Shown: positions 1 through 64,000 of the stretch, piece after piece | Position numbering within the stretch: position 1 is the stretch's first letter | Layout: the number at the start of each line of letters is the position of its first letter | Origin: Candidatus Altiarchaeota archaeon | GTDB taxonomy: Archaea; Altiarchaeota; Altiarchaeia; IMC4; SCGC-AAA252-I15 | Direction of reading: 5' to 3' | Length of the DNA: 64,000 nt | NCBI GenBank assembly: GCA_043800255.1 | Contig: JAZDNF010000006.1 | Coordinates: forward strand, 1 to 64,000 | Made by a program: the position numbers and the translations under genes | The notes under the pieces: model-generated | The model's input: only the letters and a program-made list of their open reading frames with translations | Databases searched by the model: none | What the model was told of the DNA's origin: nothing

Positions 1-102
1 ATGAGGGAATCTCTAGGCCGTGAACAAACGCTCAGGTTTCCTGGAAGCGAGCACAGGCAACAGGTCACCGTCATGAGAGAAGAAAAAGTCGAGAAAAAAT
101 AA
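1..102 (+). CDS. Possible 3' end of a gene running in from the left edge
   Basis: Frame 1 is open from base 1 to TAA at 100-102 (…VMREEKVEKK*); followed by a GC-rich stretch; no recognisable motif. Confidence 0.3.
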   Translation: MRESLGREQTLRFPGSEHRQQVTVMREEKVEKK

Positions 103-166
103 CCGATACCACCCGCCCGCTGACGAAGAGCCGCGGAGGGGCTGAGAAGTTGTGGTGGGGGCGGAT

Positions 167-415
167 TTATTGTTCGTTTTTGTGGTACAAATCCAAGAAA
201 ATTATCTTATCCTCCTCTTTTAGGGACATGTACGATAACCGATATGATCCGACATGTACTTCTCTGGTACCTTTTCTGGAGTACCTCATTGGTTTGCCGA
301 TTTCAGGATTATCCCCTATTTTCTTAAACTGTTTGAGAATTTTTCCCTTTATTGAACGGTCTTTGATTTTTGAAAAAAGTTTCTGAAAAGAAGGGTGAAA
401 AACAGCGATTACCAT
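167..415 (-). CDS. RelE/ParE-family toxin
   Basis: 82 aa basic; NPEIGKPMRY…REVHVGSYRLSY…LYHKNEQ is typical of archaeal RelE; overlaps the upstream antitoxin. Confidence 0.9.
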   Translation of the reverse strand: MVIAVFHPSFQKLFSKIKDRSIKGKILKQFKKIGDNPEIGKPMRYSRKGTREVHVGSYRLSYMSLKEEDKIIFLDLYHKNEQ

Positions 416-675
416 TTTTCTGCTTCTTTAAGAAAATCGTCGAAATCCACCTCCACAAATTCACCAGCCTCGTATTTTTTCAAGGCTTCCTCAGTCCTCT
501 TCGCAAAAACCAGGTCTTCCACAAGATTCTTGCTGAAATCAACAGCCTTTTTCATGATAAACTGGTCAGCATTATGGATGATCACTAATTTCTCCCCCTC
601 CTTAATACTCTTCCTCATTTCAAGAGGGATAACAACCTGGCCCTTAGAACTCATCTTAGTTATAGCAACATCCAT
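409..675 (-). CDS. AbrB/MazE/SpoVT-family antitoxin
   Basis: TKMSSKGQVVIPLEMRK AbrB signature; acidic C-terminus; ATG at 675 preceded by AGGTGG (alternative GTG at 684). Confidence 0.9.
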   Translation of the reverse strand: MDVAITKMSSKGQVVIPLEMRKSIKEGEKLVIIHNADQFIMKKAVDFSKNLVEDLVFAKRTEEALKKYEAGEFVEVDFDDFLKEAEKW

Positions 676-689
676 GGTTACCACCTAAG

Positions 690-703
690 TAAGATTAGTC
701 TTA
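690..703. promoter_or_regulatory. Palindromic operator TAAGA-N4-TCTTA between the TATA box and the TA operon start
   Basis: TAAGATTAGTCTTA; equivalent TAAGATTCGTCTTA at 31695-31708 at the same position before the paralogous TA pair; TATA-like TTTTATAT upstream on the minus strand. Confidence 0.65.
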
Positions 704-891
704 ACTAATATAAAAACCCACCAGTAATGCCGGGCTTGCTAATAAATAATCCCCCAGCAGGCCGGGGGTTATCCATTTCTCAAAGAGGCTGAAAATATAA
801 CAAAAAAACCCGACCCAAAAAATTACAACCAAACAAACAAAGCCCGCCACGGCGGAATCTGGACGGGGCAAGGTGAGCCGCAGGGAACGAA

Positions 892-1050
892 TCGCTTAAC
901 AGTTGTAGTGCGCCTCGAATAGAACAAGGTAGATTGAGAGCGCAGCGGGGCACGAGGCCGATAGGCCGAGTGAGTTGAGGTTTAGGCTCTCAATCGCCCC
1001 CCGAGCGTAGTTCTACGCAAGGAGAATTTCGTTTAAACAAAGTTATGCGA
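892..1050 (-). repeat. attC-like palindromic element, copy 1
   Basis: Minus strand begins TCGCATAAC (contains the stop of 1043-1669) and ends GTTAAGCGA (near-perfect inverted ends; RYYYAAC/GTTRRRY-like); internal hairpins; shares four sequence blocks with 2982-3089. Confidence 0.5.
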
Positions 1051-1669
1051 TAATTTTGATAATTGCGGTATCCACTCCATATTCTTTTTTAACTTCGAGC
1101 AGCTCCAATATCAAAAAACCAAAATCTGCTTTATTACACCACCCACCGTTCTCCAAACAATCTGTTTGGTCAATTGGTTTCTCACAGTCATAGAAAATAC
1201 CCATTGATTTAACAGTTGAGTTAGTTAGATTAGACACAATTATTATTGCTCTAAACATTCCACTACAACGATTTTTGTATAAACTAACTCCACCATCATT
1301 ATAACCACCCTCTATAAATTTTAATCTCAACTGCCCGTATTCAACGTTCTCTCCTCGAGGTATTTTGAGAATATTAGGTAATGTTGTGGTTGTTGTCGTA
1401 GATGTGGGGGTTGTTGAAGTGGTAACGGATGTCGTCGCTTTCAACTGCTCTTCAAGGTTCTTAACCTCCCCCTCAAGCTCTTTTATTCTCGGGTCTGTTG
1501 TTGTCGTTGTTTTCACTGTTGTCGTGGATTTCTCAGGGCACTTGCTGATGTCGTCCACCAACTGGCCATTCGGACACTCATAGGGATTAACTACCTCTCT
1601 CTTGGTGGTACAACCACTAATCAAAACAAGCCCAACAACCAAACAAATTAGGAGTATCCTCGATTTCAT
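1043..1669 (-). CDS. Secreted lipoprotein, Thr-rich, unknown function
   Basis: Lipobox LVLISGC, CPNGQLVDDISKC motif, two Thr-rich linkers around a short coiled coil, Cys-containing C-terminal domain. Confidence 0.8.
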   Translation of the reverse strand: MKSRILLICLVVGLVLISGCTTKREVVNPYECPNGQLVDDISKCPEKSTTTVKTTTTTDPRIKELEGEVKNLEEQLKATTSVTTSTTPTSTTTTTTLPNILKIPRGENVEYGQLRLKFIEGGYNDGGVSLYKNRCSGMFRAIIIVSNLTNSTVKSMGIFYDCEKPIDQTDCLENGGWCNKADFGFLILELLEVKKEYGVDTAIIKIIA

Positions 1670-1734
1670 GTATGAGAGATTAGGATACCATAAAGATAAA
1701 GGTTAGTATGACCAATTAGGTTCAAGAAAGCAAC

Positions 1735-2985
1735 ATGAAGTTATTGACAAAAACAAGGGAGATAGAAAAAGAATTTAAGAGACTGATTAATTCCTATTCT
1801 GAATTCTTTTGGGCGTCGGCTTGGGCAGGCGTTGGCTTCGAATGTTTTACTGATTTGAAACGGAATAAAGATAAGATTAGACAGATTGTGATAGGCACTC
1901 TTTTTGATCAGACCCACCCTGATTTTATTAGGGAGTTTATTGGAATTGAAGGTGTAAGATTTCTCAGGCAAGAAAAAGGGACTTTCCACCCCAAGATTTA
2001 TCTCTTTCAAAATAATCCAAGTGACTGGGAGATGTTGGTGGGTAGTATGAACTTTACGGGAGGTGGTTTTTCTGATAATACTGAGGTAATGGCGTTAATT
2101 TCACCAAATGATTGTGATGCTGCCTCGATTTATGAGAATGCAAAAAAACTGATAGAGGATAGTTGGATAAGGGGGGAAAACTTTTCGGAACAAGAACTAA
2201 GTGAATACACGCGAGCGTGGGAAAACCAGCAACGGCGTAGCGGAAAATACGGGAAAGGAAAACCAGGAAAACCAATAAACCGCGTCGAGATAATGAATTG
2301 GACGTGGGAAGAATTCGTCCATAAAGTAAAAACAGAAAAAGCGATAAATAAAAAAGGTGAAGAGTACCCGAACATATTTCACGAACGCCTGAAAGTCCTA
2401 GACATGGCACGAGAACTTTTCCGAAAACATTCCCATTTCAAGTTAATGAACAAAGATGCACAGAGAGGACTATCGGGTTTCATAGGGGGAAAGAATTGCG
2501 AGATAGATTGGTTTTTGTTTGGGAGTACACGAGGTGCTATTGTGTTCGCGAATAGGGTCAACCAGAATAATAAACACATTTCTCTTGCTTTGGATAAAAT
2601 ACCATTTGAGGGAGAAGTAACAAAAACACACTACGAAAATTTTTTAGATGAGATTAAGAATGCATTTCCTGAGGGATTTATTGCAATAGCAACTGCTTCA
2701 AGATTACTTTCAATGAAAAGACCAGATATATTCATCTGCTTGAATAAGAAGAACAGAGAGAACCTTTGTAAAGACTTTGGAATGAAAAAAAGTAATGAGT
2801 TTAAAAAATTAACCGAGAGAACCCAAGAGAGATATTGGGACGAAATAATTGAAAGAATTCAGGATTCAGATTGGTGGAATGCACCACCACCAAAAGATGA
2901 GATAGAAAAGAAGATATGGGACGGAAGAAGTGCATTTATAGATGCCATTTACTATGATCCCTCCTCTCTCAATCCGAAAGCTTAA
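1735..2985 (+). CDS. Phospholipase-D (HKD) family nuclease, NgoFVII/BfiI-like restriction-type
   Basis: FHPKIYLF and GSMNFTGGGFSDNTE single-HKD nuclease motifs in the N-half; helical C-terminal domain (IATASRLLSMKRPD). Confidence 0.8.
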   Translation: MKLLTKTREIEKEFKRLINSYSEFFWASAWAGVGFECFTDLKRNKDKIRQIVIGTLFDQTHPDFIREFIGIEGVRFLRQEKGTFHPKIYLFQNNPSDWEMLVGSMNFTGGGFSDNTEVMALISPNDCDAASIYENAKKLIEDSWIRGENFSEQELSEYTRAWENQQRRSGKYGKGKPGKPINRVEIMNWTWEEFVHKVKTEKAINKKGEEYPNIFHERLKVLDMARELFRKHSHFKLMNKDAQRGLSGFIGGKNCEIDWFLFGSTRGAIVFANRVNQNNKHISLALDKIPFEGEVTKTHYENFLDEIKNAFPEGFIAIATASRLLSMKRPDIFICLNKKNRENLCKDFGMKKSNEFKKLTERTQERYWDEIIERIQDSDWWNAPPPKDEIEKKIWDGRSAFIDAIYYDPSSLNPKA

Positions 2986-3109
2986 ACGAAGCTCGGGTTA
3001 TGGGGGCGATTGAGTGTTGCGAGCCGTTCTTGGCGAGCAACCGTTTTTTATGCCTAAACCTCAATTGCGCATCTACAACTATTAAGCGAGATGAATGTTC
3101 GCTTAATAG
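2982..3109 (+). repeat. attC-like palindromic element, copy 2
   Basis: Blocks TTAAACGAA / GGGGGCGATTGAG / GCCTAAACCTCAA / GCGCATCTACAACTATTAAGCGA collinear with copy 1; ends in a perfect 11-bp inverted repeat CTATTAAGCGA…TCGCTTAATAG. Confidence 0.5.
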
Positions 3110-3394
3110 TAAGATTTGGTGTAAAAAGCGAGATTGGGTATACTTCTAGCTCTATGATAGAGTATATGACAGATGAGAGCAAAAGTTATTCGCTGGAAGA
3201 AAAACGCAGATTTGTAGCAAACAAGGACATCAAGAAACTCGCAAATCTGCTTTAGGTCCAGAATTTATTTTTAAAATATGGATAATCCACCTACAATAAG
3301 TTAACAGAACCCACAGAAGTTACATTCAGTCATACAAAGAATAGATTAATCAGATAGTATAAAACCATCAGCCAAGTGCATTTTTTTAATTTGT

Positions 3395-6300
3395 TTATAT
3401 GTTTAGTGGTGTGCTTATTAGGTTCCAGCCTGACACCAGTGATATGCTCACTAGGTTTGTGGCCTGTGTGCTTGATTGTGCTAGGGTGTATTCTGAGAAG
3501 TGGGTGACGTTGGCGTAGAGGTAATCGGCTGTGGTGTTGACACCCTCATCGTAGACCCAACCGAGGTCGGTTGTGAGTTCCTGCCAGTTGCCTATGCTGC
3601 CATTATACCAGTAGAGTGCGAGGTCGGTTTCGTTCATGTTGGAGGCGTTGACTTCGGCCTCGGAATAGTAGACTCGCAGGTAAGCCCAGGAGAGTGAATT
3701 TGTCACTTCCGGGCTAGCGTCTATGGAGATGAACCTGTTCAACGATGGAACAGAGAAGGTGCCGTTGGTGGTGCTGTTGCGGGAGGATGTTACCATGACC
3801 CGCCCGTTTGATACCGTAGAGTTCATGACCATATCCAACGTCACATTCGTTCCAGTAGTCAGGTTCACCCTGCCCGTCTCGTTCACGGTCACATTAAGCT
3901 GCGTGTTCACCGTGTCAGAGCTCGTCCTGTTCACGGTCAGGATTCTGTCAACTGCCGAGAACCTCTCGTTCTCCCAGAGGTCGGCGCAGAGGACATTCCA
4001 GCGGAAGGTGCCATTCGCCATGTCAGCCAGATAGAACCCGTTAACCTGGTTGTTCAACACGCTAACCGTCGTATTGGTCGCAGCCCACGTTCCGGACATG
4101 TTCGTGTACAATGAACAGTTAACGACAGAAGCCTTCTGCGAGGCCCTATACTTTATGAAAAGGTTCCCATCATAGTCTGTCAGGCTGCTGGCAGGCTGCT
4201 CCAGGCTGACCTGCACAACATACGGCAGGCTCGTCGTGGTGGTCGCATTTATTGTGGTCGTGGTCGAAGACGTTGTGGTCGTTGTCGTATACCCCGAACA
4301 GTTCGCCGTACACGAGGAGGTCATGCCAACGTCAGACCAGGTGTAACGTGTCGTGCAGGTGTTATCGTCTCCAGAGCTTTCAGTATAGTAGTAGTCGTAG
4401 ATGTCATACTCCGTGGAACCGCACAGGAAGTTGTTGGATATGTTGTTGTAATCCGAGTAGTAGTTGTATATCCCGTATTTGCTCCATGTGACGTTGTTGT
4501 TCAATATCGTGTTGTTGCCTGAACTGTAATAGAGGATGATGCCGTCGCCGTCTGCTATGACGTTGCCTGACACCGTATTCAGGTTCGAGTACGCGAACGC
4601 TATATGCCCGGCGGCGACGCCATTCAAGGTAACGCCACTAGTGTTGAAATAATAGTACACCGGACGGCCGTTGACCGTATTACTTGTGCCTATGCTGTGA
4701 TTGTAATAGGCGAACGAACCGCCGTCTAACCTCAGATTCCAGTCGTTTTTCGAAAAATTGTTCCCAGACAGATTACAGTTGATAGACGCGTACAGGTATG
4801 CTCCCTCCTCACTGTTGTTGTAAACTGTGTTGGCTGTTAGATTGTTATTGTTCGAAGAGTACACGTATATCCCCTCGCCCGTGCTATTGTAGACTGTGTT
4901 GTCTTCCAGCCTGTTGTTGGCTGACGAGGAAAGGCTTATCCCATCATATCCGCTGTGCTCCACCCTGTTGCCTGCCATACTGTTGTTGCTCGAAGTGTCC
5001 GAGTCTATGCCGTCCTCGGGCGACATCGAGATGTTGTTCCCTGAAACGTTGTTGGAGTTCGAATAGTACAGGTACACTCCGTCCGCAGAGCTGTTGCGTA
5101 TGTTATTCGAGAAAACGGTATTGTAGTCGGAGTATATGATCCGAACTCCCATTCTGGCATTATTCATGTCGCTGTTTGAGATCGTGCTATTGTAGGAGTT
5201 CCTGTATATCACAGCCCCGTCAGCGTCGGTCAGATTGTTATTCGTTGCTGTGATGTTGCTGCTGAACGCTATACCCAGGTGGCCTACGTACCTGCCCTGC
5301 AGTACTTGGTTGTTTTGGCCGTAGTAGTATCTGACCTGCTTCCCGTTTACCGTGTTGAAGCGGTCTATGGTATGATTGTAGTCGCTGGAAGCGGATGATT
5401 CGACATACAGGCCGGCGCTTCCGCTGTCCTCGAGGGCATTGTACGAGAGAGTCCCTAAAGACGCGCCATACAGGTAGATGCCATAGGCGCCTGAGTTCCG
5501 GATAGTGTTATTCAACAGCGTCACATGGTCTGCGGAAACGTATATCCCATCGGTGTCTGAATTTTCCACGATGTTAAAGCTCGCGTCCGTATAATCTGCG
5601 GACGACAGGTATATTCCCCTGTTGTTGTACCTCAGCGTATTGTTTGAGACGTTGTTCCACTCGCCGTAGTAGATGTAGACCCCGTTCTGCGAGTTGTTCT
5701 CCACGATGTTGTTCTGTATTGTGTTGTTATTGCCTGCGTAGACTGAGATTCCATCATCGAAGGACGAATTCCTGATAGTGTTATGCCGTATCGTGTTGTT
5801 GTTCGAATAGTAGGTGTATATTCCATTGTAAAGCGAGTCCCTGATCGTGTTGTTATTCACCTGGGAATTGTTCGCATAATACAGGATTACGCCATAGTAG
5901 TTGCCTGAGACGTTGTTCCTCTCTATCACGGCATTTCCTGAGCTGATGTAGATTCCATAACCTGAGTAGCTTCCTGCGCTATACCCTACGCCGCTTATCG
6001 TCGAATCCCTTATCGTCAGCGCAGAGCCTGGCATCGCCCTAAACGTATACGCTATCGACGAATTCGATGACCGTATTGTGGAGTTCGTGAAATTCATGGC
6101 AGCCCCGTTCTCGACCGTGATTCCAAACTGGCCGTCCGACGTCCCGTTCAGCACGAGGGTACAGTTTACGGCGGTGAGGCTGTTGCCAGACGTCGCGAGG
6201 ATGCTCCCAGCCATGGTGACAGTCTCATCAGTGCAGTTCGAACTGCCGGACACAACACCCTGCGTCCGCCAGTCGCCTGAGGGAACATTCAGCGTGAAAT

Positions 6301-9300
6301 TCACATAAACCGTCTGGTTCGCAACCCCTGTGATCTGCACATTGTTATCGTATGTCTGGTACACGCCGTTAACGAAGACAAGCCACTGCGTTGGCGTGGT
6401 CGGGTAATCAAGTTGCACGGTATATGTTCCGGTATTTAACTGAGTTAACGTGTAGTTGCCTGCCGAGCCCGCAGTTGCGGAGCTTATCGTCGTCGAGCCT
6501 GACAGCAGACTGAGATTCGCGCCCTCGATGGGGTCGCCGTTGGCGTCGAGCACAAGTCCGATGACACTGCCGCTCCTCGGCAGTGTGAAGTTACGATAGG
6601 CAGTCTGGCCGGGAATCACGTACACAGACTCTGTTATGTTCAGAAGCTCCAAACCTGCTGGCGGATTGACCTGGATGTTGTACGTGTTGTTGGCGGCGTT
6701 TGGATAATAGGGATAGGTGTCGTTGTCCAATCCTGTGAGGAGGAAGCTGCCGTTCGCCTCTCCTGTGAACTTCGGGTCCTCGGATGTGACGCCAAGGAAA
6801 TAGTACAGCGTGTGGAGCAGGGGATACGGCACCGGATCCCCATTGTAGTCGAAAACGTACCCTGATATTGAACCCTTCCTCGCAAGCGTGAAATTGACCG
6901 TGACAGTCTGGCCTGAGGATATCGTGAAGTTGTTACTCGACCAGTTCAGGTTCGCAGACGCTGCTGGGGTGACGGTTATGTTGTTGTCCCCGTCAGCCAG
7001 CCCTATTATTATGTAACTGCCGTTCGCGCTGCTGGAGCCGTAAACTGTCAAGGCGCCAAACACCGACACTGACACATTCGCTGCCGGGTTCCCATCCTCA
7101 TCAAGTATGAAACCAGTGACTGTGGCACCCTGTGACAGGCTCAAATTCGCGTTAGAAGCCTGGGTTCCGTTCACATACACTGTGGTTGAATTCCTCCGGA
7201 AGTTTCCGCCGGACGGGGGATGGGCAGTTACAGTGTAATTGCTGGTTACAAGGCCTGTAATGTTATAATCGCCGCTCGCATTCGTGTATGCTGTCTTACT
7301 AGCGCTTCCTGATGCGGTGACCAATGAACCGTTCACCCCAGAACCGTTGGCGTAGGTTATCCTCCCATAAATCGAGCCGCCTGGATTGAACTGCGTGTAA
7401 TTGTAGGATGATGTGTTGTACAGGTTGTACAATTCGACAGTCTCTCCGCTGCTGTTGACGTACATCGTCAGCCTCGACAGCGCATAGTATGTGTTCCTGC
7501 CCTCCTCCCTGAGGGTCAGACCGTCAAACGGCAGCCTCAGCCAGCTGGTTCCAGCTGACAGGGTGGAGTGGTTGGCTGCTGTAGCAACTCCTGTGCCGTT
7601 CTCATCGGAAACCAATGCAGTTATGTAATAATTGCCATACAGACCGATTGTTAACGCCACGTCAATGTTCAAGTAATCGAAGAACCCATCTCCGTTAGAG
7701 TCTGAGCCGCTGTTGAGGTATGTGCCGTTCGGGTAGCTATCATGGGGCGAGAACTGCGTGTAAGAGTAGTTTGACGTGATATGGACGCTGCCGTATTCTG
7801 CCACGAGGTTGTTGTTGCCGTCCGATACCAGAAGCGTTAGGTTGTAGGGTCCGTTGGTCATCCTGGCGTAGATGTCGCCGCCGCTGAATCCAAGCTGTAT
7901 GCTCCTAAATGTCGCGGAACCTAGGGAGGAAGTGCTGGCCCGCGCCAACAATGTCCCGGTTGAGCTGTAAAGCCTCCCTTCGAAGGAGTATGTGTCGCTT
8001 AATACCGATGTGAAATTCAATGTCACGTTCAGGTACTGATACTTCGAGCTTACGAGGTTCGACAGTGCGCTGGAGTAGTTGACGGAGAAGAACTCTGCAG
8101 CATAGGCATCAAATTGGGTGTAATTGTAGGATGAAGTGCTGTAGACATATCTTGCGACTGTGCTGCTCCCAAGGGATGTGAGAACGTAACCGTCCTTGAG
8201 CTCAAGGGTTATGTTGTAGGGCCCGTTGAGTGTGGCGTTCCTGATGTCCTTGCACTTGAAGCTCAGTTGCAGCTGCTGCACGCTTAATGATGAGTTTGTG
8301 CTGTTGTCTGACGTCGCTATCACGTCGCCCGAAGAGTTTGTGATTGCCCCAAGCACGGTATACTCTTCTCCAATGGTAGTGTTAACGCTCAGATTCAGTA
8401 TCAGATAATCGTACAGGCTGTTGTTGTTCGCATCTATGGCATATGCTGTTACGTTGGAGTTGAATCCCACGCTGTTGCTGTCGAAGTCAGTGTAATTGTA
8501 CGATGATGTCCGGATTCTGGACGGATAAGCGTATACCTGTAAGCTACCGTTTGAGATGTCATACACTGTCAGGCTCATATTGTAGGGGCCGTTCACGCCG
8601 CCGGCGCGTATCGCCTGCCCGGAGAAGTTCAATGAGACGTTCAGTATGCCGGAAGCAGAGTAGACTTGTGTTGACGTTGAGTCGGTAACGTTTCCAGTAG
8701 TGTCATACAGTATCCCCTGCACGCTGTAATTGCCCTGCACCGAGATGTTCAACCCGAGGTACATGCTGAGGAGGTCGTATTTTGTGTTGGAATTGTTGTC
8801 CACCCCGCTGTCAGACTCAGCGCCAGTGTAGAATACGCTAGGATATGAGAAGCTGGTGTAGTTGTATGCTGATGTGTTGTAACCGCTTGTGAAGGCTGCG
8901 GAATTCGTGCCGTTCTGATAGTCCAAATAGGCTTGGGTGAGCTGCAGTGTCCCGTTCAGCATGTTGCTGTAGATGCACGTGCCTGAGAACATGAGGGAGA
9001 GGCTCTGGACTCCAGTAGTTAATGACAGGTCAGAGCTTGCATAGCAGTAGCTTGAGTTCCTGCCGTCATAGAGGAAGCCTGAGAAAGTGTAGTTGCCTGC
9101 CACTGTGACGTTCGCCTGCGCGGTAACGTTCAATGCCTCCCCGATGCCGTCCGAGTTGCTGTCAATTCTGGAGTCCGAAAAGGCTCCAGTAAAGCCTGAA
9201 ACCGATGCGACACTCTTCAACGGCGGCGAGCTTCCGGCGCCCCAAGGCCACCACCACCATGAATCGAAACCATGCCGCCTGAAAATTGTCTTGTACTGGT

Positions 9301-11731
9301 ATGATGTGGCTAAGCTTGCGCTGTTGGCCGCCCTGTAGGCGTCGTATACGTTTTCTGCCGTCTGGATATTGCCCCTCTTCAGCGCCGAGATGGTGCTGTC
9401 TGCGCCAAAGTCATTATACACTCCGCACAGTTGGAAGTCCCACACTGGGCCCCGGTATTCATGGGAGTTGGTGACGTTGTCCCCGTCCGTGTCCTCCAGG
9501 TTCGAGATGTCAAGATCCCAACCCCAATTATTATAGTGTGTGGAGCCTCTCGCGATGCATGATGCATAACTCGCCCAGTTCTCTTCAACAGGTTCGTATT
9601 TGTTCTTCCAGTCCCCTGTCTGCGATATGTGGTGGCCGTACTCGTGCTCGACGTCGTCTGTCGTGTCCCTGTCATGCCACATGGTGATGTGGGGGATAAG
9701 CGCGCAGGATGTTGGAACCCCACCGCAGGCGGCATTATCGTTGTTGTTCACCTCAACAAAGATGGTCTCCTTCGTCTCCATGTTCCGGTTCTTGAAATAA
9801 TTGTAGATTCCTATCAGCCTTTCCAAGGCTGAGATCGAGTCATGGACTGCGTATGTGATGTCCCTGCCCAGGAAATCAGCATTCTTCTTTAATGTGCCGG
9901 AATTGCCAGTCGCCCAGTACGCAACAGCGTTGGCTCTCTTGGCGAACGCAACCCCCCACTGGCTGTCATCGTACATCTCGAACACTATCTTCTCCATGTC
10001 CCTCTCAGGCGACCATTTTACTAGGGAGAGTGTCCTGAACTGCTTGTCTTCGACCATGAACTCCATGTTCGTGCTGAAACAGTAATCGCCCTGCTTGTCT
10101 GTGAAAGTGTCCATGTGATAAATCCAGGCCGCTGCATCGTTCTGCTGCTCGTATCTTACGTTAACGTTCGCGAAACCCGAGCCGTCGTTCTTCTTCACCG
10201 TGCCGCATATCCTGTGGCTTTCGGCATCGTTGTTGTTCTCCTTCAACTCCCTGATATTGTTGTCAGGGTCGACCTGGACTTTTATCACATCCAGGAAGTC
10301 AGGGTCGTTCTCGCCGCCGCGCCACGTCCCATACCAGCTTATGGTCGTCTGGGCCGAGCCATGCGCGGCAATGGAAGCTATAGTCTTCGTTTCGGCCCCG
10401 TACGCCCCAAAGGGCGCTTTTTTCGAAATCTTGACGTTAACGTTCCTTGCGGTGACGTTCCCCTCGTTCCTTACCGTGACTGTGACTGTTATCGGACCAG
10501 ACCGCTTGGCAGGCTTGGATAGGGTTATGTCCTTGTCCGTGACATTGAGATCAGGCTCTCCGACTGTTATCTCGACCTCGTCCATCTTCTCGTAGCTGTT
10601 GACTGTAGGCCAGCACGCGAAGCCTGAGTTGCAGGAGCGTCCGACGACCCTCACAGTGTAGGCGTCGTCTGTCTGCTGCGGAGGCTCTGGTATCTCGGTG
10701 GAGAATGTTCGAGTATAGGTTGCAAGACTATGGTAAAATGATGCGCTGTAAAGCATCCTCCAGTCTGACTCAGAAGGGTATTTGCCATATGCCCTGAAAT
10801 AGAATGTCGGGCAGTAGAACGTTGTAGTGTAAGTGTAACTGATCGTTACGCTATCGCCCGGAGTCGCTGAGCTGGGGCCGCTTGCCGACAGGTAGCTTAT
10901 ATGATAGCCTGCCGCAATGTTGGCTGCGACACTTTTCTCGGTCAGAACAACCCTGCCGCCCCTGTCTTCCACATACTGGAGAAAGGAATCCAGAACGGAG
11001 AGTCTCTCGTAATTCGACCCTGCTATGGAAGGATGCACTACAACCGCTCTGGCCTCTTTTATCTCCTTCTGGTCGAATTCCGCCTTTAGGAACTGGAGGA
11101 AATCCTCGGGAGTGAAGCCCAGGTTGCCTAGTATGACTTTGTCGTCAAGCGGTACCTCGCCAAATAATGTTTTCGCCTCTGCTATCGGCACCACAGTGAC
11201 GCCGTCGAATTCTATTGGATACACTATCCTGCCGCGCCTGACGCAGTACTCGCACTTGAACCCGGAATCAACAGGATGGAATCCTGTCTCGGAGCTGACG
11301 CCCAGAATCCTCAAAGCATCGAGGAGACTTAGGATGTCAGTATAACTGGACTCGTATGACACTGACTTGTAGTGTAGCCGCCCGACATCTGCCGGAGCTA
11401 GTATCTCTTTCAGAAGGTTTAAAGTGCTGTTGAGACTCTCGACTTTCCCGTCAAGAGAGTAGCTCAACATGTCGTCAGAACCCAGAACTGCAATCTGATG
11501 GCCTCTTTCATGTAGGTCTAACACAGTCTCAGGATACGCCAGCATAAGTTCATCGGTCATATAGACTGTGACAATCCAGCCGCGGTCCTCTATCGGCTTC
11601 AGGACACTGTCAAGAAGGCGCAAATCCTGCTCAGTCTGCACGTCAACCTGGAGGATGACATACTTCTGCTCCTGAGCGCTGACGCTGCTGATAAGGCAGA
11701 ATAATGCGACGAACAGTATACCCCTCTTCAT
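3395..11731 (-). CDS. Giant secreted multidomain surface protein (NodB-like deacetylase, CARDB, HEXXH metallopeptidase, five Ig-like repeats, carboxypeptidase-regulatory-like repeats, NosD/right-handed beta-helix)
   Basis: Signal peptide MKRGILFVALF…SAQ (ATG 11731); VDPDNNIRELKENNN CARDB motif; VEHEYGHH; repeats ending (S/N)Y(N/S)YTxF; GIYLYYSNxN beta-helix repeats; Thr linker; C-terminal LVSGWNLISTP; many NxS/T sites. Confidence 0.85.
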   Translation of the reverse strand: MKRGILFVALFCLISSVSAQEQKYVILQVDVQTEQDLRLLDSVLKPIEDRGWIVTVYMTDELMLAYPETVLDLHERGHQIAVLGSDDMLSYSLDGKVESLNSTLNLLKEILAPADVGRLHYKSVSYESSYTDILSLLDALRILGVSSETGFHPVDSGFKCEYCVRRGRIVYPIEFDGVTVVPIAEAKTLFGEVPLDDKVILGNLGFTPEDFLQFLKAEFDQKEIKEARAVVVHPSIAGSNYERLSVLDSFLQYVEDRGGRVVLTEKSVAANIAAGYHISYLSASGPSSATPGDSVTISYTYTTTFYCPTFYFRAYGKYPSESDWRMLYSASFYHSLATYTRTFSTEIPEPPQQTDDAYTVRVVGRSCNSGFACWPTVNSYEKMDEVEITVGEPDLNVTDKDITLSKPAKRSGPITVTVTVRNEGNVTARNVNVKISKKAPFGAYGAETKTIASIAAHGSAQTTISWYGTWRGGENDPDFLDVIKVQVDPDNNIRELKENNNDAESHRICGTVKKNDGSGFANVNVRYEQQNDAAAWIYHMDTFTDKQGDYCFSTNMEFMVEDKQFRTLSLVKWSPERDMEKIVFEMYDDSQWGVAFAKRANAVAYWATGNSGTLKKNADFLGRDITYAVHDSISALERLIGIYNYFKNRNMETKETIFVEVNNNDNAACGGVPTSCALIPHITMWHDRDTTDDVEHEYGHHISQTGDWKNKYEPVEENWASYASCIARGSTHYNNWGWDLDISNLEDTDGDNVTNSHEYRGPVWDFQLCGVYNDFGADSTISALKRGNIQTAENVYDAYRAANSASLATSYQYKTIFRRHGFDSWWWWPWGAGSSPPLKSVASVSGFTGAFSDSRIDSNSDGIGEALNVTAQANVTVAGNYTFSGFLYDGRNSSYCYASSDLSLTTGVQSLSLMFSGTCIYSNMLNGTLQLTQAYLDYQNGTNSAAFTSGYNTSAYNYTSFSYPSVFYTGAESDSGVDNNSNTKYDLLSMYLGLNISVQGNYSVQGILYDTTGNVTDSTSTQVYSASGILNVSLNFSGQAIRAGGVNGPYNMSLTVYDISNGSLQVYAYPSRIRTSSYNYTDFDSNSVGFNSNVTAYAIDANNNSLYDYLILNLSVNTTIGEEYTVLGAITNSSGDVIATSDNSTNSSLSVQQLQLSFKCKDIRNATLNGPYNITLELKDGYVLTSLGSSTVARYVYSTSSYNYTQFDAYAAEFFSVNYSSALSNLVSSKYQYLNVTLNFTSVLSDTYSFEGRLYSSTGTLLARASTSSLGSATFRSIQLGFSGGDIYARMTNGPYNLTLLVSDGNNNLVAEYGSVHITSNYSYTQFSPHDSYPNGTYLNSGSDSNGDGFFDYLNIDVALTIGLYGNYYITALVSDENGTGVATAANHSTLSAGTSWLRLPFDGLTLREEGRNTYYALSRLTMYVNSSGETVELYNLYNTSSYNYTQFNPGGSIYGRITYANGSGVNGSLVTASGSASKTAYTNASGDYNITGLVTSNYTVTAHPPSGGNFRRNSTTVYVNGTQASNANLSLSQGATVTGFILDEDGNPAANVSVSVFGALTVYGSSSANGSYIIIGLADGDNNITVTPAASANLNWSSNNFTISSGQTVTVNFTLARKGSISGYVFDYNGDPVPYPLLHTLYYFLGVTSEDPKFTGEANGSFLLTGLDNDTYPYYPNAANNTYNIQVNPPAGLELLNITESVYVIPGQTAYRNFTLPRSGSVIGLVLDANGDPIEGANLSLLSGSTTISSATAGSAGNYTLTQLNTGTYTVQLDYPTTPTQWLVFVNGVYQTYDNNVQITGVANQTVYVNFTLNVPSGDWRTQGVVSGSSNCTDETVTMAGSILATSGNSLTAVNCTLVLNGTSDGQFGITVENGAAMNFTNSTIRSSNSSIAYTFRAMPGSALTIRDSTISGVGYSAGSYSGYGIYISSGNAVIERNNVSGNYYGVILYYANNSQVNNNTIRDSLYNGIYTYYSNNNTIRHNTIRNSSFDDGISVYAGNNNTIQNNIVENNSQNGVYIYYGEWNNVSNNTLRYNNRGIYLSSADYTDASFNIVENSDTDGIYVSADHVTLLNNTIRNSGAYGIYLYGASLGTLSYNALEDSGSAGLYVESSASSDYNHTIDRFNTVNGKQVRYYYGQNNQVLQGRYVGHLGIAFSSNITATNNNLTDADGAVIYRNSYNSTISNSDMNNARMGVRIIYSDYNTVFSNNIRNSSADGVYLYYSNSNNVSGNNISMSPEDGIDSDTSSNNSMAGNRVEHSGYDGISLSSSANNRLEDNTVYNSTGEGIYVYSSNNNNLTANTVYNNSEEGAYLYASINCNLSGNNFSKNDWNLRLDGGSFAYYNHSIGTSNTVNGRPVYYYFNTSGVTLNGVAAGHIAFAYSNLNTVSGNVIADGDGIILYYSSGNNTILNNNVTWSKYGIYNYYSDYNNISNNFLCGSTEYDIYDYYYTESSGDDNTCTTRYTWSDVGMTSSCTANCSGYTTTTTTSSTTTTINATTTTSLPYVVQVSLEQPASSLTDYDGNLFIKYRASQKASVVNCSLYTNMSGTWAATNTTVSVLNNQVNGFYLADMANGTFRWNVLCADLWENERFSAVDRILTVNRTSSDTVNTQLNVTVNETGRVNLTTGTNVTLDMVMNSTVSNGRVMVTSSRNSTTNGTFSVPSLNRFISIDASPEVTNSLSWAYLRVYYSEAEVNASNMNETDLALYWYNGSIGNWQELTTDLGWVYDEGVNTTADYLYANVTHFSEYTLAQSSTQATNLVSISLVSGWNLISTPLNI

Positions 11732-11823
11732 GATACCCCAACCCAAGTAGATTAAAGCTGTTACAATTATTCTGTCGAAAAGTATAAAAATACACGTTAA
11801 GGGCGCGGCAGATGGTATGCGCG

Positions 11824-12366
11824 TCAGTCGATGACAAAAAACGGGGACTTGTATCCCCTATACTCCCTTCTCATGTACCTGTCCAAGTCGATCAGCCACT
11901 GCGCCAGCATAATCTCTGACTTATGCACGTCCTCTAACTTACCTCTCACACCGAGCTCATAATAGGATCTCTTGCCCATGTCTTTTCCCTCCCGTATGAA
12001 GAACCCCCCCTTCTGCATGTCTGGTGGGACCCCCTCCATAACCTCCTCAACCGGAACGCCCCGTATACCCTCCAAGCGGTACCTCAGCACAGCCTCGTCA
12101 CCCTCCCGCTCAAAGACCACCCGCTCGCTGCTGTTAGGGTCATTATACAAGAACCTCGGAACCCTCTTAGCAATGTAAGAGGGAATCTGATACCTGTACG
12201 GTTTACCGGGTGTGACGACTCTCGGAGGCTCATCCAGCAAGGGGGAGGGTAAAACCGGTCCCGAACCCTTGCGTATGAGGATGGTCTTGACCTCGACTAA
12301 TTTGCCGTCTAACGTCTCAACAAAGTCTCCAACATAGGGTTTCTTCGACTCCGGAGTCTTGTGCAT
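11824..12366 (-). CDS. Hypothetical protein
   Basis: 180-aa ORF with ATG filling the intergenic space; no recognised motif. Confidence 0.6.
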   Translation of the reverse strand: MHKTPESKKPYVGDFVETLDGKLVEVKTILIRKGSGPVLPSPLLDEPPRVVTPGKPYRYQIPSYIAKRVPRFLYNDPNSSERVVFEREGDEAVLRYRLEGIRGVPVEEVMEGVPPDMQKGGFFIREGKDMGKRSYYELGVRGKLEDVHKSEIMLAQWLIDLDRYMRREYRGYKSPFFVID

Positions 12367-12397
12367 AGGATAGAATAGGGAACCAAGAAAGAAATAC

Positions 12398-12670
12398 TTA
12401 CAGCCTGTTGACGTCGATTACCGTCACTTCAGCGACACCAGGTATGTTAGAAATCTCCTTCTCCAGCTTGTCAGTGCCGCCTTTAGAATCATCCAATAGT
12501 ATCGTGACCTCAAGAGAGCTTAACCCGAAAGCTATCGGCTTAATCTCAGAACTGTGGAATTTCCCAACCCGGTTGACGAGTGGAATGACCTTCTCCCTGA
12601 TCTTTCCCAAGTCGGTTTTGACGCCTTCAGGCATCAGATTAAGCTTGGCAACTACGTTATAGTCGGTCAT
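12398..12670 (-). CDS. ef1b: Elongation factor 1-beta
   Basis: LMPEGVKTDL…KPIAFGLSSLEV…GGTD signature; 90 aa. Confidence 0.95.
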   Translation of the reverse strand: MTDYNVVAKLNLMPEGVKTDLGKIREKVIPLVNRVGKFHSSEIKPIAFGLSSLEVTILLDDSKGGTDKLEKEISNIPGVAEVTVIDVNRL

Positions 12671-13203
12671 TTCTTGATGTCAGAAACCTCGATCCTCATG
12701 TTAGCCGGGAGCTTGTGCATCGCGCCCCTGAGAGCCTTCCTAGCGCTCATGATCATCTGGTCGTCCTTGTTAACGTATACGGTCATTATAGGCTGACCAG
12801 GATATATTCTGGCAGCCCTCCCCATCGGCTTCCCGAATGATTTGCGCATGCCGTCCTGGACCCTGTCGGCGCCTGCGCCGGTCGCCATAACGTTCTCCCG
12901 TATCACATGATGGGGGAACACGTTAATCTTGAAGTAGTAGTTTGACACTCCAATCACCTTTTCAAGAATCCTCTGGGCGGATATCCTCGCAGCATCCAGT
13001 GAGTTGTGCCGTATTATTATGCGCCCCTTGGGGATGATAGACAGCTTAACATTGAAGTCACCCTTCGAGTTGCCCATATCGTAGGTGTTCAGTTTCGGAG
13101 TTGGGATGCCCGTTATGAAAGAGTCCCCAGGGTTGTCTGAAGTCCTAGTGTACGCTGGACTGTCCCACCTATAGCATTTCGCCGGTCGTAAACCTTTAGC
13201 CAT
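12667..13203 (-). CDS. rpl10e: 50S ribosomal protein uL16 (L10e)
   Basis: RPAKCYR…PAYTR; FPHHVIRENVMATGAGADRVQDGMRKSFGKP. Confidence 0.97.
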   Translation of the reverse strand: MAKGLRPAKCYRWDSPAYTRTSDNPGDSFITGIPTPKLNTYDMGNSKGDFNVKLSIIPKGRIIIRHNSLDAARISAQRILEKVIGVSNYYFKINVFPHHVIRENVMATGAGADRVQDGMRKSFGKPMGRAARIYPGQPIMTVYVNKDDQMIMSARKALRGAMHKLPANMRIEVSDIKK

Positions 13204-13241
13204 TCTAGATGTTCTATTAATACAGATTCAATGCTTAAAAA

Positions 13242-14069
13242 CTATGATACCAGCCTCTCAATGGGCAGAACCAGTATGTCCTTGCACCCTATCATCTTCA
13301 GCTTTTTGATGGTTGCGAACACCTTGTCCTCGTCGACCACAGAGTGGACTGCCACGAAGTTCCCGTCAGCCAAGTCCATGACCGTGGGACTCTGCATACC
13401 AGGGATTATCTTCTCGACCTTGGCCAGGTTCTTCCGGGGGACGTTTACCATTAGGTACCTCTTGCTCTGTGCGTTTATGACGCTGGAAAGCGAGACCGCC
13501 ATGTTATCGTTCCTGTAGCTTTTGTTGGATATGAGAACAGCCTCGCTGTCCATTATCGTGTCGATTATCTTCAGATTGTTCAACTCCAGAGTGGTTCCAG
13601 TGCTGACTAAATCCACTATCATGTCGGCAACTCCGAGATAGGGTGTGACCTCCGTCGCCCCTGACACCGTCACAATCTCCACCTTCTTGCCAAGCTGCTT
13701 GAAGTATTTCGCAGTCAGCTTCGGGAACTCAGTCGCGACCTTGACTCCGACTTTGACGTCCTTCGGCGACCTCAACCCAAGATTCTTCGGAGCCGCCAGA
13801 ACAAGACGAGTCCTGCCGAAACCCAGCTTCAAGGAAACCCTGACGTCAGCCCCAGTCTCCTCCACCAAATCCAGTCCAGTTATTCCAAGTTCCGCGGCAC
13901 CGTCCCTGACGAGCTCAGGAATGTCCTGAGTCCTCACAAACAGCACCTCGATGTCCTTGTACCGTGAGACCAGCTTCCTGCTGGAGTCCACCCTAATGCC
14001 GGCCTTGTTCAAAAGCTCGACCACCGGCCCGTTCAGCCTACCCTTATTCGGAACCGCGATTTTGACCAT
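13242..14069 (-). CDS. hisG: ATP phosphoribosyltransferase (long form)
   Basis: IAVPNKGRL, GITGLDLVEE, IVDLVSTGTTL, C-terminal PGMQSPTV regulatory domain. Confidence 0.97.
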   Translation of the reverse strand: MVKIAVPNKGRLNGPVVELLNKAGIRVDSSRKLVSRYKDIEVLFVRTQDIPELVRDGAAELGITGLDLVEETGADVRVSLKLGFGRTRLVLAAPKNLGLRSPKDVKVGVKVATEFPKLTAKYFKQLGKKVEIVTVSGATEVTPYLGVADMIVDLVSTGTTLELNNLKIIDTIMDSEAVLISNKSYRNDNMAVSLSSVINAQSKRYLMVNVPRKNLAKVEKIIPGMQSPTVMDLADGNFVAVHSVVDEDKVFATIKKLKMIGCKDILVLPIERLVS

Positions 14070-14141
14070 CTTCGTTCTTAATCAAAAGTATTATTCGAAT
14101 AAATAGCCAGTATTTTATGATAAAATGCCCCATAGTAACAC

Positions 14142-16673
14142 ATGAGCCAGGGGAACGGGGAAAAGGTGAAAAGCAGGCCTACAACCCCGAAAAAACAAGA
14201 ACAACCTGAAGTCAAAAGCATAGAGCCGAAAAGAATAGAGACGACACAGGACCCTAAGTTCGCATACTCTGAAATCAACGGCATCAAAGTCTTCGGCCCA
14301 AACCCTGTGGAAACCGATGAGAAAGGAGATTTTGTCCACAATTCCACAGTATTCCCCGACGACGGCGTAATAGTGACCTCTCCCAGGATGCACGCCTACC
14401 AAATCCTTAGATATGCGGATTTCCTAGCAGGACAGAGCGGACGACGTCCAGAAGAGGAGGAGAGTAGATTCGCAAACCAGACAGTAAGATGCTTCACGAG
14501 AGGCAAGAAGTATTATATCAGGGTAGAAGAGGAAACTCCGGAGTCGATAGGAAAGTATGCAGCAGCAGCCGAATTATTAGAGAATTTCGTCGAGCCGACA
14601 TCCATAAAGTTCACGGAAATCAGGGATCAGTCGGTTAGAGAGCAATTCAAACGGAGGGGAAAGTACCATCTCGTCGCCCCGGAGCCGATGACAGACGAGG
14701 CTATCAGAGACTACACTGGACACGCTTACGTTCACCTGAATACGGCAAACAGGTACTATCACATGGACTCTGGCGAGCGGCTTCTGACTCCGTCAGAGTT
14801 TGAAAAGATCAGGAGAGACGTAGGAGACAGGGAGAAATTCCTGGGCAGACTCCATGAGATTGTGCAACTAAACGCCGATAAAAAATTACACGAACGGGGA
14901 GAGGTTGAACTTTACAACGTGGACGAACACAGATTCAGCATCCAAAAGGACATCAAAGGGTTTCTTGATATTGCTGAAAAAATCGATGAAACCGGATGGG
15001 ATAAAAGCGACATAAGAACGAAATTCGAATCCCTCGTCGACAGGTTCAGAAATGCCACAAACCCGGAGGACAGGAAAGACAGCATCAACAGCGCAGGATG
15101 GCGTAACAGGATGTACGCCAAACTCAAGGGAATGCCCGGCGAGGAATACCCGACCATGCGCCTTACTCCCGCCCTTTTCATGTACCTAGAATGGTATCCT
15201 GGAGCCGAGATTAAGGACAATAAGATGACATACGACCCAAAGGTCAAACCCGTTGCAAGGGAGATTATAGAACACTTCCATGGCAGATTCCCAAACCTCG
15301 AATACGTCAACATAGGACGCATAAAACACAAACTCGTGGAAGAGACGAAGGTCAGAAGGCCTGGCAGGGAAGTATACCTTGTAATGTTGAGAAACAAGGG
15401 GGAGAAGGAGGAGAGAGCCTTCGAAGTGAGAGAGCAGAAAGTCGATGTGAAATCGATAATCGGCGGATTCCTGAAGGAGGGCAGGATAACCGAAGAAGAC
15501 ATCAGAAACGAAACAGAACAGTATAAACAGTGCCTGAAGGAAGCGCAAAAGAAGTCGCTGGCTTATAAGAACTACGTAAACAACAGGATCATAATCAACA
15601 ACATGCTGGGCATGAGAATGCAAACGCCAGAGCCGTTAAGCCTTGAGAACAGCGAAGAGTACTTTATCTGGAAGTTCATACCAGGCATCGAAACCTCAAG
15701 CATCCCGTCAGTCTACTTCGGAGACAAGAGCTGCGTAACGGAGTCTGCAGTTCAGATGGGAAGGGTTGCCGCAATAAACATGATAACCGGCAGGCGCATG
15801 TTCGACATGGGCACAGAAGTCGCGTCGTTCTCGAAAAGGTTTCTCTCACGCGGACAAAAGCCGGGCGAGATCATGATCGTCGAGCCGGTTACAACGCTCG
15901 AGGAATTAGACAAAAGATTAGACGACCCCGCAAACACGGAGATATACGCCCAAAGCCTCAAAAGAATCCTTTCAAAAGCCGGCGGCGAAGGTCTCGGCGA
16001 CAGAGAGTTCGACGAGATAAAAGGAGCGTTCTACTCGTCCCTTGGGAGAACGTATAATACCATCCGCAACAATTACCTGAAGAATCGTGACGAGTGGAGG
16101 AACCTGTTCGCAAATGTCGAGAAGGACGAGTATGACATACACAACAAATGGCTGAAAGTCCTCGACAGGCTTGAAAAGCACGACGACCCTAGAACTATTA
16201 CAAGAGCGACAGAACAGTGCCTGCAGGAGATCGAGGACATCAGAAAAGTAGAAGCCGGCGAAGGACTCAAGTGGGAGAAGATAGAGAGAGGATACGGGAT
16301 GACGGGAAAACTCGTCAACCAGGCCGGCTTGCACGGCAGACCAGCCAAGACGGTCGCGGCGGCGGTGAAACACTACAAGAACGCTGACAAAAGCCTTGAC
16401 GTGCAAGTCTACGACGACCGTGCTGGAAACTTCGTACCGGCAGAAAGCGTGATAAGTCTCCTCCTCATGGCAGCCACCAAGGGCACGGACCTGCATTTTC
16501 ACGCAACCTGCGACGACGAGAGGATAGCGAAGAGAGTCTTGAACGACATCGGCCACATGATCAACGTCGGGTTCCACGAAACCATGAACGAAAAAGGTTA
16601 CCCGCAATTCAACAGTGAAAAATTGGAGGAAGAGCTAGGCTACCAGCCAGGGGTTTTGAGGATAAAATCGTAG
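14142..16673 (+). CDS. Large unknown protein with C-terminal HPr phosphocarrier domain
   Basis: LVNQAGLHGRPA (His15 motif) and AESVISLLLMAATKGT (Ser46 motif) at ~16290-16580; ~700-aa N-terminal region unassigned. Confidence 0.75.
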   Translation: MSQGNGEKVKSRPTTPKKQEQPEVKSIEPKRIETTQDPKFAYSEINGIKVFGPNPVETDEKGDFVHNSTVFPDDGVIVTSPRMHAYQILRYADFLAGQSGRRPEEEESRFANQTVRCFTRGKKYYIRVEEETPESIGKYAAAAELLENFVEPTSIKFTEIRDQSVREQFKRRGKYHLVAPEPMTDEAIRDYTGHAYVHLNTANRYYHMDSGERLLTPSEFEKIRRDVGDREKFLGRLHEIVQLNADKKLHERGEVELYNVDEHRFSIQKDIKGFLDIAEKIDETGWDKSDIRTKFESLVDRFRNATNPEDRKDSINSAGWRNRMYAKLKGMPGEEYPTMRLTPALFMYLEWYPGAEIKDNKMTYDPKVKPVAREIIEHFHGRFPNLEYVNIGRIKHKLVEETKVRRPGREVYLVMLRNKGEKEERAFEVREQKVDVKSIIGGFLKEGRITEEDIRNETEQYKQCLKEAQKKSLAYKNYVNNRIIINNMLGMRMQTPEPLSLENSEEYFIWKFIPGIETSSIPSVYFGDKSCVTESAVQMGRVAAINMITGRRMFDMGTEVASFSKRFLSRGQKPGEIMIVEPVTTLEELDKRLDDPANTEIYAQSLKRILSKAGGEGLGDREFDEIKGAFYSSLGRTYNTIRNNYLKNRDEWRNLFANVEKDEYDIHNKWLKVLDRLEKHDDPRTITRATEQCLQEIEDIRKVEAGEGLKWEKIERGYGMTGKLVNQAGLHGRPAKTVAAAVKHYKNADKSLDVQVYDDRAGNFVPAESVISLLLMAATKGTDLHFHATCDDERIAKRVLNDIGHMINVGFHETMNEKGYPQFNSEKLEEELGYQPGVLRIKS

Positions 16674-16678
16674 GTTCG

Positions 16679-17794
16679 TCATTTCAAGGCCTTCAACAGA
16701 TCAGCAGAATCATACCTTAATAGGATGTCCCTGTTCCTGCCCCGCTCACCCGTCTTATAGGAAGTGTCTATCAGCTTGTAATGCTCCAGCTTCTGGATGA
16801 TCTGATTGTACTTTTTTATGCCGATTCTCGTGTCCCTGTTGAAGGCTTCGTAGATTTCGCCTGACGACTTTATGTCTGAGGAGGCTATCAGACGCAGAAG
16901 CTCCCCCTCCTCAGCATCCAATGCCCCGACGACCTTCTTAAGGCCGAGCAGCCTGGAACCCTTCTCAAACGCCTCCTCAACATGCTCCTTCGTAACCTTC
17001 TTCGAAGCCTTCGACTCCGCGAGGTATGCGCTCCTCCTCAGCAGGTCTATGCCAACCCTCAGATCACCCTGCGAGAACGTCTTCTCAACGACAATGTCCA
17101 GCACATTCTCGGATACCACGCCAGGATAGAAGCCGAACTTAGCTCGGTTGAGGAGTATCTCCCTGATCTCACTCACAGTATAAGGCTGGAAGAAAATCTC
17201 CTGCGGATTATAAACCGACTTCGTCTTCACATCCAACTGAGACATGTATTTTTCGTCTATCATGATCCCGATTATGCCGACCTTGTCGAAACCGTAGGAG
17301 CTGTGCGCCTTCAACAAGTCCAAGAGAACGCTGTCAACGTTCTTCTCCAAGAACAGGTTGTCGAACTCGTCCAATGCGACAGCCAGCGTCTTCTTCTCCG
17401 AAGTCAATTTCCTGAAAACCCTCTCCTTCACGGACTCCAGAGGCTTGCCGGTGTCAGGAGGACTGTGACCGAACACCTTCTCATGTATCTTAGAGAATAT
17501 GGAAAAGCGGGTGTGACAGTCCTCACAGTTGATGTAAACGGGAAGAAGCCGGGAAGTCTCCTCAGCGACCTGATTGAACAAGTATTTGATGGCAGTAGTC
17601 TTCCCCGTGCCCGGAGGCCCGTGGAGCAACGTATTCAAAGGGCTCACACCCCTCAGACCAGGCTTCAACGCAAGACTCAACCCCCCCAACTGGTCATCCC
17701 TGTGGATGAAATCCTCAGGAACATAGGACGGCGTGAAAACCTCCTCATCCTTGAAGAGCGTCTCATCCGACATGAGGAGTTTAGCCTTTTTCAC
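16679..17794 (-). CDS. cdc6: Cdc6/Orc1 replication initiator
   Basis: FIHRDDQL, GPPGTGKT Walker A, VALDEFD Walker B, GDLRVGIDLL, C-terminal winged helix. Confidence 0.95.
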   Translation of the reverse strand: MKKAKLLMSDETLFKDEEVFTPSYVPEDFIHRDDQLGGLSLALKPGLRGVSPLNTLLHGPPGTGKTTAIKYLFNQVAEETSRLLPVYINCEDCHTRFSIFSKIHEKVFGHSPPDTGKPLESVKERVFRKLTSEKKTLAVALDEFDNLFLEKNVDSVLLDLLKAHSSYGFDKVGIIGIMIDEKYMSQLDVKTKSVYNPQEIFFQPYTVSEIREILLNRAKFGFYPGVVSENVLDIVVEKTFSQGDLRVGIDLLRRSAYLAESKASKKVTKEHVEEAFEKGSRLLGLKKVVGALDAEEGELLRLIASSDIKSSGEIYEAFNRDTRIGIKKYNQIIQKLEHYKLIDTSYKTGERGRNRDILLRYDSADLLKALK

Positions 17795-18130
17795 CTTAGA
17801 TATTGGGGGGTGGCATTATTTAACAGGGCGCAAGTTAAAAAAAAAGGTTAGGGTATGAGGGACTAGTGTATTAGGGTTACACTCAACCATTTCGGTCTGA
17901 AGCCGAGGTTTCTTTTGACGTAGAGGCTGTGGTAGTCCTTAAGCCGCACGTCCAAATTCTGGTCCTTTACCCGTCCTATACAAGGTGCCTTTTGTATCAT
18001 TTTGTCCTTCATACCCTTGATCCAAGTGGATTGTGAGAACCCCAACCACCCGGGAGGCATTATAGTCTTCGATTGGGCAGTATATACTGCTTGGGTGAGA
18101 GAGCGGGGGAAAAGTAATCTGCGGACATAT

Positions 18131-18172
18131 TACCCAATAATGAGTAGTTACAAAAAATCGAGTATTTTTAAA
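18131..18172 (+). promoter_or_regulatory. rib operon promoter: two tandem 16-bp TAC…GAGTA sites plus TATA box
   Basis: TACCCAATAATGAGTA (18131-18146), TACAAAAAATCGAGTA (18149-18164), TTTTAAA (18166-18172) about 29 nt before the ribB ATG. Confidence 0.5.
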
Positions 18173-18200
18173 CCATCAGGCGCACATATATTACCCTATC

Positions 18201-19327
<1,127 letters not shown>

Positions 19328-19342
19328 ATGAGGTGATATGAT

Positions 19343-19756
19343 ATGGAAAAAATAAACATGGGGATTGTTGCGGCAGAGTTCAACTATGACATAACCTATG
19401 CGATGGTCGAACTCGCCAAAGAGCACGCCGCATTCTTGGGGGCGAACGTCGTGGACATAAAGAAAGTTCCCGGAGTGTTTGACATGCCGTTGGTCGTCAA
19501 GCAGATGCTCAAGAGGAAGAACATAGACTGCGTCGTAACCCTCGGAGCAGTCATAGAAGGGCAGACGGAGCACGACGAGATTGTCATGCAACACGCTTCG
19601 AGGAAGATAGCAGACCTGGCTTTGGAGTATGAGAAGCCGACCGCGTTGGGCATTGCAGGACCCGGTATGTCAAGGCTTGAAGCCCACAAGAGGGTCGAGT
19701 ACGCGAAACGCGCCGTAGAAGCAGCAATCAAGACATGCAAAGTGCTGAGAGCATAG
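19343..19756 (+). CDS. ribH: 6,7-dimethyl-8-ribityllumazine synthase
   Basis: IVAAEFNYDIT, VPGVFDMP, LGAVIEGQTEHD; GAGGTGA RBS. Confidence 0.97.
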   Translation: MEKINMGIVAAEFNYDITYAMVELAKEHAAFLGANVVDIKKVPGVFDMPLVVKQMLKRKNIDCVVTLGAVIEGQTEHDEIVMQHASRKIADLALEYEKPTALGIAGPGMSRLEAHKRVEYAKRAVEAAIKTCKVLRA

Positions 19757-19798
19757 TATTCTACCGCCAGCTTCCGTAATATTAACGTGGAAGCCCAG

Positions 19799-20374
19799 AT
19801 GGGGAAGGACGCCTTCAGAAGGCGGTGGGACGACTACCTGAAGAACGAAGTCCCGAAGCTCATGGAGGAGGGCGTAAGAGACGGTAAACTTGACAAGGTC
19901 ACGTATCCCTCCATCGTTCTCGACGCGAGCGCACTCCAGATAGAGAGTCTGAACCTCCCTTCCGAGGAGGAAACGGCCGTAAAAGCGATAAACGCCAGGG
20001 AAGTCCAGTACGCCTCGCTGATAAAAAAGCTCGGCAGAGGCGAAAAACTTACCGAAAAAGATTCCACGAGATTCTACGACACATTCCGTGCAGATGTTTC
20101 CGAGATGAGACAAGACCTGAAACTCTCGGACATAAACCTCAGGAGAGATGAGGACACGAAATTAAACCAGTTTCTCAAAACAGACCTCACGAAAATCCAC
20201 GAACAGGGTACTCTGACAGGAGAGACCATCATGTCAGCGTTGAAATTCAACAGACTCCACCTCAGAGCCAGACTGGGCGATGAGAAGTTCAGGGAATATC
20301 TTGAGCTTGACAGGATAGCGAGAGACAGCCTCAGAAAAGAGAGCATGAAAAAAGCGCCGCCAGAGCTGAACTGA
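19799..20374 (+). CDS. Hypothetical helical protein inserted in the rib cluster
   Basis: ~190-aa charged ORF (ATG 19799 or GTG 19787); no motif. Confidence 0.6.
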   Translation: MGKDAFRRRWDDYLKNEVPKLMEEGVRDGKLDKVTYPSIVLDASALQIESLNLPSEEETAVKAINAREVQYASLIKKLGRGEKLTEKDSTRFYDTFRADVSEMRQDLKLSDINLRRDEDTKLNQFLKTDLTKIHEQGTLTGETIMSALKFNRLHLRARLGDEKFREYLELDRIARDSLRKESMKKAPPELN

Positions 20375-20418
20375 ACCGTTTAAATACAGCTAATAGAATA
20401 TGTAACCGGTGGGTCAGG

Positions 20419-21048
20419 TTGGAACCGTACGTCATACTGAATTCTGCGATAAGCTTGGACGGCAAGATAGGCGGCAAAGCCAAGCAGATGGTCTTCTCCA
20501 ACAGGCTTGACACGTATAGGGTGAAGCAGCTGAGGGGGTCTGTTGACGCTGTCATGGTCGGCATAGAGACCATAAAGGCCGACAATCCTGAAATCTTGGT
20601 TAAAACCTCCGAGGGGAAGGAGCCTGTCAAGGTTATCATAGACCCGAAAGCAGAAATCCCGTTGGACGCGAACATACTCAAGGAGGACGCGCCCATAATA
20701 GTGGTGACTTCGAAGTCTGCAATTGGAAATAGGGTCGAGAGGATAAAAAACGCCGGCAAAAATGTTGAAGTAATGCAGATCGGCAGGGACGCAGTAAACC
20801 TCCGCGAGATGCTCTGGAGGCTCTATGAGATGCGCATCAGGAAAGTCCTGCTGGAAGGAGGCAGGAGCCTCGCGAGGAAGATGCTCAACGAAGGCTTCGT
20901 CAACGAGATGTTCCTCACAGTCGCCCCCAGGCTGATAGGAGACGGCATCGGATTCTTTCAGGGGGATGTTGACAAGGACATCGACCTCAAGCTTGAGGGA
21001 ATCCTGCAGTACGGAGACCTCGTAGTATTACATTATACCGTAAAATAA
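20419..21048 (+). CDS. arfC: 2,5-diamino-6-ribosylamino-4(3H)-pyrimidinone 5'-phosphate reductase (RibD C-terminal domain/ArfC)
   Basis: SAISLDGKI, LRGSVDAVMVG, DNP, VLLEGG; rib context. Confidence 0.85.
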   Translation: MEPYVILNSAISLDGKIGGKAKQMVFSNRLDTYRVKQLRGSVDAVMVGIETIKADNPEILVKTSEGKEPVKVIIDPKAEIPLDANILKEDAPIIVVTSKSAIGNRVERIKNAGKNVEVMQIGRDAVNLREMLWRLYEMRIRKVLLEGGRSLARKMLNEGFVNEMFLTVAPRLIGDGIGFFQGDVDKDIDLKLEGILQYGDLVVLHYTVK

Positions 21049-21050
21049 GC

Positions 21051-22301
21051 CTACTTCTCTCCAGGGTACATCTCCAGAAGCTCTAATGCGTAATCTCCCA
21101 GTTCCGAGCGCACCTGCCCGCCCGGGTTGTCTTTTCTCACTATATGCCTGAGACATCTTCTGGCTGACTCTTTGCTATTCTTGTCGTAGAATTCCTCGTC
21201 ATCAGCCGGCTTGTTCGCCAGATGATAGGGAGTCCTGCCTGCGAGACGGTCTTCGAACTTTCTGATCACTTTTTCTGTGATGATGTCAGGCCGCCGGTCT
21301 ACTATGCCGTTGAACAGCGTCACCATGTCAGATCGGGTAGAGGCTGACAGCAGGTCGCTTACTATGGCGCCCGCAAGATTCTCCATGAAATCCTCAGTAA
21401 GCAACTGGGGACGTGTAGCCGCGACCCCAGTGATATTCTTCAGCATGTGAGTGTACATCCAGCTGTACTGTTCGTTGGTTATGCTCCTGTCAAAGTCTGT
21501 CTTCCGGAAAAACTCGACCGAGTTTCCAGCTGCCCTGGCGACATAGTGTATTTTTTTGGCGAAAGCTCCCATTGGATGCTTCTCCTTTGTGACAATGTCC
21601 CAGAGGTTCTCATCCCTTTTAGAGATTGTAGCACTGGGCAGTATCTCAACCCCATTTTTGTCAAGCGCCTTGTAGACTTCACGGTTCACGTGCTTTAGTT
21701 TGGGGTCGGCGTCGTTCCCTTCCGGAGAGTCCAACAGTTTCCGATACTCTGCCCCAAGAGTCAGCCTCTTCACCATAGTGCCGAACTCGTCAGACGCCAG
21801 GCCCAGTCCCCTGGTGAAGCCGCCTAACGCTTTGACCGCCCGTTCCTTGGGGGTATCATCCGTCTGTATCACGCTTGCCAGCGCCTTCCCAGCGTACTTG
21901 TAAGTGTCATGGTCGGTTTCGATTATGTTATCGTCTCTTATCATCTCAGAGAGGTCTTTTATCGCCAGGTCAGCCCACTTTGACCTCTGAGCAGGCGTCT
22001 TGAAAACTATCCGGCTCAATGCAAAACCAACATAGGATTTCGCCTCCTTGCCTGCGTTGTACTTCCGAAGGGTGTCAACCAGCAGCTTGTATGCCGGCTG
22101 CGCAATCTCATCCGGCCCGTCTATAACGTATTTATCGAGCTTCTTGCAGGCAGAATCCATCTTCTGAGTGTCATCGCCTTCCAGGATGCCCTTAGCCTCA
22201 GCGATAGTTGATAAAGCCTCCATCAGAAAAGGCTCCCTCAACAGGGGGAGCTTGTCAGAGCCGCCACCCTCCAAGTTCAGCTTGACGATTTTAGTGGTCA
22301 T
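21051..22301 (-). CDS. Orphan HEAT/ARM-like helical repeat protein with N-terminal tag
   Basis: N-terminus MTTKIVKLNLEGGGSDKLP shared with 22298-22957; amphipathic A/L-rich helix pairs resembling 23000-23692 and 26663-28414. Confidence 0.7.
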   Translation of the reverse strand: MTTKIVKLNLEGGGSDKLPLLREPFLMEALSTIAEAKGILEGDDTQKMDSACKKLDKYVIDGPDEIAQPAYKLLVDTLRKYNAGKEAKSYVGFALSRIVFKTPAQRSKWADLAIKDLSEMIRDDNIIETDHDTYKYAGKALASVIQTDDTPKERAVKALGGFTRGLGLASDEFGTMVKRLTLGAEYRKLLDSPEGNDADPKLKHVNREVYKALDKNGVEILPSATISKRDENLWDIVTKEKHPMGAFAKKIHYVARAAGNSVEFFRKTDFDRSITNEQYSWMYTHMLKNITGVAATRPQLLTEDFMENLAGAIVSDLLSASTRSDMVTLFNGIVDRRPDIITEKVIRKFEDRLAGRTPYHLANKPADDEEFYDKNSKESARRCLRHIVRKDNPGGQVRSELGDYALELLEMYPGEK

Positions 22302-22957
22302 TTTGGTCTGGGCCAGATTTTATTCTTGCGATGAAATATCCTAACATCCTCACTTAGGTTAGGCGCCAATTGGAACCTTTTCCCGCCAAGATGTATCTCG
22401 CCTGAGTGAGCATTAGATCCCACATTCATTCCAGCGTCACCATCCACCATCACGGTTGCGCCGTCCAGCTCGCTGCCTAGGCCGTTTTCTGCGCTGCCGT
22501 GTATCGTCACCTTCCCGGACTTCGCACCAAACGCGGCGTAATTCCCGACATCCCCCAGTATCGTAACCTCCTTCTGATTGTCCAAGCAGCTGCAAAGGTA
22601 GTTCAGTTTTGGCAGGCGGGCCACATCCAACACAATATTATTGTCCGGACAGTTGTTGATAAGGGCGCTCAGGAACATTCCAGCCTGAAACTGGAAGTAG
22701 ACTTCAGTATCAGAGTACGAAGGCAATATCACATCGATAAACCTTTGCATTGCATTAGCGTCGACAGAGACGCCAGAGGCGGCTTCTGAAGCATATAGGT
22801 AGTTGAAGTGCCCTGAAACCTGAGAGGTAAAACAGGATTGATGGTATTTCTCGTCCAACATCCCGAGAAGCCTCTCATCCACCCGGTTATCTCTCAACTT
22901 CGGCAGCCTGTCAGAGCCGCCACCCTCCAAGTTCAATTTCACAATCTTAGTGGTCAT
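22298..22957 (-). CDS. GXGXG (FwdC/GltB C-terminal-like) beta-helix protein with N-terminal tag
   Basis: GMFLSALINN then VTILGDVGNYAAFGAKSGKVTIHGSAENGLG…GDAGMNVG repeats; ATGA overlap with the downstream gene. Confidence 0.75.
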   Translation of the reverse strand: MTTKIVKLNLEGGGSDRLPKLRDNRVDERLLGMLDEKYHQSCFTSQVSGHFNYLYASEAASGVSVDANAMQRFIDVILPSYSDTEVYFQFQAGMFLSALINNCPDNNIVLDVARLPKLNYLCSCLDNQKEVTILGDVGNYAAFGAKSGKVTIHGSAENGLGSELDGATVMVDGDAGMNVGSNAHSGEIHLGGKRFQLAPNLSEDVRIFHRKNKIWPRPK

Positions 22958-22999
22958 TTGAGTTCTTGGGGTAGATGGTGATTTTGAAATTCCAGCTCT

Positions 23000-23692
23000 T
23001 CACATTATATCGTCGAATAGTTTTTTCGCATTGTTGATGTAGTTGAGATCGTGTTTTATTATATCAGACACTGTCTCCCTGCGCTTTTCATCTGTTATGG
23101 TTTCCGCTTTCTTCAGCCCGTTTTTGAGAATCCGCATCGCCTTCTCGCCTCTCCCAGAGGGTATGGAACGCCCCAGAGGCGGTTTGGACTCGTCGACCAG
23201 TGAGTTGGCGAGCGCTGCCCCCGCCCACTTGTTAGTCTCGTATGTGAAGGCTTCGCCTGTGAGAGCATCCTCGAGGACGTCAAAAACGGATTTAACAATG
23301 TCCTCCCTGTCGCCGGGCGCCAAGACTATGACCTTCCTAAGCCCCTGGGATGCAGCCTGCTTGGCGTCGCTGTCAGTTTCACTGTCGGTTAGAGCCTCGG
23401 TCAGAAGAGCCATACCAGCATTAGCCCTCTTCCAGTCCGGGTCTTTGATTACAACATCTGCGACAGCGTCGGCAGCCTTCAGCTTGTCAGACAGCGTTGC
23501 CTTTGGATTGAATAGGAGTTCCCCTTTTGTGCCAGCCAGTTCAGGCTCCTTTAGGGGAGGCATCTCCGCGGCATCCTTCTGGGGTTTCTTCTCCTGAGGA
23601 GGCATACTGTAGGGTTGCTTCTTCGCCTCCTTCGTCTCCCCCGTGCGGAGGTCAACGGTAAACCTTCTCGGAAGCTGTTTTTCTCTAACCAT
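23000..23692 (-). CDS. Orphan HEAT-like protein
   Basis: ATG 23692 overlaps the upstream stop; disordered basic N-terminus; AKQAASQGLRKVIVLAP…VFDVLEDAL helix pair. Confidence 0.7.
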   Translation of the reverse strand: MVREKQLPRRFTVDLRTGETKEAKKQPYSMPPQEKKPQKDAAEMPPLKEPELAGTKGELLFNPKATLSDKLKAADAVADVVIKDPDWKRANAGMALLTEALTDSETDSDAKQAASQGLRKVIVLAPGDREDIVKSVFDVLEDALTGEAFTYETNKWAGAALANSLVDESKPPLGRSIPSGRGEKAMRILKNGLKKAETITDEKRRETVSDIIKHDLNYINNAKKLFDDIM

Positions 23693-24257
23693 TTGTCGGT
23701 TTTTTGAGGTAGGTTTCTTTGGGGCCTGCCGCCTGTTTTCCGTTAACGTATACTCCAACCTTTGAAGTTGCTCCCTCCTTTGACAGGACGTCGCCCTTCT
23801 CAGCCTCTATCCTATCCTCTGCGGAAACCCTGCCAGACCATGATATGACGCTCATCCTGGCTGACACCTTGTTGGCTGAGATGTCGCCTTCAGCCTGGAT
23901 CTCGCCCCTGGAGGAGGTGATATTCCCTTTCGCCTTTATGCCAGCCCCCCTTGAATGGATGTCGCCTTCGACGTTTATGCTGCCGTCGGCTGTTATCTCA
24001 CCAGCAGCTATGACAGAGTAAGCCTTGAAGTTCTCATGGGGGATGTGAAGTTTACCGTCCGATATAACCGTCTTGGCAGACGCTGATGAGTCCAGGTACA
24101 GGTTCTCGCCCGGCTCTCCTCTGACGACACTATTGTTTCCGCGCACCACAGTATAGGCTTCGCCGCCCACGTCTATGGTCTCCTTCCCGTCAACAACCTT
24201 GATCTCCTCAACATATTCCGTATCTTCCCGCCTTTTGGTTCTTTCAATGCTGCTCAT
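23685..24257 (-). CDS. Bactofilin/FapA(DUF342)-like beta-helix protein
   Basis: Six-residue IxAxGxI repeats; paralogous to 41698-42384. Confidence 0.7.
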   Translation of the reverse strand: MSSIERTKRREDTEYVEEIKVVDGKETIDVGGEAYTVVRGNNSVVRGEPGENLYLDSSASAKTVISDGKLHIPHENFKAYSVIAAGEITADGSINVEGDIHSRGAGIKAKGNITSSRGEIQAEGDISANKVSARMSVISWSGRVSAEDRIEAEKGDVLSKEGATSKVGVYVNGKQAAGPKETYLKKPTNG

Positions 24258-24337
24258 GTTGATCACATTCTGATATGAATTCGTTTAGCATCCTTAAAGC
24301 CTCAGGCTTCATGCAGTCATCCCTGAAACCATAGTTT

Positions 24338-26653
24338 TTAATGGAGGATTGATTTGATGTCATCGTCTGATAGCATTTCCACACCGGTTATTCCAAGGCG
24401 CTCCGCCAGAGTTTTTAGGATGTCCCTTGCACCGTAGCTTTTGATTGCCGACTCATCAATGCCGCCGCCCATCTGGTTCACGACATCCTTTAGGATTCCG
24501 CGTATTGTTAAGCTGTTCTTGTTCAGGTCCTCCACCGGAACATTGCCTATGCCCCCGTGTTTTTTCGACAGGCTCCTGGCAGCTTCAAGCCTTACCGGCC
24601 TCCGGATGTCATCAACCAGCCTCAACGCCTCAGGCTCCCTGCTCAGTCTCTCGCATATCTGCTTTTCTATGACAGCATCAACTCCTTTCGTCCCCAGCCC
24701 GAATTTCTGATGCTCATCAGCCACCTTCTTTCTTAGAGACCTCTGGGACATGGTTGGGTCCGCATCAAGGGCGTCAAAGTATAGCATTGCGATCTGCTTG
24801 TTCCTCTCCCAGTCAGGCTGCCTGTAAAGAGTGTCAAACAGCTTCCCCCTTGTTTCTGCCGGTTGACTGGCGAGAATCTCCCTGAACTCTTTAGGACTTA
24901 CTGGCTGAATTTCACCCCACTCCACCAGATAGCCGTTAACCTTCTCAGCAACCAGCGGCTGCTCGCTTAAACGTTTGTATGCCCCTGAGATTGCGTCCAC
25001 AATGGTCTGTTTGCCCCGCTTGAACTCATCAGCCAACTGTTTGAGTTCAACCCCGCCAGTTAGGTGCCGTCTCATGGTCTCACGATCCCTTTCAGAGCCT
25101 ATGTCAGATTTTTCAGAAGTTAGCGGGTTATTTCTAGGCACCTTGGATATGAACCACCCTAGGTCTGCCTGCGGGACATGCGAGAGCACTTCCCTGACAG
25201 TTTCTGCAGACACCTTGGGGATAGACTTCAGCCTCCCTGATTCTGCAAGCAGCTCTGAGACAGCATGCGGCCTTTTGCGGAGACGCTCTATGGAGTTCGT
25301 AACCGCCTTCTCGGACACGTGGGAGTCGTACTCTTTCATCCTGTTGATGTCCGGGCAGGAGTACGCTTCCCTGAAATGCAGCCTCATTATCTCGATGTCC
25401 CTGTCCCTGTTCCCGGTCTTCGGCAGACCGGACATTATCTCGTTGAACTTCTCATCGCTTGTGCTCCTCAGAACCCATCTCACCGCTTCATTAGTGATTT
25501 CAGGGTTCTCTATGCGCTGTCTGAACCCGTTTAGCTCCCTGATAACATGCAGGTTCCCTCTAAGCCCTTCTATAACAGCTGCAGACAATGTGATGGGTCT
25601 ATTCTTTCCCACGCCGAACCGCTCAGAAAGCTCTGCTACTGTGCTGTCGTCTTCCTGATCGAAGTAAGCGCTCAACAGCTCCCGCTCCTTCGGATCAGAG
25701 GGGTATGCGGTTGACTGGCTTAGTATGCGCTCCCTATCGGTTGAGGATATCAGACGCAGAATTTTTCGGGTATCCTCGACAGAAGGCATTTGCAATTTAA
25801 TTCTGGCTCCCGGGCCAGGTATGGAGTTTTCAATGTGCTCTCTCAGATCGGAGTTTTTCAGGACATTCTTGATCGCCTTTGTCTCGCGGCCGTCAAGAGT
25901 TCCTTGCGCCAATCCCAATTTGGAGGCTGCCTGCGCTCTTGTGATGGACCTCGCACCAAAGCGCAGTCTCAGTATATCAGAATCAGATTTAGGGACTCCT
26001 CTCCGAAAGCAGTCAGCCAGAAAGTTATCAAATTTGTCACCTGGCATCTGCTCCAGCAAAGACCTGTAATAGTCCACTTCCTCCCCGGAGGGCATCAGAC
26101 CGAGTTTCTCGAACGCCCTTGACTCTACCCTGACAATCTCTTTAATGCTGGTGTCCGTCAGCTCCCTGATCCTTTTGTCGCCGTGGCCTTCCTTGAAACG
26201 CAGTGACAGTATGTTCCTCTCCTCGTCGGTCAGAGCCTTGGAGCCGATAAGCGTGGCCTTCTCAGCAGGATCCATCGACTTCAACATCTTATGTACTTCC
26301 CTGTATGAGATTTTCCTTTTGTGATAGGGAATGACGTCAGGTTTCTTCGGGGGGCTTATGGACAATCCGACAACGCCCTCAGAGGTTATCGCGTACGCGT
26401 CTGACTGTCCCAACTCAGAGGACAGGAACTTTTTCTTTCTCTGCGGGGGAACGTCTGCGCGTTTGACCTCAGAGACTTCCAGGCGCCTGCCCTTCCCGCT
26501 GAGGTCGCCCAGCTTTTTGACGCTTATCTCCTTAAGCTCGTCTCCGTCGCGCAGGTAGACTTTCGCGTTCTCAGAATGAAGCTTTCTCAATAGCTGTTCC
26601 TTCAGCACCGGAATCTGGTCGTCGCTTATGTCTGCAACCTTTATTTTCGCCAT
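24338..26653 (-). CDS. Protein with six tandem sigma70-region-4-like HTH repeats
   Basis: Repeats such as LTDEERNILSLRF…TSIKEIVRVESRAFEKL and SERDRETMRRHL…LKQLADEFKRGKQTIVDAISGAYKRL. Confidence 0.7.
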   Translation of the reverse strand: MAKIKVADISDDQIPVLKEQLLRKLHSENAKVYLRDGDELKEISVKKLGDLSGKGRRLEVSEVKRADVPPQRKKKFLSSELGQSDAYAITSEGVVGLSISPPKKPDVIPYHKRKISYREVHKMLKSMDPAEKATLIGSKALTDEERNILSLRFKEGHGDKRIRELTDTSIKEIVRVESRAFEKLGLMPSGEEVDYYRSLLEQMPGDKFDNFLADCFRRGVPKSDSDILRLRFGARSITRAQAASKLGLAQGTLDGRETKAIKNVLKNSDLREHIENSIPGPGARIKLQMPSVEDTRKILRLISSTDRERILSQSTAYPSDPKERELLSAYFDQEDDSTVAELSERFGVGKNRPITLSAAVIEGLRGNLHVIRELNGFRQRIENPEITNEAVRWVLRSTSDEKFNEIMSGLPKTGNRDRDIEIMRLHFREAYSCPDINRMKEYDSHVSEKAVTNSIERLRKRPHAVSELLAESGRLKSIPKVSAETVREVLSHVPQADLGWFISKVPRNNPLTSEKSDIGSERDRETMRRHLTGGVELKQLADEFKRGKQTIVDAISGAYKRLSEQPLVAEKVNGYLVEWGEIQPVSPKEFREILASQPAETRGKLFDTLYRQPDWERNKQIAMLYFDALDADPTMSQRSLRKKVADEHQKFGLGTKGVDAVIEKQICERLSREPEALRLVDDIRRPVRLEAARSLSKKHGGIGNVPVEDLNKNSLTIRGILKDVVNQMGGGIDESAIKSYGARDILKTLAERLGITGVEMLSDDDIKSILH

Positions 26654-26662
26654 GATTTAGAG

Positions 26663-28414
26663 TCACAATTCTGCAATGAACTTGCTGGCCCTCCCGCTTT
26701 TCTCCAGGCTGTCGAATACCGACTCTAGGTGACCCCTAACCCTCTGTGAGAGGTCCTTATTATCATGCGCTTTAAGAAGGTCTCGTATCGCGGGCACTGC
26801 AATGCCGCCAGAAGCGAATTTCGCAAGCGTTTCCAAGCCTGATGTGGCAGCCATCTTCTCCCTGTCGGAGGTTCTGCCGCTGTTAAGGTCTTCCGCGAAA
26901 TCTTCGCGCGCCTGCTCCATGCGGGACCTTGCCACAGCCGACGTGTTCATCCCCTTGAAGCCTGCCTCGATTGTCCTGCGGACTTTCTCAGGGAGGCTCT
27001 TATCACGCTGTAATCCGATAACGTCCTTGACAGCTTGTACTCCGACGTCCTGGGAGGAGAATTTGATCACATTCACGAGGCCTGCAAGAAGCCACTGTTT
27101 CAGTTCGATCAGCTGGTCGCCTGTGACCCCCTCCGGTTCGTCTCTTATCGCTGACACCATGTCGTCGTGGGTCTTATCTATCATCCCAGGAGGCTTGTTT
27201 TTCAAGTCATACAGTAGACCATAATGCGCCCAGTATTTTGTCCCGTAGTCTCTGCCGTTTCTCAGGGCATCAGACAACGCCTGATAGGCCTTATCCTGTA
27301 ATCCCTCAGGCCCATGGGATGCAATAGCTGACAGACTGCCTGCAGCCATGTACTGGCTTGTCAATCCAGGCACGTCAGTGCCGAAGTCCGAGCCTTCGGC
27401 ATTCAGTAGGCCGTCCCTGAAGACGTCCAGAAGATTGGAGGTTACCTTCTCGGGGTATCTCCTTAGTATGCTCTGCAGTCTTTGGTCGACGTGTTTTCCG
27501 GCAAGAACCGGCAGGTTCCCGCTCACGGCTGATTTGGACAGCAACAGAAGCTGGCCGGTTGTGATTGATGATCCGTTGTAGAGTATGGAATCCACCACTT
27601 CAGCAGCAGCATATCTGACGTCCTTGGAGGAATCTCCTGAGAAAGCGTCCAGAAGCCTCTCGCATATGTGTGTTCCGATTTTCTCATGCCCGCTCACCGC
27701 CAGTTGGGCGACATTATCCCTCAGATCGTCTTTGTAGTTTCGTGTTCGTCTATCCCTCCCCTCGAGACTCCTACTCTTCGTCAGCCCGTCAATCAGAGTG
27801 TCGGCTACACCAACGGTTAGGATATTGTGGAATTCAGGCCTCTTGTAAACCGACTTCAAAGCCCTGTGGATTACCCAAGAGTTTGATTTGTCCCTCGCGA
27901 ACTCGTTCGCCAATATCTGAACCTCGTCAGAGGTGACGAGTTCAGGATGCCTCCACATCGAATCCGCAAGATTGGAGGCGCATGCGTCCCGCGCCTCTCC
28001 GTTACCCCACTTTGCGACCGCGTCCGACATCATCCTGCGCGCCCTGACTGACCTGTCTTTTGGAGCGTTTACTAGAATGCGCCTTAGCGCTTCTCCTGAC
28101 TCGTGCTTCGAAAAGTCCGGCGAGTCAGCGCTTCTGAGAACCTCTTCAAGCACTCCGAAGGCTTGGTCAACGGTGTCAGCATGTTCCTTCGGAGCCCTGA
28201 TTATGATCTGCGACAGGCCCTTGGCAGCATTCACTTTGGGCATCTGCTGATAAGGCCTTTGGCTGTATTCTCCCTCCCCGAAGAGGGCGTCCCTGAAGTC
28301 TCTTATGTTCTCGCTTAATGCTGGTTTCAGGGGGATTGCTCGTACCTTGTCCTTCTCCCCGTCAGGCGCTTTTTGCAGGCTGAAACCGTCTTTTTGGATT
28401 TCCTCGATAGACAT
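26663..28414 (-). CDS. Orphan HEAT-repeat protein
   Basis: DSSKDVRYAAAEVV, QYMAAGSLSAIA, KVNAAKGLSQII repeats. Confidence 0.75.
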   Translation of the reverse strand: MSIEEIQKDGFSLQKAPDGEKDKVRAIPLKPALSENIRDFRDALFGEGEYSQRPYQQMPKVNAAKGLSQIIIRAPKEHADTVDQAFGVLEEVLRSADSPDFSKHESGEALRRILVNAPKDRSVRARRMMSDAVAKWGNGEARDACASNLADSMWRHPELVTSDEVQILANEFARDKSNSWVIHRALKSVYKRPEFHNILTVGVADTLIDGLTKSRSLEGRDRRTRNYKDDLRDNVAQLAVSGHEKIGTHICERLLDAFSGDSSKDVRYAAAEVVDSILYNGSSITTGQLLLLSKSAVSGNLPVLAGKHVDQRLQSILRRYPEKVTSNLLDVFRDGLLNAEGSDFGTDVPGLTSQYMAAGSLSAIASHGPEGLQDKAYQALSDALRNGRDYGTKYWAHYGLLYDLKNKPPGMIDKTHDDMVSAIRDEPEGVTGDQLIELKQWLLAGLVNVIKFSSQDVGVQAVKDVIGLQRDKSLPEKVRRTIEAGFKGMNTSAVARSRMEQAREDFAEDLNSGRTSDREKMAATSGLETLAKFASGGIAVPAIRDLLKAHDNKDLSQRVRGHLESVFDSLEKSGRASKFIAEL

Positions 28415-28533
28415 TGTACATGATTTTAAGGAGTTCTGGGATAAATACGCTCACTCCCTGCTTTTCGCCCGCACCAAGTCCAACATAGATTTATTTAAAT
28501 CAAATTCCAATATCCTTCTGAGGTGAGGTCATA

Positions 28534-29763
28534 ATGGCCAAGGATCAGACTAGAATAGTGTTTGTCTTAACTGTCTTCGTTATGAGCGTCTTATATTCCG
28601 CATCTGCGAAGTCCCTCGTCGAGTGGGATACTGACGCCAGAGAGAGGTACAATAATGCGAAGAACGAGTATCTGCGGGTGAGTAATGCTTACAGGGAGGC
28701 GATGCAGGACTGGATCACGGCGAAGAACGCCTACCAGCAGAACAAGAGCAAGGGGAACACGGAGAACGCCCTTGAAAGTTGGAAGAACCACCTGCTTGCG
28801 GCAGACCAGAGGCTTGTGGCCTACCTCGAGGCTCTGAAAGCTTACGCCGAAGGCGAGCCGACTTTGGATGAAACAGAAAGGCAGGAGATAATCTCTGAAG
28901 TGGAGGGTTACATCAACTGGCTGGAGCAGAAGCAGCCTGAGATCGAGGCTGCGACCACAAGGCAGGAGCTGCAGGACATCACAACGACTGTCAGAGAGGA
29001 ATGGAATAGTATAAAACCTGCAACCAGGAGGATAATCGGGCAGATGATGAACGCGAAAGTCTTATGGGTTATAAACAAGGCGGAGAACGTTTCAGCAAAG
29101 GCTGAGGAAGCGATAGACAAGCTCGACGCGGCTGGGGAGGACACAACCGAGCTGGAGTCGCTGCTTGCAGACTTCAACGCGAAATTGGACCTGGCCAGGG
29201 AGAAGCATGATGCCGCCAGCGCAAAGTACGCTGAAAGCAGAAATGCTGGAGAAGTGGACAGCCTGCTTAGAGAGGCTGACGCTCTGGTTAGGGAGGCTAA
29301 CGGTTACCTGAAGGAAGCGTACACGACGCTGAAGCAGCTGGTGAAGGAGATACGGGAGTCCGCTTCAGGGAAGGTGAGAGTCCGCGGCACGGGGAAACTG
29401 TGGGCTGCTGGAGACGGGGAGGCCACAATCTCAGGAAATGCCACAGTCGAGTTGACCGGGGAGGACGGAGAGCTTGAGCTGCACGACAAAGGAGGGGACA
29501 TGATTGAGACGGTGACCGGCTTCGGAGACAGGAGAGTGACCGGGCAGATAATAAGGTACAGTGGATCCGGCACAGCAACAGTCTCGGGGAGCGACATCGT
29601 CGTCAAACTGGAAGCCTCGAATGTCGACCTGTACGCTGAAGGCACAGGCAAAGCCAAACTGAAGGGAACTGGAACGTATAAGACGTGCGGGACTGGCGCG
29701 TGCGCTGAAGGCGCGTGGACTTCCGCCGGCGTTGACGTGACCATCTCAGCGAACGTAGGATGA
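28534..29763 (+). CDS. Secreted coiled-coil protein with Gly-rich C-terminal beta domain
   Basis: Signal peptide; GAGGTGAGG RBS; TTTAAA TATA; long heptad helices; GTG/GDG beta repeats at the C-terminus. Confidence 0.8.
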   Translation: MAKDQTRIVFVLTVFVMSVLYSASAKSLVEWDTDARERYNNAKNEYLRVSNAYREAMQDWITAKNAYQQNKSKGNTENALESWKNHLLAADQRLVAYLEALKAYAEGEPTLDETERQEIISEVEGYINWLEQKQPEIEAATTRQELQDITTTVREEWNSIKPATRRIIGQMMNAKVLWVINKAENVSAKAEEAIDKLDAAGEDTTELESLLADFNAKLDLAREKHDAASAKYAESRNAGEVDSLLREADALVREANGYLKEAYTTLKQLVKEIRESASGKVRVRGTGKLWAAGDGEATISGNATVELTGEDGELELHDKGGDMIETVTGFGDRRVTGQIIRYSGSGTATVSGSDIVVKLEASNVDLYAEGTGKAKLKGTGTYKTCGTGACAEGAWTSAGVDVTISANVG

Positions 29764-30140
29764 AAAACAGGATACTGATAATTGGGATAATAGCGCTGCT
29801 TGTCTTGTCCAGCCCAGGATGCCTCAGAAAATTGAGAGGCGGACAGAGAGCCACCACAATCGTGCCAACGACCATAGCAGAGACTCAACAGGCTGCCCCA
29901 ACAGACGAGGAAGCCTCCGAAGCAGAGCCGATAGCTGACATAACCTCTGAAGAATCCAAGCTGACGCCTCCGGACGTTGACTTAGACTTAGACCTCGAGC
30001 CAACAACGACTGTTGAAACCACCATCCCAGAGGTAATGTCAGACGAAGACCTGGCAGAACTTGATACCATCATAAACAACATCAACACCATAGAAACAGA
30101 ACTGTACGCAGGCGACCTGGACCTGGACATCAGCCTGTGA
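29760..30140 (+). CDS. Acidic low-complexity lipoprotein
   Basis: Lipobox LSSPGC; ATGA overlap with the upstream gene; D/E/T-rich. Confidence 0.75.
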   Translation: MKNRILIIGIIALLVLSSPGCLRKLRGGQRATTIVPTTIAETQQAAPTDEEASEAEPIADITSEESKLTPPDVDLDLDLEPTTTVETTIPEVMSDEDLAELDTIINNINTIETELYAGDLDLDISL

Positions 30141-30174
30141 GCCCCCATTAGTTCCCTTCTTAGGGGACTAGGGC
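30141..30174 (+). terminator. Hairpin after the lipoprotein operon at the left border of the island
   Basis: GCCC…TAGTTCCCT-TCTT-AGGGGACTA-GGGC stem immediately after the stop. Confidence 0.4.
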
Positions 30175-30251
30175 GAGCCACAGGCCGCACCAAGATAACG
30201 GGGGATTGAGAGCAAGGGAATCAGTAAGAAGTCTGGGATTGTCTCTTGCAG

Positions 30252-30275
30252 TCATTGCTCGTCTTTGTGATATAA
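30252..30275 (-). pseudogene. Remnant 3' end of a relE gene (LYHKDEQ*)
   Basis: Minus strand TTATATCACAAAGACGAGCAATGA encodes the same C-terminal heptapeptide as 31169-31417. Confidence 0.65.
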
Positions 30276-30360
30276 CCTTAAAAAAGAGGATATGATAGTA
30301 TTCCTAGATCTATTTGAGGCATAGTGTTGGTTTTATTTTAGCATTTCGATATTTGATGTA

Positions 30361-30855
30361 ATGTCAAACGCTGGCCCCGTTATTCTGTATTTGGATAATA
30401 CCGAGCTTTACGGCTCCTTGAAGAAAGCGATAAAACACTATCTAACTGGAGGTACTGGAGGTGTACGATCTAAGTTTCTGGATTATCTAAAGAAGTTGCA
30501 GGATTCGGGGGGTGTCGTTGTATTAACTTCTGAGCTCGCTGAATTTGAAGCTATTAGACGACTGCTCACGGATTTCCCAGAATTGACGTTTAACAAGGCT
30601 CTTGAAGCTTGGATGGAGTTGAGGGGAAGGTATGATATTCGTTCAATAGATCTCCGAGACTGTAAGACAATAAATCTTGACCTTAAATTCTTCCAGAAAA
30701 CAGGATTCGACTATAAAGATGGGATGCATTATTCAGTGGCAAAAAAATATGGGGCTTTTATTGTGACTGGAGATGGGAAATTTGGAGAAACGGCAGAGCA
30801 GGTATACAAGGGTAAAGTACTAAGAAGAGGGGACGTATATCAAAAATTCAAGTAA
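30361..30855 (+). CDS. PIN-domain (VapC-like) RNase
   Basis: LYLDNT, AEFE, KDGMHYSVA, IVTGD acidic tetrad pattern. Confidence 0.85.
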   Translation: MSNAGPVILYLDNTELYGSLKKAIKHYLTGGTGGVRSKFLDYLKKLQDSGGVVVLTSELAEFEAIRRLLTDFPELTFNKALEAWMELRGRYDIRSIDLRDCKTINLDLKFFQKTGFDYKDGMHYSVAKKYGAFIVTGDGKFGETAEQVYKGKVLRRGDVYQKFK

Positions 30856-30996
30856 TTATTTAGATTTCTTAATGATTTTAGCTAAATCTTTTGCTATGGT
30901 ATCTAGATTAACCCTGTTAGACACTCCTTTTACCTCAGTTACAGGAATCCGAAAACCATTAACTTTCAGGGTTTTTTTCACCGCATGGATTTGCAT
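30856..30996 (-). CDS. Small 46-aa protein not in the ORF track
   Basis: GGTGAG RBS then MQIHAVKKTLKVNGFRIPVTEVKGVSNRVNLDTIAKDLAKIIKKSK*; stop abuts the PIN stop. Confidence 0.55.
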   Translation of the reverse strand: MQIHAVKKTLKVNGFRIPVTEVKGVSNRVNLDTIAKDLAKIIKKSK

Positions 30997-31168
30997 AATA
31001 GCTCACCCGTATACAATATAATAGAGGATATAGAACTTAAAAAAGGGCCATTTTTGTTTATTCTACTCAAACGTGCATTTACTTCTTAAAACAGCCTTCT
31101 AGGCAGTATACAGTTAGTTTCTGTTTTTCTGGGCAGCGTTTTTCCATGTTTTTCTCTGGCAGGATCAC

Positions 31169-31417
31169 TCATTGCTCGTCTTTGTGGTATAGGTCTAGGA
31201 AGATTATTTTGTCCTCTTTTTTGAGGTGCATGTATGACAGGCGGAATGGCGGGATTTTGACTTCCCTGCTGTCCTTTCGGACGTAGCGCATCGGTTTTCC
31301 GACTTCAGGATTGCTGACTATCTTCTTAATCTGCTTTTTGACTCGTTCTTTCAGGTCTCGGTTTTTGATTCTCTTTATTATGTTCTCAAAATGCGGTTCG
31401 TATGCGACAGTTACCAT
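31169..31417 (-). CDS. RelE/ParE-family toxin (paralog of 167-415)
   Basis: NPEVGKPMRY…REVKIPPFRLSY…KIIFLDLYHKDEQ. Confidence 0.9.
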   Translation of the reverse strand: MVTVAYEPHFENIIKRIKNRDLKERVKKQIKKIVSNPEVGKPMRYVRKDSREVKIPPFRLSYMHLKKEDKIIFLDLYHKDEQ

Positions 31418-31680
31418 GTCTCAAGTTCAGCCAGGAATTTGTCGCCGCTAGTCTCCTTGAACTTGCCCTTCTCGTATCTTTCCAACGCCTCCACAGTCCT
31501 TTTCGCGAACTTCAAGTCTTCCATGAAAGTCCCACCCAACTCCCGGACCGGTTTGAGTATGAACTGGCGGTCTTTTTTGATGATGACGAATTTATCGCCC
31601 ACATTGAACCCCTCCCGCATGTCCTGCGGTATCACAACCTGACCCTTGGAACTTAATTTGGTAACGTCCACATTAATCAT
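31411..31680 (-). CDS. AbrB/MazE-family antitoxin (paralog of 409-675)
   Basis: TKLSSKGQVVIP; EDLKFAKRT; GGTGA RBS. Confidence 0.9.
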   Translation of the reverse strand: MINVDVTKLSSKGQVVIPQDMREGFNVGDKFVIIKKDRQFILKPVRELGGTFMEDLKFAKRTVEALERYEKGKFKETSGDKFLAELETW

Positions 31681-31694
31681 CTAGATCACCATAA

Positions 31695-31708
31695 TAAGAT
31701 TCGTCTTA
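31695..31708. promoter_or_regulatory. Palindromic operator TAAGA-N4-TCTTA
   Basis: Same motif and position as 690-703; TTTATATA TATA upstream on the minus strand. Confidence 0.65.
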
Positions 31709-31849
31709 CCAATATATAAACCAACATTCTGGGCAAAAAACCCACCAATAGTCGCGGAAGCGGGGAGTTGCCCCTTCAGTTTTCCGTTGGAGAAGCAGAG
31801 TTTCCTGCGTCGCCCGCTCTCCCGCACATCCAAGTGTAGTGTAATACAG

Positions 31850-31878
31850 TAAAAACATCACAAACAACGGAAAAATAG
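31850..31878. repeat. 29-bp direct repeat, copy A
   Basis: TAAAAACATCACAAACAACGGAAAAATAG; 25/29 identical to 32885-32913. Confidence 0.7.
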
Positions 31879-31996
31879 GGGGCTGTGCGAGCAATATGGA
31901 CAGGTAAATGCATAGTTGGCCCATATTTTATTGCGGGTAAAGCCGGTAGACCAATATACCTTGGAGTGAACGTCTCCAGTGTCTGCCGGTACTGTG

Positions 31997-32842
31997 TCAC
32001 TGTTTCTGTCCTCTTTTCCTGACTATTCTTTTCAGTTTTTCTGGAATTTGAAGGTAGTTTTCAGATGTTATTACGCTTCTTCCGCTCTCGTACTCTAGTT
32101 TTTTTCTTGCGTCGCCGGCTATGGTGCCCCCTCGTCTGGCCACTGTTTTGTTTTGGATAAATCCTCTTGCATCCCTTTTACGGGCTATCTCCGTCGTTGC
32201 CGCCTCTCCGAGCATGGTGAATATCAGCTCCAGGTCGGTCATATGGTCCCGCAGGTTCTCGCGCTTTAGGCCCTTGTATTTCAGGTATTGACTGGGGGTC
32301 ATGCCGAAGGTGGCGTCCGATATCTCAGCCGTCAATATGGCGAATTCTGTGTCTTGTTTAACTCCCCTCTTGTTCCATTCTCCGGTAAGTTCGTCTCTTA
32401 CGGCGATACCTCTCACTCTTTTCTCAATCCAGTCCTCAGAGTAGCCTTTTGCTTGGTAAATCCCTCGCATCCGTCCCATAGCCAGTTCAGGATTCCCTAT
32501 CTCCTGCACTCTCTCGTAGCCGACTTTCGCAAGCCATCTCTTGAAAGGTTCTGCTTTCTTGGAGGGGATAGATTGTATTATCCTGAACATAGACTCTGTG
32601 TTGGCGCAGTCTGTTAGGTATTTTTTGCCGTCTGGTGCGGACAGTTTCAGTTGTACCCAAATTGGGGACAACTGAAGTTGTGCGAATTCCCTCTCTTTGA
32701 CCTTCCCCCAATACTGGCGGGGTGTCGGGCTGTCAGTCAAAACCTGGACGACGTCCACGACCGAGAAATACCATTCCTTATCATGCCAGACCCTACGAAT
32801 CTGTTTGCCCTGAAAAACGACCAACGAATTATCCTCATCCAT
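31997..32842 (-). CDS. Bro-N domain protein (phage antirepressor-like)
   Basis: FQGKQIRRVW…WYFSVVDVV…PSKKAEPFKRWLA; NLRDHMTDLELIF. Confidence 0.9.
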   Translation of the reverse strand: MDEDNSLVVFQGKQIRRVWHDKEWYFSVVDVVQVLTDSPTPRQYWGKVKEREFAQLQLSPIWVQLKLSAPDGKKYLTDCANTESMFRIIQSIPSKKAEPFKRWLAKVGYERVQEIGNPELAMGRMRGIYQAKGYSEDWIEKRVRGIAVRDELTGEWNKRGVKQDTEFAILTAEISDATFGMTPSQYLKYKGLKRENLRDHMTDLELIFTMLGEAATTEIARKRDARGFIQNKTVARRGGTIAGDARKKLEYESGRSVITSENYLQIPEKLKRIVRKRGQKQ

Positions 32843-32884
32843 ACCAACCACAAACAACAATACATATTAACTCTAGAAAGCCCT

Positions 32885-32913
32885 TAAAAACACCGCGAGC
32901 AACGGAAAAATAG
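32885..32913. repeat. 29-bp direct repeat, copy B
   Basis: TAAAAACACCGCGAGCAACGGAAAAATAG. Confidence 0.7.
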
Positions 32914-32914
32914 A

Positions 32915-33613
32915 TCATGCTCCCACCTCTACGATTTTAGCCCCCGTAATCCTCGAAAGTTGGTTCGCAAGAGTTTTATTCTTCACGTAAATCATTGGTG
33001 GGTACAGTTCTTCTGAGGATACTCCATCTATTGAAGATGGCCTACAAACAAATAGTAATGTGTCAATGTCTGAATTTCTGAATAGAGTCTTTGAAACGAT
33101 ATCCTTGTTTGAGATAAAAGAATAAAACCTTTTTAGTGTGGCTATTATGCAATCATAAAAGATGACACCCCATAATTGGTTATCCGAATCTTTTCCCCTC
33201 CGTTTAGAGTTGATATGTTTGATGCACCTATTTATTTTAGAGAGGGCTTCTTTTTCGTTTTTTGGCAGGTTCAATGGTAACGACGAACTATGAACGTTCC
33301 TCTTAAGAGACGTATTGATTGAAGTAATCTCAACATCTACTCCTTTGTCTTTAATTTCATAATCCGGGACTTTATTAGACTTGTTCTCTTGAATCCGAGT
33401 TAAATCTCCTAATGGACTTAGTACCTTCTTAACATAGCGTTCGAGTTGCGGCGTAACCACATTTGTTCTGATAAAATCTTGATACGAGATAATACCATTG
33501 CTCGACACATTCTTACCATCCATACAGGGCCCATAGTATATTTTCATCAGGCCTTCAATATCCTGTGGAGGGTCATAACTCGCCTTATCCATGATTCTCC
33601 TCAACAATCCCAA
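32915..33613 (-). CDS. Putative PD-(D/E)XK nuclease
   Basis: KVPDYEI…VDVEITSI motif; AT-rich; start may be ATG 33592. Confidence 0.55.
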   Translation of the reverse strand: MGLLRRIMDKASYDPPQDIEGLMKIYYGPCMDGKNVSSNGIISYQDFIRTNVVTPQLERYVKKVLSPLGDLTRIQENKSNKVPDYEIKDKGVDVEITSINTSLKRNVHSSSLPLNLPKNEKEALSKINRCIKHINSKRRGKDSDNQLWGVIFYDCIIATLKRFYSFISNKDIVSKTLFRNSDIDTLLFVCRPSSIDGVSSEELYPPMIYVKNKTLANQLSRITGAKIVEVGA

Positions 33614-33671
33614 TCTCTCCGTCTAACTTCTTTTCGTACCAATCAAGAGGAAATATGTGGAACATAATGTT

Positions 33672-34550
33672 TTATGTACTATCTGTTTGTTTTTGAGAAT
33701 TGATTTCATCGATCAACATTTTTTCGAATGAGAGGTGAAACTCTAATGTTCGGGAAAATGTTTTGTCCATCCAATCTAACGTTTTTACAGAAGTATACTC
33801 ATCACCTTTTCTCAGAAAAGGTTTATTCGGAATCCTATGACACCATGTTTTTTCAGCAGGATTGCCAGTAATTGAAAATATCGTTTCTGAATGAGAATGA
33901 AAAGACATTCGTTTTCTTCCATGAGCCACATAACGTCTAAGCTCATTTAGTTTGGGTGTACTGAGTATCTCGATTATGTCACCATACTCTTTTTGCGTCC
34001 GTGAATATTTTTGTAGTTCTTTTTCATAGTCCGTGACTGGCTTCTGAGGCGTAAAAATCCAGTTATAAGATTCTACCAGAAGGTACTCTTCGAAGGAGGG
34101 AGCTATCTGCGTTGTCCCTTTGTTTTTTAGTTGCTTAAATAGATTACCAAAACCAAATTCAGGGTCGTACTTCCTGCGGAGGGTTATCCTAAATAATTTT
34201 GCTAATGAATCTAAACTGCCGCGTAGGGATAAAATAAAAGCATCAAGTTCAAACTCCAGAAGAACGTGGAACTTGGATTTCTCAGTTATTTTTTCATCTG
34301 AAGAATATGCCATGGAGTAAACTGAATGCATCTTCTGAAAAAGAAAATAGTGAAAACATGCACTTTCAAGAGAATGTGAAAGGCCAGATATTAGTTCCTC
34401 GAATAGGTGTTTATCGTCTGCAAGGATGCTCTTCTCAAGTTCTTTATCTAAATGTTTACTTCTTTCGAAAAAATCACCGAATTTTCCATTAAAAAAAGAT
34501 AAAAACTCTTTCTCAGAAAAATCAAGATTCAATCCATTATCCTGTTCCAT
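33672..34550 (-). CDS. HEPN-domain (Cthe_2314-like) putative RNase
   Basis: ELDAFILSLRGSLDSLA helix and LNELRRYVAH (RxxxxH); start overlaps the R-M stop. Confidence 0.7.
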   Translation of the reverse strand: MEQDNGLNLDFSEKEFLSFFNGKFGDFFERSKHLDKELEKSILADDKHLFEELISGLSHSLESACFHYFLFQKMHSVYSMAYSSDEKITEKSKFHVLLEFELDAFILSLRGSLDSLAKLFRITLRRKYDPEFGFGNLFKQLKNKGTTQIAPSFEEYLLVESYNWIFTPQKPVTDYEKELQKYSRTQKEYGDIIEILSTPKLNELRRYVAHGRKRMSFHSHSETIFSITGNPAEKTWCHRIPNKPFLRKGDEYTSVKTLDWMDKTFSRTLEFHLSFEKMLIDEINSQKQTDST

Positions 34551-37506
34551 CTTCGACAATTTTTATTTCGTCTTCCGTTAGGCCATATAGCTTATACACG
34601 AGCGAGTTTATCTCATTATCTGTGGCCTCAATCTGCCGCTCCAAAACAGACCTCTCCTGAGGAGTTTTAACACCAGCCAAATGATTATGCAAACCCAACA
34701 TACGAGAAACCAAAGAAACAACATCATCATGCTGTTTCTTCTCAAGAGGATTTGAAAAGTCTATTCGTCTTATTGAGATTTTTGATATGCTATTCCAGAA
34801 ATATTCGTATATCCCTCCACTTTTTAATTTTCCTATGCTCTTGAATCTGTATGTTAAAAGTTTTGAATTCAACAAACCTAGTAAGTATAGCAGATCTTCT
34901 GGTTGATTGTTTTCGAATAATACAGTCGTATCTGTTAAGCCTATAAATTCATTAGCATAATCTATTGCAAAACGATTATATTTTGCAAGATATGGGCACA
35001 TTATTTTTTTTCTGTCATAATGTTCTTTATGGAGGGGCCATGTATACTTCCACCATTCACAGTCCCCACGTTTGTATGCTGCTCGTGCTTTTAATTCACT
35101 TGAATTTTCAAGGAGATGTTTTTGAACAGCATTGGGAAGATTATCAAATTTAATAACATCTTCTAAATATAACAAATAGTCTCCTCGATCTTTAATGAAG
35201 AATCGTTGGATATCTGAGTTTGATGCCCGGTTATAATAGTTTCCCTTTTTTACACCCCAACTAATTATCTTATCTGACGTTATTTTTCCAAAAACATTAT
35301 TCCTACCCGTTTGCATACCTTGACCAATAATAAGGATTTGCCCTAATTTCTCTCCCTCGTTATCGATTTTCTCGTTCAATAATGCGTTGTCCTCTGAAAC
35401 GAAAGACCATGGCTCTGAAGTTAAGTTAGATTGTCCTATTCTTATCTTTTGAAAAATAGAAAAATTCTGAATTTGTCTACTTAAATTTGATGTTAGTAGT
35501 TCATCTCCTAACAATTTGTATACATCGATCTTTCCATTTTTCGAGCTTGATTGTAGGTTGATTATACAGGTTGTAATACCTACTCGGGGGAATATAGGGT
35601 AATTCTGAAAATCAATTATCTCAGAAATTCTTGAATTTTCAAGGATATAACCCCTCAATTTATCTGCTTTGTATGCTTCAAGGAATGCTCTTGAAACAAT
35701 AAAGCTGATATAATCTTGAGACAGCTGTAGTGCTTTTCCAATAAAGTAGAAAAGTATATCCGTTTTATCATTGTAGATTTCAGGATAACCCTTTTTTATG
35801 GCTTTCAATCTAGGGTCTTTTTTACCCCACGTATCATCAATGTTCAAATACGGCGGATTCCCTATCACTGCATCAAACTTGAAGGGGAATTCTTTTTTCC
35901 AGTTGAATGTGTTTATCCGGAGCGTTTCTTCTTCGGTGAATATTTTGGTCTGGCCTGTGTAGAAGTCGGGGCCGATGAGGCTGTTCCCGCATTTGATGTT
36001 ATTGTCCAGGTCGGGCAGTACGCGGCCTCCGAGGCGTTTCTGGGGTTCCCTGTGCTCGTCCTCCAAGACTTTCAAAAGTAGATTAAGCTTTGCGACCTCG
36101 ACGGCCTGCTCGTCAATATCAACACCGTATATGTTGTTCAAGAGTATCCGTTTCTTCTCGCCCAATGTCAGATACCATTGTCCGCCTTTGCCCTGATAGA
36201 CGGCATCCTTGTTTTTGCCGGGATCGTGACTTACGTACCAGTCCCTATGATAATCTAAAAGCTTCTGATACGCTCCAATCAAAAACGAACCTGAACCGCA
36301 CGCTGGGTCGAGAACTTTCAGTTTCTCAACCTGCTTGGGAGATTTGCCCTCAATAAGCCTTCCGACAGTATTTTGAACGATATAGTCTACGATGTATTTT
36401 GGCGTGTAATAGACGCCGCCGGCCTTCTTCACCTCTGGCTTTTCCTCGACTTTGGCGCGATGGCCTTCGGTAAGGCGTATTACTTTCCCTAGGAACTGCT
36501 CGTAGACGTTGCCGAGGATGTCAGCCCCGATGACTGAGAACTCATAAGGGCAATTCGGGTAATACAGGTTCTTGATCATGTCCCTGAAGACTTTATCATC
36601 AATCTTCAGGTTCGGGCAGACGTAATCCGGGAAAGACGTCCGTCCCTTTTCCTCTTTGAAATAGAATATCCCAGAATTGTATTTCTCATCAGCTTTTTCG
36701 AAAAGCCTCAGCAAATGGGTGTAAATGTCCTCCTTCTCCGATATCTCCTGAAGCTGTTCGTATGGTTCTATCCCCCGATCCTCGCATATTCTCAAGAATA
36801 TTATCCGGTCTATGGTCTTCTGGACTGCATAATTTATCTCACGAACAGAGTATTTTGGATTCCTCAATGCGATGTTCTTTGCCAGCTCATCCCTCCACCT
36901 CTCAATCTCCTTCAGGAATTCGTCATCCACCTCGGATGTGCCTTTTTTGCCCTTGACAGATTCAGCATACTGGTCGAACAAGCCGTGCTCTATCGAAGTC
37001 TTGGCGAAAATATTTGCTATCTCATCCCAACGGGTCGCATACTCGTCATAGCGTACGTACAATATCCTCCCAACACTGGCAGAGTCGTTTGGCAAGGGTT
37101 TCTTACGGCAATCATATACTGCAAACTCTTCGAAATCGGTTAGAACAGCGAGAGGCAGTTTCGCGCTCCAGGAATATCTCCGAATCTGATATGCCGGGCT
37201 GACATCGCCCTTGATGTTCACAGAAGGCTTTTTAGTCTCGAGGAAAAATTTTCGTGTCCCGCCGATACGGAAAGAATAATCCGGAGCCTTGATGTTCTGA
37301 CCTATTCTAATCGCATCCTCGTGGATCACATCCTTGTAGGCTTCAGCGATTCCCTTAACATTACGAACATCCCAACCCAATTCCTCAAAAAAGGGATTGA
37401 TGAATTCCTCCCTCAATTGAGTTTCATTATAAGCAGCGCTCAAATATGATTTCTTGTTCCACTCAAATCTCTCAACCAACTCAACAATCTTCTCCGGCGC
37501 AGCCAT
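34537..37506 (-). CDS. Type IIG (Eco57I-like) restriction-modification enzyme
   Basis: N-terminal APDY…LETK nuclease, GVYYTPKYIV, VLDPACGSGSFL, VIGNPPY (N6-adenine MTase), TaqI-C-like TRD, LYGLTEDEI C-terminus. Confidence 0.95.
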   Translation of the reverse strand: MAAPEKIVELVERFEWNKKSYLSAAYNETQLREEFINPFFEELGWDVRNVKGIAEAYKDVIHEDAIRIGQNIKAPDYSFRIGGTRKFFLETKKPSVNIKGDVSPAYQIRRYSWSAKLPLAVLTDFEEFAVYDCRKKPLPNDSASVGRILYVRYDEYATRWDEIANIFAKTSIEHGLFDQYAESVKGKKGTSEVDDEFLKEIERWRDELAKNIALRNPKYSVREINYAVQKTIDRIIFLRICEDRGIEPYEQLQEISEKEDIYTHLLRLFEKADEKYNSGIFYFKEEKGRTSFPDYVCPNLKIDDKVFRDMIKNLYYPNCPYEFSVIGADILGNVYEQFLGKVIRLTEGHRAKVEEKPEVKKAGGVYYTPKYIVDYIVQNTVGRLIEGKSPKQVEKLKVLDPACGSGSFLIGAYQKLLDYHRDWYVSHDPGKNKDAVYQGKGGQWYLTLGEKKRILLNNIYGVDIDEQAVEVAKLNLLLKVLEDEHREPQKRLGGRVLPDLDNNIKCGNSLIGPDFYTGQTKIFTEEETLRINTFNWKKEFPFKFDAVIGNPPYLNIDDTWGKKDPRLKAIKKGYPEIYNDKTDILFYFIGKALQLSQDYISFIVSRAFLEAYKADKLRGYILENSRISEIIDFQNYPIFPRVGITTCIINLQSSSKNGKIDVYKLLGDELLTSNLSRQIQNFSIFQKIRIGQSNLTSEPWSFVSEDNALLNEKIDNEGEKLGQILIIGQGMQTGRNNVFGKITSDKIISWGVKKGNYYNRASNSDIQRFFIKDRGDYLLYLEDVIKFDNLPNAVQKHLLENSSELKARAAYKRGDCEWWKYTWPLHKEHYDRKKIMCPYLAKYNRFAIDYANEFIGLTDTTVLFENNQPEDLLYLLGLLNSKLLTYRFKSIGKLKSGGIYEYFWNSISKISIRRIDFSNPLEKKQHDDVVSLVSRMLGLHNHLAGVKTPQERSVLERQIEATDNEINSLVYKLYGLTEDEIKIVEDGTG

Positions 37507-37581
37507 CTCTACAAGTTATTATCGAATAACAAGATTAAATCGTTAATAGTCCTGATTTTCCAATCTACTCCGTTTCCTATT

Positions 37582-38799
37582 TTATTCGTCGTCTTTGATT
37601 TTGCTGAGGGTTAAGCGTGTGGTTTCTTCGGGGGTGGCGTATTTTCTGAGGATTTCCTCCAGTTCCTGGGGGAATTCGTGCTTTTCAAGTTTTCCGGCCA
37701 GTCCCATTATGTTTAGGGTGCTTACGTCATCCCAGAAGCCGTCTTTTTTCAGTATCTCCTCTAGTTTCTGCCTTTCCTTTGTGTTCGCGGCGGGAAATTT
37801 GAGAGCCTCTTTCACTGCAACGCGCACCCGCTTATCGGAGCCGTAGATGTACTCTACCCCCTCCTTTTTAGCGTATGCTACTAAGGCTTCAGCAAGCTGA
37901 GCATACTCCTCCTCAAACCAGGCCTTGAACTCCTGCTCCCTGACCTTCAGTTCGGCGTACTTGTTGGCTAAGACGACCCCCTCCTCAGCCATGTATTTGT
38001 TTAACGGCAGCTGCCGGGTTTTAACTTGATGTTTCTTGATTTTGCAATACTCTTGGAAGGCACACCAGGCACATAGACCGGATTCTATGGCGGGGAAATT
38101 GTCGTCGGTGGTCGCCTGTTCTATGCTTTGTATGATACCTAAAAATTCTGTTTTAAGGTCTTCCAGGTGCTGGCTCGTCCGTTTGGATCTGAGTTCCTTG
38201 TCGAATACTAGGTAATGCCATACTAAGTCAACTTCCTCTACATCGTCCCACATCTGGCGAATGCCTATCTCGTAGAGGGCTAGTTGTTGATCCCTGTTCT
38301 TCTTATCCTGGGTTGGAAGATGTTGGCTTGTCTTGTAATCGTGTATTTCATAAATTCCATCACCGACAGTATCCAGGCGGTCTATGTAGCCGATAAAATT
38401 ATACTGGTTATCGCCTAGCAGGTCTACGGTAACCATCATCTCAGTTTCGAGGGTCTTCCCTTTCTCAAAGGGTTTATAGCGGTTATAGTAGTCCACCAGA
38501 CACTTTTCGCCGACAATCCGGTAATGCTCTTGTGTCAAACCCTCCTTGTTGACGACGACGTCAGGGTTTATGTATCTCACCCAGGAGTCGTTATAACCTC
38601 CTAAAAGTTCGTCAACAGAAGCGATTTTCCCGTGATTGCGATCTATATAGAACTTCTCCAAAGCCTCATGAACCCGCTTGCCCATGAAAGCCTCAATACC
38701 CTCAAAAGCCTCGACGTCCAGCTTATCGATATACTGAAACTTAAATGCCAGAGGACAATTCTCGAAACATTGTAGACGAGAATACGAGTACCTCATCAT
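37582..38799 (-). CDS. PD-(D/E)XK RecB/AddB/Cas4-like Fe-S exonuclease
   Basis: YSYSRLQCFENCP, GYIDRLD, HDYKTS, QLALY, CAWCAFQEYC. Confidence 0.9.
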   Translation of the reverse strand: MMRYSYSRLQCFENCPLAFKFQYIDKLDVEAFEGIEAFMGKRVHEALEKFYIDRNHGKIASVDELLGGYNDSWVRYINPDVVVNKEGLTQEHYRIVGEKCLVDYYNRYKPFEKGKTLETEMMVTVDLLGDNQYNFIGYIDRLDTVGDGIYEIHDYKTSQHLPTQDKKNRDQQLALYEIGIRQMWDDVEEVDLVWHYLVFDKELRSKRTSQHLEDLKTEFLGIIQSIEQATTDDNFPAIESGLCAWCAFQEYCKIKKHQVKTRQLPLNKYMAEEGVVLANKYAELKVREQEFKAWFEEEYAQLAEALVAYAKKEGVEYIYGSDKRVRVAVKEALKFPAANTKERQKLEEILKKDGFWDDVSTLNIMGLAGKLEKHEFPQELEEILRKYATPEETTRLTLSKIKDDE

Positions 38800-38971
38800 A
38801 TAGAATAGTGGATTATTTAGTTAAAGGTGGGGGGAGCATTGGAAAAATAGTCTAACCAATACAAGCCCCTATGTTTAGATTAGTTGATGCATTGTGAACA
38901 GGTGATGCATAGTGTATCAACTAAGCCCTAGTTAGGATATCAATCAGGTGATATTGGTTCCTGTCTTAGGG

Positions 38972-38995
38972 AGTGATAAGAATCAGCTACTTCAC
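38972..38995. repeat. 24-bp direct repeat left of the four-gene cassette
   Basis: AGTGATAAGAATCAGCTACTTCAC; 22/24 identical to 41663-41686. Confidence 0.7.
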
Positions 38996-39069
38996 AGGCG
39001 CTTGGAATGGGAGAAGTGGGCTTGGGAGCGTGATGGTGTGCCTGCTCGCGTACCCGTCCAATGAATCAT

Positions 39070-40176
39070 CTATTTGTTTTCAGCTACTTTTATCCAGCGG
39101 TCCAGGTAGTCAATTTTTATGACTTGTTGAAGTTTTTTGTTTTTGACCAGCACTTGTTTTAAATCTCCGATCAGGTCTGCTTTTTTATTGTATTCCTTAA
39201 CCTCTTTTGAGCGTGCGGCAAGGTAATGGTTTATCTGGGCTTCTCTTTCGTCTTGATTATTGCAGTATCCGCAGTCGCATTTCATAAGCTCTGGTGCATT
39301 CTTTTTTATGTAGTCAAGTTCTGAGCCTGAAAACCTATTCTTCAATCCTGGGACGTAGAAGCGCGAGTATTGTCTCTGGCCGAAGCCGGGAGATGCGCGT
39401 CTTAGTCTGTCTCCTGAGTCTGCACCGTGAACAATGGCGTGTATGTTGACGTTTGGTAATAAGAGGTCGAAGAAACTGCTATATGTTGAGATTATCGGCT
39501 TACCTGTCTGGGATAACCCGTTTAGTATGTCTTTGTATCCGCTTAGGTATTCCGTTGATGCGGAGTAGACATCGAATTCTATTGCGGAAAAGCAGAAGCC
39601 GTCGGCGTCTGATTTGGCGTAGGCATTGCATATTTGGGCTGCTGCTCTTTTATTGATGAGTAAGTCTATGGTCAAAGCCAAGCCAGCATATACTTTTTTC
39701 TTAGGATATAGTTCTTTTGCGTCTTTTATGAAATTGAGGTTATGCTGTTGTGCTGGGCAGTTTTCTTCGTCTATGAATCCATAAGGTGCTATGAGAAATT
39801 CCGGGTCCACTGTTTTAGTTACCTCATCTAGGGGGTCTTCGGATAGTGCCTCGTTAATCCTGTTCTCCTGGAAGGTAAGGAATTTTCTAACAAAATCTTT
39901 TCGTCGTTTCTTATCTGATGGTATCTGCCGTATTTCATCCTCCACATCCAGCTTTGACACGTACCTAGCATGTGACCTCTTGTCCGAAACAAGATCGTAT
40001 AAGTGGGGGTCTACGACGAAAGACTTGCCGGTTTTTAGAAGAATCTGGGAGAAAGCATTGTTGTAATACTCCAGGTTTGGGCTGTCAATTACGTAGCCGT
40101 CAAAGTGATCCTTTACTTTTTCTGTGAACTTTCCTTCTTGAGCATTGTATCTGACGTAAAACTTCATTTTTGCCAC
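39070..40176 (-). CDS. TIM-barrel-like protein with TGT-type CxCxxC…H zinc site
   Basis: Alternating beta/alpha pattern; FVVDPHLY, IAPY, VHGADSGD, RFYVPGL, KCDCGYC…NHYL. Confidence 0.6.
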   Translation of the reverse strand: MAKMKFYVRYNAQEGKFTEKVKDHFDGYVIDSPNLEYYNNAFSQILLKTGKSFVVDPHLYDLVSDKRSHARYVSKLDVEDEIRQIPSDKKRRKDFVRKFLTFQENRINEALSEDPLDEVTKTVDPEFLIAPYGFIDEENCPAQQHNLNFIKDAKELYPKKKVYAGLALTIDLLINKRAAAQICNAYAKSDADGFCFSAIEFDVYSASTEYLSGYKDILNGLSQTGKPIISTYSSFFDLLLPNVNIHAIVHGADSGDRLRRASPGFGQRQYSRFYVPGLKNRFSGSELDYIKKNAPELMKCDCGYCNNQDEREAQINHYLAARSKEVKEYNKKADLIGDLKQVLVKNKKLQQVIKIDYLDRWIKVAENK

Positions 40177-40540
40177 GCTTCAAGGGTGACGATAGCCTTG
40201 ACTTGCTAATTACTTTACATTCGCCTTTTTTTATACTCAATATTCCGACTCCAAGCTCCCTGAAGGTGCCTACGTCGAGTCTGGCAGCCAGATTATGGGG
40301 TATTGCAACGTAATTGTAATGGCAGTATGATGTGTTCAAAGCTGCCTGCCTAAGTGCCCTACGCCAGTCTGAGACCTTAACTTCAACGGAGGTTAAACGC
40401 CCCGTAGACTTCCGTTTGAAGACCAGATCCATGCTTTTCCGGTAGCTTTTCTCCGGATGGGTTCTGACCTCCTCAAATGGCTCAAAACCGTCATCGAATG
40501 TGTCCAGAATAGGACCATAGAGGGAAAGCTCAGAGGCCAT
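40100..40540 (-). CDS. Small PD-(D/E)XK nuclease (MmcB/sce7726-like)
   Basis: EEV…MDLV…SVEVKVSDWRRALRQA…YVAIP…GVGIL. Confidence 0.75.
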   Translation of the reverse strand: MASELSLYGPILDTFDDGFEPFEEVRTHPEKSYRKSMDLVFKRKSTGRLTSVEVKVSDWRRALRQAALNTSYCHYNYVAIPHNLAARLDVGTFRELGVGILSIKKGECKVISKSRLSSPLKRGKNEVLRQIQCSRRKVHRKSKGSL

Positions 40541-40573
40541 TATCTTTAATTAATTGAGCCCCTAATTATTAAT

Positions 40574-41119
40574 ATGACCGTACAGAAGAATTTGAAGCCA
40601 ATCTTACTATTGTTCCTGCTCTCGAAGCTGAGCGAAAAGGGTGAGCGTAAGGTAGATAATCTGCGTTCCATGAAGCTCCTATTTCTGATACAAAAAGAGG
40701 GTGAAAAGCAGGTAGAAAAAGGATTCAACTTCGTACCATACAAATACGGCCCATATAGTGAAGACTACTTCGATACCTCAATATACCTGTCAGAGAAAGG
40801 TTTAATCGACGTGGAGACCGATGTTTCAGGAGACATCAAAGCAGTTAAAATCAAACCCGAGGGGAGTGAAAAAGTCGCAACCCTTCAAACGGCATATTCA
40901 GACATAGCATCGAGCGTCTCAAAGATAGTATCCGAATACGCAAACCTAAGCACCGACCTTCTGCTATTGTACATCTACTCGAAATATGCGGACTTCACCA
41001 TACGTTCCGAGATAAAGGACAAGATACTATCCATAGCAAAGGCCAACTTTAGCATATTACAGTCTAAGGCAAAACAATTCAACTTTTCCGAAGGAGAACT
41101 CAATTTAGTGGGGATTTAA
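40574..41119 (+). CDS. SocA/DUF4065 (Panacea)/YwgA-like winged-helix protein
   Basis: MKLLFLIQKE…FVPYKYGPYSED; LLLYIYSKY. Confidence 0.75.
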   Translation: MTVQKNLKPILLLFLLSKLSEKGERKVDNLRSMKLLFLIQKEGEKQVEKGFNFVPYKYGPYSEDYFDTSIYLSEKGLIDVETDVSGDIKAVKIKPEGSEKVATLQTAYSDIASSVSKIVSEYANLSTDLLLLYIYSKYADFTIRSEIKDKILSIAKANFSILQSKAKQFNFSEGELNLVGI

Positions 41120-41554
41120 GTGCTACGCATAATCGCGGATACAAACATCATACTATCAGGGTTATTCTTCGATAAAAACCCCGAGAAACTGTTACTGCTA
41201 GCCATAAACGGCGACCTAAAACTCATAATCCCCGAACTTGTCATAACAGAGGTAAACGAAAAAATAGAGGGAAAATTCTCAAAACAAGAAAACCTGGGGG
41301 CAGCAAGGGACTTTTGGTTCGTACTCCAAAAAGCATTCCGCGAAACAAAAGAGGACATACTCTCCGATAAGACTACTCCCATAGACTGTCCTGACTCCGA
41401 TGACACTAAGATTCTGGAATATGCAACCAAGATTAAGCCAGATTACGTCATATCAGGAAACCAACACGTACTCGACATCAAAGACCCTCCCTGTCAGATA
41501 ACCAAACTAAGAGCCTTTTTAGAAAAAGAATTTCCAGGAATCCTGGAGGATTAA
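41120..41554 (+). CDS. PIN-domain toxin (PIN_3-like)
   Basis: IIADTNIILSG, ITEV, DSDDTKILEYA, VISGN. Confidence 0.85.
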   Translation: MLRIIADTNIILSGLFFDKNPEKLLLLAINGDLKLIIPELVITEVNEKIEGKFSKQENLGAARDFWFVLQKAFRETKEDILSDKTTPIDCPDSDDTKILEYATKIKPDYVISGNQHVLDIKDPPCQITKLRAFLEKEFPGILED

Positions 41555-41662
41555 TCCTTCCAGAGACCTAAAAAAATGCACGTTGATAACATGGTGTGTT
41601 AGCCAATACAAGGGGTTATCAAAATCAGCAGAGACAAAGGGAATTTGGTGTTTGAGTCAAGC

Positions 41663-41686
41663 AGTGATGAGAATCAGCTACTCCAC
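41663..41686. repeat. 24-bp direct repeat right of the four-gene cassette
   Basis: AGTGATGAGAATCAGCTACTCCAC. Confidence 0.7.
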
Positions 41687-41697
41687 GGCTATGGTCG

Positions 41698-42384
41698 TTA
41701 CTTGAGTCTGTTGGTGAGGGTTTGTCCGGGGCCTGCTTTTCTCTGGTTTTCTCTGAATCTGATGCGGCCCTGAAGTGAGAGGATGTCCTTGTAAGCGTAG
41801 ACTTCATCTGTTGCAGAGACTATGTCGTCTTTGGCGCGGATTCCGCCGCTCTTGGAGATGATAGGCCCTCTGGCCCGCATCACGCCGGATTTGGACTCTA
41901 TGTCCCCGTTGGCTGTGATGCTCCCATCCCAGGCGATGAGACTGTCGCCTGATGTTATGGAACCTCCGGCTGCTATGTCGCCCTTGAATGAGTTTATGGC
42001 CCCGCTGTGAGAGTATATGTCTCCGCCGGCCCGTATCGGGCCATTGTCAGCGTTTATGTCCCTCTCAGCCCGTATGCTGCCGACCGCGTCTATGCCGCCG
42101 TCAGCTTCTATCCTGCTCTTCGCCCTGAAATCAGGATTCGATATTATGAGCCTGCCTCCGGTCTTCAGGCGCTCAATCTGGGAGCAGGACTCGGCCAGGA
42201 TGAAATTCTCATCCCCGCCCCTGACGGCAACCTGATTTCCCACCAGGACTGTGTAATCAATGCCTTCGAGAGTGACCTTCCCATTGGAAACAGGGCATTG
42301 CCTGCCTCCGACCGTTAACTCAGCCAGAGGTTTGATGTCCTCAAGCCCGCCCCTCTCTCCCGCACAGTAGACCTTCTGGACCAT
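41698..42384 (-). CDS. Bactofilin/FapA(DUF342)-like beta-helix protein
   Basis: IxAxGxI repeats; paralog of 23685-24257. Confidence 0.7.
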   Translation of the reverse strand: MVQKVYCAGERGGLEDIKPLAELTVGGRQCPVSNGKVTLEGIDYTVLVGNQVAVRGGDENFILAESCSQIERLKTGGRLIISNPDFRAKSRIEADGGIDAVGSIRAERDINADNGPIRAGGDIYSHSGAINSFKGDIAAGGSITSGDSLIAWDGSITANGDIESKSGVMRARGPIISKSGGIRAKDDIVSATDEVYAYKDILSLQGRIRFRENQRKAGPGQTLTNRLK

Positions 42385-42470
42385 AGTCTAAATTAAAGAA
42401 TAATATACGCATCCCCTGAATAAAAGAGGCTTCCGCAAGACTTTTAACGAGGGGCATCTAATAGTATTGA

Positions 42471-43613
42471 ATGCTTTCTAGGGTTTTGGTTGCGGGTTTG
42501 AACTGCCGTCCTGTGGCAGTCTCAGCCAAAAAGTTCATACCAGAAGTTTATGTCGTAGACTACTTCGGCGACGTTGACCTGAAACGGGCTGCCGACGGCG
42601 TCTACTCCATAGGCAAAGAGTACTCGCTGGACAGGCTGCTCAAGCGAACGAAGAAGGTCATAGGGAGGGTGAAACCTGAGGGAGTGCTGCTGACCTCAGA
42701 ATTAGGATGCAACCCAGACACCGTCAGAGAGGTGGGATACTCCTGCAAGATAATTGGGAACGGCTTCGAGCAGGTCAACTCAGTCAGAGAGTGGAAAGGC
42801 TTCTTCCACACGCTTGACAAACTGGGCATAAAACATCCGAAGACGATTCTGGTGGACAAGATAATGAACGTCGAATGGGCGTGCAAGACTATAGGGTTCC
42901 CGCTGGTGACGAAGCCATTGCACGGCTCCTCAGGACAGGGAGTCAGGCTCATCCACTCCCTGAAGGAGGCCCTTACAGAGTTCGACAAATACAAGAGGAT
43001 ACTCATCCAAGAGTACGTCAGAGGCGTGAACGCCAGCGTCTCCGTGATTTCAACAGGAGCTGATGCGACTGCAGTCTCCTTGAACGAGCAGCTCCTAGGC
43101 AAGAATGAATTCGGACAGGAGAACCAGTTCGGATACTGCGGGAACATAGTGCCATTGGAAAGCAGACTCGAGAGGAAGGCCAGAGAAGACGCCGAGACAA
43201 TATGCAGGGAGTTCAAGCTGGTCGGGAGCGTCGGAATCGACATGGTCCTGGCAGACCAGCCGTATGTGATAGAAGTGAACCCCAGATTCCACGACACGCT
43301 CGAATGCATCGAAAGGGCATACGACATTAACCTCGTCAAAGCCCACATTGAAGCAATCGGCGGGATCCTGCCAACGGTAGGGAAATCTGGAAAAACCTAC
43401 GCGAAGAGCATACTTTTTGCGGACGGCAGGCTGAAGATAGCAGGCAACCTGGAGAACGTTGAGGGCGCGGCAGACATAATGAGAGAGGGAGCGATCGTCG
43501 AAAGAGGCAACCCGGTGTGCAGCGCCATAGCAGAGGGGAAGGACAGGGACGCAGCGCTTTCAAGCCTGAACGACAAGATAATCACATTAAAAAAATGCTT
43601 CAGAAGGATTTAA
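42471..43613 (+). CDS. ATP-grasp domain protein (archaeal MJ0776-like)
   Basis: VDYFGDVD, KPLHGSSGQG, QEYVRG, IEVNPRF. Confidence 0.85.
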   Translation: MLSRVLVAGLNCRPVAVSAKKFIPEVYVVDYFGDVDLKRAADGVYSIGKEYSLDRLLKRTKKVIGRVKPEGVLLTSELGCNPDTVREVGYSCKIIGNGFEQVNSVREWKGFFHTLDKLGIKHPKTILVDKIMNVEWACKTIGFPLVTKPLHGSSGQGVRLIHSLKEALTEFDKYKRILIQEYVRGVNASVSVISTGADATAVSLNEQLLGKNEFGQENQFGYCGNIVPLESRLERKAREDAETICREFKLVGSVGIDMVLADQPYVIEVNPRFHDTLECIERAYDINLVKAHIEAIGGILPTVGKSGKTYAKSILFADGRLKIAGNLENVEGAADIMREGAIVERGNPVCSAIAEGKDRDAALSSLNDKIITLKKCFRRI

Positions 43614-43614
43614 C

Positions 43615-44955
43615 ATGCTTCTGCCGATAATAGCGTACCTTATGCTGCTGCTTGGCATAGGCATCTACTACAGCAGGATAAGAAGCCTTGACGAGTTCAT
43701 AATCGCCGGCAAAAACCTGGGCTTCTACGTTCTGGTAACTTCAATAGCTGCCACATTCTACGGCGCTGCGGCAGTGTTGGGCGGGGCGGAGCTGGCATAC
43801 TACTTCGGATTGGGAGCATTGTGGTTCATGGTACCATTCTACATAGGGAACCTGCTGGTCATACCATTCCTGGACAAGATCGAGAAATCCGGGGCTAAGA
43901 CCCTGCCGGATTTCCTGGGAAAATACTATGACAGCAGGATCGTAGTCCTGTCCTCCCTGCTGCTTGTAGTTTTATGCCTGGTGCCTTCCGAGATTCTGGC
44001 CATAGGGAAAATAATGAATGTTCTGATGCCCTACTCCACGGAAGGCTGGATGATAGCAATCACAGCGGTCGTGATACTGTACACCCTGCTCGGCGGGATG
44101 CGGTCGGTAGCGCACTCTGACATGATACAGTTCACTATCATGGCATTGTCTTTCGCGATTCTGCTGCCGTACGCGCTCAAATACAGCCCGGATTTCCTAT
44201 CCAACGTCCCGGGCGAAAACCTCGACCCTCTGGCATATTTCAGGATGCTCCCCCAGGACGCGATAAGATGGACCATACTATTGCTTTTCCTGCCGATAAC
44301 AAGCTCGCCCCTCTACATGAGGTTCTTCGCATCCCTGAAGAAAGTCGACAGGAAGAAGGCGCTGGCCGGCACAGTAATGATATATTTTGCGATTGACATG
44401 ATACTGCTGTCCAGTGGCATGATAGCCTACGCCAACTCAGAAAAGCTGGGAATAACAGAGGAGAACGCCGACATATCGCTGCTGATACTGGGCCTGAATG
44501 CGCTGCCGAAAGGCCTAACGGCGGTGTTCATAGTAGGTCTGCTGGCTGTCATGATGAGCACCGCCGATTCCTGGCTGCACGCTGGCGCCTCAAGCCTCGC
44601 CTATGACATACTGAAGAGAAGACAAGCCAATAGTGAAAGCAGCCTCATAATGGCATCCAGGCTTTTCATAATAGTGCTGGGAGTGGGAAGCCTGCTGATA
44701 GCCCTCTACTTTTTCGACATAATCGAAGCCCTGAGCGCGCTGCTGACAGTATGGATTTCAGGAGTCCTCGTGCCGACGATGGCAGCCCTGCTGTCTGTCA
44801 GAATGTCAAGCAGGGCGGCAGCCCTTTCGATGATATTAGGTACGTCAGCCTCGGTCCTTTGGACGGTAACGCCCATAATGCCGGTGGACCCGCTCTTTGT
44901 CGGCATTTTTTTCTCGCTCGCCGGCGCATTACTTGGAAGAAAACAGCGTATTTAA
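43615..44955 (+). CDS. Sodium:solute symporter (SSS) family
   Basis: Many TM helices; FIIAGK, YTLLGGMRSVAHSD, LAVMMSTADS. Confidence 0.9.
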   Translation: MLLPIIAYLMLLLGIGIYYSRIRSLDEFIIAGKNLGFYVLVTSIAATFYGAAAVLGGAELAYYFGLGALWFMVPFYIGNLLVIPFLDKIEKSGAKTLPDFLGKYYDSRIVVLSSLLLVVLCLVPSEILAIGKIMNVLMPYSTEGWMIAITAVVILYTLLGGMRSVAHSDMIQFTIMALSFAILLPYALKYSPDFLSNVPGENLDPLAYFRMLPQDAIRWTILLLFLPITSSPLYMRFFASLKKVDRKKALAGTVMIYFAIDMILLSSGMIAYANSEKLGITEENADISLLILGLNALPKGLTAVFIVGLLAVMMSTADSWLHAGASSLAYDILKRRQANSESSLIMASRLFIIVLGVGSLLIALYFFDIIEALSALLTVWISGVLVPTMAALLSVRMSSRAAALSMILGTSASVLWTVTPIMPVDPLFVGIFFSLAGALLGRKQRI

Positions 44956-44982
44956 TCTGCAAGGATTAATTGTCTATCTGAC

Positions 44983-45948
44983 ATGAAAGAGCTGATGATA
45001 TCATTAGCGGTTATCCTGCTCGTAACAGGCACCGTAGACGCCCAGATAAGGCAAAAAACGAGCATGGACGTCAACGTCACAGGCACAGAATCGGGGATGC
45101 TCTGCGCCGGCGAGCAGATAAAGGTGAGCGTGACAGACAGGCACAAGGGCACGAAGTTGGATGGAGCTGACATTGACGTGTACTACAGCAGCACCAAGAT
45201 ACTGAACCTGGAGTCAGACGAGAGGGGAGAGGCGCACTTCGTCCCGGAAAAAGCAGGCACATACAGGGTAACAGCCGAGAGAAGCAGATACTATGACAAT
45301 GAGGTGAGCTTCTACGTTGAACAGTGCATTCCAACCACAACTACAAGCATTTTCGCCTGCCCGCTCGTGAGCGTCAACCCCGATCTTGAGACGGATTGCA
45401 TCGAAAGCGGGGGCACCGTTGTCGCGGAAACAACGCCCGACGGCTGCAAGCAGCCGCCGAAATGCCACTGCAATGGAGCTGTCTCAGAGAACTGGACCTG
45501 CCAGACGGAAACTACGACGACAGTTACCACCACCATAAGCCAGAGGCAGGTCGCAAACGACCTCTTCAACAGTTCGATGGGATACTATGATGCAGGAGAC
45601 TACAACAAGACTAGGGAGCAGATCACGCTAGCATGCGACATATACCGGAACATAAGCGACCTCCCCGCGCTTGAAGAGTGCGAGAAAGTGTTGGACAACC
45701 TGCCTATGATGTTCGAGACGCCTGAGAACGACACGCCGAAAACCACGCTCACCACCATAATGAGAGAACCGGAGAAGCGGGAGAAGAAGAATACTATAGG
45801 ATTGGTACTCGCCATCGTACTGTCGCTGTTCATAATCATCATACTCGGCTCGATGATGGCAGGCGGGAAGCCGAAATCCAGCAGCCTCGGCGGGCAGTTC
45901 AGGAACATCATAAGACTCGGCGGGAAGTCAAAGCTTGAGGAAATCTGA
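44983..45948 (+). CDS. Membrane-anchored surface protein (Ig-like, Cys-rich, TPR-like)
   Basis: Signal peptide, Ig-like domain, Cys cluster, Thr linkers, C-terminal TM. Confidence 0.75.
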   Translation: MKELMISLAVILLVTGTVDAQIRQKTSMDVNVTGTESGMLCAGEQIKVSVTDRHKGTKLDGADIDVYYSSTKILNLESDERGEAHFVPEKAGTYRVTAERSRYYDNEVSFYVEQCIPTTTTSIFACPLVSVNPDLETDCIESGGTVVAETTPDGCKQPPKCHCNGAVSENWTCQTETTTTVTTTISQRQVANDLFNSSMGYYDAGDYNKTREQITLACDIYRNISDLPALEECEKVLDNLPMMFETPENDTPKTTLTTIMREPEKREKKNTIGLVLAIVLSLFIIIILGSMMAGGKPKSSSLGGQFRNIIRLGGKSKLEEI

Positions 45949-45952
45949 GGAG

Positions 45953-47431
45953 ATGGCACAGACGCCGGAGATAAAACTCCCAGGAGACACGTCAAATGTC
46001 GTGATGCGGTTCGCCCCGAACCCGAACGGCCCTCCGACGATAGGCCACGCGAGGGGGATAACGGTAAACGACCATCTCGTCAGAAAATATGATGGACAAT
46101 TCATTCTCAGGTTCGACGACACAGACCCGAAGCTGAAGAAGCCGCTTCTTGAAGCGTACGACTGGTACGTGGAGGATATTAGATGGCTGGGCGCCGAACC
46201 GGACAGGATTATAATAGCATCCGATAGGATGCCAGAATACTATAAAGCGGCTGAGGAGCTCATCAGGATGGGGAAAGCGTACGCCTGCTCATGCCCGAAG
46301 GAGGATTTCAAAAAGCTCAAGGACGCCGGCAGGGAGTGCCAGTGCAGGCCTAAAAGCGCGGAAGAAAACCTTGAAGCCTGGAAGGGGATGCTCAAAGGCG
46401 ACTACGATGAGGGGGGCATCGTGCTCAGGATAAAAACGGACTTGGAAGGCGACGACCCTGCCATAAGGGACTGGGTGGCGTTCAGGATAGTGAAGGAAAG
46501 GCATCCGAGGGTGGGAGACAAGTACATGGTATGGCCTATGCTCGACTTCGAGTCAGCCATAGAAGACCGCCTGCAGGGCGTGACTCACATCATAAGAGGC
46601 AAAGACCTGATAGACTCTGAGAAGAGGCAGAAGTTCGTATACGATTACATGAACTGGAAGTACCCCATAACCCTCCACTGGGGCAGGATAAGATTGGAGG
46701 ATTTCGGCAAGTTCAGCACCAGCGCAATATCGAAGTCAATCGCGGAGGGCGCGTACTCCGGCTGGGATGACGTCAGGCTCCCGACACTAAGAGCCTTCAG
46801 GAGGAGGGGGATAACGGCTGAAGCCATCATAAGGACGATGCTGGCTTTAGGGCTGTCCGAGAGCGACATCAGCCTCAGCATGGAAAACGTCTACGCAGAG
46901 AACAGGAAGATACTCGACCCCCTGGCAGGCAGATACTTCTTTGTCGAGGATGACGGCTTCACCGTCTCAACCGAGGGCACCCCTGGAAAGACCGTAAGGC
47001 TGCCGCTGAACCCAAACAGGAAGTTCGATGGAACAAGGGACATGGCCTTAGAAGTCAAAGACAACAGGACAGTATGCTGCATACCCAGCCAGGATGCGAT
47101 GTCCCTCAAGGAGGGGGAGGTGATAAAGCTGATAGGCCAGTATGATGTCACTATCATGGAAGTTGACATTGAAGGCAAGCTCATCAGGGCGGAGTACACA
47201 AACAGCAAGGGAGGGAAAAAACTCCATTGGACGTTTCCGCCCGGGCAGAAGGCTGGCGGAGGTAGCGTCCGTGCTGAGATTCTCATGCCGGACGGCACTA
47301 AGAAGGAAGGATACGCCGAGCACTCCTGCGTTCACCTCAACGTTGGCGATATCGTCCAGTTCGAGAGGCTGGGCTTCTGCAGGCTAGACTCAAAAGAGCC
47401 GGCGCTCACATTCTGCTTCGGCCACAGCTGA
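45953..47431 (+). CDS. gltX: Glutamate-tRNA ligase (archaeal type, short N-terminus)
   Basis: RFAPNPNGPPTIGH, LRFDDTD, THIIRGKD, KFSTS, QFERLGF; GAGGAG RBS before ATG 45953. Confidence 0.95.
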   Translation: MAQTPEIKLPGDTSNVVMRFAPNPNGPPTIGHARGITVNDHLVRKYDGQFILRFDDTDPKLKKPLLEAYDWYVEDIRWLGAEPDRIIIASDRMPEYYKAAEELIRMGKAYACSCPKEDFKKLKDAGRECQCRPKSAEENLEAWKGMLKGDYDEGGIVLRIKTDLEGDDPAIRDWVAFRIVKERHPRVGDKYMVWPMLDFESAIEDRLQGVTHIIRGKDLIDSEKRQKFVYDYMNWKYPITLHWGRIRLEDFGKFSTSAISKSIAEGAYSGWDDVRLPTLRAFRRRGITAEAIIRTMLALGLSESDISLSMENVYAENRKILDPLAGRYFFVEDDGFTVSTEGTPGKTVRLPLNPNRKFDGTRDMALEVKDNRTVCCIPSQDAMSLKEGEVIKLIGQYDVTIMEVDIEGKLIRAEYTNSKGGKKLHWTFPPGQKAGGGSVRAEILMPDGTKKEGYAEHSCVHLNVGDIVQFERLGFCRLDSKEPALTFCFGHS

Positions 47432-49846
47432 TCAGAGGTAAATGCCGCGCAGGGTTCCTGAATCATCCTCCTGCGATATCACGTTGCCTGATTTCAGAGT
47501 GTACAGCACCTTGAGTTCGAAAATGTATGGATGATCAATGCCACCCTTCGGGCACGACAACACGACCGGGAACAGGGCTCCAGACATTATCGGGCCCCTC
47601 GCATAGCCCTGACAGTCTCCGGCAAACTGCACTCCAGAAACGTTCCAGTCCTCCCTGCTCGAGAAGCTGAGCTCGAATGTGCCGTTCCCGTAGGGCATCA
47701 TCGTCGCGAGAACCGGGATTATCTTATCAAAGCCTGATGACCTCAGCGAAACGTCAACGCAGTCGAGGCTCTCGTTCCAGTGGTTCCTGACCTTCCTGAC
47801 GCACTTACTCTCAACACACAGGTTATAGTAGTTGGACCTCACCACCATGTCGTTCACGCACAGGTAGGGGCCGTAGTAGTCCCCCGGGCAGTCCGAATGT
47901 TTCACGCACTCGACTATGCGGCCGCCGGAGTCCCTTAAGGTGACATATACCGTGTCTTCCAGGAACGTGGTATTCTCGTCCAATATCCTGACATTGTATG
48001 CCCCGGTTATGAGGCCGCTTATTTCGCCGCTGAACGGAATCTCAGAGGCGCACAGTATGCAGGTCCCATTGGCAGCCTGCGCCGTTATTCTAACAGTGAG
48101 GTTCTCGTTCTCGGCGTATAACATCGAAGTCAGCGTGTAGCAGGGCATCTCAGCCTCCAACGCCCCGTTAAAGATTATTTTACCGTCTGCCGAGCTTATG
48201 TTCCCCGCCTTTTCCCTGTCGCATTTCCCCAACCCCGGCAGAAACCTCAGCACAGGCTCCTCGGTCAGCACGATTATTGATGTCGTAGTGGTCGATGAAG
48301 TCGACGTAACCGTTGACAGAGTCGATGTGACCGAAGTTGACGTTATAGTCGCCGGCGGCTGGACGCCGTACACTCTAAGCCCAAGGTCATATTCGTAACC
48401 CAAACTGCCGAGGGACATCCACTCGCCTCCCAGGTTGATCCAGCCTCTGCCATACACTGGACGGCCATAGTCTGCGCCAATCCAACTGCCATTGACTTCA
48501 GGCCTGAGGACGATGAAAAAGTCGCCTGAGCGCAGCTCATAAGCCAGGTCAACGTTAGCCCATCCCAAACCAGAGGGAGCAGCAATCACAGGCTTCGCAA
48601 GAGGCACTCCAGGTTTGCCGTCTGCTCCCACGCCGTAGAGGATGACCTCAACCTCTGACGGATTTTCCATGACATGGAATCTAACACCCTTTATGGTGAA
48701 CGGATATCTTGCGGGCGTGAACCTGACGCCCAACATGCCAGAGCCGCCTGAGAAGCCAACCTTGCCCTCGAAGCCGGAGTCGTCGTAGGATAGCTCAACA
48801 GCATCATCCTGAAGGCAGCAGCAGTGTTTCCTGTCGGGGTTGGATGTCGTGCAATCCCAATCCCCCCTTGAATCGCGGACCCACACGCCGTCCGCTATCA
48901 CGCACCCTCCATCAGCATAGCATCTAGATTCGGTGGAACCGTATCTGTCCCTGCATAGTTGGTAGCAATTCTGCTCGTAGACCATTAACGAGGTCAGAAG
49001 AACAGTTGAGGTCGACGTGGATGACGTCGTGGTCGATGATGATGTCGTAGAGGATGACGTCGTGGAAGACGTCGAGGACGTTGACGTCGATGATGTAACA
49101 GGCACTGACGAGGTTGATGTCGTCGAGGATACAACCGTGCTCGAAGACGTTGACGTGCTCGTACTTGAGGATGTCGTAGTGCTTATGCTCGAAGAGCTTG
49201 TAGTGCTGGTTGACGAAGTCGTCGACGTGGTAGTCGACACGTGTACGGTGGTTGTTGTCGGCGGCACAGGCTGCATCCCGACAACCTGGATGCCCAGGTC
49301 ATACTGGTAGCCGATGTCCTTGAGCTGCGCCCAGCTGCCGTTCATGTCAACCCACCCTCTGAGCTCATGGGGAGCATCCTGGTCGCTCCCAAGCCAGCTC
49401 TCGTTGGCTCCCAACTGGGTCATGCCCACGTAGAAGCTCCCGGAAGTTATGACATAAACCAATTCTGCAGTATGCCATCCTCTGCCAGCAGGCTCTGCTG
49501 CGAACGGCCGTATCATGTCGGAGCCTGGCGCCTCATAGTAGCCGTCGTCGTCCATCAGGCGGACTATGAACTGCCGGGGATTGTCTGCGATATGATACCT
49601 GACTTCCTCAATCGTGAACGGATACCTCTGGGGCGTGAACTTAACGGCTAAGGTTGCGTTAGCGGCTGTGAACGCCATCTTGCCTTCGAAGGAGCCGTCA
49701 TCATAGTACAGTCCAACGGTTTCGAGCCCAGAGCCGGCGTCCAACGATGTTGAAGTGCCGGCAGGGACGTTCCCATTCTCAACGCAGCCTGCGATGGAAG
49801 CCAGCGTAAAAACCAGTAAAACGGACAGGAGATTAAACCTCTGCAT
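47432..49846 (-). CDS. Surface lipoprotein with duplicated beta-sandwich domain and Ser/Thr linkers
   Basis: Lipobox SIAGC; two copies of YDDxxFEGK…FTPxRYPFTI…GYxYDLG; Cys-rich modules. Confidence 0.8.
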   Translation of the reverse strand: MQRFNLLSVLLVFTLASIAGCVENGNVPAGTSTSLDAGSGLETVGLYYDDGSFEGKMAFTAANATLAVKFTPQRYPFTIEEVRYHIADNPRQFIVRLMDDDGYYEAPGSDMIRPFAAEPAGRGWHTAELVYVITSGSFYVGMTQLGANESWLGSDQDAPHELRGWVDMNGSWAQLKDIGYQYDLGIQVVGMQPVPPTTTTVHVSTTTSTTSSTSTTSSSSISTTTSSSTSTSTSSSTVVSSTTSTSSVPVTSSTSTSSTSSTTSSSTTSSSTTTSSTSTSTVLLTSLMVYEQNCYQLCRDRYGSTESRCYADGGCVIADGVWVRDSRGDWDCTTSNPDRKHCCCLQDDAVELSYDDSGFEGKVGFSGGSGMLGVRFTPARYPFTIKGVRFHVMENPSEVEVILYGVGADGKPGVPLAKPVIAAPSGLGWANVDLAYELRSGDFFIVLRPEVNGSWIGADYGRPVYGRGWINLGGEWMSLGSLGYEYDLGLRVYGVQPPATITSTSVTSTLSTVTSTSSTTTTSIIVLTEEPVLRFLPGLGKCDREKAGNISSADGKIIFNGALEAEMPCYTLTSMLYAENENLTVRITAQAANGTCILCASEIPFSGEISGLITGAYNVRILDENTTFLEDTVYVTLRDSGGRIVECVKHSDCPGDYYGPYLCVNDMVVRSNYYNLCVESKCVRKVRNHWNESLDCVDVSLRSSGFDKIIPVLATMMPYGNGTFELSFSSREDWNVSGVQFAGDCQGYARGPIMSGALFPVVLSCPKGGIDHPYIFELKVLYTLKSGNVISQEDDSGTLRGIYL

Positions 49847-49873
49847 GTTAGATATTCAGTTTAAAAAGAAAAA

Positions 49874-50308
49874 TCACCATATGTTGAAGAGGGTTATGCC
49901 ATCGACTTTAACGCCTCTGCCGGAGGTGTAGGACAGGACTCCCTTGAGCTTCACGTCCTTTCCTAAGTCTTCATTGTGGAGTTCTGCCGTGAGTTCGCCG
50001 CACTCTTCCGTCGGCGGAGACGGCGGGTTGATGACAGATATCTCGTCAAATGCTGTATAATGCCTGTTCAGTTCGTCGAAGACGTGAACCGTCAGCCGCA
50101 CGTCCCTTATGGCGGCAGGGCCGCCATTGCAGACGTCAGCGGAGCAGATGACATCAGGAGGATGCAGGTAACAGTCGAATTTTTTCATATAAGGCTCGGA
50201 GACCGCGGGCATGTTTGCAGAGTAGGTTCCACGAGAAAAAAGCGCCAGTATTAATATGACAAGAGACAATACTACAACCGCGGGCACAACGTATTTCCTT
50301 GAGTCCAT
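49874..50308 (-). CDS. N-terminally anchored membrane protein (CARDB-like)
   Basis: Hydrophobic N-terminal helix; VCNGGPAAIRDV. Confidence 0.65.
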   Translation of the reverse strand: MDSRKYVVPAVVVLSLVILILALFSRGTYSANMPAVSEPYMKKFDCYLHPPDVICSADVCNGGPAAIRDVRLTVHVFDELNRHYTAFDEISVINPPSPPTEECGELTAELHNEDLGKDVKLKGVLSYTSGRGVKVDGITLFNIW

Positions 50309-50363
50309 GATAGTAAATCGCTATTTTTATTTATTAATGATAATATCAATATCTTATTTCGTT

Positions 50364-50396
50364 TGATGATCCGATGACTTCATGGAGGTGACGTTT
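50364..50396 (+). promoter_or_regulatory. K-turn/box C/D-like motif in the l7ae 5'UTR overlapping the SD sequence
   Basis: TGATGA…CGATGA-CTTC-ATG-GAGG-TGA; the D-like TGA is part of GGAGGTGA. Confidence 0.6.
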
Positions 50397-50756
50397 ATGG
50401 GTTATGTTAAGTTCGAGGCTCCGGCCGACCTTGTTGAGAAGGCGCTTGACGCGCTCGAGGCAGCCAGAGACGGCGGAAAAGTGAGGAAAGGCACCAACGA
50501 GGTGACCAAGGCAGTAGAACGCGGGAACGCCAAGCTTGTTCTGATAGGCAGCGATGTTGAGCCCCCTGAGATCGTCATGCACCTGCCTATGCTGTGCGAC
50601 GAGAAGGAGATACCCTACATCTACGTCAAGAAGGCCGAGATAGGTGATGCCGTCGGCATACACGTGCCAACCGCTGCCGCAGTAATAGTGGAGGAGAGCA
50701 AGAACAAGGACATGCTCTCGGACATTATTGAAAAGCTTAAGGAGATCAGAAAATAA
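50397..50756 (+). CDS. rpl7ae: 50S ribosomal protein eL8 (L7Ae)
   Basis: [30 protein letters not shown]. Confidence 0.98.
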
Positions 50757-50757
50757 C

Positions 50758-50946
50758 ATGGTAGACGCAGAAGTCGTTAAGATAATCGGCAGGACAGGCA
50801 TCTACGGGGAGGTAATCCAGGTGATGTGCAAGGTCCTCGAAGGGGAGAACACTGGCAGAGTAATCAGGAGAAACGTCAGAACCCCCGTCAAGGAGGGCGA
50901 CATACTGGACCTCAGGGAGACTGAGAGGGAGTCCAAACCGCTGTAA
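50758..50946 (+). CDS. rps28e: 30S ribosomal protein eS28
   Basis: AEVVKIIGRTG…RNVRTPVKEGDILDLRETERE. Confidence 0.97.
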   Translation: MVDAEVVKIIGRTGIYGEVIQVMCKVLEGENTGRVIRRNVRTPVKEGDILDLRETERESKPL

Positions 50947-50947
50947 G

Positions 50948-51322
50948 ATGGAAAAGTGCGAATTTTGCGGTGGCGGAATCCAGCCTGGAACAGGCAGCAT
51001 TTTCGTGACCGTCAAAGGCAAGGCCTATCATTTCTGCTCCAACAAGTGCGAGAAGAACATGCTCAAGCTCAAGAGGAAGCCTAGGAAGACGAAGTGGACT
51101 GCAGAGTACAGGAAGGAGAAGGCCATACGGGTTAAATCACTGAAGGACGCTGAGAGGCCTGCTGAGAAGGCGGTCAAGGAGGAGAAGGCCGAAGACGTTA
51201 AGAAGGAGGAGAAGCCTGCTGAGAAAGCCCATAAGAAGCCTGAGAAGGAAGAGACTAAGACAGACAAGAAGGTCAAAAAGACCAAAACAAAGAAGGCTAA
51301 AAAGGAAGGCAGTAGAAAATGA
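50948..51322 (+). CDS. rpl24e: 50S ribosomal protein eL24 with K/E-rich tail
   Basis: CEFCG…PGTG…FCSNKCEKN…KWT. Confidence 0.97.
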   Translation: MEKCEFCGGGIQPGTGSIFVTVKGKAYHFCSNKCEKNMLKLKRKPRKTKWTAEYRKEKAIRVKSLKDAERPAEKAVKEEKAEDVKKEEKPAEKAHKKPEKEETKTDKKVKKTKTKKAKKEGSRK

Positions 51323-51765
51323 AGACGCTGTTTATCGTAAAACCGTGGGCAGTGCAGAGAGGCCTCGTCGGTGAGATAGTGGCAAGGTTCGAGAGACACG
51401 GCCTCAGGATTTCCGGGCTGAAGGTCGTGTCCGTCACCAAGAAACAGGCTGAGCGCCTCTATTCTGTTCACAAGGGAAAACCATTCTACAAGTCCCTGAT
51501 AGACCACATAACCTCGTCCCCAGTCGTTGTCGGCGTCTTGGACACGGACGTGCTGGACACGGACGCGGCAATCGCCCTCGTGAGGAAGGTTGTCGGCGCG
51601 ACAGACCCTGCCAAAGCCCAGATGGGCACGATAAGGGGCGACTTCGGGATGAGGATAGACCGGAACGTCATACACGCGTCAGACTCAAAAAAATCGGCAG
51701 AATACGAGCTTCCCATATTCTTCAAAAAAAGCGAGCTCGTAACCTACAAGAAGGTGACCTTATAA
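51319..51765 (+). CDS. ndk: Nucleoside diphosphate kinase
   Basis: VKPWAVQRGL, GTIRGDFG, NVIHASDS. Confidence 0.97.
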   Translation: MKTLFIVKPWAVQRGLVGEIVARFERHGLRISGLKVVSVTKKQAERLYSVHKGKPFYKSLIDHITSSPVVVGVLDTDVLDTDAAIALVRKVVGATDPAKAQMGTIRGDFGMRIDRNVIHASDSKKSAEYELPIFFKKSELVTYKKVTL

Positions 51766-51766
51766 G

Positions 51767-52180
51767 ATGACAACAGTCTATGACACACCAGGAGGAAAGC
51801 TGATAAGCAAGGCGGCTGAGGACCTCAAAGGGAAGATAAAAAAGCCGGCTTGGGCTGACTCCGTGAAAACCGGACCGAACAGGATGAGGATGCCTGACAG
51901 CCCCGACTGGTACTACCACAGGACGGCTTCCGTCCTGAGGAAGATATACCTGAAAGGCCCCATCGGCGTCCAGAAGCTCAGGGTCATGTACGGCTCGAAG
52001 AAGAGCAGAGGGCACAAGCCTGAGGAATTCAGGAAATCAGGCGGCAAAGCCATAAGGTCAGTGCTGATAGAATTGGACAAGCTAGGATTCACCGAAAAGT
52101 TCGAGAGAAATGGGAGAAGGATAACGTCCAAGGGCAGGTCGTACCTGGACAAGATGGCATCCAGCCTAAAAAATGGGTGA
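51767..52180 (+). CDS. rps19e: 30S ribosomal protein eS19
   Basis: MTTVYD, PAWADSVKTG, WYYHRTASVLRKIY. Confidence 0.97.
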   Translation: MTTVYDTPGGKLISKAAEDLKGKIKKPAWADSVKTGPNRMRMPDSPDWYYHRTASVLRKIYLKGPIGVQKLRVMYGSKKSRGHKPEEFRKSGGKAIRSVLIELDKLGFTEKFERNGRRITSKGRSYLDKMASSLKNG

Positions 52181-52499
52181 TATTGAGGAGCTGAGGAGAC
52201 GGAGGCTGCAGCAGCTCACGCGGCAGCAGTCTCAGGAGCAGCTTCAACAGGATCTCCAGCAGAGGGAGATGGAGCGGCAGATAAAGCTGATTGTTGACAA
52301 GATTCTGACGCCTCAGGCTAAGGAGCGCCTAGGCAACATAAGAGCAGCCCGCCCGGAGTATGCCCGCCAGATTGAGATACTCATGATACAGCTCGCCCAG
52401 AACGGCAGGCTCCCGAAGCAGATTGACGACATTCAGCTGAAGGAGATCCTGAAGCAGATCTCTGAGAAGAAGCGAGACACGAAAATCTCGTTCAGATGA
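52173..52499 (+). CDS. PDCD5/TFAR19-like DNA-binding protein
   Basis: IEELRRRRLQQL…ILTPQAKERLGNI; conserved position after rps19e. Confidence 0.93.
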   Translation: MGDIEELRRRRLQQLTRQQSQEQLQQDLQQREMERQIKLIVDKILTPQAKERLGNIRAARPEYARQIEILMIQLAQNGRLPKQIDDIQLKEILKQISEKKRDTKISFR

Positions 52500-53098
52500 T
52501 AAAGACCCTCATATTCGACCTGGGAGGTGTCCTCTTTTCCAACGGCACCGGAGCCGCCGTCAAACTGATAAGCGAGGGATACAGTATAGACGAGGATAAG
52601 GTTTCCTCAGTCCTCAGGGGGGAACTTGGCAACAGCTACAGGCGCGGTGAGTTAAACTTCGATGAATTCTGGGAGAAAGCTAAAAGCGCATGGAATTGTG
52701 ACGCCGACCCTGATGAGCTGGCTAGGATATGGGACGGATGCTTCGTAATCAACGACTCTGTTTCTGACATCATAGGCAGATTGAATCGGGAAGGCTATGA
52801 GCTCCTTTACCTGTCCAACAACAGAGTAGGCACCGTCAGCTTCCTGGAAGGCAGGTACGATTTCCTGCGCATGTTCAAAGACGGTGTATTCTCCTTCGAT
52901 GTCGGTTTCATAAAACCTGACCCCCGAATCTACAGGGCGCTGTTGGAGAAGACCTCCAGCAGGCCGGAAGAGTGCGTATTCATAGACGACAAAGCAGAGA
53001 ACCTGAAACCTGCCGAAAAACTGGGGATGAGAACAATACACTTCGGAGAGGATACGGATATCACAGACGAGTTAAACAGACTTGGAGTAGGCCTCTAA
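52496..53098 (+). CDS. HAD-family phosphatase
   Basis: IFDLGGVL, LSN, KPDPRIY, FIDD. Confidence 0.9.
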   Translation: MIKTLIFDLGGVLFSNGTGAAVKLISEGYSIDEDKVSSVLRGELGNSYRRGELNFDEFWEKAKSAWNCDADPDELARIWDGCFVINDSVSDIIGRLNREGYELLYLSNNRVGTVSFLEGRYDFLRMFKDGVFSFDVGFIKPDPRIYRALLEKTSSRPEECVFIDDKAENLKPAEKLGMRTIHFGEDTDITDELNRLGVGL

Positions 53099-53100
53099 GA

Positions 53101-54267
53101 TCAGAGTTCTCCTAATTCTTTGTCGAGCTCTTCTTCCTCAAGCGCGGGCTCTTCAGCAGCCCCTTCCTTTTTCTCAGGCTCCTCGAACTCATAGCCTAGT
53201 TCGCCTAGGAGCTCCTCGCCTTCATCGCCTTTCTTCTTCCATCTCTTAGAAGCCACTATAGCACCACCAAATATGCAGACGCCGAGGATTATCACAGCCC
53301 AGTTGGACCTCGTGAAGGGCCCGATCTTGCCCTTCTGTATTGTCTCAAGCTCCTCGTTGACTGATGCCACTTCCTGAGTCAAGAGCATGTTCTCGCCCTC
53401 CAGAACCTTTATCTGAGCCTTGAACTGGTCGATCTGCTGCTCAAGCCTCAACTTCTCAAGCTTCAGCTCTCCGATGAGTATTTCAACCTCCGGGTTTGAG
53501 ACGTTCTCTGTGGTAGGGATTACGGTTATGCTCAGCCAGTCGACTATGTTGAGGCCGAACTGCAGATTATCGTATTTGTCGATGTACTTGTCTGTGAGCA
53601 TGTCAATGTCAGACAATGTGAAGACGAGGCCGTTCCCGAAGATGGCGGCTCCTGCTATGGGGGGCATGCTCCCAGACGTGAAAGATAATGTGTCAGAGTA
53701 TGTGTCCTGGTCGCCGGTCGCTATGGCGTAGGAGTTTCCGGAGAGCTTCAGGCCGTGTCCCTTGTAGAAGCCCAGCTGAGACACGCCTTGTATCGTAACC
53801 CTGGACGTCGGCACCAGATTGAACCGGTCAACTATGAAATTCTGTATCTGCTCTTCGGGTATGGTATCTGTTGAATCTATGAGTATGCCGTCGTCCATTA
53901 TCATGCCGAATGGGCTCATAATCTGGTTCGCGTTAGCAGGCTCGCCGCCGAGTATGAAGACGCCGCCCCCTTTTGTGAGCACGAACCATAGGACTGCGGA
54001 AAGTTCCTCGGTTTTCAGGGGCTTCCCAGGGTGGATTATCAGGATGTCATATTCCGCCAGCCGGTCCTCTGATAGCTCACCCCGCGTCATCGACGCCATC
54101 TCATACCCCTTGTCAGAGAGGCGGGCGGCAAACTTTGAAAGTCCGCTGCTTATCTTATAGGTTTCGGGCGTGCTTACCTCGTAGAAGAGTATTCTTGCAG
54201 CTGATGAGGATGATGACAGGATAATCGATACAATGATCGTAAAGTGTAAAATATGCCTTATCTTCAC
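53101..54267 (-). CDS. Membrane-anchored GldG/DUF4350 (IFT52-like) domain protein with coiled coil
   Basis: Signal peptide; YDILII…GGGVFILG…FGNGLVFTLSD…DNLQFGLNIVDWL; coiled coil, TM helix, acidic tail. Confidence 0.7.
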   Translation of the reverse strand: MKIRHILHFTIIVSIILSSSSSAARILFYEVSTPETYKISSGLSKFAARLSDKGYEMASMTRGELSEDRLAEYDILIIHPGKPLKTEELSAVLWFVLTKGGGVFILGGEPANANQIMSPFGMIMDDGILIDSTDTIPEEQIQNFIVDRFNLVPTSRVTIQGVSQLGFYKGHGLKLSGNSYAIATGDQDTYSDTLSFTSGSMPPIAGAAIFGNGLVFTLSDIDMLTDKYIDKYDNLQFGLNIVDWLSITVIPTTENVSNPEVEILIGELKLEKLRLEQQIDQFKAQIKVLEGENMLLTQEVASVNEELETIQKGKIGPFTRSNWAVIILGVCIFGGAIVASKRWKKKGDEGEELLGELGYEFEEPEKKEGAAEEPALEEEELDKELGEL

Positions 54268-54312
54268 TTTTTATCCCTTAAATATTGCGGTTGGACAATA
54301 AAAGTCGTATAT

Positions 54313-54397
54313 GGACGCCCAACCATCCGTTCTCAGCCTGCTGAAATTCACAAGAATACACGCTGTCATGGGCAGAGCAGGCCTAGGTAGGACGTCT
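54313..54397. ncRNA. Putative structured RNA element
   Basis: Nested stems GACGCCCAACC/GGTAGGACGTC, GCCTGCT/AGCAGGC, ATTC/GAAT, CTGTC/GGCAG fill the intergenic gap. Confidence 0.3.
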
Positions 54398-55075
54398 TCA
54401 CCCCAGTGACAGCTTCACGTGGCTGATGCTGGGGCCAGCAGGATCTATAACTACGGCATTGCCGTGGGAGAGCATCCCGACATTCAACACCCTCGTCTTC
54501 CCTATGAGGTCATCCTTGCCTGCTGACTCGTGTATGTGAGACGAGACATTAGCTATCGGCTGCTTATCCTCCAGGAATTTCCTCAATGCGGAGGACCCGA
54601 CGTGGGCTCCGCCAGGTATCATATCGCATTTAGTGTCTTTCGGCGGGAAATGCGTTAACACTATCGTCTTACCTGCTTTCGACTTATCCCAGACGCTGTC
54701 AAGCTTCTCCCGTATCTCATTCTCAGACAGCTCGAATGGCGTTCCGAAAGGCGTTGAATTGCTGCCGCCGAGCCCTATGAACCTTATTCCGTCAATCGTG
54801 ACCGCCTTCTCGTGGAAGTTCACCCCGTTTTTTTCGAAGATGTCTATCACAAACTTTTGGTCGCAGTTTCCTGGGAGAGCGTAGACTTTCGCATCCTCTT
54901 TCAGCAGGTCGATGGCGTATTCGACGTCTATCTTGTTCTCTTTGGGGTCCTTGAAGCCGACGCTGTAGTCGCCCAGAAGGAAAACACATCCTATGCCGTC
55001 GTCTACGACGTAGTCTCTGACTTTTATGAGAGTCTTCTGGTCACCGTGAATGTCCGACACGCATATGATTTTCAT
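54398..55075 (-). CDS. Calcineurin-like metallophosphoesterase
   Basis: SDIHG, GDY, PGNCD, THFPP, SHIHE. Confidence 0.92.
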   Translation of the reverse strand: MKIICVSDIHGDQKTLIKVRDYVVDDGIGCVFLLGDYSVGFKDPKENKIDVEYAIDLLKEDAKVYALPGNCDQKFVIDIFEKNGVNFHEKAVTIDGIRFIGLGGSNSTPFGTPFELSENEIREKLDSVWDKSKAGKTIVLTHFPPKDTKCDMIPGGAHVGSSALRKFLEDKQPIANVSSHIHESAGKDDLIGKTRVLNVGMLSHGNAVVIDPAGPSISHVKLSLG

Positions 55076-55109
55076 CGTATTTTACTATTTGATGGAAAAT
55101 TAATAAACC

Positions 55110-55883
55110 ATGGCATCGCTGACTTTCCTCGGGACCGGCGGCGGAAGGTATGTGATACTCTCCCAAAGGAGGCACTCCGGCGGAATCTGGCTCGACCTTG
55201 GTAAAAGAATCATAGTGGACCCAGGGCCCGGGGCCCTAGTGAGGGCTATAGAGGGGGGGAAGGATCCCATGAAACTGGATGCTGTCCTCGTCTCCCACAA
55301 CCACCTAGACCACTACAATGACGCTGAGGTCATGATAGAGGCGATGACGCACGGCCTCAAGAGGAGGAGAGGCTTCTTCGCAGCCCCTGAGAGCGCGCTA
55401 GCGTATATTTCAGAATATCATAGGGAGTCCGCGGACGTGAGAAGCGTCAGAGCCGGCGATGTTTTCGCAGTTGGCGATATTACAGCCGAGGCTCTGCCGA
55501 CGGCAGGCCACGCCGACGGCATCGGCTTCAGGTTCAAGACAGGAGACGTCGACATCGTCTACTCCTCAGACACCGGATTCTCGCAGGAGCTTGCCAGCTC
55601 TTACAGAGGAGCGAAGACCCTGATACTGAACGTCATCTTCCCCTCGGGGAAGCCGATAAAATCCCACCTCAACACCGACTCAGCCATAGAGGTTGTGAAG
55701 ACAGCAAAACCAGAACTGTGCGTCATCACCCACTTCGGCATCACCATGCTCAACGCAGACCCGGAAAAACAGGCAGCCAGGATACAGGCTGAAACAGGCA
55801 TAAAGACCATAGCAGCAACAGACGGGATGACAATAGACTTAGAACACCCCACAGAGGAACAGCACAAACTGGAAGGCTTTTAG
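55110..55883 (+). CDS. Metallo-beta-lactamase-fold hydrolase
   Basis: FLGTGGG, DPGPG, SHNHLDH, SSDT, THFG. Confidence 0.92.
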   Translation: MASLTFLGTGGGRYVILSQRRHSGGIWLDLGKRIIVDPGPGALVRAIEGGKDPMKLDAVLVSHNHLDHYNDAEVMIEAMTHGLKRRRGFFAAPESALAYISEYHRESADVRSVRAGDVFAVGDITAEALPTAGHADGIGFRFKTGDVDIVYSSDTGFSQELASSYRGAKTLILNVIFPSGKPIKSHLNTDSAIEVVKTAKPELCVITHFGITMLNADPEKQAARIQAETGIKTIAATDGMTIDLEHPTEEQHKLEGF

Positions 55884-55908
55884 ACTTCCTCCTTCCTAAT
55901 AGTAACTG

Positions 55909-56925
55909 ATGGTTGAGACCAAGACTTCTGGAAAGTATGAAAGCCTTCGAGATATAAGAGATAGGTTCAGGAATCTGCCAGAACCTAAGACTACCGATCA
56001 GAGGATAAGCAAAGTAGCAGCTGATATCTCTGAGACGTTAGTAAGGGGCCTGGAGGGGAAATCCGGTGAGGAAATCGCCAGAATCCTGAAAGTCTGGGAG
56101 CAGCCGGGGTTCAAGAACTGGATTGGAACCAACCCTGAACTTCTCTTAACCCGTTACCTGGTCGGGGAAAACTGGGAGAAATACTCGCATAATCTGAAGA
56201 ATATTATGACAGGAGTCCAAGGCGGCGTATGGATGATACAAGAGCTTTCAAGTCCGGGCTCAAAGTATGCGGAAAAACAGACTCCAGAGGAGAGGCTGAG
56301 GAGGGTGAACGATACTGCAAACGATGTGATGCAGTTTGTCGGCGATGTTTGGACCGTAGTCCAGTCGATGAACATTGCGATGGCCGCGGGAAAGACAACG
56401 CGCAAAGAGGACGTCAACGTCAATGAGCTCCTGAAGAGGCCTTACAAAGCGTCCATACACTCTGCCCTCATACAGGAGGACCGGCTGGAACCTAGATGGA
56501 AGCTGGATAAGGAACTGCCAAAAATCAGAACAGACCCGACACTCTTAGAGGCTGTGCTGATTAACGTCTTCATGAACTCAGCGCATGCTATGGAGAACAC
56601 GAAAGAGAAGAAGCTTCATATGAAAACCTCCAGGGAGGGAAATTTCGCGAAGATTGAGATCAAAGACTCAGGGTACGGGTTCAACCCTGAAGAGAAGGTC
56701 AACCAAGAGGGCGAACCAGACCCCAGAGGCAAACAGACGAAAAAAGAGTGGATTATGGGACTCTTTAACACCACCAAAGGGCCCAGAGGCACCGGCATGG
56801 GACTGTTTATTTCCAACAGCGTGATAACAACCCTCGGCGGCACATTCGACATAAACAGCGAAGGCAAAGGAAAAGGCGCGACAGTAACGATAAAACTGCC
56901 AGTAACACAGACTACTCGACAGTAA
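55909..56925 (+). CDS. Cytoplasmic histidine kinase without a recognisable sensor
   Basis: SHNLKN H-box, NVFMNSAHA N-box, DSGYG, FNTTKG, GTGMGL, GKGATV. Confidence 0.85.
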   Translation: MVETKTSGKYESLRDIRDRFRNLPEPKTTDQRISKVAADISETLVRGLEGKSGEEIARILKVWEQPGFKNWIGTNPELLLTRYLVGENWEKYSHNLKNIMTGVQGGVWMIQELSSPGSKYAEKQTPEERLRRVNDTANDVMQFVGDVWTVVQSMNIAMAAGKTTRKEDVNVNELLKRPYKASIHSALIQEDRLEPRWKLDKELPKIRTDPTLLEAVLINVFMNSAHAMENTKEKKLHMKTSREGNFAKIEIKDSGYGFNPEEKVNQEGEPDPRGKQTKKEWIMGLFNTTKGPRGTGMGLFISNSVITTLGGTFDINSEGKGKGATVTIKLPVTQTTRQ

Positions 56926-56934
56926 CGCTCTTCG

Positions 56935-58200
56935 CTAGGTTCTTTTCTCGAACTCTTTGTTTACTAGGTCAACCATCTTGTCTGGATTGAAATCTCCTTT
57001 GTACCAGGAGCCTGATATGAGGCCTGCGTTTTCCAGTTCTTTTATCTGATTTTTGTATCTATTGTAGTCGCTTGAGTATATCATACATATTACCGTGTTT
57101 GGCCAGCGTTTGTGTATCTCCCTTATCAAGTCAATTCCCGTCTTCTTTCCTGCGAGCTCCACATCCGCAAGCAGTAAGTCCGGGGCTTTTCCACTTTGTT
57201 CTATAAGATCTAGCGCACGCTCCGCGCTCCGATAGCAACCTATATCCTCCTGTTCCCTCTGGCTCTTGTCTTGTGCTTCATTCCCCTTCTGAGGCCGATA
57301 CATCGTTAGATTTTTGATTTTTTCTTCAGCATTGAAAAAGAATAGCTGATGCAAAGGATTGTCTTCTACCACCATCAGAGTCGCAGATTTTATGAGAGGT
57401 TTGGTTGGCTTTAGACTGTCCTTGATGCTGGATGTTGCGTGATATTTGATTACGTTTATGTCTCCTGGCTGACCGAATGCATGCTCGATGTCACATGGCA
57501 CTGGCTCCCCCATCTTTCTCGAGTATTCATCCTCATCTGATATGCTCATCAGCGGAGTATGTTTTTTACGGAATCTCCAAGCTATCTCATCCATTCCCCA
57601 AATTATGTCCGCAAAGTCGACTCTTGACTTACTTAATGCATCCTGCGATACTTTCTTTATGTTCTTCCAGAAGTCAACGTATATCTCCTCGTTTGGGTAT
57701 TTTGTCTTTATCTCTTCAAGAACGTCTGGTTTCTCTATGAATCGCGACCACGCTTGCCCCCGGATAAGCGGCATTACAGTGTGCATTATCTCTTTGGCAT
57801 CCCCAGTTTTGGGCTTGACTTCGTCCTCTATCTGCTGTGCGAAGCATGTGTGCAGTATCGGTCTCCTGATGAGGTTGCCCAAATCGGTTGTTAGAAGAAA
57901 CAAGACATCGTCGCGGGTGAATTCCATGTCAGGGAATCTCTTGTCTCTGAGGAAATCGTATATCATCTCGAATGTTTTGAAACTCTCGGTCTGCTCTTCC
58001 TTCGGGAGGGCGTTCAACTTCTTAAAAAGCGGCTGAAAGAACGCGCCGAACTTCGTACCTCCATGGAAGACCTTTCTAGCCTCAGAAGCGAAAGGATGAC
58101 TGCCGGGCACAATATCATGCGGGAAATCGTGAATTGGGACCTTCTCGTGAATGCTGGGAGTCTCAGGAGCACGAGACTTTTTCTGCTTCTCCTCGACCAT
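56935..58200 (-). CDS. Response regulator (C-terminal receiver) with unknown N-terminal domain
   Basis: LMVVEDNP, PDLLLADVEL, GIDLIREI, IYSS, YKG. Confidence 0.8.
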   Translation of the reverse strand: MVEEKQKKSRAPETPSIHEKVPIHDFPHDIVPGSHPFASEARKVFHGGTKFGAFFQPLFKKLNALPKEEQTESFKTFEMIYDFLRDKRFPDMEFTRDDVLFLLTTDLGNLIRRPILHTCFAQQIEDEVKPKTGDAKEIMHTVMPLIRGQAWSRFIEKPDVLEEIKTKYPNEEIYVDFWKNIKKVSQDALSKSRVDFADIIWGMDEIAWRFRKKHTPLMSISDEDEYSRKMGEPVPCDIEHAFGQPGDINVIKYHATSSIKDSLKPTKPLIKSATLMVVEDNPLHQLFFFNAEEKIKNLTMYRPQKGNEAQDKSQREQEDIGCYRSAERALDLIEQSGKAPDLLLADVELAGKKTGIDLIREIHKRWPNTVICMIYSSDYNRYKNQIKELENAGLISGSWYKGDFNPDKMVDLVNKEFEKRT

Positions 58201-58239
58201 AGATTATAATAGACTACAGAAGATTAAGTATTGTTCAAC

Positions 58240-60009
58240 CTATTCTACTGTAACGCTCTTCGCCAGGTTGCGTGGTTTGTCCGGGTCTATTCCTTTCAGG
58301 ACTGAGATGTAGTATGCGAACAGGTGCAGGGGGACGATGTTGAGTATTGGCGTGAGGAGGGGATCTGTTTTTGGTATTTTGAAGTCGCCGTTCTCGCCGA
58401 CTGTTATGACAGACGCGCCCCGCGCTTTAACCTCCTGGATGTTGGAAGCCATCTTGTCCTTCAGGTCATCTGAGGAGAGGATGGAAACGACGACAACACC
58501 CTCCTCCAAAAGTGCTAGTGGGCCGTGCTTGAGCTCGCCTGCAGGATAGCCTTCAGCATGAACGTAGGATATCTCCTTCAGCTTCAGAGCACCCTCCAAC
58601 GCGGTCGGAAAGTTCTGCCTTCTGCCGATGAAAAAGAAGGTGTTGGTGTTAGCGTACTTCTCAGCCAGCCTGCGGATGCTGTTCTCGTCAAGAATCCTCT
58701 GAATCTTGTCAGGCAGAGACTTAAGCTCCTCGAAAGGAAGATCAAAACCCTCCCTGTCGATTCTGCCACTCTGGACCGCCAACAGGAAGCCCAACAGGGT
58801 TGCAGCGATCGCCTGCCCGACATAAGCCTTGGTGGATGCGACAGCAATCTCCGGGCCGGAGTAAATGTATGCGACATCGTCAGAAACTCTCGCTATCGTG
58901 GAGCCGACCACGTTCACTATGGATGCGACATAAGCGCCCCTCTTTTTAGACTCCTTGAGAGCTGCGAGTGTGTCAGCCGTCTCCCCCGACTGGGAGATGC
59001 CGACAACCGCGGTCCTTTTGTCGACGGTCTTGATAGTGGAATACCTGAACTCCGAAGCCACCACAGCCTCAGCCCTGATGCCAAGATTCTCGAGGACGTA
59101 TTTTCCAACAAGGCCAGCATGATATGCCGTGCCGCACGCTATCAAATATATCCGATCATAATCCTTAAGCCGCATGGCAATCGCCATAAGCTCCTTCTCG
59201 CCCTTGAGGGCGTTTCTCGCAGCCTGCGGCTCCTCGAAGATCTCCTTGAGCATGAAATGATGGTAGCCTGCCTTCTCGGCTTCAGAGACGTCCCAGCTGA
59301 TTTTCTCAACCTTCTTCTTAATCCTTTTGCCGGACTCCAGAGAATAGAACTCAGCCTTGTCCCTAGTCACGACACCATACTCGAAATCGTCCAAGATTAT
59401 GGACTTCTTGGTCTCGGACATGAACGCTGGAGCGTCCGAGGCGATGAAATTCTCCTTCTGGCCGAGGCCTATCAGGAGAGGAGAATCCTTCCTGGCAACA
59501 AGAATCCTGTCAGGCTCCTCGCTCGAAATCGCCGTGATGGCATAGCTCCCGTTGAGGCGCCTTACTGCACTGGCAAACGCCGTCAGGAAGTCGCCCTCAT
59601 AGTATTCCTCAATCAGGTGGGCTATCACCTCAGTATCGGTCTCGGACTTCAGCTTATGCCCCCGCTCGCTGAGCTCCCGGGTCAGCTCCTGATAGTTTTC
59701 GATGATGCCGTTGTGGGCGACGGCGAATTTCCCGGAACAGTCAGAGTGCGGGTGAGCGTTCACCTGCGACGGAATGCCATGCGTGGCCCAACGGGTGTGA
59801 GCGACGCCGATGTTAGACTTAAGCTGCTCAGGCTTCAGCTTCCTCCTGACGTCATCGACCTTACCCTTGTCCTTCGGGATTTCAATCTTCCCACCAGAGA
59901 CATAGGCAAGGCCTGCACTGTCATAACCGCGATACTCCAGCCTCTTCAGCATGTCAAACAACAGCTCAGGCGCGTTCCGCCCCCCGATATAACCCGCAAT
60001 ACCGCACAT
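58240..60009 (-). CDS. glmS: Glutamine-fructose-6-phosphate transaminase
   Basis: MCGIAG, HTRWATHG, SQSGETAD, ELKHGP, PRNLAKSVTVE. Confidence 0.98.
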   Translation of the reverse strand: MCGIAGYIGGRNAPELLFDMLKRLEYRGYDSAGLAYVSGGKIEIPKDKGKVDDVRRKLKPEQLKSNIGVAHTRWATHGIPSQVNAHPHSDCSGKFAVAHNGIIENYQELTRELSERGHKLKSETDTEVIAHLIEEYYEGDFLTAFASAVRRLNGSYAITAISSEEPDRILVARKDSPLLIGLGQKENFIASDAPAFMSETKKSIILDDFEYGVVTRDKAEFYSLESGKRIKKKVEKISWDVSEAEKAGYHHFMLKEIFEEPQAARNALKGEKELMAIAMRLKDYDRIYLIACGTAYHAGLVGKYVLENLGIRAEAVVASEFRYSTIKTVDKRTAVVGISQSGETADTLAALKESKKRGAYVASIVNVVGSTIARVSDDVAYIYSGPEIAVASTKAYVGQAIAATLLGFLLAVQSGRIDREGFDLPFEELKSLPDKIQRILDENSIRRLAEKYANTNTFFFIGRRQNFPTALEGALKLKEISYVHAEGYPAGELKHGPLALLEEGVVVVSILSSDDLKDKMASNIQEVKARGASVITVGENGDFKIPKTDPLLTPILNIVPLHLFAYYISVLKGIDPDKPRNLAKSVTVE

Positions 60010-60046
60010 TCTGGATATAACTAATAATGGAGTATATTAATATACT

Positions 60047-61765
60047 ATGACCATCAAGAGGAGGGGCAGAGGAGTTGACGACCCCGACCAGATGCAGATG
60101 TTCAAGAAGGATGAACTGTTGCCGCCGCCGTTCGACAAAAGCCATGTGGACAGCGCCAGCCTCGCCAAGCTGGGGCTGACTGCGAAGGACGCTGGAGACA
60201 GCAAGCTCATAACGCATCCTCTCTTCTCCAAGAACATGGAGCACTGGCATTTTCAGGTTGACATGGCAGCCAAAGCCGTTGACGAGAATTCTCTGATAAT
60301 ACTGCCGACAGGCCTCGGAAAGACCAACATCGCCGCCTTGGTAGCTGCAAAGAGAATGCAGGAAAAGCCTCACAAGAAGGTCCTGATGCTCGCCCCAACC
60401 ACTGCACTGGTAAACCAGCATGCAGAAACGTTCGGACAGCTCTTCAGCGGCAAAAAGGTTGCGAAAATCATGGGCGGCGTGGAAAACAGGGAAAAAATAT
60501 GGGAGAACAGTGACATCGTCATTGCCACACCCCAGACGATAGAGAACGACCTCGCGGGAGGCAGAATCAAGCTGGATGATGTTTCACTTCTGATCGTGGA
60601 CGAGGCGCATAAGACGAGAGGAGATTACTCATATGTGAACGTCGGAAGACAATACCAGAAAGTCGAAGGCAGCAGGGTGCTGGGCCTGACAGCCTCTCCC
60701 GGAAGCAGCGCCCAGAAGATAAAGGAGATATGCTCCGACCTGGGAATACCGCCAGGCAGCATACAAATCCGCACGGACGAGGACAGGGACGTGAAACCCT
60801 ACATCCAGTTCGTGAACAGACGGGAGATTAAGGTGCCTCTGCCAGACGTCAAAGACATCAGGGAACAGCTGGGCAGCCTCTACGAGGACAGCCTCGACGC
60901 CCTGCAGAAGCAGGTCAAAAAGAGAGGGTACTTGAGCGAATACCTGAAGGGCACGAGGTTCACCGAGAAGGCCGTTGACGAGATTCGGACTGAGGAGATA
61001 ACAAAACTGTTCGAGCAGATTAGCGATAGAAAGGACCGCCTGAAGAGCAGGGGGCTGGACTACACGACCGATGCGAAACAGTCCAACGCAGACCTGACAG
61101 CATGCGCCAAAGTGCTGAAGCTGTCACACGCTCTCAGGACATTGGACACTCACACGCTTTACACAACATACGAGTACCTGAAGCGGATGAAAGGGGATGG
61201 CACGAAAGCCTCGGAGGAGCTGTTCGAAGACAACAGGATGGATGAATCATATACGGCCATCGGCAGCATGGACGCCACCCATCCAAAAGTTCTAGCACTG
61301 CAGGACATTGTCCTGAAGAACAAAGGCAAGAACATACTCGTCTTCACAGAGTACACTGACACCGCGGAGGACATCACAAGAGAGCTGAACGAGTGGAACA
61401 AGGACGTCAAAGCCAGAAAGTTCATAGGACAGCGGGGGATGACGAAAAAAGAGCAGAGGGAAACGCTCGAAGCGTTCAAGAACCGCGAGTTTAATGTCAT
61501 GGTCGCAACCTCTGTCGCGGAGGAAGGCCTCGACATAAGCGCGGTAGACGCTGTCGTGTTCTTCGAGCCTGTCCCTGACGAGAAGAGGACGGTCCAGCGG
61601 GCGGGCAGGACAGGGAGGAGAGCGCCTGGCGAAGTCTACGTCCTCATCACCGAAGGCAGCAGGGACGAGCTCAACTACTGGGACTCGCAGAGGAAGTGGG
61701 ATCGTATGAGGAAGAACGTCGAAATGCTGCAGAAGAAGAGACAGTGGGAGAGCGGCGGACAGTAA
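60047..61765 (+). CDS. Hef/MPH1/FANCM-like SF2 helicase lacking the ERCC4 nuclease
   Basis: LPTGLGKT, DEAH, LTASPG, TSVAEEGLDI, QRAGRTGR; ends right after the helicase core. Confidence 0.9.
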   Translation: MTIKRRGRGVDDPDQMQMFKKDELLPPPFDKSHVDSASLAKLGLTAKDAGDSKLITHPLFSKNMEHWHFQVDMAAKAVDENSLIILPTGLGKTNIAALVAAKRMQEKPHKKVLMLAPTTALVNQHAETFGQLFSGKKVAKIMGGVENREKIWENSDIVIATPQTIENDLAGGRIKLDDVSLLIVDEAHKTRGDYSYVNVGRQYQKVEGSRVLGLTASPGSSAQKIKEICSDLGIPPGSIQIRTDEDRDVKPYIQFVNRREIKVPLPDVKDIREQLGSLYEDSLDALQKQVKKRGYLSEYLKGTRFTEKAVDEIRTEEITKLFEQISDRKDRLKSRGLDYTTDAKQSNADLTACAKVLKLSHALRTLDTHTLYTTYEYLKRMKGDGTKASEELFEDNRMDESYTAIGSMDATHPKVLALQDIVLKNKGKNILVFTEYTDTAEDITRELNEWNKDVKARKFIGQRGMTKKEQRETLEAFKNREFNVMVATSVAEEGLDISAVDAVVFFEPVPDEKRTVQRAGRTGRRAPGEVYVLITEGSRDELNYWDSQRKWDRMRKNVEMLQKKRQWESGGQ

Positions 61766-61814
61766 ATCTGTCCCTGCTGCTTTTATAAGAAAATTCGAAT
61801 AGTATTAGCACACA

Positions 61815-62867
61815 ATGAATGACAAGTTCACGGGGTGTTGGACTGCGCTGGTCACTCCTTTTAAGGACGACATCGGGGTTGACTGGGAGCAACTTGAAAA
61901 GAACGTTGAATTCCAGGTAGAGCAGGGCCTGACCGGGCTGCTGCCGATGGGCACCACAGGAGAGTCTGCCACCATAACCCACGAGGAGCATGCGAAGGTA
62001 ATCGGGAAGGTCACCGACTGGGCCCATGGAAGGGCCAAGGTTCTGGCAGGCACAGGCTCAAACAGCACGGAGGAGGCAGTCCATGAGACGCGCCTCGCCC
62101 ATGAGATTGGAGTTGACGGAGTTCTCCTGGTAGACTGCTACTATAATAAGCCCTCCTCGATAGAGCTGAGAAAAGAGTACTACAGCATAATAGCCGAAAA
62201 GTTCCCTGAGCTTGACATCGTGCCCTATGTGATACCGGGGAGGAGCGTCACGGCGCTGCTGCCGGAGGACCTTGCGATACTGAGGAGCGAATACAACAAT
62301 ATCGTCGCCGTAAAGGAGGCTACAGGCGACTTCCAAAGGATGCAAAGGACAAGGGAACTGTTGGACGACGACTTCAACATACTGTCAGGAGACGACCCGA
62401 ACACGTACAAGATGATGACAGACCCGAAGATACGGGCTGCGGGAGTGGTATCTGTGATATCCAACATAACGCCAGGCCCGATAGAAAAGTACACCAGACT
62501 CATACTGGACGGGAAAACGGAGGATGCGAAGGCCATAGACGACGCCTTAACGCCATTATTCAACGTCGTGGGCGTCAAGACCGAGGAGGAGATAAAACTC
62601 CCGAACGGCAGGAAGGCGAAAGTGGTTTACAAGTTCCCAAACCCTGTCCCAGTGAAGACGATGATGAACGGCCTGGGCATGCAGGACAGCCCCTGCAAGA
62701 GGCCGATGGGCAGGCTCACGAAGGCAGGCGTCAATATCGTGAGAAACGCGCTGAAGACCGTGTGGGCCAACAACCCGGAGATGCTTGAACCCATAGAGGA
62801 GTTCTACCATGCGAACATCTCCAGGAGACTGGATGATGACGGCGTCTGGAACTCGCTCAGCTACTAG
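61815..62867 (+). CDS. dapA: 4-hydroxy-tetrahydrodipicolinate synthase
   Basis: TALVTPF, GTTGES, GTGSNST, YYNKP, VKEATG, SGDD, NPVPVK. Confidence 0.92.
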   Translation: MNDKFTGCWTALVTPFKDDIGVDWEQLEKNVEFQVEQGLTGLLPMGTTGESATITHEEHAKVIGKVTDWAHGRAKVLAGTGSNSTEEAVHETRLAHEIGVDGVLLVDCYYNKPSSIELRKEYYSIIAEKFPELDIVPYVIPGRSVTALLPEDLAILRSEYNNIVAVKEATGDFQRMQRTRELLDDDFNILSGDDPNTYKMMTDPKIRAAGVVSVISNITPGPIEKYTRLILDGKTEDAKAIDDALTPLFNVVGVKTEEEIKLPNGRKAKVVYKFPNPVPVKTMMNGLGMQDSPCKRPMGRLTKAGVNIVRNALKTVWANNPEMLEPIEEFYHANISRRLDDDGVWNSLSY

Positions 62868-63232
62868 TCCTTCGAGATTATGACCTCAAGCAGGACTTCA
62901 TAGTTCTTAGGCTTCAGATTCGGATTGGCTGCCACATGCCAGTCGAAGGGATGGTGATGCTTCTTGAAGAGCACTTTCAGCTCCTCGCCGATTTCGTCGG
63001 CATCCAACAGCTCGCCCGGACAGTAGAATATGACAGAATGCCCTTCGAGGATCGGATGGGAGCCGGCCTCCTTGAGTATGTCATCCCTGACCTCGGAGAA
63101 ATGACTGTGGTGGACTGCAACGTTCCCAACCTTCGAGAACCATCTCCGTACTTCCTCAACGTCCTTGTGAGACTTCAGGTCAGGCATGCCGTCCTTTCTC
63201 GTGGTCAGATACAAGTGAATGTCCATCGCCAT
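62864..63232 (-). CDS. Small protein resembling a stand-alone FtsZ/tubulin C-terminal domain
   Basis: DVEEVRRWFSKVGNVAV, KEAGSHPILEG, DWHVAANPNL line up by eye with FtsZ DFADV…GVAM, ALxSPLL, IWGAxxDPxL. Confidence 0.5.
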   Translation of the reverse strand: MAMDIHLYLTTRKDGMPDLKSHKDVEEVRRWFSKVGNVAVHHSHFSEVRDDILKEAGSHPILEGHSVIFYCPGELLDADEIGEELKVLFKKHHHPFDWHVAANPNLKPKNYEVLLEVIISKD

Positions 63233-63236
63233 ATTA

Positions 63237-63503
63237 TCACCTTACGAATTTTATGAGGTATTCCTCGTGAGAGAGGGGCACTATGTCCATGACGTCAACG
63301 CCGTAGTATTCTTTCAACACTTTCCCGAGATCCTGCGTGTCCAGTATCACGGCATTTATGTCCTCCGACTGGTCGAAGCACGCCTTGAACTCGTCATGGT
63401 ACGTCTCAATCCTGAGAACCTTCTTCCTGTACTTCCGGGTCAGGATGTCAGTGAGCTCATCCTCTCCCAGCAGGATGCCCCGGATTTTTCCCTCGATGTT
63501 CAT
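63237..63503 (-). CDS. Hypothetical protein
   Basis: 88-aa ORF, tightly packed between neighbours; AGG RBS-like context. Confidence 0.65.
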   Translation of the reverse strand: MNIEGKIRGILLGEDELTDILTRKYRKKVLRIETYHDEFKACFDQSEDINAVILDTQDLGKVLKEYYGVDVMDIVPLSHEEYLIKFVR

Positions 63504-63504
63504 C

Positions 63505-63645
63505 CTACTTTATAACCTTGTGCTCGATCTTCTTAACGCGGTCATCGAGCTTTTTCATATGCAACATGAACCTCTTCTCCATCTTCTCGATGTGAAGATG
63601 GAGGCGGTCGACTTCTTCCTTGAACTTTTCAGCATTGACGGTCAA
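63505..63645 (-). CDS. Small coiled-coil protein
   Basis: GAGGTGA RBS then TTG; MTVNAEKFKEEVDRLHLHIEKMEKRFMLHMKKLDDRVKKIEHKVIK heptads. Confidence 0.6.
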   Translation of the reverse strand: MTVNAEKFKEEVDRLHLHIEKMEKRFMLHMKKLDDRVKKIEHKVIK

Positions 63646-63696
63646 CTTTATCACCTCATGGTTATTGATAAGTATTAGATTAAAAGAATAATTACT

Positions 63697-64000
63697 ATGG
63701 CAGAGGATATTAACCCGAATTTGATTGTCCAGCTGATACGGAGGGCTGAGACCAGGCTCCCGGAGGACGTCACAGGAGCCCTTAAAGCGGCCTTTAGGCG
63801 CGAGAGAGGCGTCGCGAGGCTGCAAATCAGGAACATCCTGGAGAACGTCAAAGTCGCGGAATCTGAGGGCATACCCATGTGCCAGGACACGGGGGCGCCG
63901 GTGTTCTACGTCAGGATAGGCAGAGGCTCCGACTATAGAAAAATCAGGGAGGCCATAGCTGAGGGCACCAGAAAGGCTACCAGGGTCATACCATTGCGGC
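63697..64000 (+). CDS. Fe-S fumarate hydratase/tartrate dehydratase alpha subunit (truncated by window edge)
   Basis: LPEDV…ILENVKVA…PMCQDTG…IPLR. Confidence 0.9.
   Translation, partial: MAEDINPNLIVQLIRRAETRLPEDVTGALKAAFRRERGVARLQIRNILENVKVAESEGIPMCQDTGAPVFYVRIGRGSDYRKIREAIAEGTRKATRVIPLR

Follow-up and report, generated by a model that had tools for sequence, protein, structure and literature searches.

A divergent four-gene cassette joining a TGT-like zinc-binding TIM barrel, a small PD-(D/E)XK nuclease and a Panacea-type protein: a probable immune or addiction module in an Altiarchaeota archaeon

The DNA analysed here, a stretch of 64,000 nucleotides from a Candidatus Altiarchaeota archaeon (contig JAZDNF010000006.1; hereafter the window), carries at 39070-41554 a cassette of four genes, with the TGT-like and small nuclease genes on the minus strand and the PanA and PIN genes on the plus strand, that probably represents a so far undescribed module of immunity or addiction. 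The constant core is a trio consisting of PanA, a small sce7726-like PD-(D/E)XK nuclease and a TGT-derived zinc-binding TIM barrel. Beside PanA stands a variable extra toxin, which is a PIN RNase in the window and a putative three-helix membrane protein in Arthrobacter; the Haloarcula versions have no such toxin. The barrel family is unannotated, having no Pfam, PADLOC or NCBIfam model, and is a new branch of the transglycosylase superfamily that, along with a nuclease, was recruited to mobile conflict modules of both archaea and bacteria. With regard to function, we see about an even chance that the four genes act as one horizontally mobile toxin-antitoxin or abortive-infection module in which a barrel-nuclease effector and the PIN protein are held inactive by PanA until release. 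The features are as follows.

38954-38995, plus strand: left direct repeat, a partial diverged copy of the 3' end of a conserved ~110-nt element
39070-40167, minus strand: TGT-superfamily zinc-binding TIM-barrel protein, 365 aa from ATG 40167 or 368 aa from GTG 40176
40100-40540, minus strand: small PD-(D/E)XK (REase-fold) protein, 146 aa
40541-40573, no strand: divergent spacer, 33 bp, AT-rich, with two A/T boxes
40574-41119, plus strand: PanA (Panacea/SocA/DUF4065-type), 181 aa
41120-41554, plus strand: PIN-domain RNase, 144 aa, with a Pfam PIN_3 match
41583-41688, plus strand: conserved ~110-nt non-coding element, an imperfect palindrome followed by a tail, at the junction of a low-GC island and the core genome

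An earlier note, made from the letters alone, had described two overlapping or abutting gene pairs diverging from a 33-bp AT-rich spacer, and all of these elements are present. It had also assigned the four proteins as a TGT-like zinc TIM barrel, a PD-(D/E)XK protein, a Panacea-type protein and a PIN protein, and these assignments are upheld by fold, profile and domain searches. The minus-strand genes overlap by 68-77 nt, the lower value applying if the barrel starts at ATG 40167, which is likely the true start rather than GTG 40176 because all homologues begin there. The PIN start abuts the PanA stop codon (TAA, with GTG directly after). Within the spacer each A/T box lies ~26 nt upstream of the opposite start codon and, by known archaeal promoter geometry, we infer that the two boxes could be crossed leaderless archaeal promoters. 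A scan for sigma-70 promoters and terminators, the model of which is inapplicable to an archaeon, returned nothing above chance.

The divergent four-gene layout is found in five of five independent close loci (the window, L002 (= G046), L003, L012 and L014), and the co-occurrence of the two gene pairs on which the reading as one unit had been staked is therefore seen elsewhere. A spacer of 27-39 nt is always kept in these loci, and all four proteins diverge in step: barrel identity to the window ranges from 82 to 41%, and for L002, L003, L012 and L014, respectively, identities are 83, 39, 39 and 52% for the nuclease, 88, 47, 49 and 53% for PanA and 81, 57, 51 and 58% for PIN. More varied versions exist. 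On three Haloarcula plasmids a SocA/DUF4065 gene is followed by a gene for 162-164 aa and then one for 418-427 aa, PIN being absent; the small protein of pNG400 aligns with the window nuclease. On Arthrobacter pSI-1 the order is PanA (hhalign 98.7%, E 1.6e-16), a protein with three hydrophobic stretches that we read as membrane helices, the nuclease and the barrel, again without PIN; a 200-aa Arthrobacter protein was considered as a PIN or PanA relative and rejected, hhalign giving no relation to either. In the annotation of the Priestia locus no PanA is listed near the nuclease and barrel. Thus, the PIN protein, proposed previously as an abortive arm, is present in the window but is not constant, since the Haloarcula and Arthrobacter versions lack it. 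Cassette relatives reside on plasmids, with SIR2 and N6-methylases among the neighbours and restriction-modification (R-M) enzymes frequent. Searches for further relatives yielded only two proteins in a word-based search with the 146-aa nuclease and only the query itself in a tblastn of the Arthrobacter barrel against plasmids.

In structure comparison the barrel has a TGT-type (beta/alpha)8 fold, clearly above generic TIM barrels, which together with the zinc motif confirms a zinc TIM barrel of the TGT superfamily. The 368-aa protein had been said to end in CDCGYC-x11-H; the motif is present at residues 300-317, but 51 residues come after it. C300, C302, C305 and H317 are invariant in the 5 close barrel sequences and at least 90% conserved in 62, the motif is found in 133 of the 152 family members of at least 300 aa, and it aligns with the zinc motif of ArcTGT. 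The barrel profile matches ArcTGT at 86% in hhalign, with confident alignment of the second half only. Sequence models see little of this relationship: the Pfam TGT model PF01702 matches 0/62 family members at the gathering score, with one at E 0.13 and no match to the window protein, and comparison with PDB chains gave no matches with 5 sequences and, with 62, only E 0.16 to the ArcTGT zinc region. Pfam and PADLOC searches with 34 family members produced chance matches only, and a BFVD fold search produced weak mixed matches (best E 7e-4), including some phage entries named "queuine tRNA-ribosyltransferase" with E no better than 5e-3. The family comprises 290 cluster representatives at E <=0.001, for which genomic context was seen at 10 loci.

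TGT and DpdA share three invariant active-site aspartates that serve as general acid/base, in base recognition and as nucleophile (PMC10164549). In default, low-mact and global hhalign runs, only the second half being confidently aligned, no family-conserved Asp lies opposite the TDSG, FLDIP or LFDSA aspartates of ArcTGT, and at least two of the three invariant aspartates have no evident counterpart in the barrel. A tentative pairing by topology would set D56 against the TDSG Asp, I129 against the FLDIP Asp and H250 against the nucleophile. Because the catalytic residues are not reliably mappable and no family-conserved Asp stands opposite those of ArcTGT, the barrel may be a scaffold or sensor, another kind of enzyme, or inactive.

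The 146-aa protein has the PD-(D/E)XK fold, an alpha-beta-beta-beta-alpha-beta core with a D...(D/E)xK motif, in which D38, E53, K55 and Q65 are invariant. Its assignment to the sce7726/P4 cII kind is borne out by this fold and by sub-threshold matches in relatives: with sce7726_fam (NF033832; 70-bit cut-off) the window nuclease has no match, and two of nine nuclease family members match below the cut-off, the Arthrobacter protein at 30.8 bits (2.5e-7) and P0019 at 21.7 bits (1.5e-4), P4 cII as control giving 151 bits (2.5e-44). By sequence the small nuclease is thus a distant relative of sce7726 and not a member. Coupling to the barrel is close, as the two genes overlap in every locus and are fused as nuclease::barrel in two relatives, P0019 and P0025 (BLASTP 2e-17 and 6e-17; hmmsearch ~1e-43). 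The Priestia nuclease gene runs convergently towards a kinase::barrel fusion gene and overlaps the barrel gene. A programmed frameshift joining nuclease to barrel was considered and set aside, since the length of the overlap differs between loci, ranging over 1-77 nt; simple translational coupling accounts for it more plainly.

The Panacea-type assignment of the window PanA stands on PADLOC PDC-M19A (1.6e-17), the DarG C-terminal part (2.8e-7), NCBIfam DarG (2e-5) and phrog_14939 (1.4e-16), and on alignment at 28% with a SocA-annotated Haloarcula protein that itself reaches 2.9e-5 and 25.4 bits, against a cut-off of 25.7, on Pfam SocA_Panacea PF13274; the window protein has no Pfam match at E up to 0.1. 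Its subfamily (E <1e-90) occurs in only two of 61 genomes of the phylum, the same two that carry the barrel gene. The PIN protein matches PIN_3 (PF13470) well above the cut-off of 27 (1.3e-12, 48.9 bits) and TIGR00305 at 7.3e-8, and its acidic residues D7, E44 and D92/D95 do not vary; at the fourth acidic position the window and L002 carry N114, and L003, L012 and L014 carry D.

Complex prediction supports binding of PanA to the TGT-like barrel. PanA with the barrel scored 0.69, the best of three controls 0.00, and an unrelated protein in place of the barrel likewise 0.00; in the calibration 116 of 157 solved complexes attain the mark of 0.69, as do 2 of 215 mismatched pairs. The predictions used small custom alignments (5 and 7 rows) and three chains, unlike the calibration of the tool, and scored PanA only, not PanA-PIN or nuclease-barrel. 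Contacts agree by at least 85% across three runs, partner pLDDT is at least 79, and the confident PanA contacts all fall on the barrel, at residues 12-16, 37-48, 67-71, 110-117 and 311. No solved PanA-TGT complex is known to us, which makes it unlikely that the predictor reproduced a structure it had learned. PanA would in this way gain a new and unusually large partner.

The closest known system is P4 gop-beta-cII and the "TIM-B" systems (PF14350 Beta_protein together with the NCBIfam sce7726 family); the P4 gop-beta-cII systems we take to be Rst_gop_beta_cll. Both they and the cassette combine (i) a TGT-related TIM barrel, (ii) a PD-(D/E)XK REase of the sce7726 kind and (iii) a variable toxic effector, which is the 2TM Gop in P4 and a PIN or 3-TM protein in the cassette family. 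Both are carried on mobile elements with a toxin-antitoxin-like logic, and some cassette versions share with P4 the convergent, overlapping nuclease and barrel genes. The barrels differ, however. PF14350 recognises 0/62 members of the cassette barrel family and is absent from all 61 genomes of the phylum, including that of the window, the 14 control genomes being likewise empty. In hhalign the barrel reaches a probability of 0.3% with P4 beta and 0.2% with a 20-sequence Beta_protein alignment, so that at the level of profiles it is nearer to ArcTGT; the CxCxxC...H zinc site is kept in the cassette barrel and absent from P4 beta. The cassette nuclease is a minimal core, 118 residues shorter than P4 cII (264 aa), the REase core of which carries helical extensions and a HeH domain (10.64898/2026.10.19.760177), and PanA, the predicted barrel binder, is a constant member of the cassette only. 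The earlier description of the system as new therefore holds in part: that preprint of October 2026 already describes "TIM-B" barrels, related to TGT, in pairings with effectors and with REases of this kind, whereas this barrel family and the PanA link are absent from its accessible part.

The cassette barrel also stands apart from TGT and DpdA proper (PF01702; structures 1iq8, 3unt and 7ui4), for it lacks the PUA, C1 and C2 domains, and its partners are the nuclease and PanA rather than DpdB/DpdC or queuosine genes; no Dpd families (DpdB, a ParB-like ATPase, DpdC and restriction genes) were found among the cassette and island proteins. As in PanA-PanT systems, a Panacea-type gene lies directly upstream of a toxin gene, with promiscuous pairing and carriage on mobile elements (Kurata et al. 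2022, PMC8832971). Unlike in those systems, the partners here include a nuclease and TGT-like pair, which is not among the partners given in that paper, and the predicted contact is with a 368-aa enzyme-like barrel; Dataset S1 of the same study scores the Haloarcula PanA WP_049938427.1 as "no_PanT". A further parallel is Cap10 of type IV CBASS (9ntn; 10.1101/2025.04.06.647259), a TGT-fold protein recruited to immunity and remodelled for a non-tRNA substrate.

Combining these data, we suggest that nuclease and barrel would act as one effector. The barrel, with the TGT scaffold and zinc site and not the full catalytic triad, would bind or flip a base, either guanine or one of the 7-deazaguanine type, in DNA or tRNA, thereby directing or licensing cleavage. 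Both this effector and PIN would be kept inactive by PanA, to be freed upon infection or when the element is lost, and release would lead to nucleic-acid cleavage and growth arrest. The host encodes ArcTGT and QueC and therefore makes 7-deazaguanine. That the nuclease-barrel pair is toxic is assumed from the presence of PanA, and is no more than assumed because a nuclease reading solely foreign modified DNA would need no antitoxin. A bolder version, to which we attach a distinctly small probability, is that the barrel is a transglycosylase turned sensor without catalytic aspartates that still flips and reads a 7-deazaguanine base, in modified viral DNA or as archaeosine/queuosine of host tRNA, and passes the site to the fused or coupled nuclease, with PanA as a clamp until infection. 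If so, it would be the first effector in immunity to target deazaguanine marks, and would bridge the gap between the housekeeping TGTs and the TIM-B regulators of phage P4, which lack zinc. Should the barrel read or edit deazaguanines, the cassette would also bear on the arms race around 7-deazaguanine DNA modification. It offers a simple three-gene system for testing the role of TGT-derived barrels in immunity, a question recently opened by Cap10 and the TIM-B proposal.

Alternatively, the barrel could be the brake. In the negative-regulator logic proposed for P4 beta/TIM-B (10.64898/2026.10.19.760177), it would act constitutively, a nucleobase-derived product or covalent modification of a partner keeping the nuclease (and PIN) off until infection breaks the brake. 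The parallel to the P4 architecture, the sub-threshold sce7726_fam matches in two of nine small nucleases and the Priestia gene that converges on and overlaps the barrel gene as cII does on beta are all in line with this idea. However, it calls for two brakes, PanA and barrel, which in Haloarcula would serve a single effector, the PF14350 model is blind to the barrel family, and the predicted binding of PanA to the barrel is more easily reconciled with a toxin under guard than with an antitoxin under guard; we regard this alternative as unlikely. It is less likely still that an ordinary PanA-PIN pair and a separate nuclease/TGT-like pair are two independent modules that travel together. PanA and PIN do abut like a classical type II pair, many toxins pair with PanA (PMC8832971) and the Priestia pair has no annotated PanA, but PanA stays with nuclease and barrel where PIN is absent (the three Haloarcula loci) or replaced by a membrane protein (Arthrobacter), the divergent spacer is the same in all five close loci and PanA is predicted to contact the barrel.

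Two further alternatives give the barrel a task in restriction. In a modification-dependent system, the idea put forward in the earlier note, the barrel would read or excise 7-deazaguanine in viral DNA and the nuclease would cut the marked site. The retained TGT/DpdA fold and zinc site fit such a role, and MspJI and AspBHI are, if only generically, among the REase-fold matches; type IV enzymes such as these reportedly have a nuclease fused to a base-reading domain. Viruses, moreover, modify their own DNA by DpdA-type enzymes (PMC10516641, PMC10484667). Yet a system of this kind would be harmless to the unmodified host and would not need PanA, and relatives of P0010 and P0017 were not found in viral contigs, so that we hold it to be very improbable. 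As a Dpd-like R-M system, in which the barrel would place deazaguanine in host DNA to label it as self, leaving DNA that lacks the label to be restricted by the nuclease, the cassette would draw on the preQ0 precursor made in a host with a QueC gene and would be at home among its frequent R-M neighbours. Against this, the DpdB and DpdC partners were not found, the Asp triad invariant in TGT/DpdA (PMC10164549) is not evident in the barrel, and R-M systems would not be expected to include a partner of antitoxin type bound to the modifying enzyme; a Dpd-like function we consider the least likely of these alternatives.

The mobility that forms part of our preferred reading, a PanA-controlled toxin-antitoxin or abortive-infection module, had been linked previously to the direct repeats that enclose the unit. 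The repeats are real: 38954-38995 and 41645-41686 are 76% identical over 42 nt, their core (38972-38995 and 41663-41686) is identical at 22 of 24 positions, and the 23-nt pattern has two matches in the window, a number reached in 0/100 shuffles, and only the same two in the 1.75-Mb genome with up to 3 mismatches allowed. Smith-Waterman scanning gave a score of 39, where the null maximum in 20 shuffles was at most 30, and no third copy turned up from 28 to 45 kb. The right repeat, however, is the last 42 nt of the ~110-nt element, which is 74-100% identical in other genomes of the same family; no comparable flanking repeat was found around the cassette in L003, L012 and L014, nor the 23-nt pattern in any other cassette locus. 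The flanking repeats are thus copies of an element that is specific to this lineage and dispersed within it; they do not characterise the cassette in general. What stands of the mobile unit is its patchy distribution, with the barrel gene in 2 of 61 genomes of the phylum, and its different insertion sites, and it is on these, not on the repeats, that mobility rests. No integrase was found in the cassette or in a Pfam scan of five island ORFs, each 120 aa or longer, and no tRNA genes were found in the window. Identification of the ~110-nt element as a known RNA was also rejected, with no relevant Rfam match and no compensatory pairs or covariation in 5 sequences.

The cassette lies in a low-GC island that carries a type IIG R-M enzyme and a Cas4-like nuclease and ends in a GC step at ~41.7 kb, where the core genome begins. 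The type IIG enzyme was considered as a part of the cassette and rejected, the enzymes of the window and L014 being 28% identical and the barrels 51%; we take it for defence-island company instead. A hairpin is located at 38880-38924, just upstream of the left direct repeat.

The cassette consists of two divergent gene pairs, and its elements as first described, i.e. overlapping or abutting pairs, a 33-bp AT-rich spacer between them and flanking repeats, are all present in the window; the protein assignments made in the earlier note are likewise correct:

Genes of the cassette
39070-40176, minus strand: barrel gene, TGT-like zinc TIM-barrel protein of 368 aa (true start probably the ATG at 40167)
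40100-40540, minus strand: nuclease gene, small PD-(D/E)XK protein of 146 aa
40574-41119, plus strand: PanA gene, Panacea/SocA/DUF4065-type protein of 181 aa
41120-41554, plus strand: PIN gene, PIN-domain RNase of 144 aa

The minus-strand genes overlap by 68-77 nt and the plus-strand genes abut. The spacer carries two A/T boxes, each ~26 nt upstream of the opposite start codon, a geometry that would fit two crossed, leaderless archaeal promoters. PanA matches PADLOC PDC-M19A (1.6e-17), DarG in its C-terminal part (2.8e-7) and phrog_14939; it can also be aligned to a Haloarcula protein whose annotation is SocA-domain antitoxin and whose Pfam Panacea score lies at the threshold. In the 144-aa protein, a PIN_3 domain, three of four acidic residues are retained.

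The 368-aa barrel protein has no match in Pfam, PADLOC or NCBIfam. A word-indexed search returned only 5 relatives and an exhaustive search 290 representatives with E no higher than 0.001, most of them with lengths of 400-450 aa and identities of 21-30%; neither the 34 scanned members nor the 62 in the family alignment gave a meaningful hit to Pfam or PADLOC. In the ESM Atlas, look-alike clusters are mainly bacterial (Actinomycetota, Planctomycetota) with some from Methanobacteriota, and look-alikes in Bacillota are fused to Ser/Thr kinases. The proposed kinship with TGT is borne out by three lines of evidence: (i) in a structural comparison of the AlphaFold model (62-row alignment; pLDDT 95.1, pTM 0.93) with all representatives, the top five chains belong to the TGT superfamily (ArcTGT, 19.8; bacterial TGT, 19.0; DpdA, 17.2; QTRT2, 16.7; Cap10, 13.8), with ordinary TIM barrels at 13.4 or less and Foldseek pointing less sharply in the same direction, (ii) the CxCxxC...H motif is nearly invariant in the family, being present in 133 of the 152 members of at least 300 aa, and (iii) the family profile detects genuine ArcTGTs by their zinc region in 6/61 genomes (E 1e-5 to 7e-4), and hhalign aligns the family with these ArcTGTs over residues 163-375 (probability 86%, E 5e-6). 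The six ArcTGT-type ORFs are mutually 60-65% identical, and all three scanned with Pfam are ArcTGTs.

The barrel thus has a TGT-like fold and zinc site. Its active site is a different matter. Three invariant aspartates are common to DpdA and TGTs, according to PMC10164549, and hhalign in three modes placed no conserved Asp of the barrel family opposite the TGT aspartates. Read by motif, barrel IDPxxY may correspond to ArcTGT TDSGSY with D56 kept, FLIAP to FLDIP with Ile in place of Asp, and IVHG to LFDS with His in place of the nucleophile. Canonical TGT chemistry in the barrel is doubtful. Deazaguanine-dependent restriction and a Dpd-like modification system are two of the rival explanations for the cassette. 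The host encodes ArcTGT and QueC, which makes a supply of 7-deazaguanine bases and of archaeosine-type tRNA plausible.

That both gene pairs belong together, as the earlier note had proposed, is strengthened by their co-occurrence elsewhere. Close barrel relatives (82-41% identity) are found in four further independent loci, L002 (from genome G046), L003, L012 and L014; L013 is a fragment matching L002. All five loci, the window included, share one layout, in which a spacer of 27-39 nt lies between the PIN-PanA pair and the nuclease-barrel pair on the opposite strand, and all four proteins diverge in parallel among the close loci. PanA of the cassette subfamily occurs in only two of the 61 phylum genomes, the two with the barrel. 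The fourth acidic position of PIN is Asn (N114) in the window (41120-41554) and L002 and Asp in L003, L012 and L014. Further plasmids carry other arrangements:

Arrangements on plasmids
Haloarcula pNG400, pHsi540 and JP-L23 plasmid: SocA/DUF4065, small protein and barrel, same strand, overlapping; no PIN
Arthrobacter pSI-1: PanA (hhalign 98.7%), 200-aa protein with three hydrophobic segments, interpreted as membrane helices, nuclease and barrel
Priestia megaterium p6_CACC119 (L016): nuclease gene convergent with, and overlapping, the gene of a kinase::barrel fusion; no PanA annotated nearby

In L016 the fusion gene (5277-7310) encodes a 677-aa Ser/Thr kinase with the barrel at its C-terminus, the convergent gene a 223-aa protein with the small nuclease domain of the cassette, and the next gene a large DUF4379/CapR zinc-ribbon protein. 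On pHsi540 of Haloarcula sinaiiensis (L029), a SIR2-family gene (4875-6362) directly follows the PanA, nuclease and barrel operon on the same strand; its product could be a further effector of this version.

Overall, PanA occurs together with the barrel in 9/10 loci with context examined and the nuclease in at least 8/10; in the remaining two (Haloarcula pHsi540 and JP-L23) a gene matches by size and place alone. In addition, the nuclease domain is fused to the barrel N-terminus in P0019 and P0025, two of the 154 family members examined. The NCBIfam sce7726-family model names P4 cII, which scores 151 bits; the Arthrobacter nuclease relative (2.5e-7) and P0019 (1.5e-4) fall below its cut-off, and the 146-aa protein of the window has no match to it. 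The PanA of pNG400 is listed without a toxin partner in Dataset S1 of Kurata et al. 2022.

Complex prediction supports binding of PanA to the barrel. With PanA as the scored partner, folded with nuclease and barrel, the score was 0.69 against 0.00 for the best of three controls, a mark reached by 116/157 solved complexes and 2/215 mismatched pairs, in a setting (three chains, small custom alignments) unlike that of the tool calibration. The runs share at least 85% of contacts with a partner pLDDT of at least 79, and the confident contacts all join PanA (3-10, 63-87, 100-108) to the barrel (12-16, 37-48, 67-71, 110-117, 311). Replacing the barrel by an unrelated protein gave 0.00.

Combining the linkage data with the predicted contact, the evidence favours one module with a constant core of PanA, nuclease and TGT-like barrel and a swappable extra toxin beside PanA, over two separate modules that merely co-travel. 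In this module the barrel-nuclease pair would be a nucleic-acid-directed effector held by PanA. Alternatively, the barrel may have a regulatory role like that in TIM-B systems (P4 gop-beta-cII-type), the nearest described kin: preprint 10.64898/2026.10.19.760177 describes the PF14350 protein (P4 beta) as a barrel related to TGT that occurs with diverse effectors and a P4 cII-type REase, and proposes that it is a negative regulator. Unlike P4 beta, the cassette barrel family fails PF14350 tests, keeps the zinc site, is nearer ArcTGT by profile and has PanA as constant partner. A PanA or DUF4065 protein joined with a transglycosylase-like barrel was not found in the literature searched, to which the supplements of that source, lying outside it, could add. 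The cassette is built on a protein family so far unannotated, but in view of its TIM-B kin the system is only in part undescribed.

The direct repeats that bracket the cassette are real (22/24 identical, beyond chance), but as an argument for mobility they are weak, with no comparable flanks in L003, L012 or L014. The right repeat is the 3' end of a conserved, non-coding ~110-nt element at 41583-41688, at the island/core junction, consisting of an imperfect palindrome and a 65-nt tail. A DNA search with 41560-43700 gave matches in 10/21 same-family genomes, the window's own included, and matches covering the element in seven others (G033, G034, G035, G037, G041, G047, G051; 74-100% identity); copies elsewhere lie at unrelated intergenic sites, at times 2-3 per genome. 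The window's genome has one full copy, exactly at the right edge of the island, and a 42-nt partial copy at 38954-38995 (region also given as 38880-38995). The element has no Rfam match, and its five compared copies lack compensatory changes or covariation; candidate identities are an integration target, a MITE and a small RNA. An insertion into the end of this element would be consistent with the bracket, which the cassette does not carry as a feature of its own. Mobility is better shown by the presence of the barrel gene in only 2/61 phylum genomes and by the cassette neighbours in G000, which are unlike those in G046.

The source genome (1.75 Mb, 17 contigs, 93% complete; the window is contig C10) carries the cassette in a low-GC island at 30.1-41.7 kb (30100-41700; GC 0.35-0.47 versus 0.52-0.55 on either side):

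Other features of the island
30361-30855: weak PIN-like ORF
31997-32860: Bro-N protein
32915-33613 and 33672-34559: two ORFs without family match
34537-37506: type IIG restriction-methylase (PADLOC 6e-211)
37582-38799: Cas4-like PD-(D/E)XK protein, 405 aa (PDDEXK_1 4e-29)

A Pfam scan found no integrase in the cassette or in five island ORFs of at least 120 aa, and the window has no tRNA. Type IIG or N6-adenine methylase genes adjoin the cassette in 4/10 loci whose context was examined (L014, 2650-5433; L003, 7097-8275; L030, 1-2471; window, 34537-37506), which may mark a functional link or shared residence in defence islands; the type IIG enzymes of the window and L014 are only 28% identical. 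On the right of the island, the core genome begins with a gene (41698-42384) for a 228-aa glycine-rich repeat protein, to which Pfam gives no more than a faint FapA beta-solenoid hit (E 0.09).
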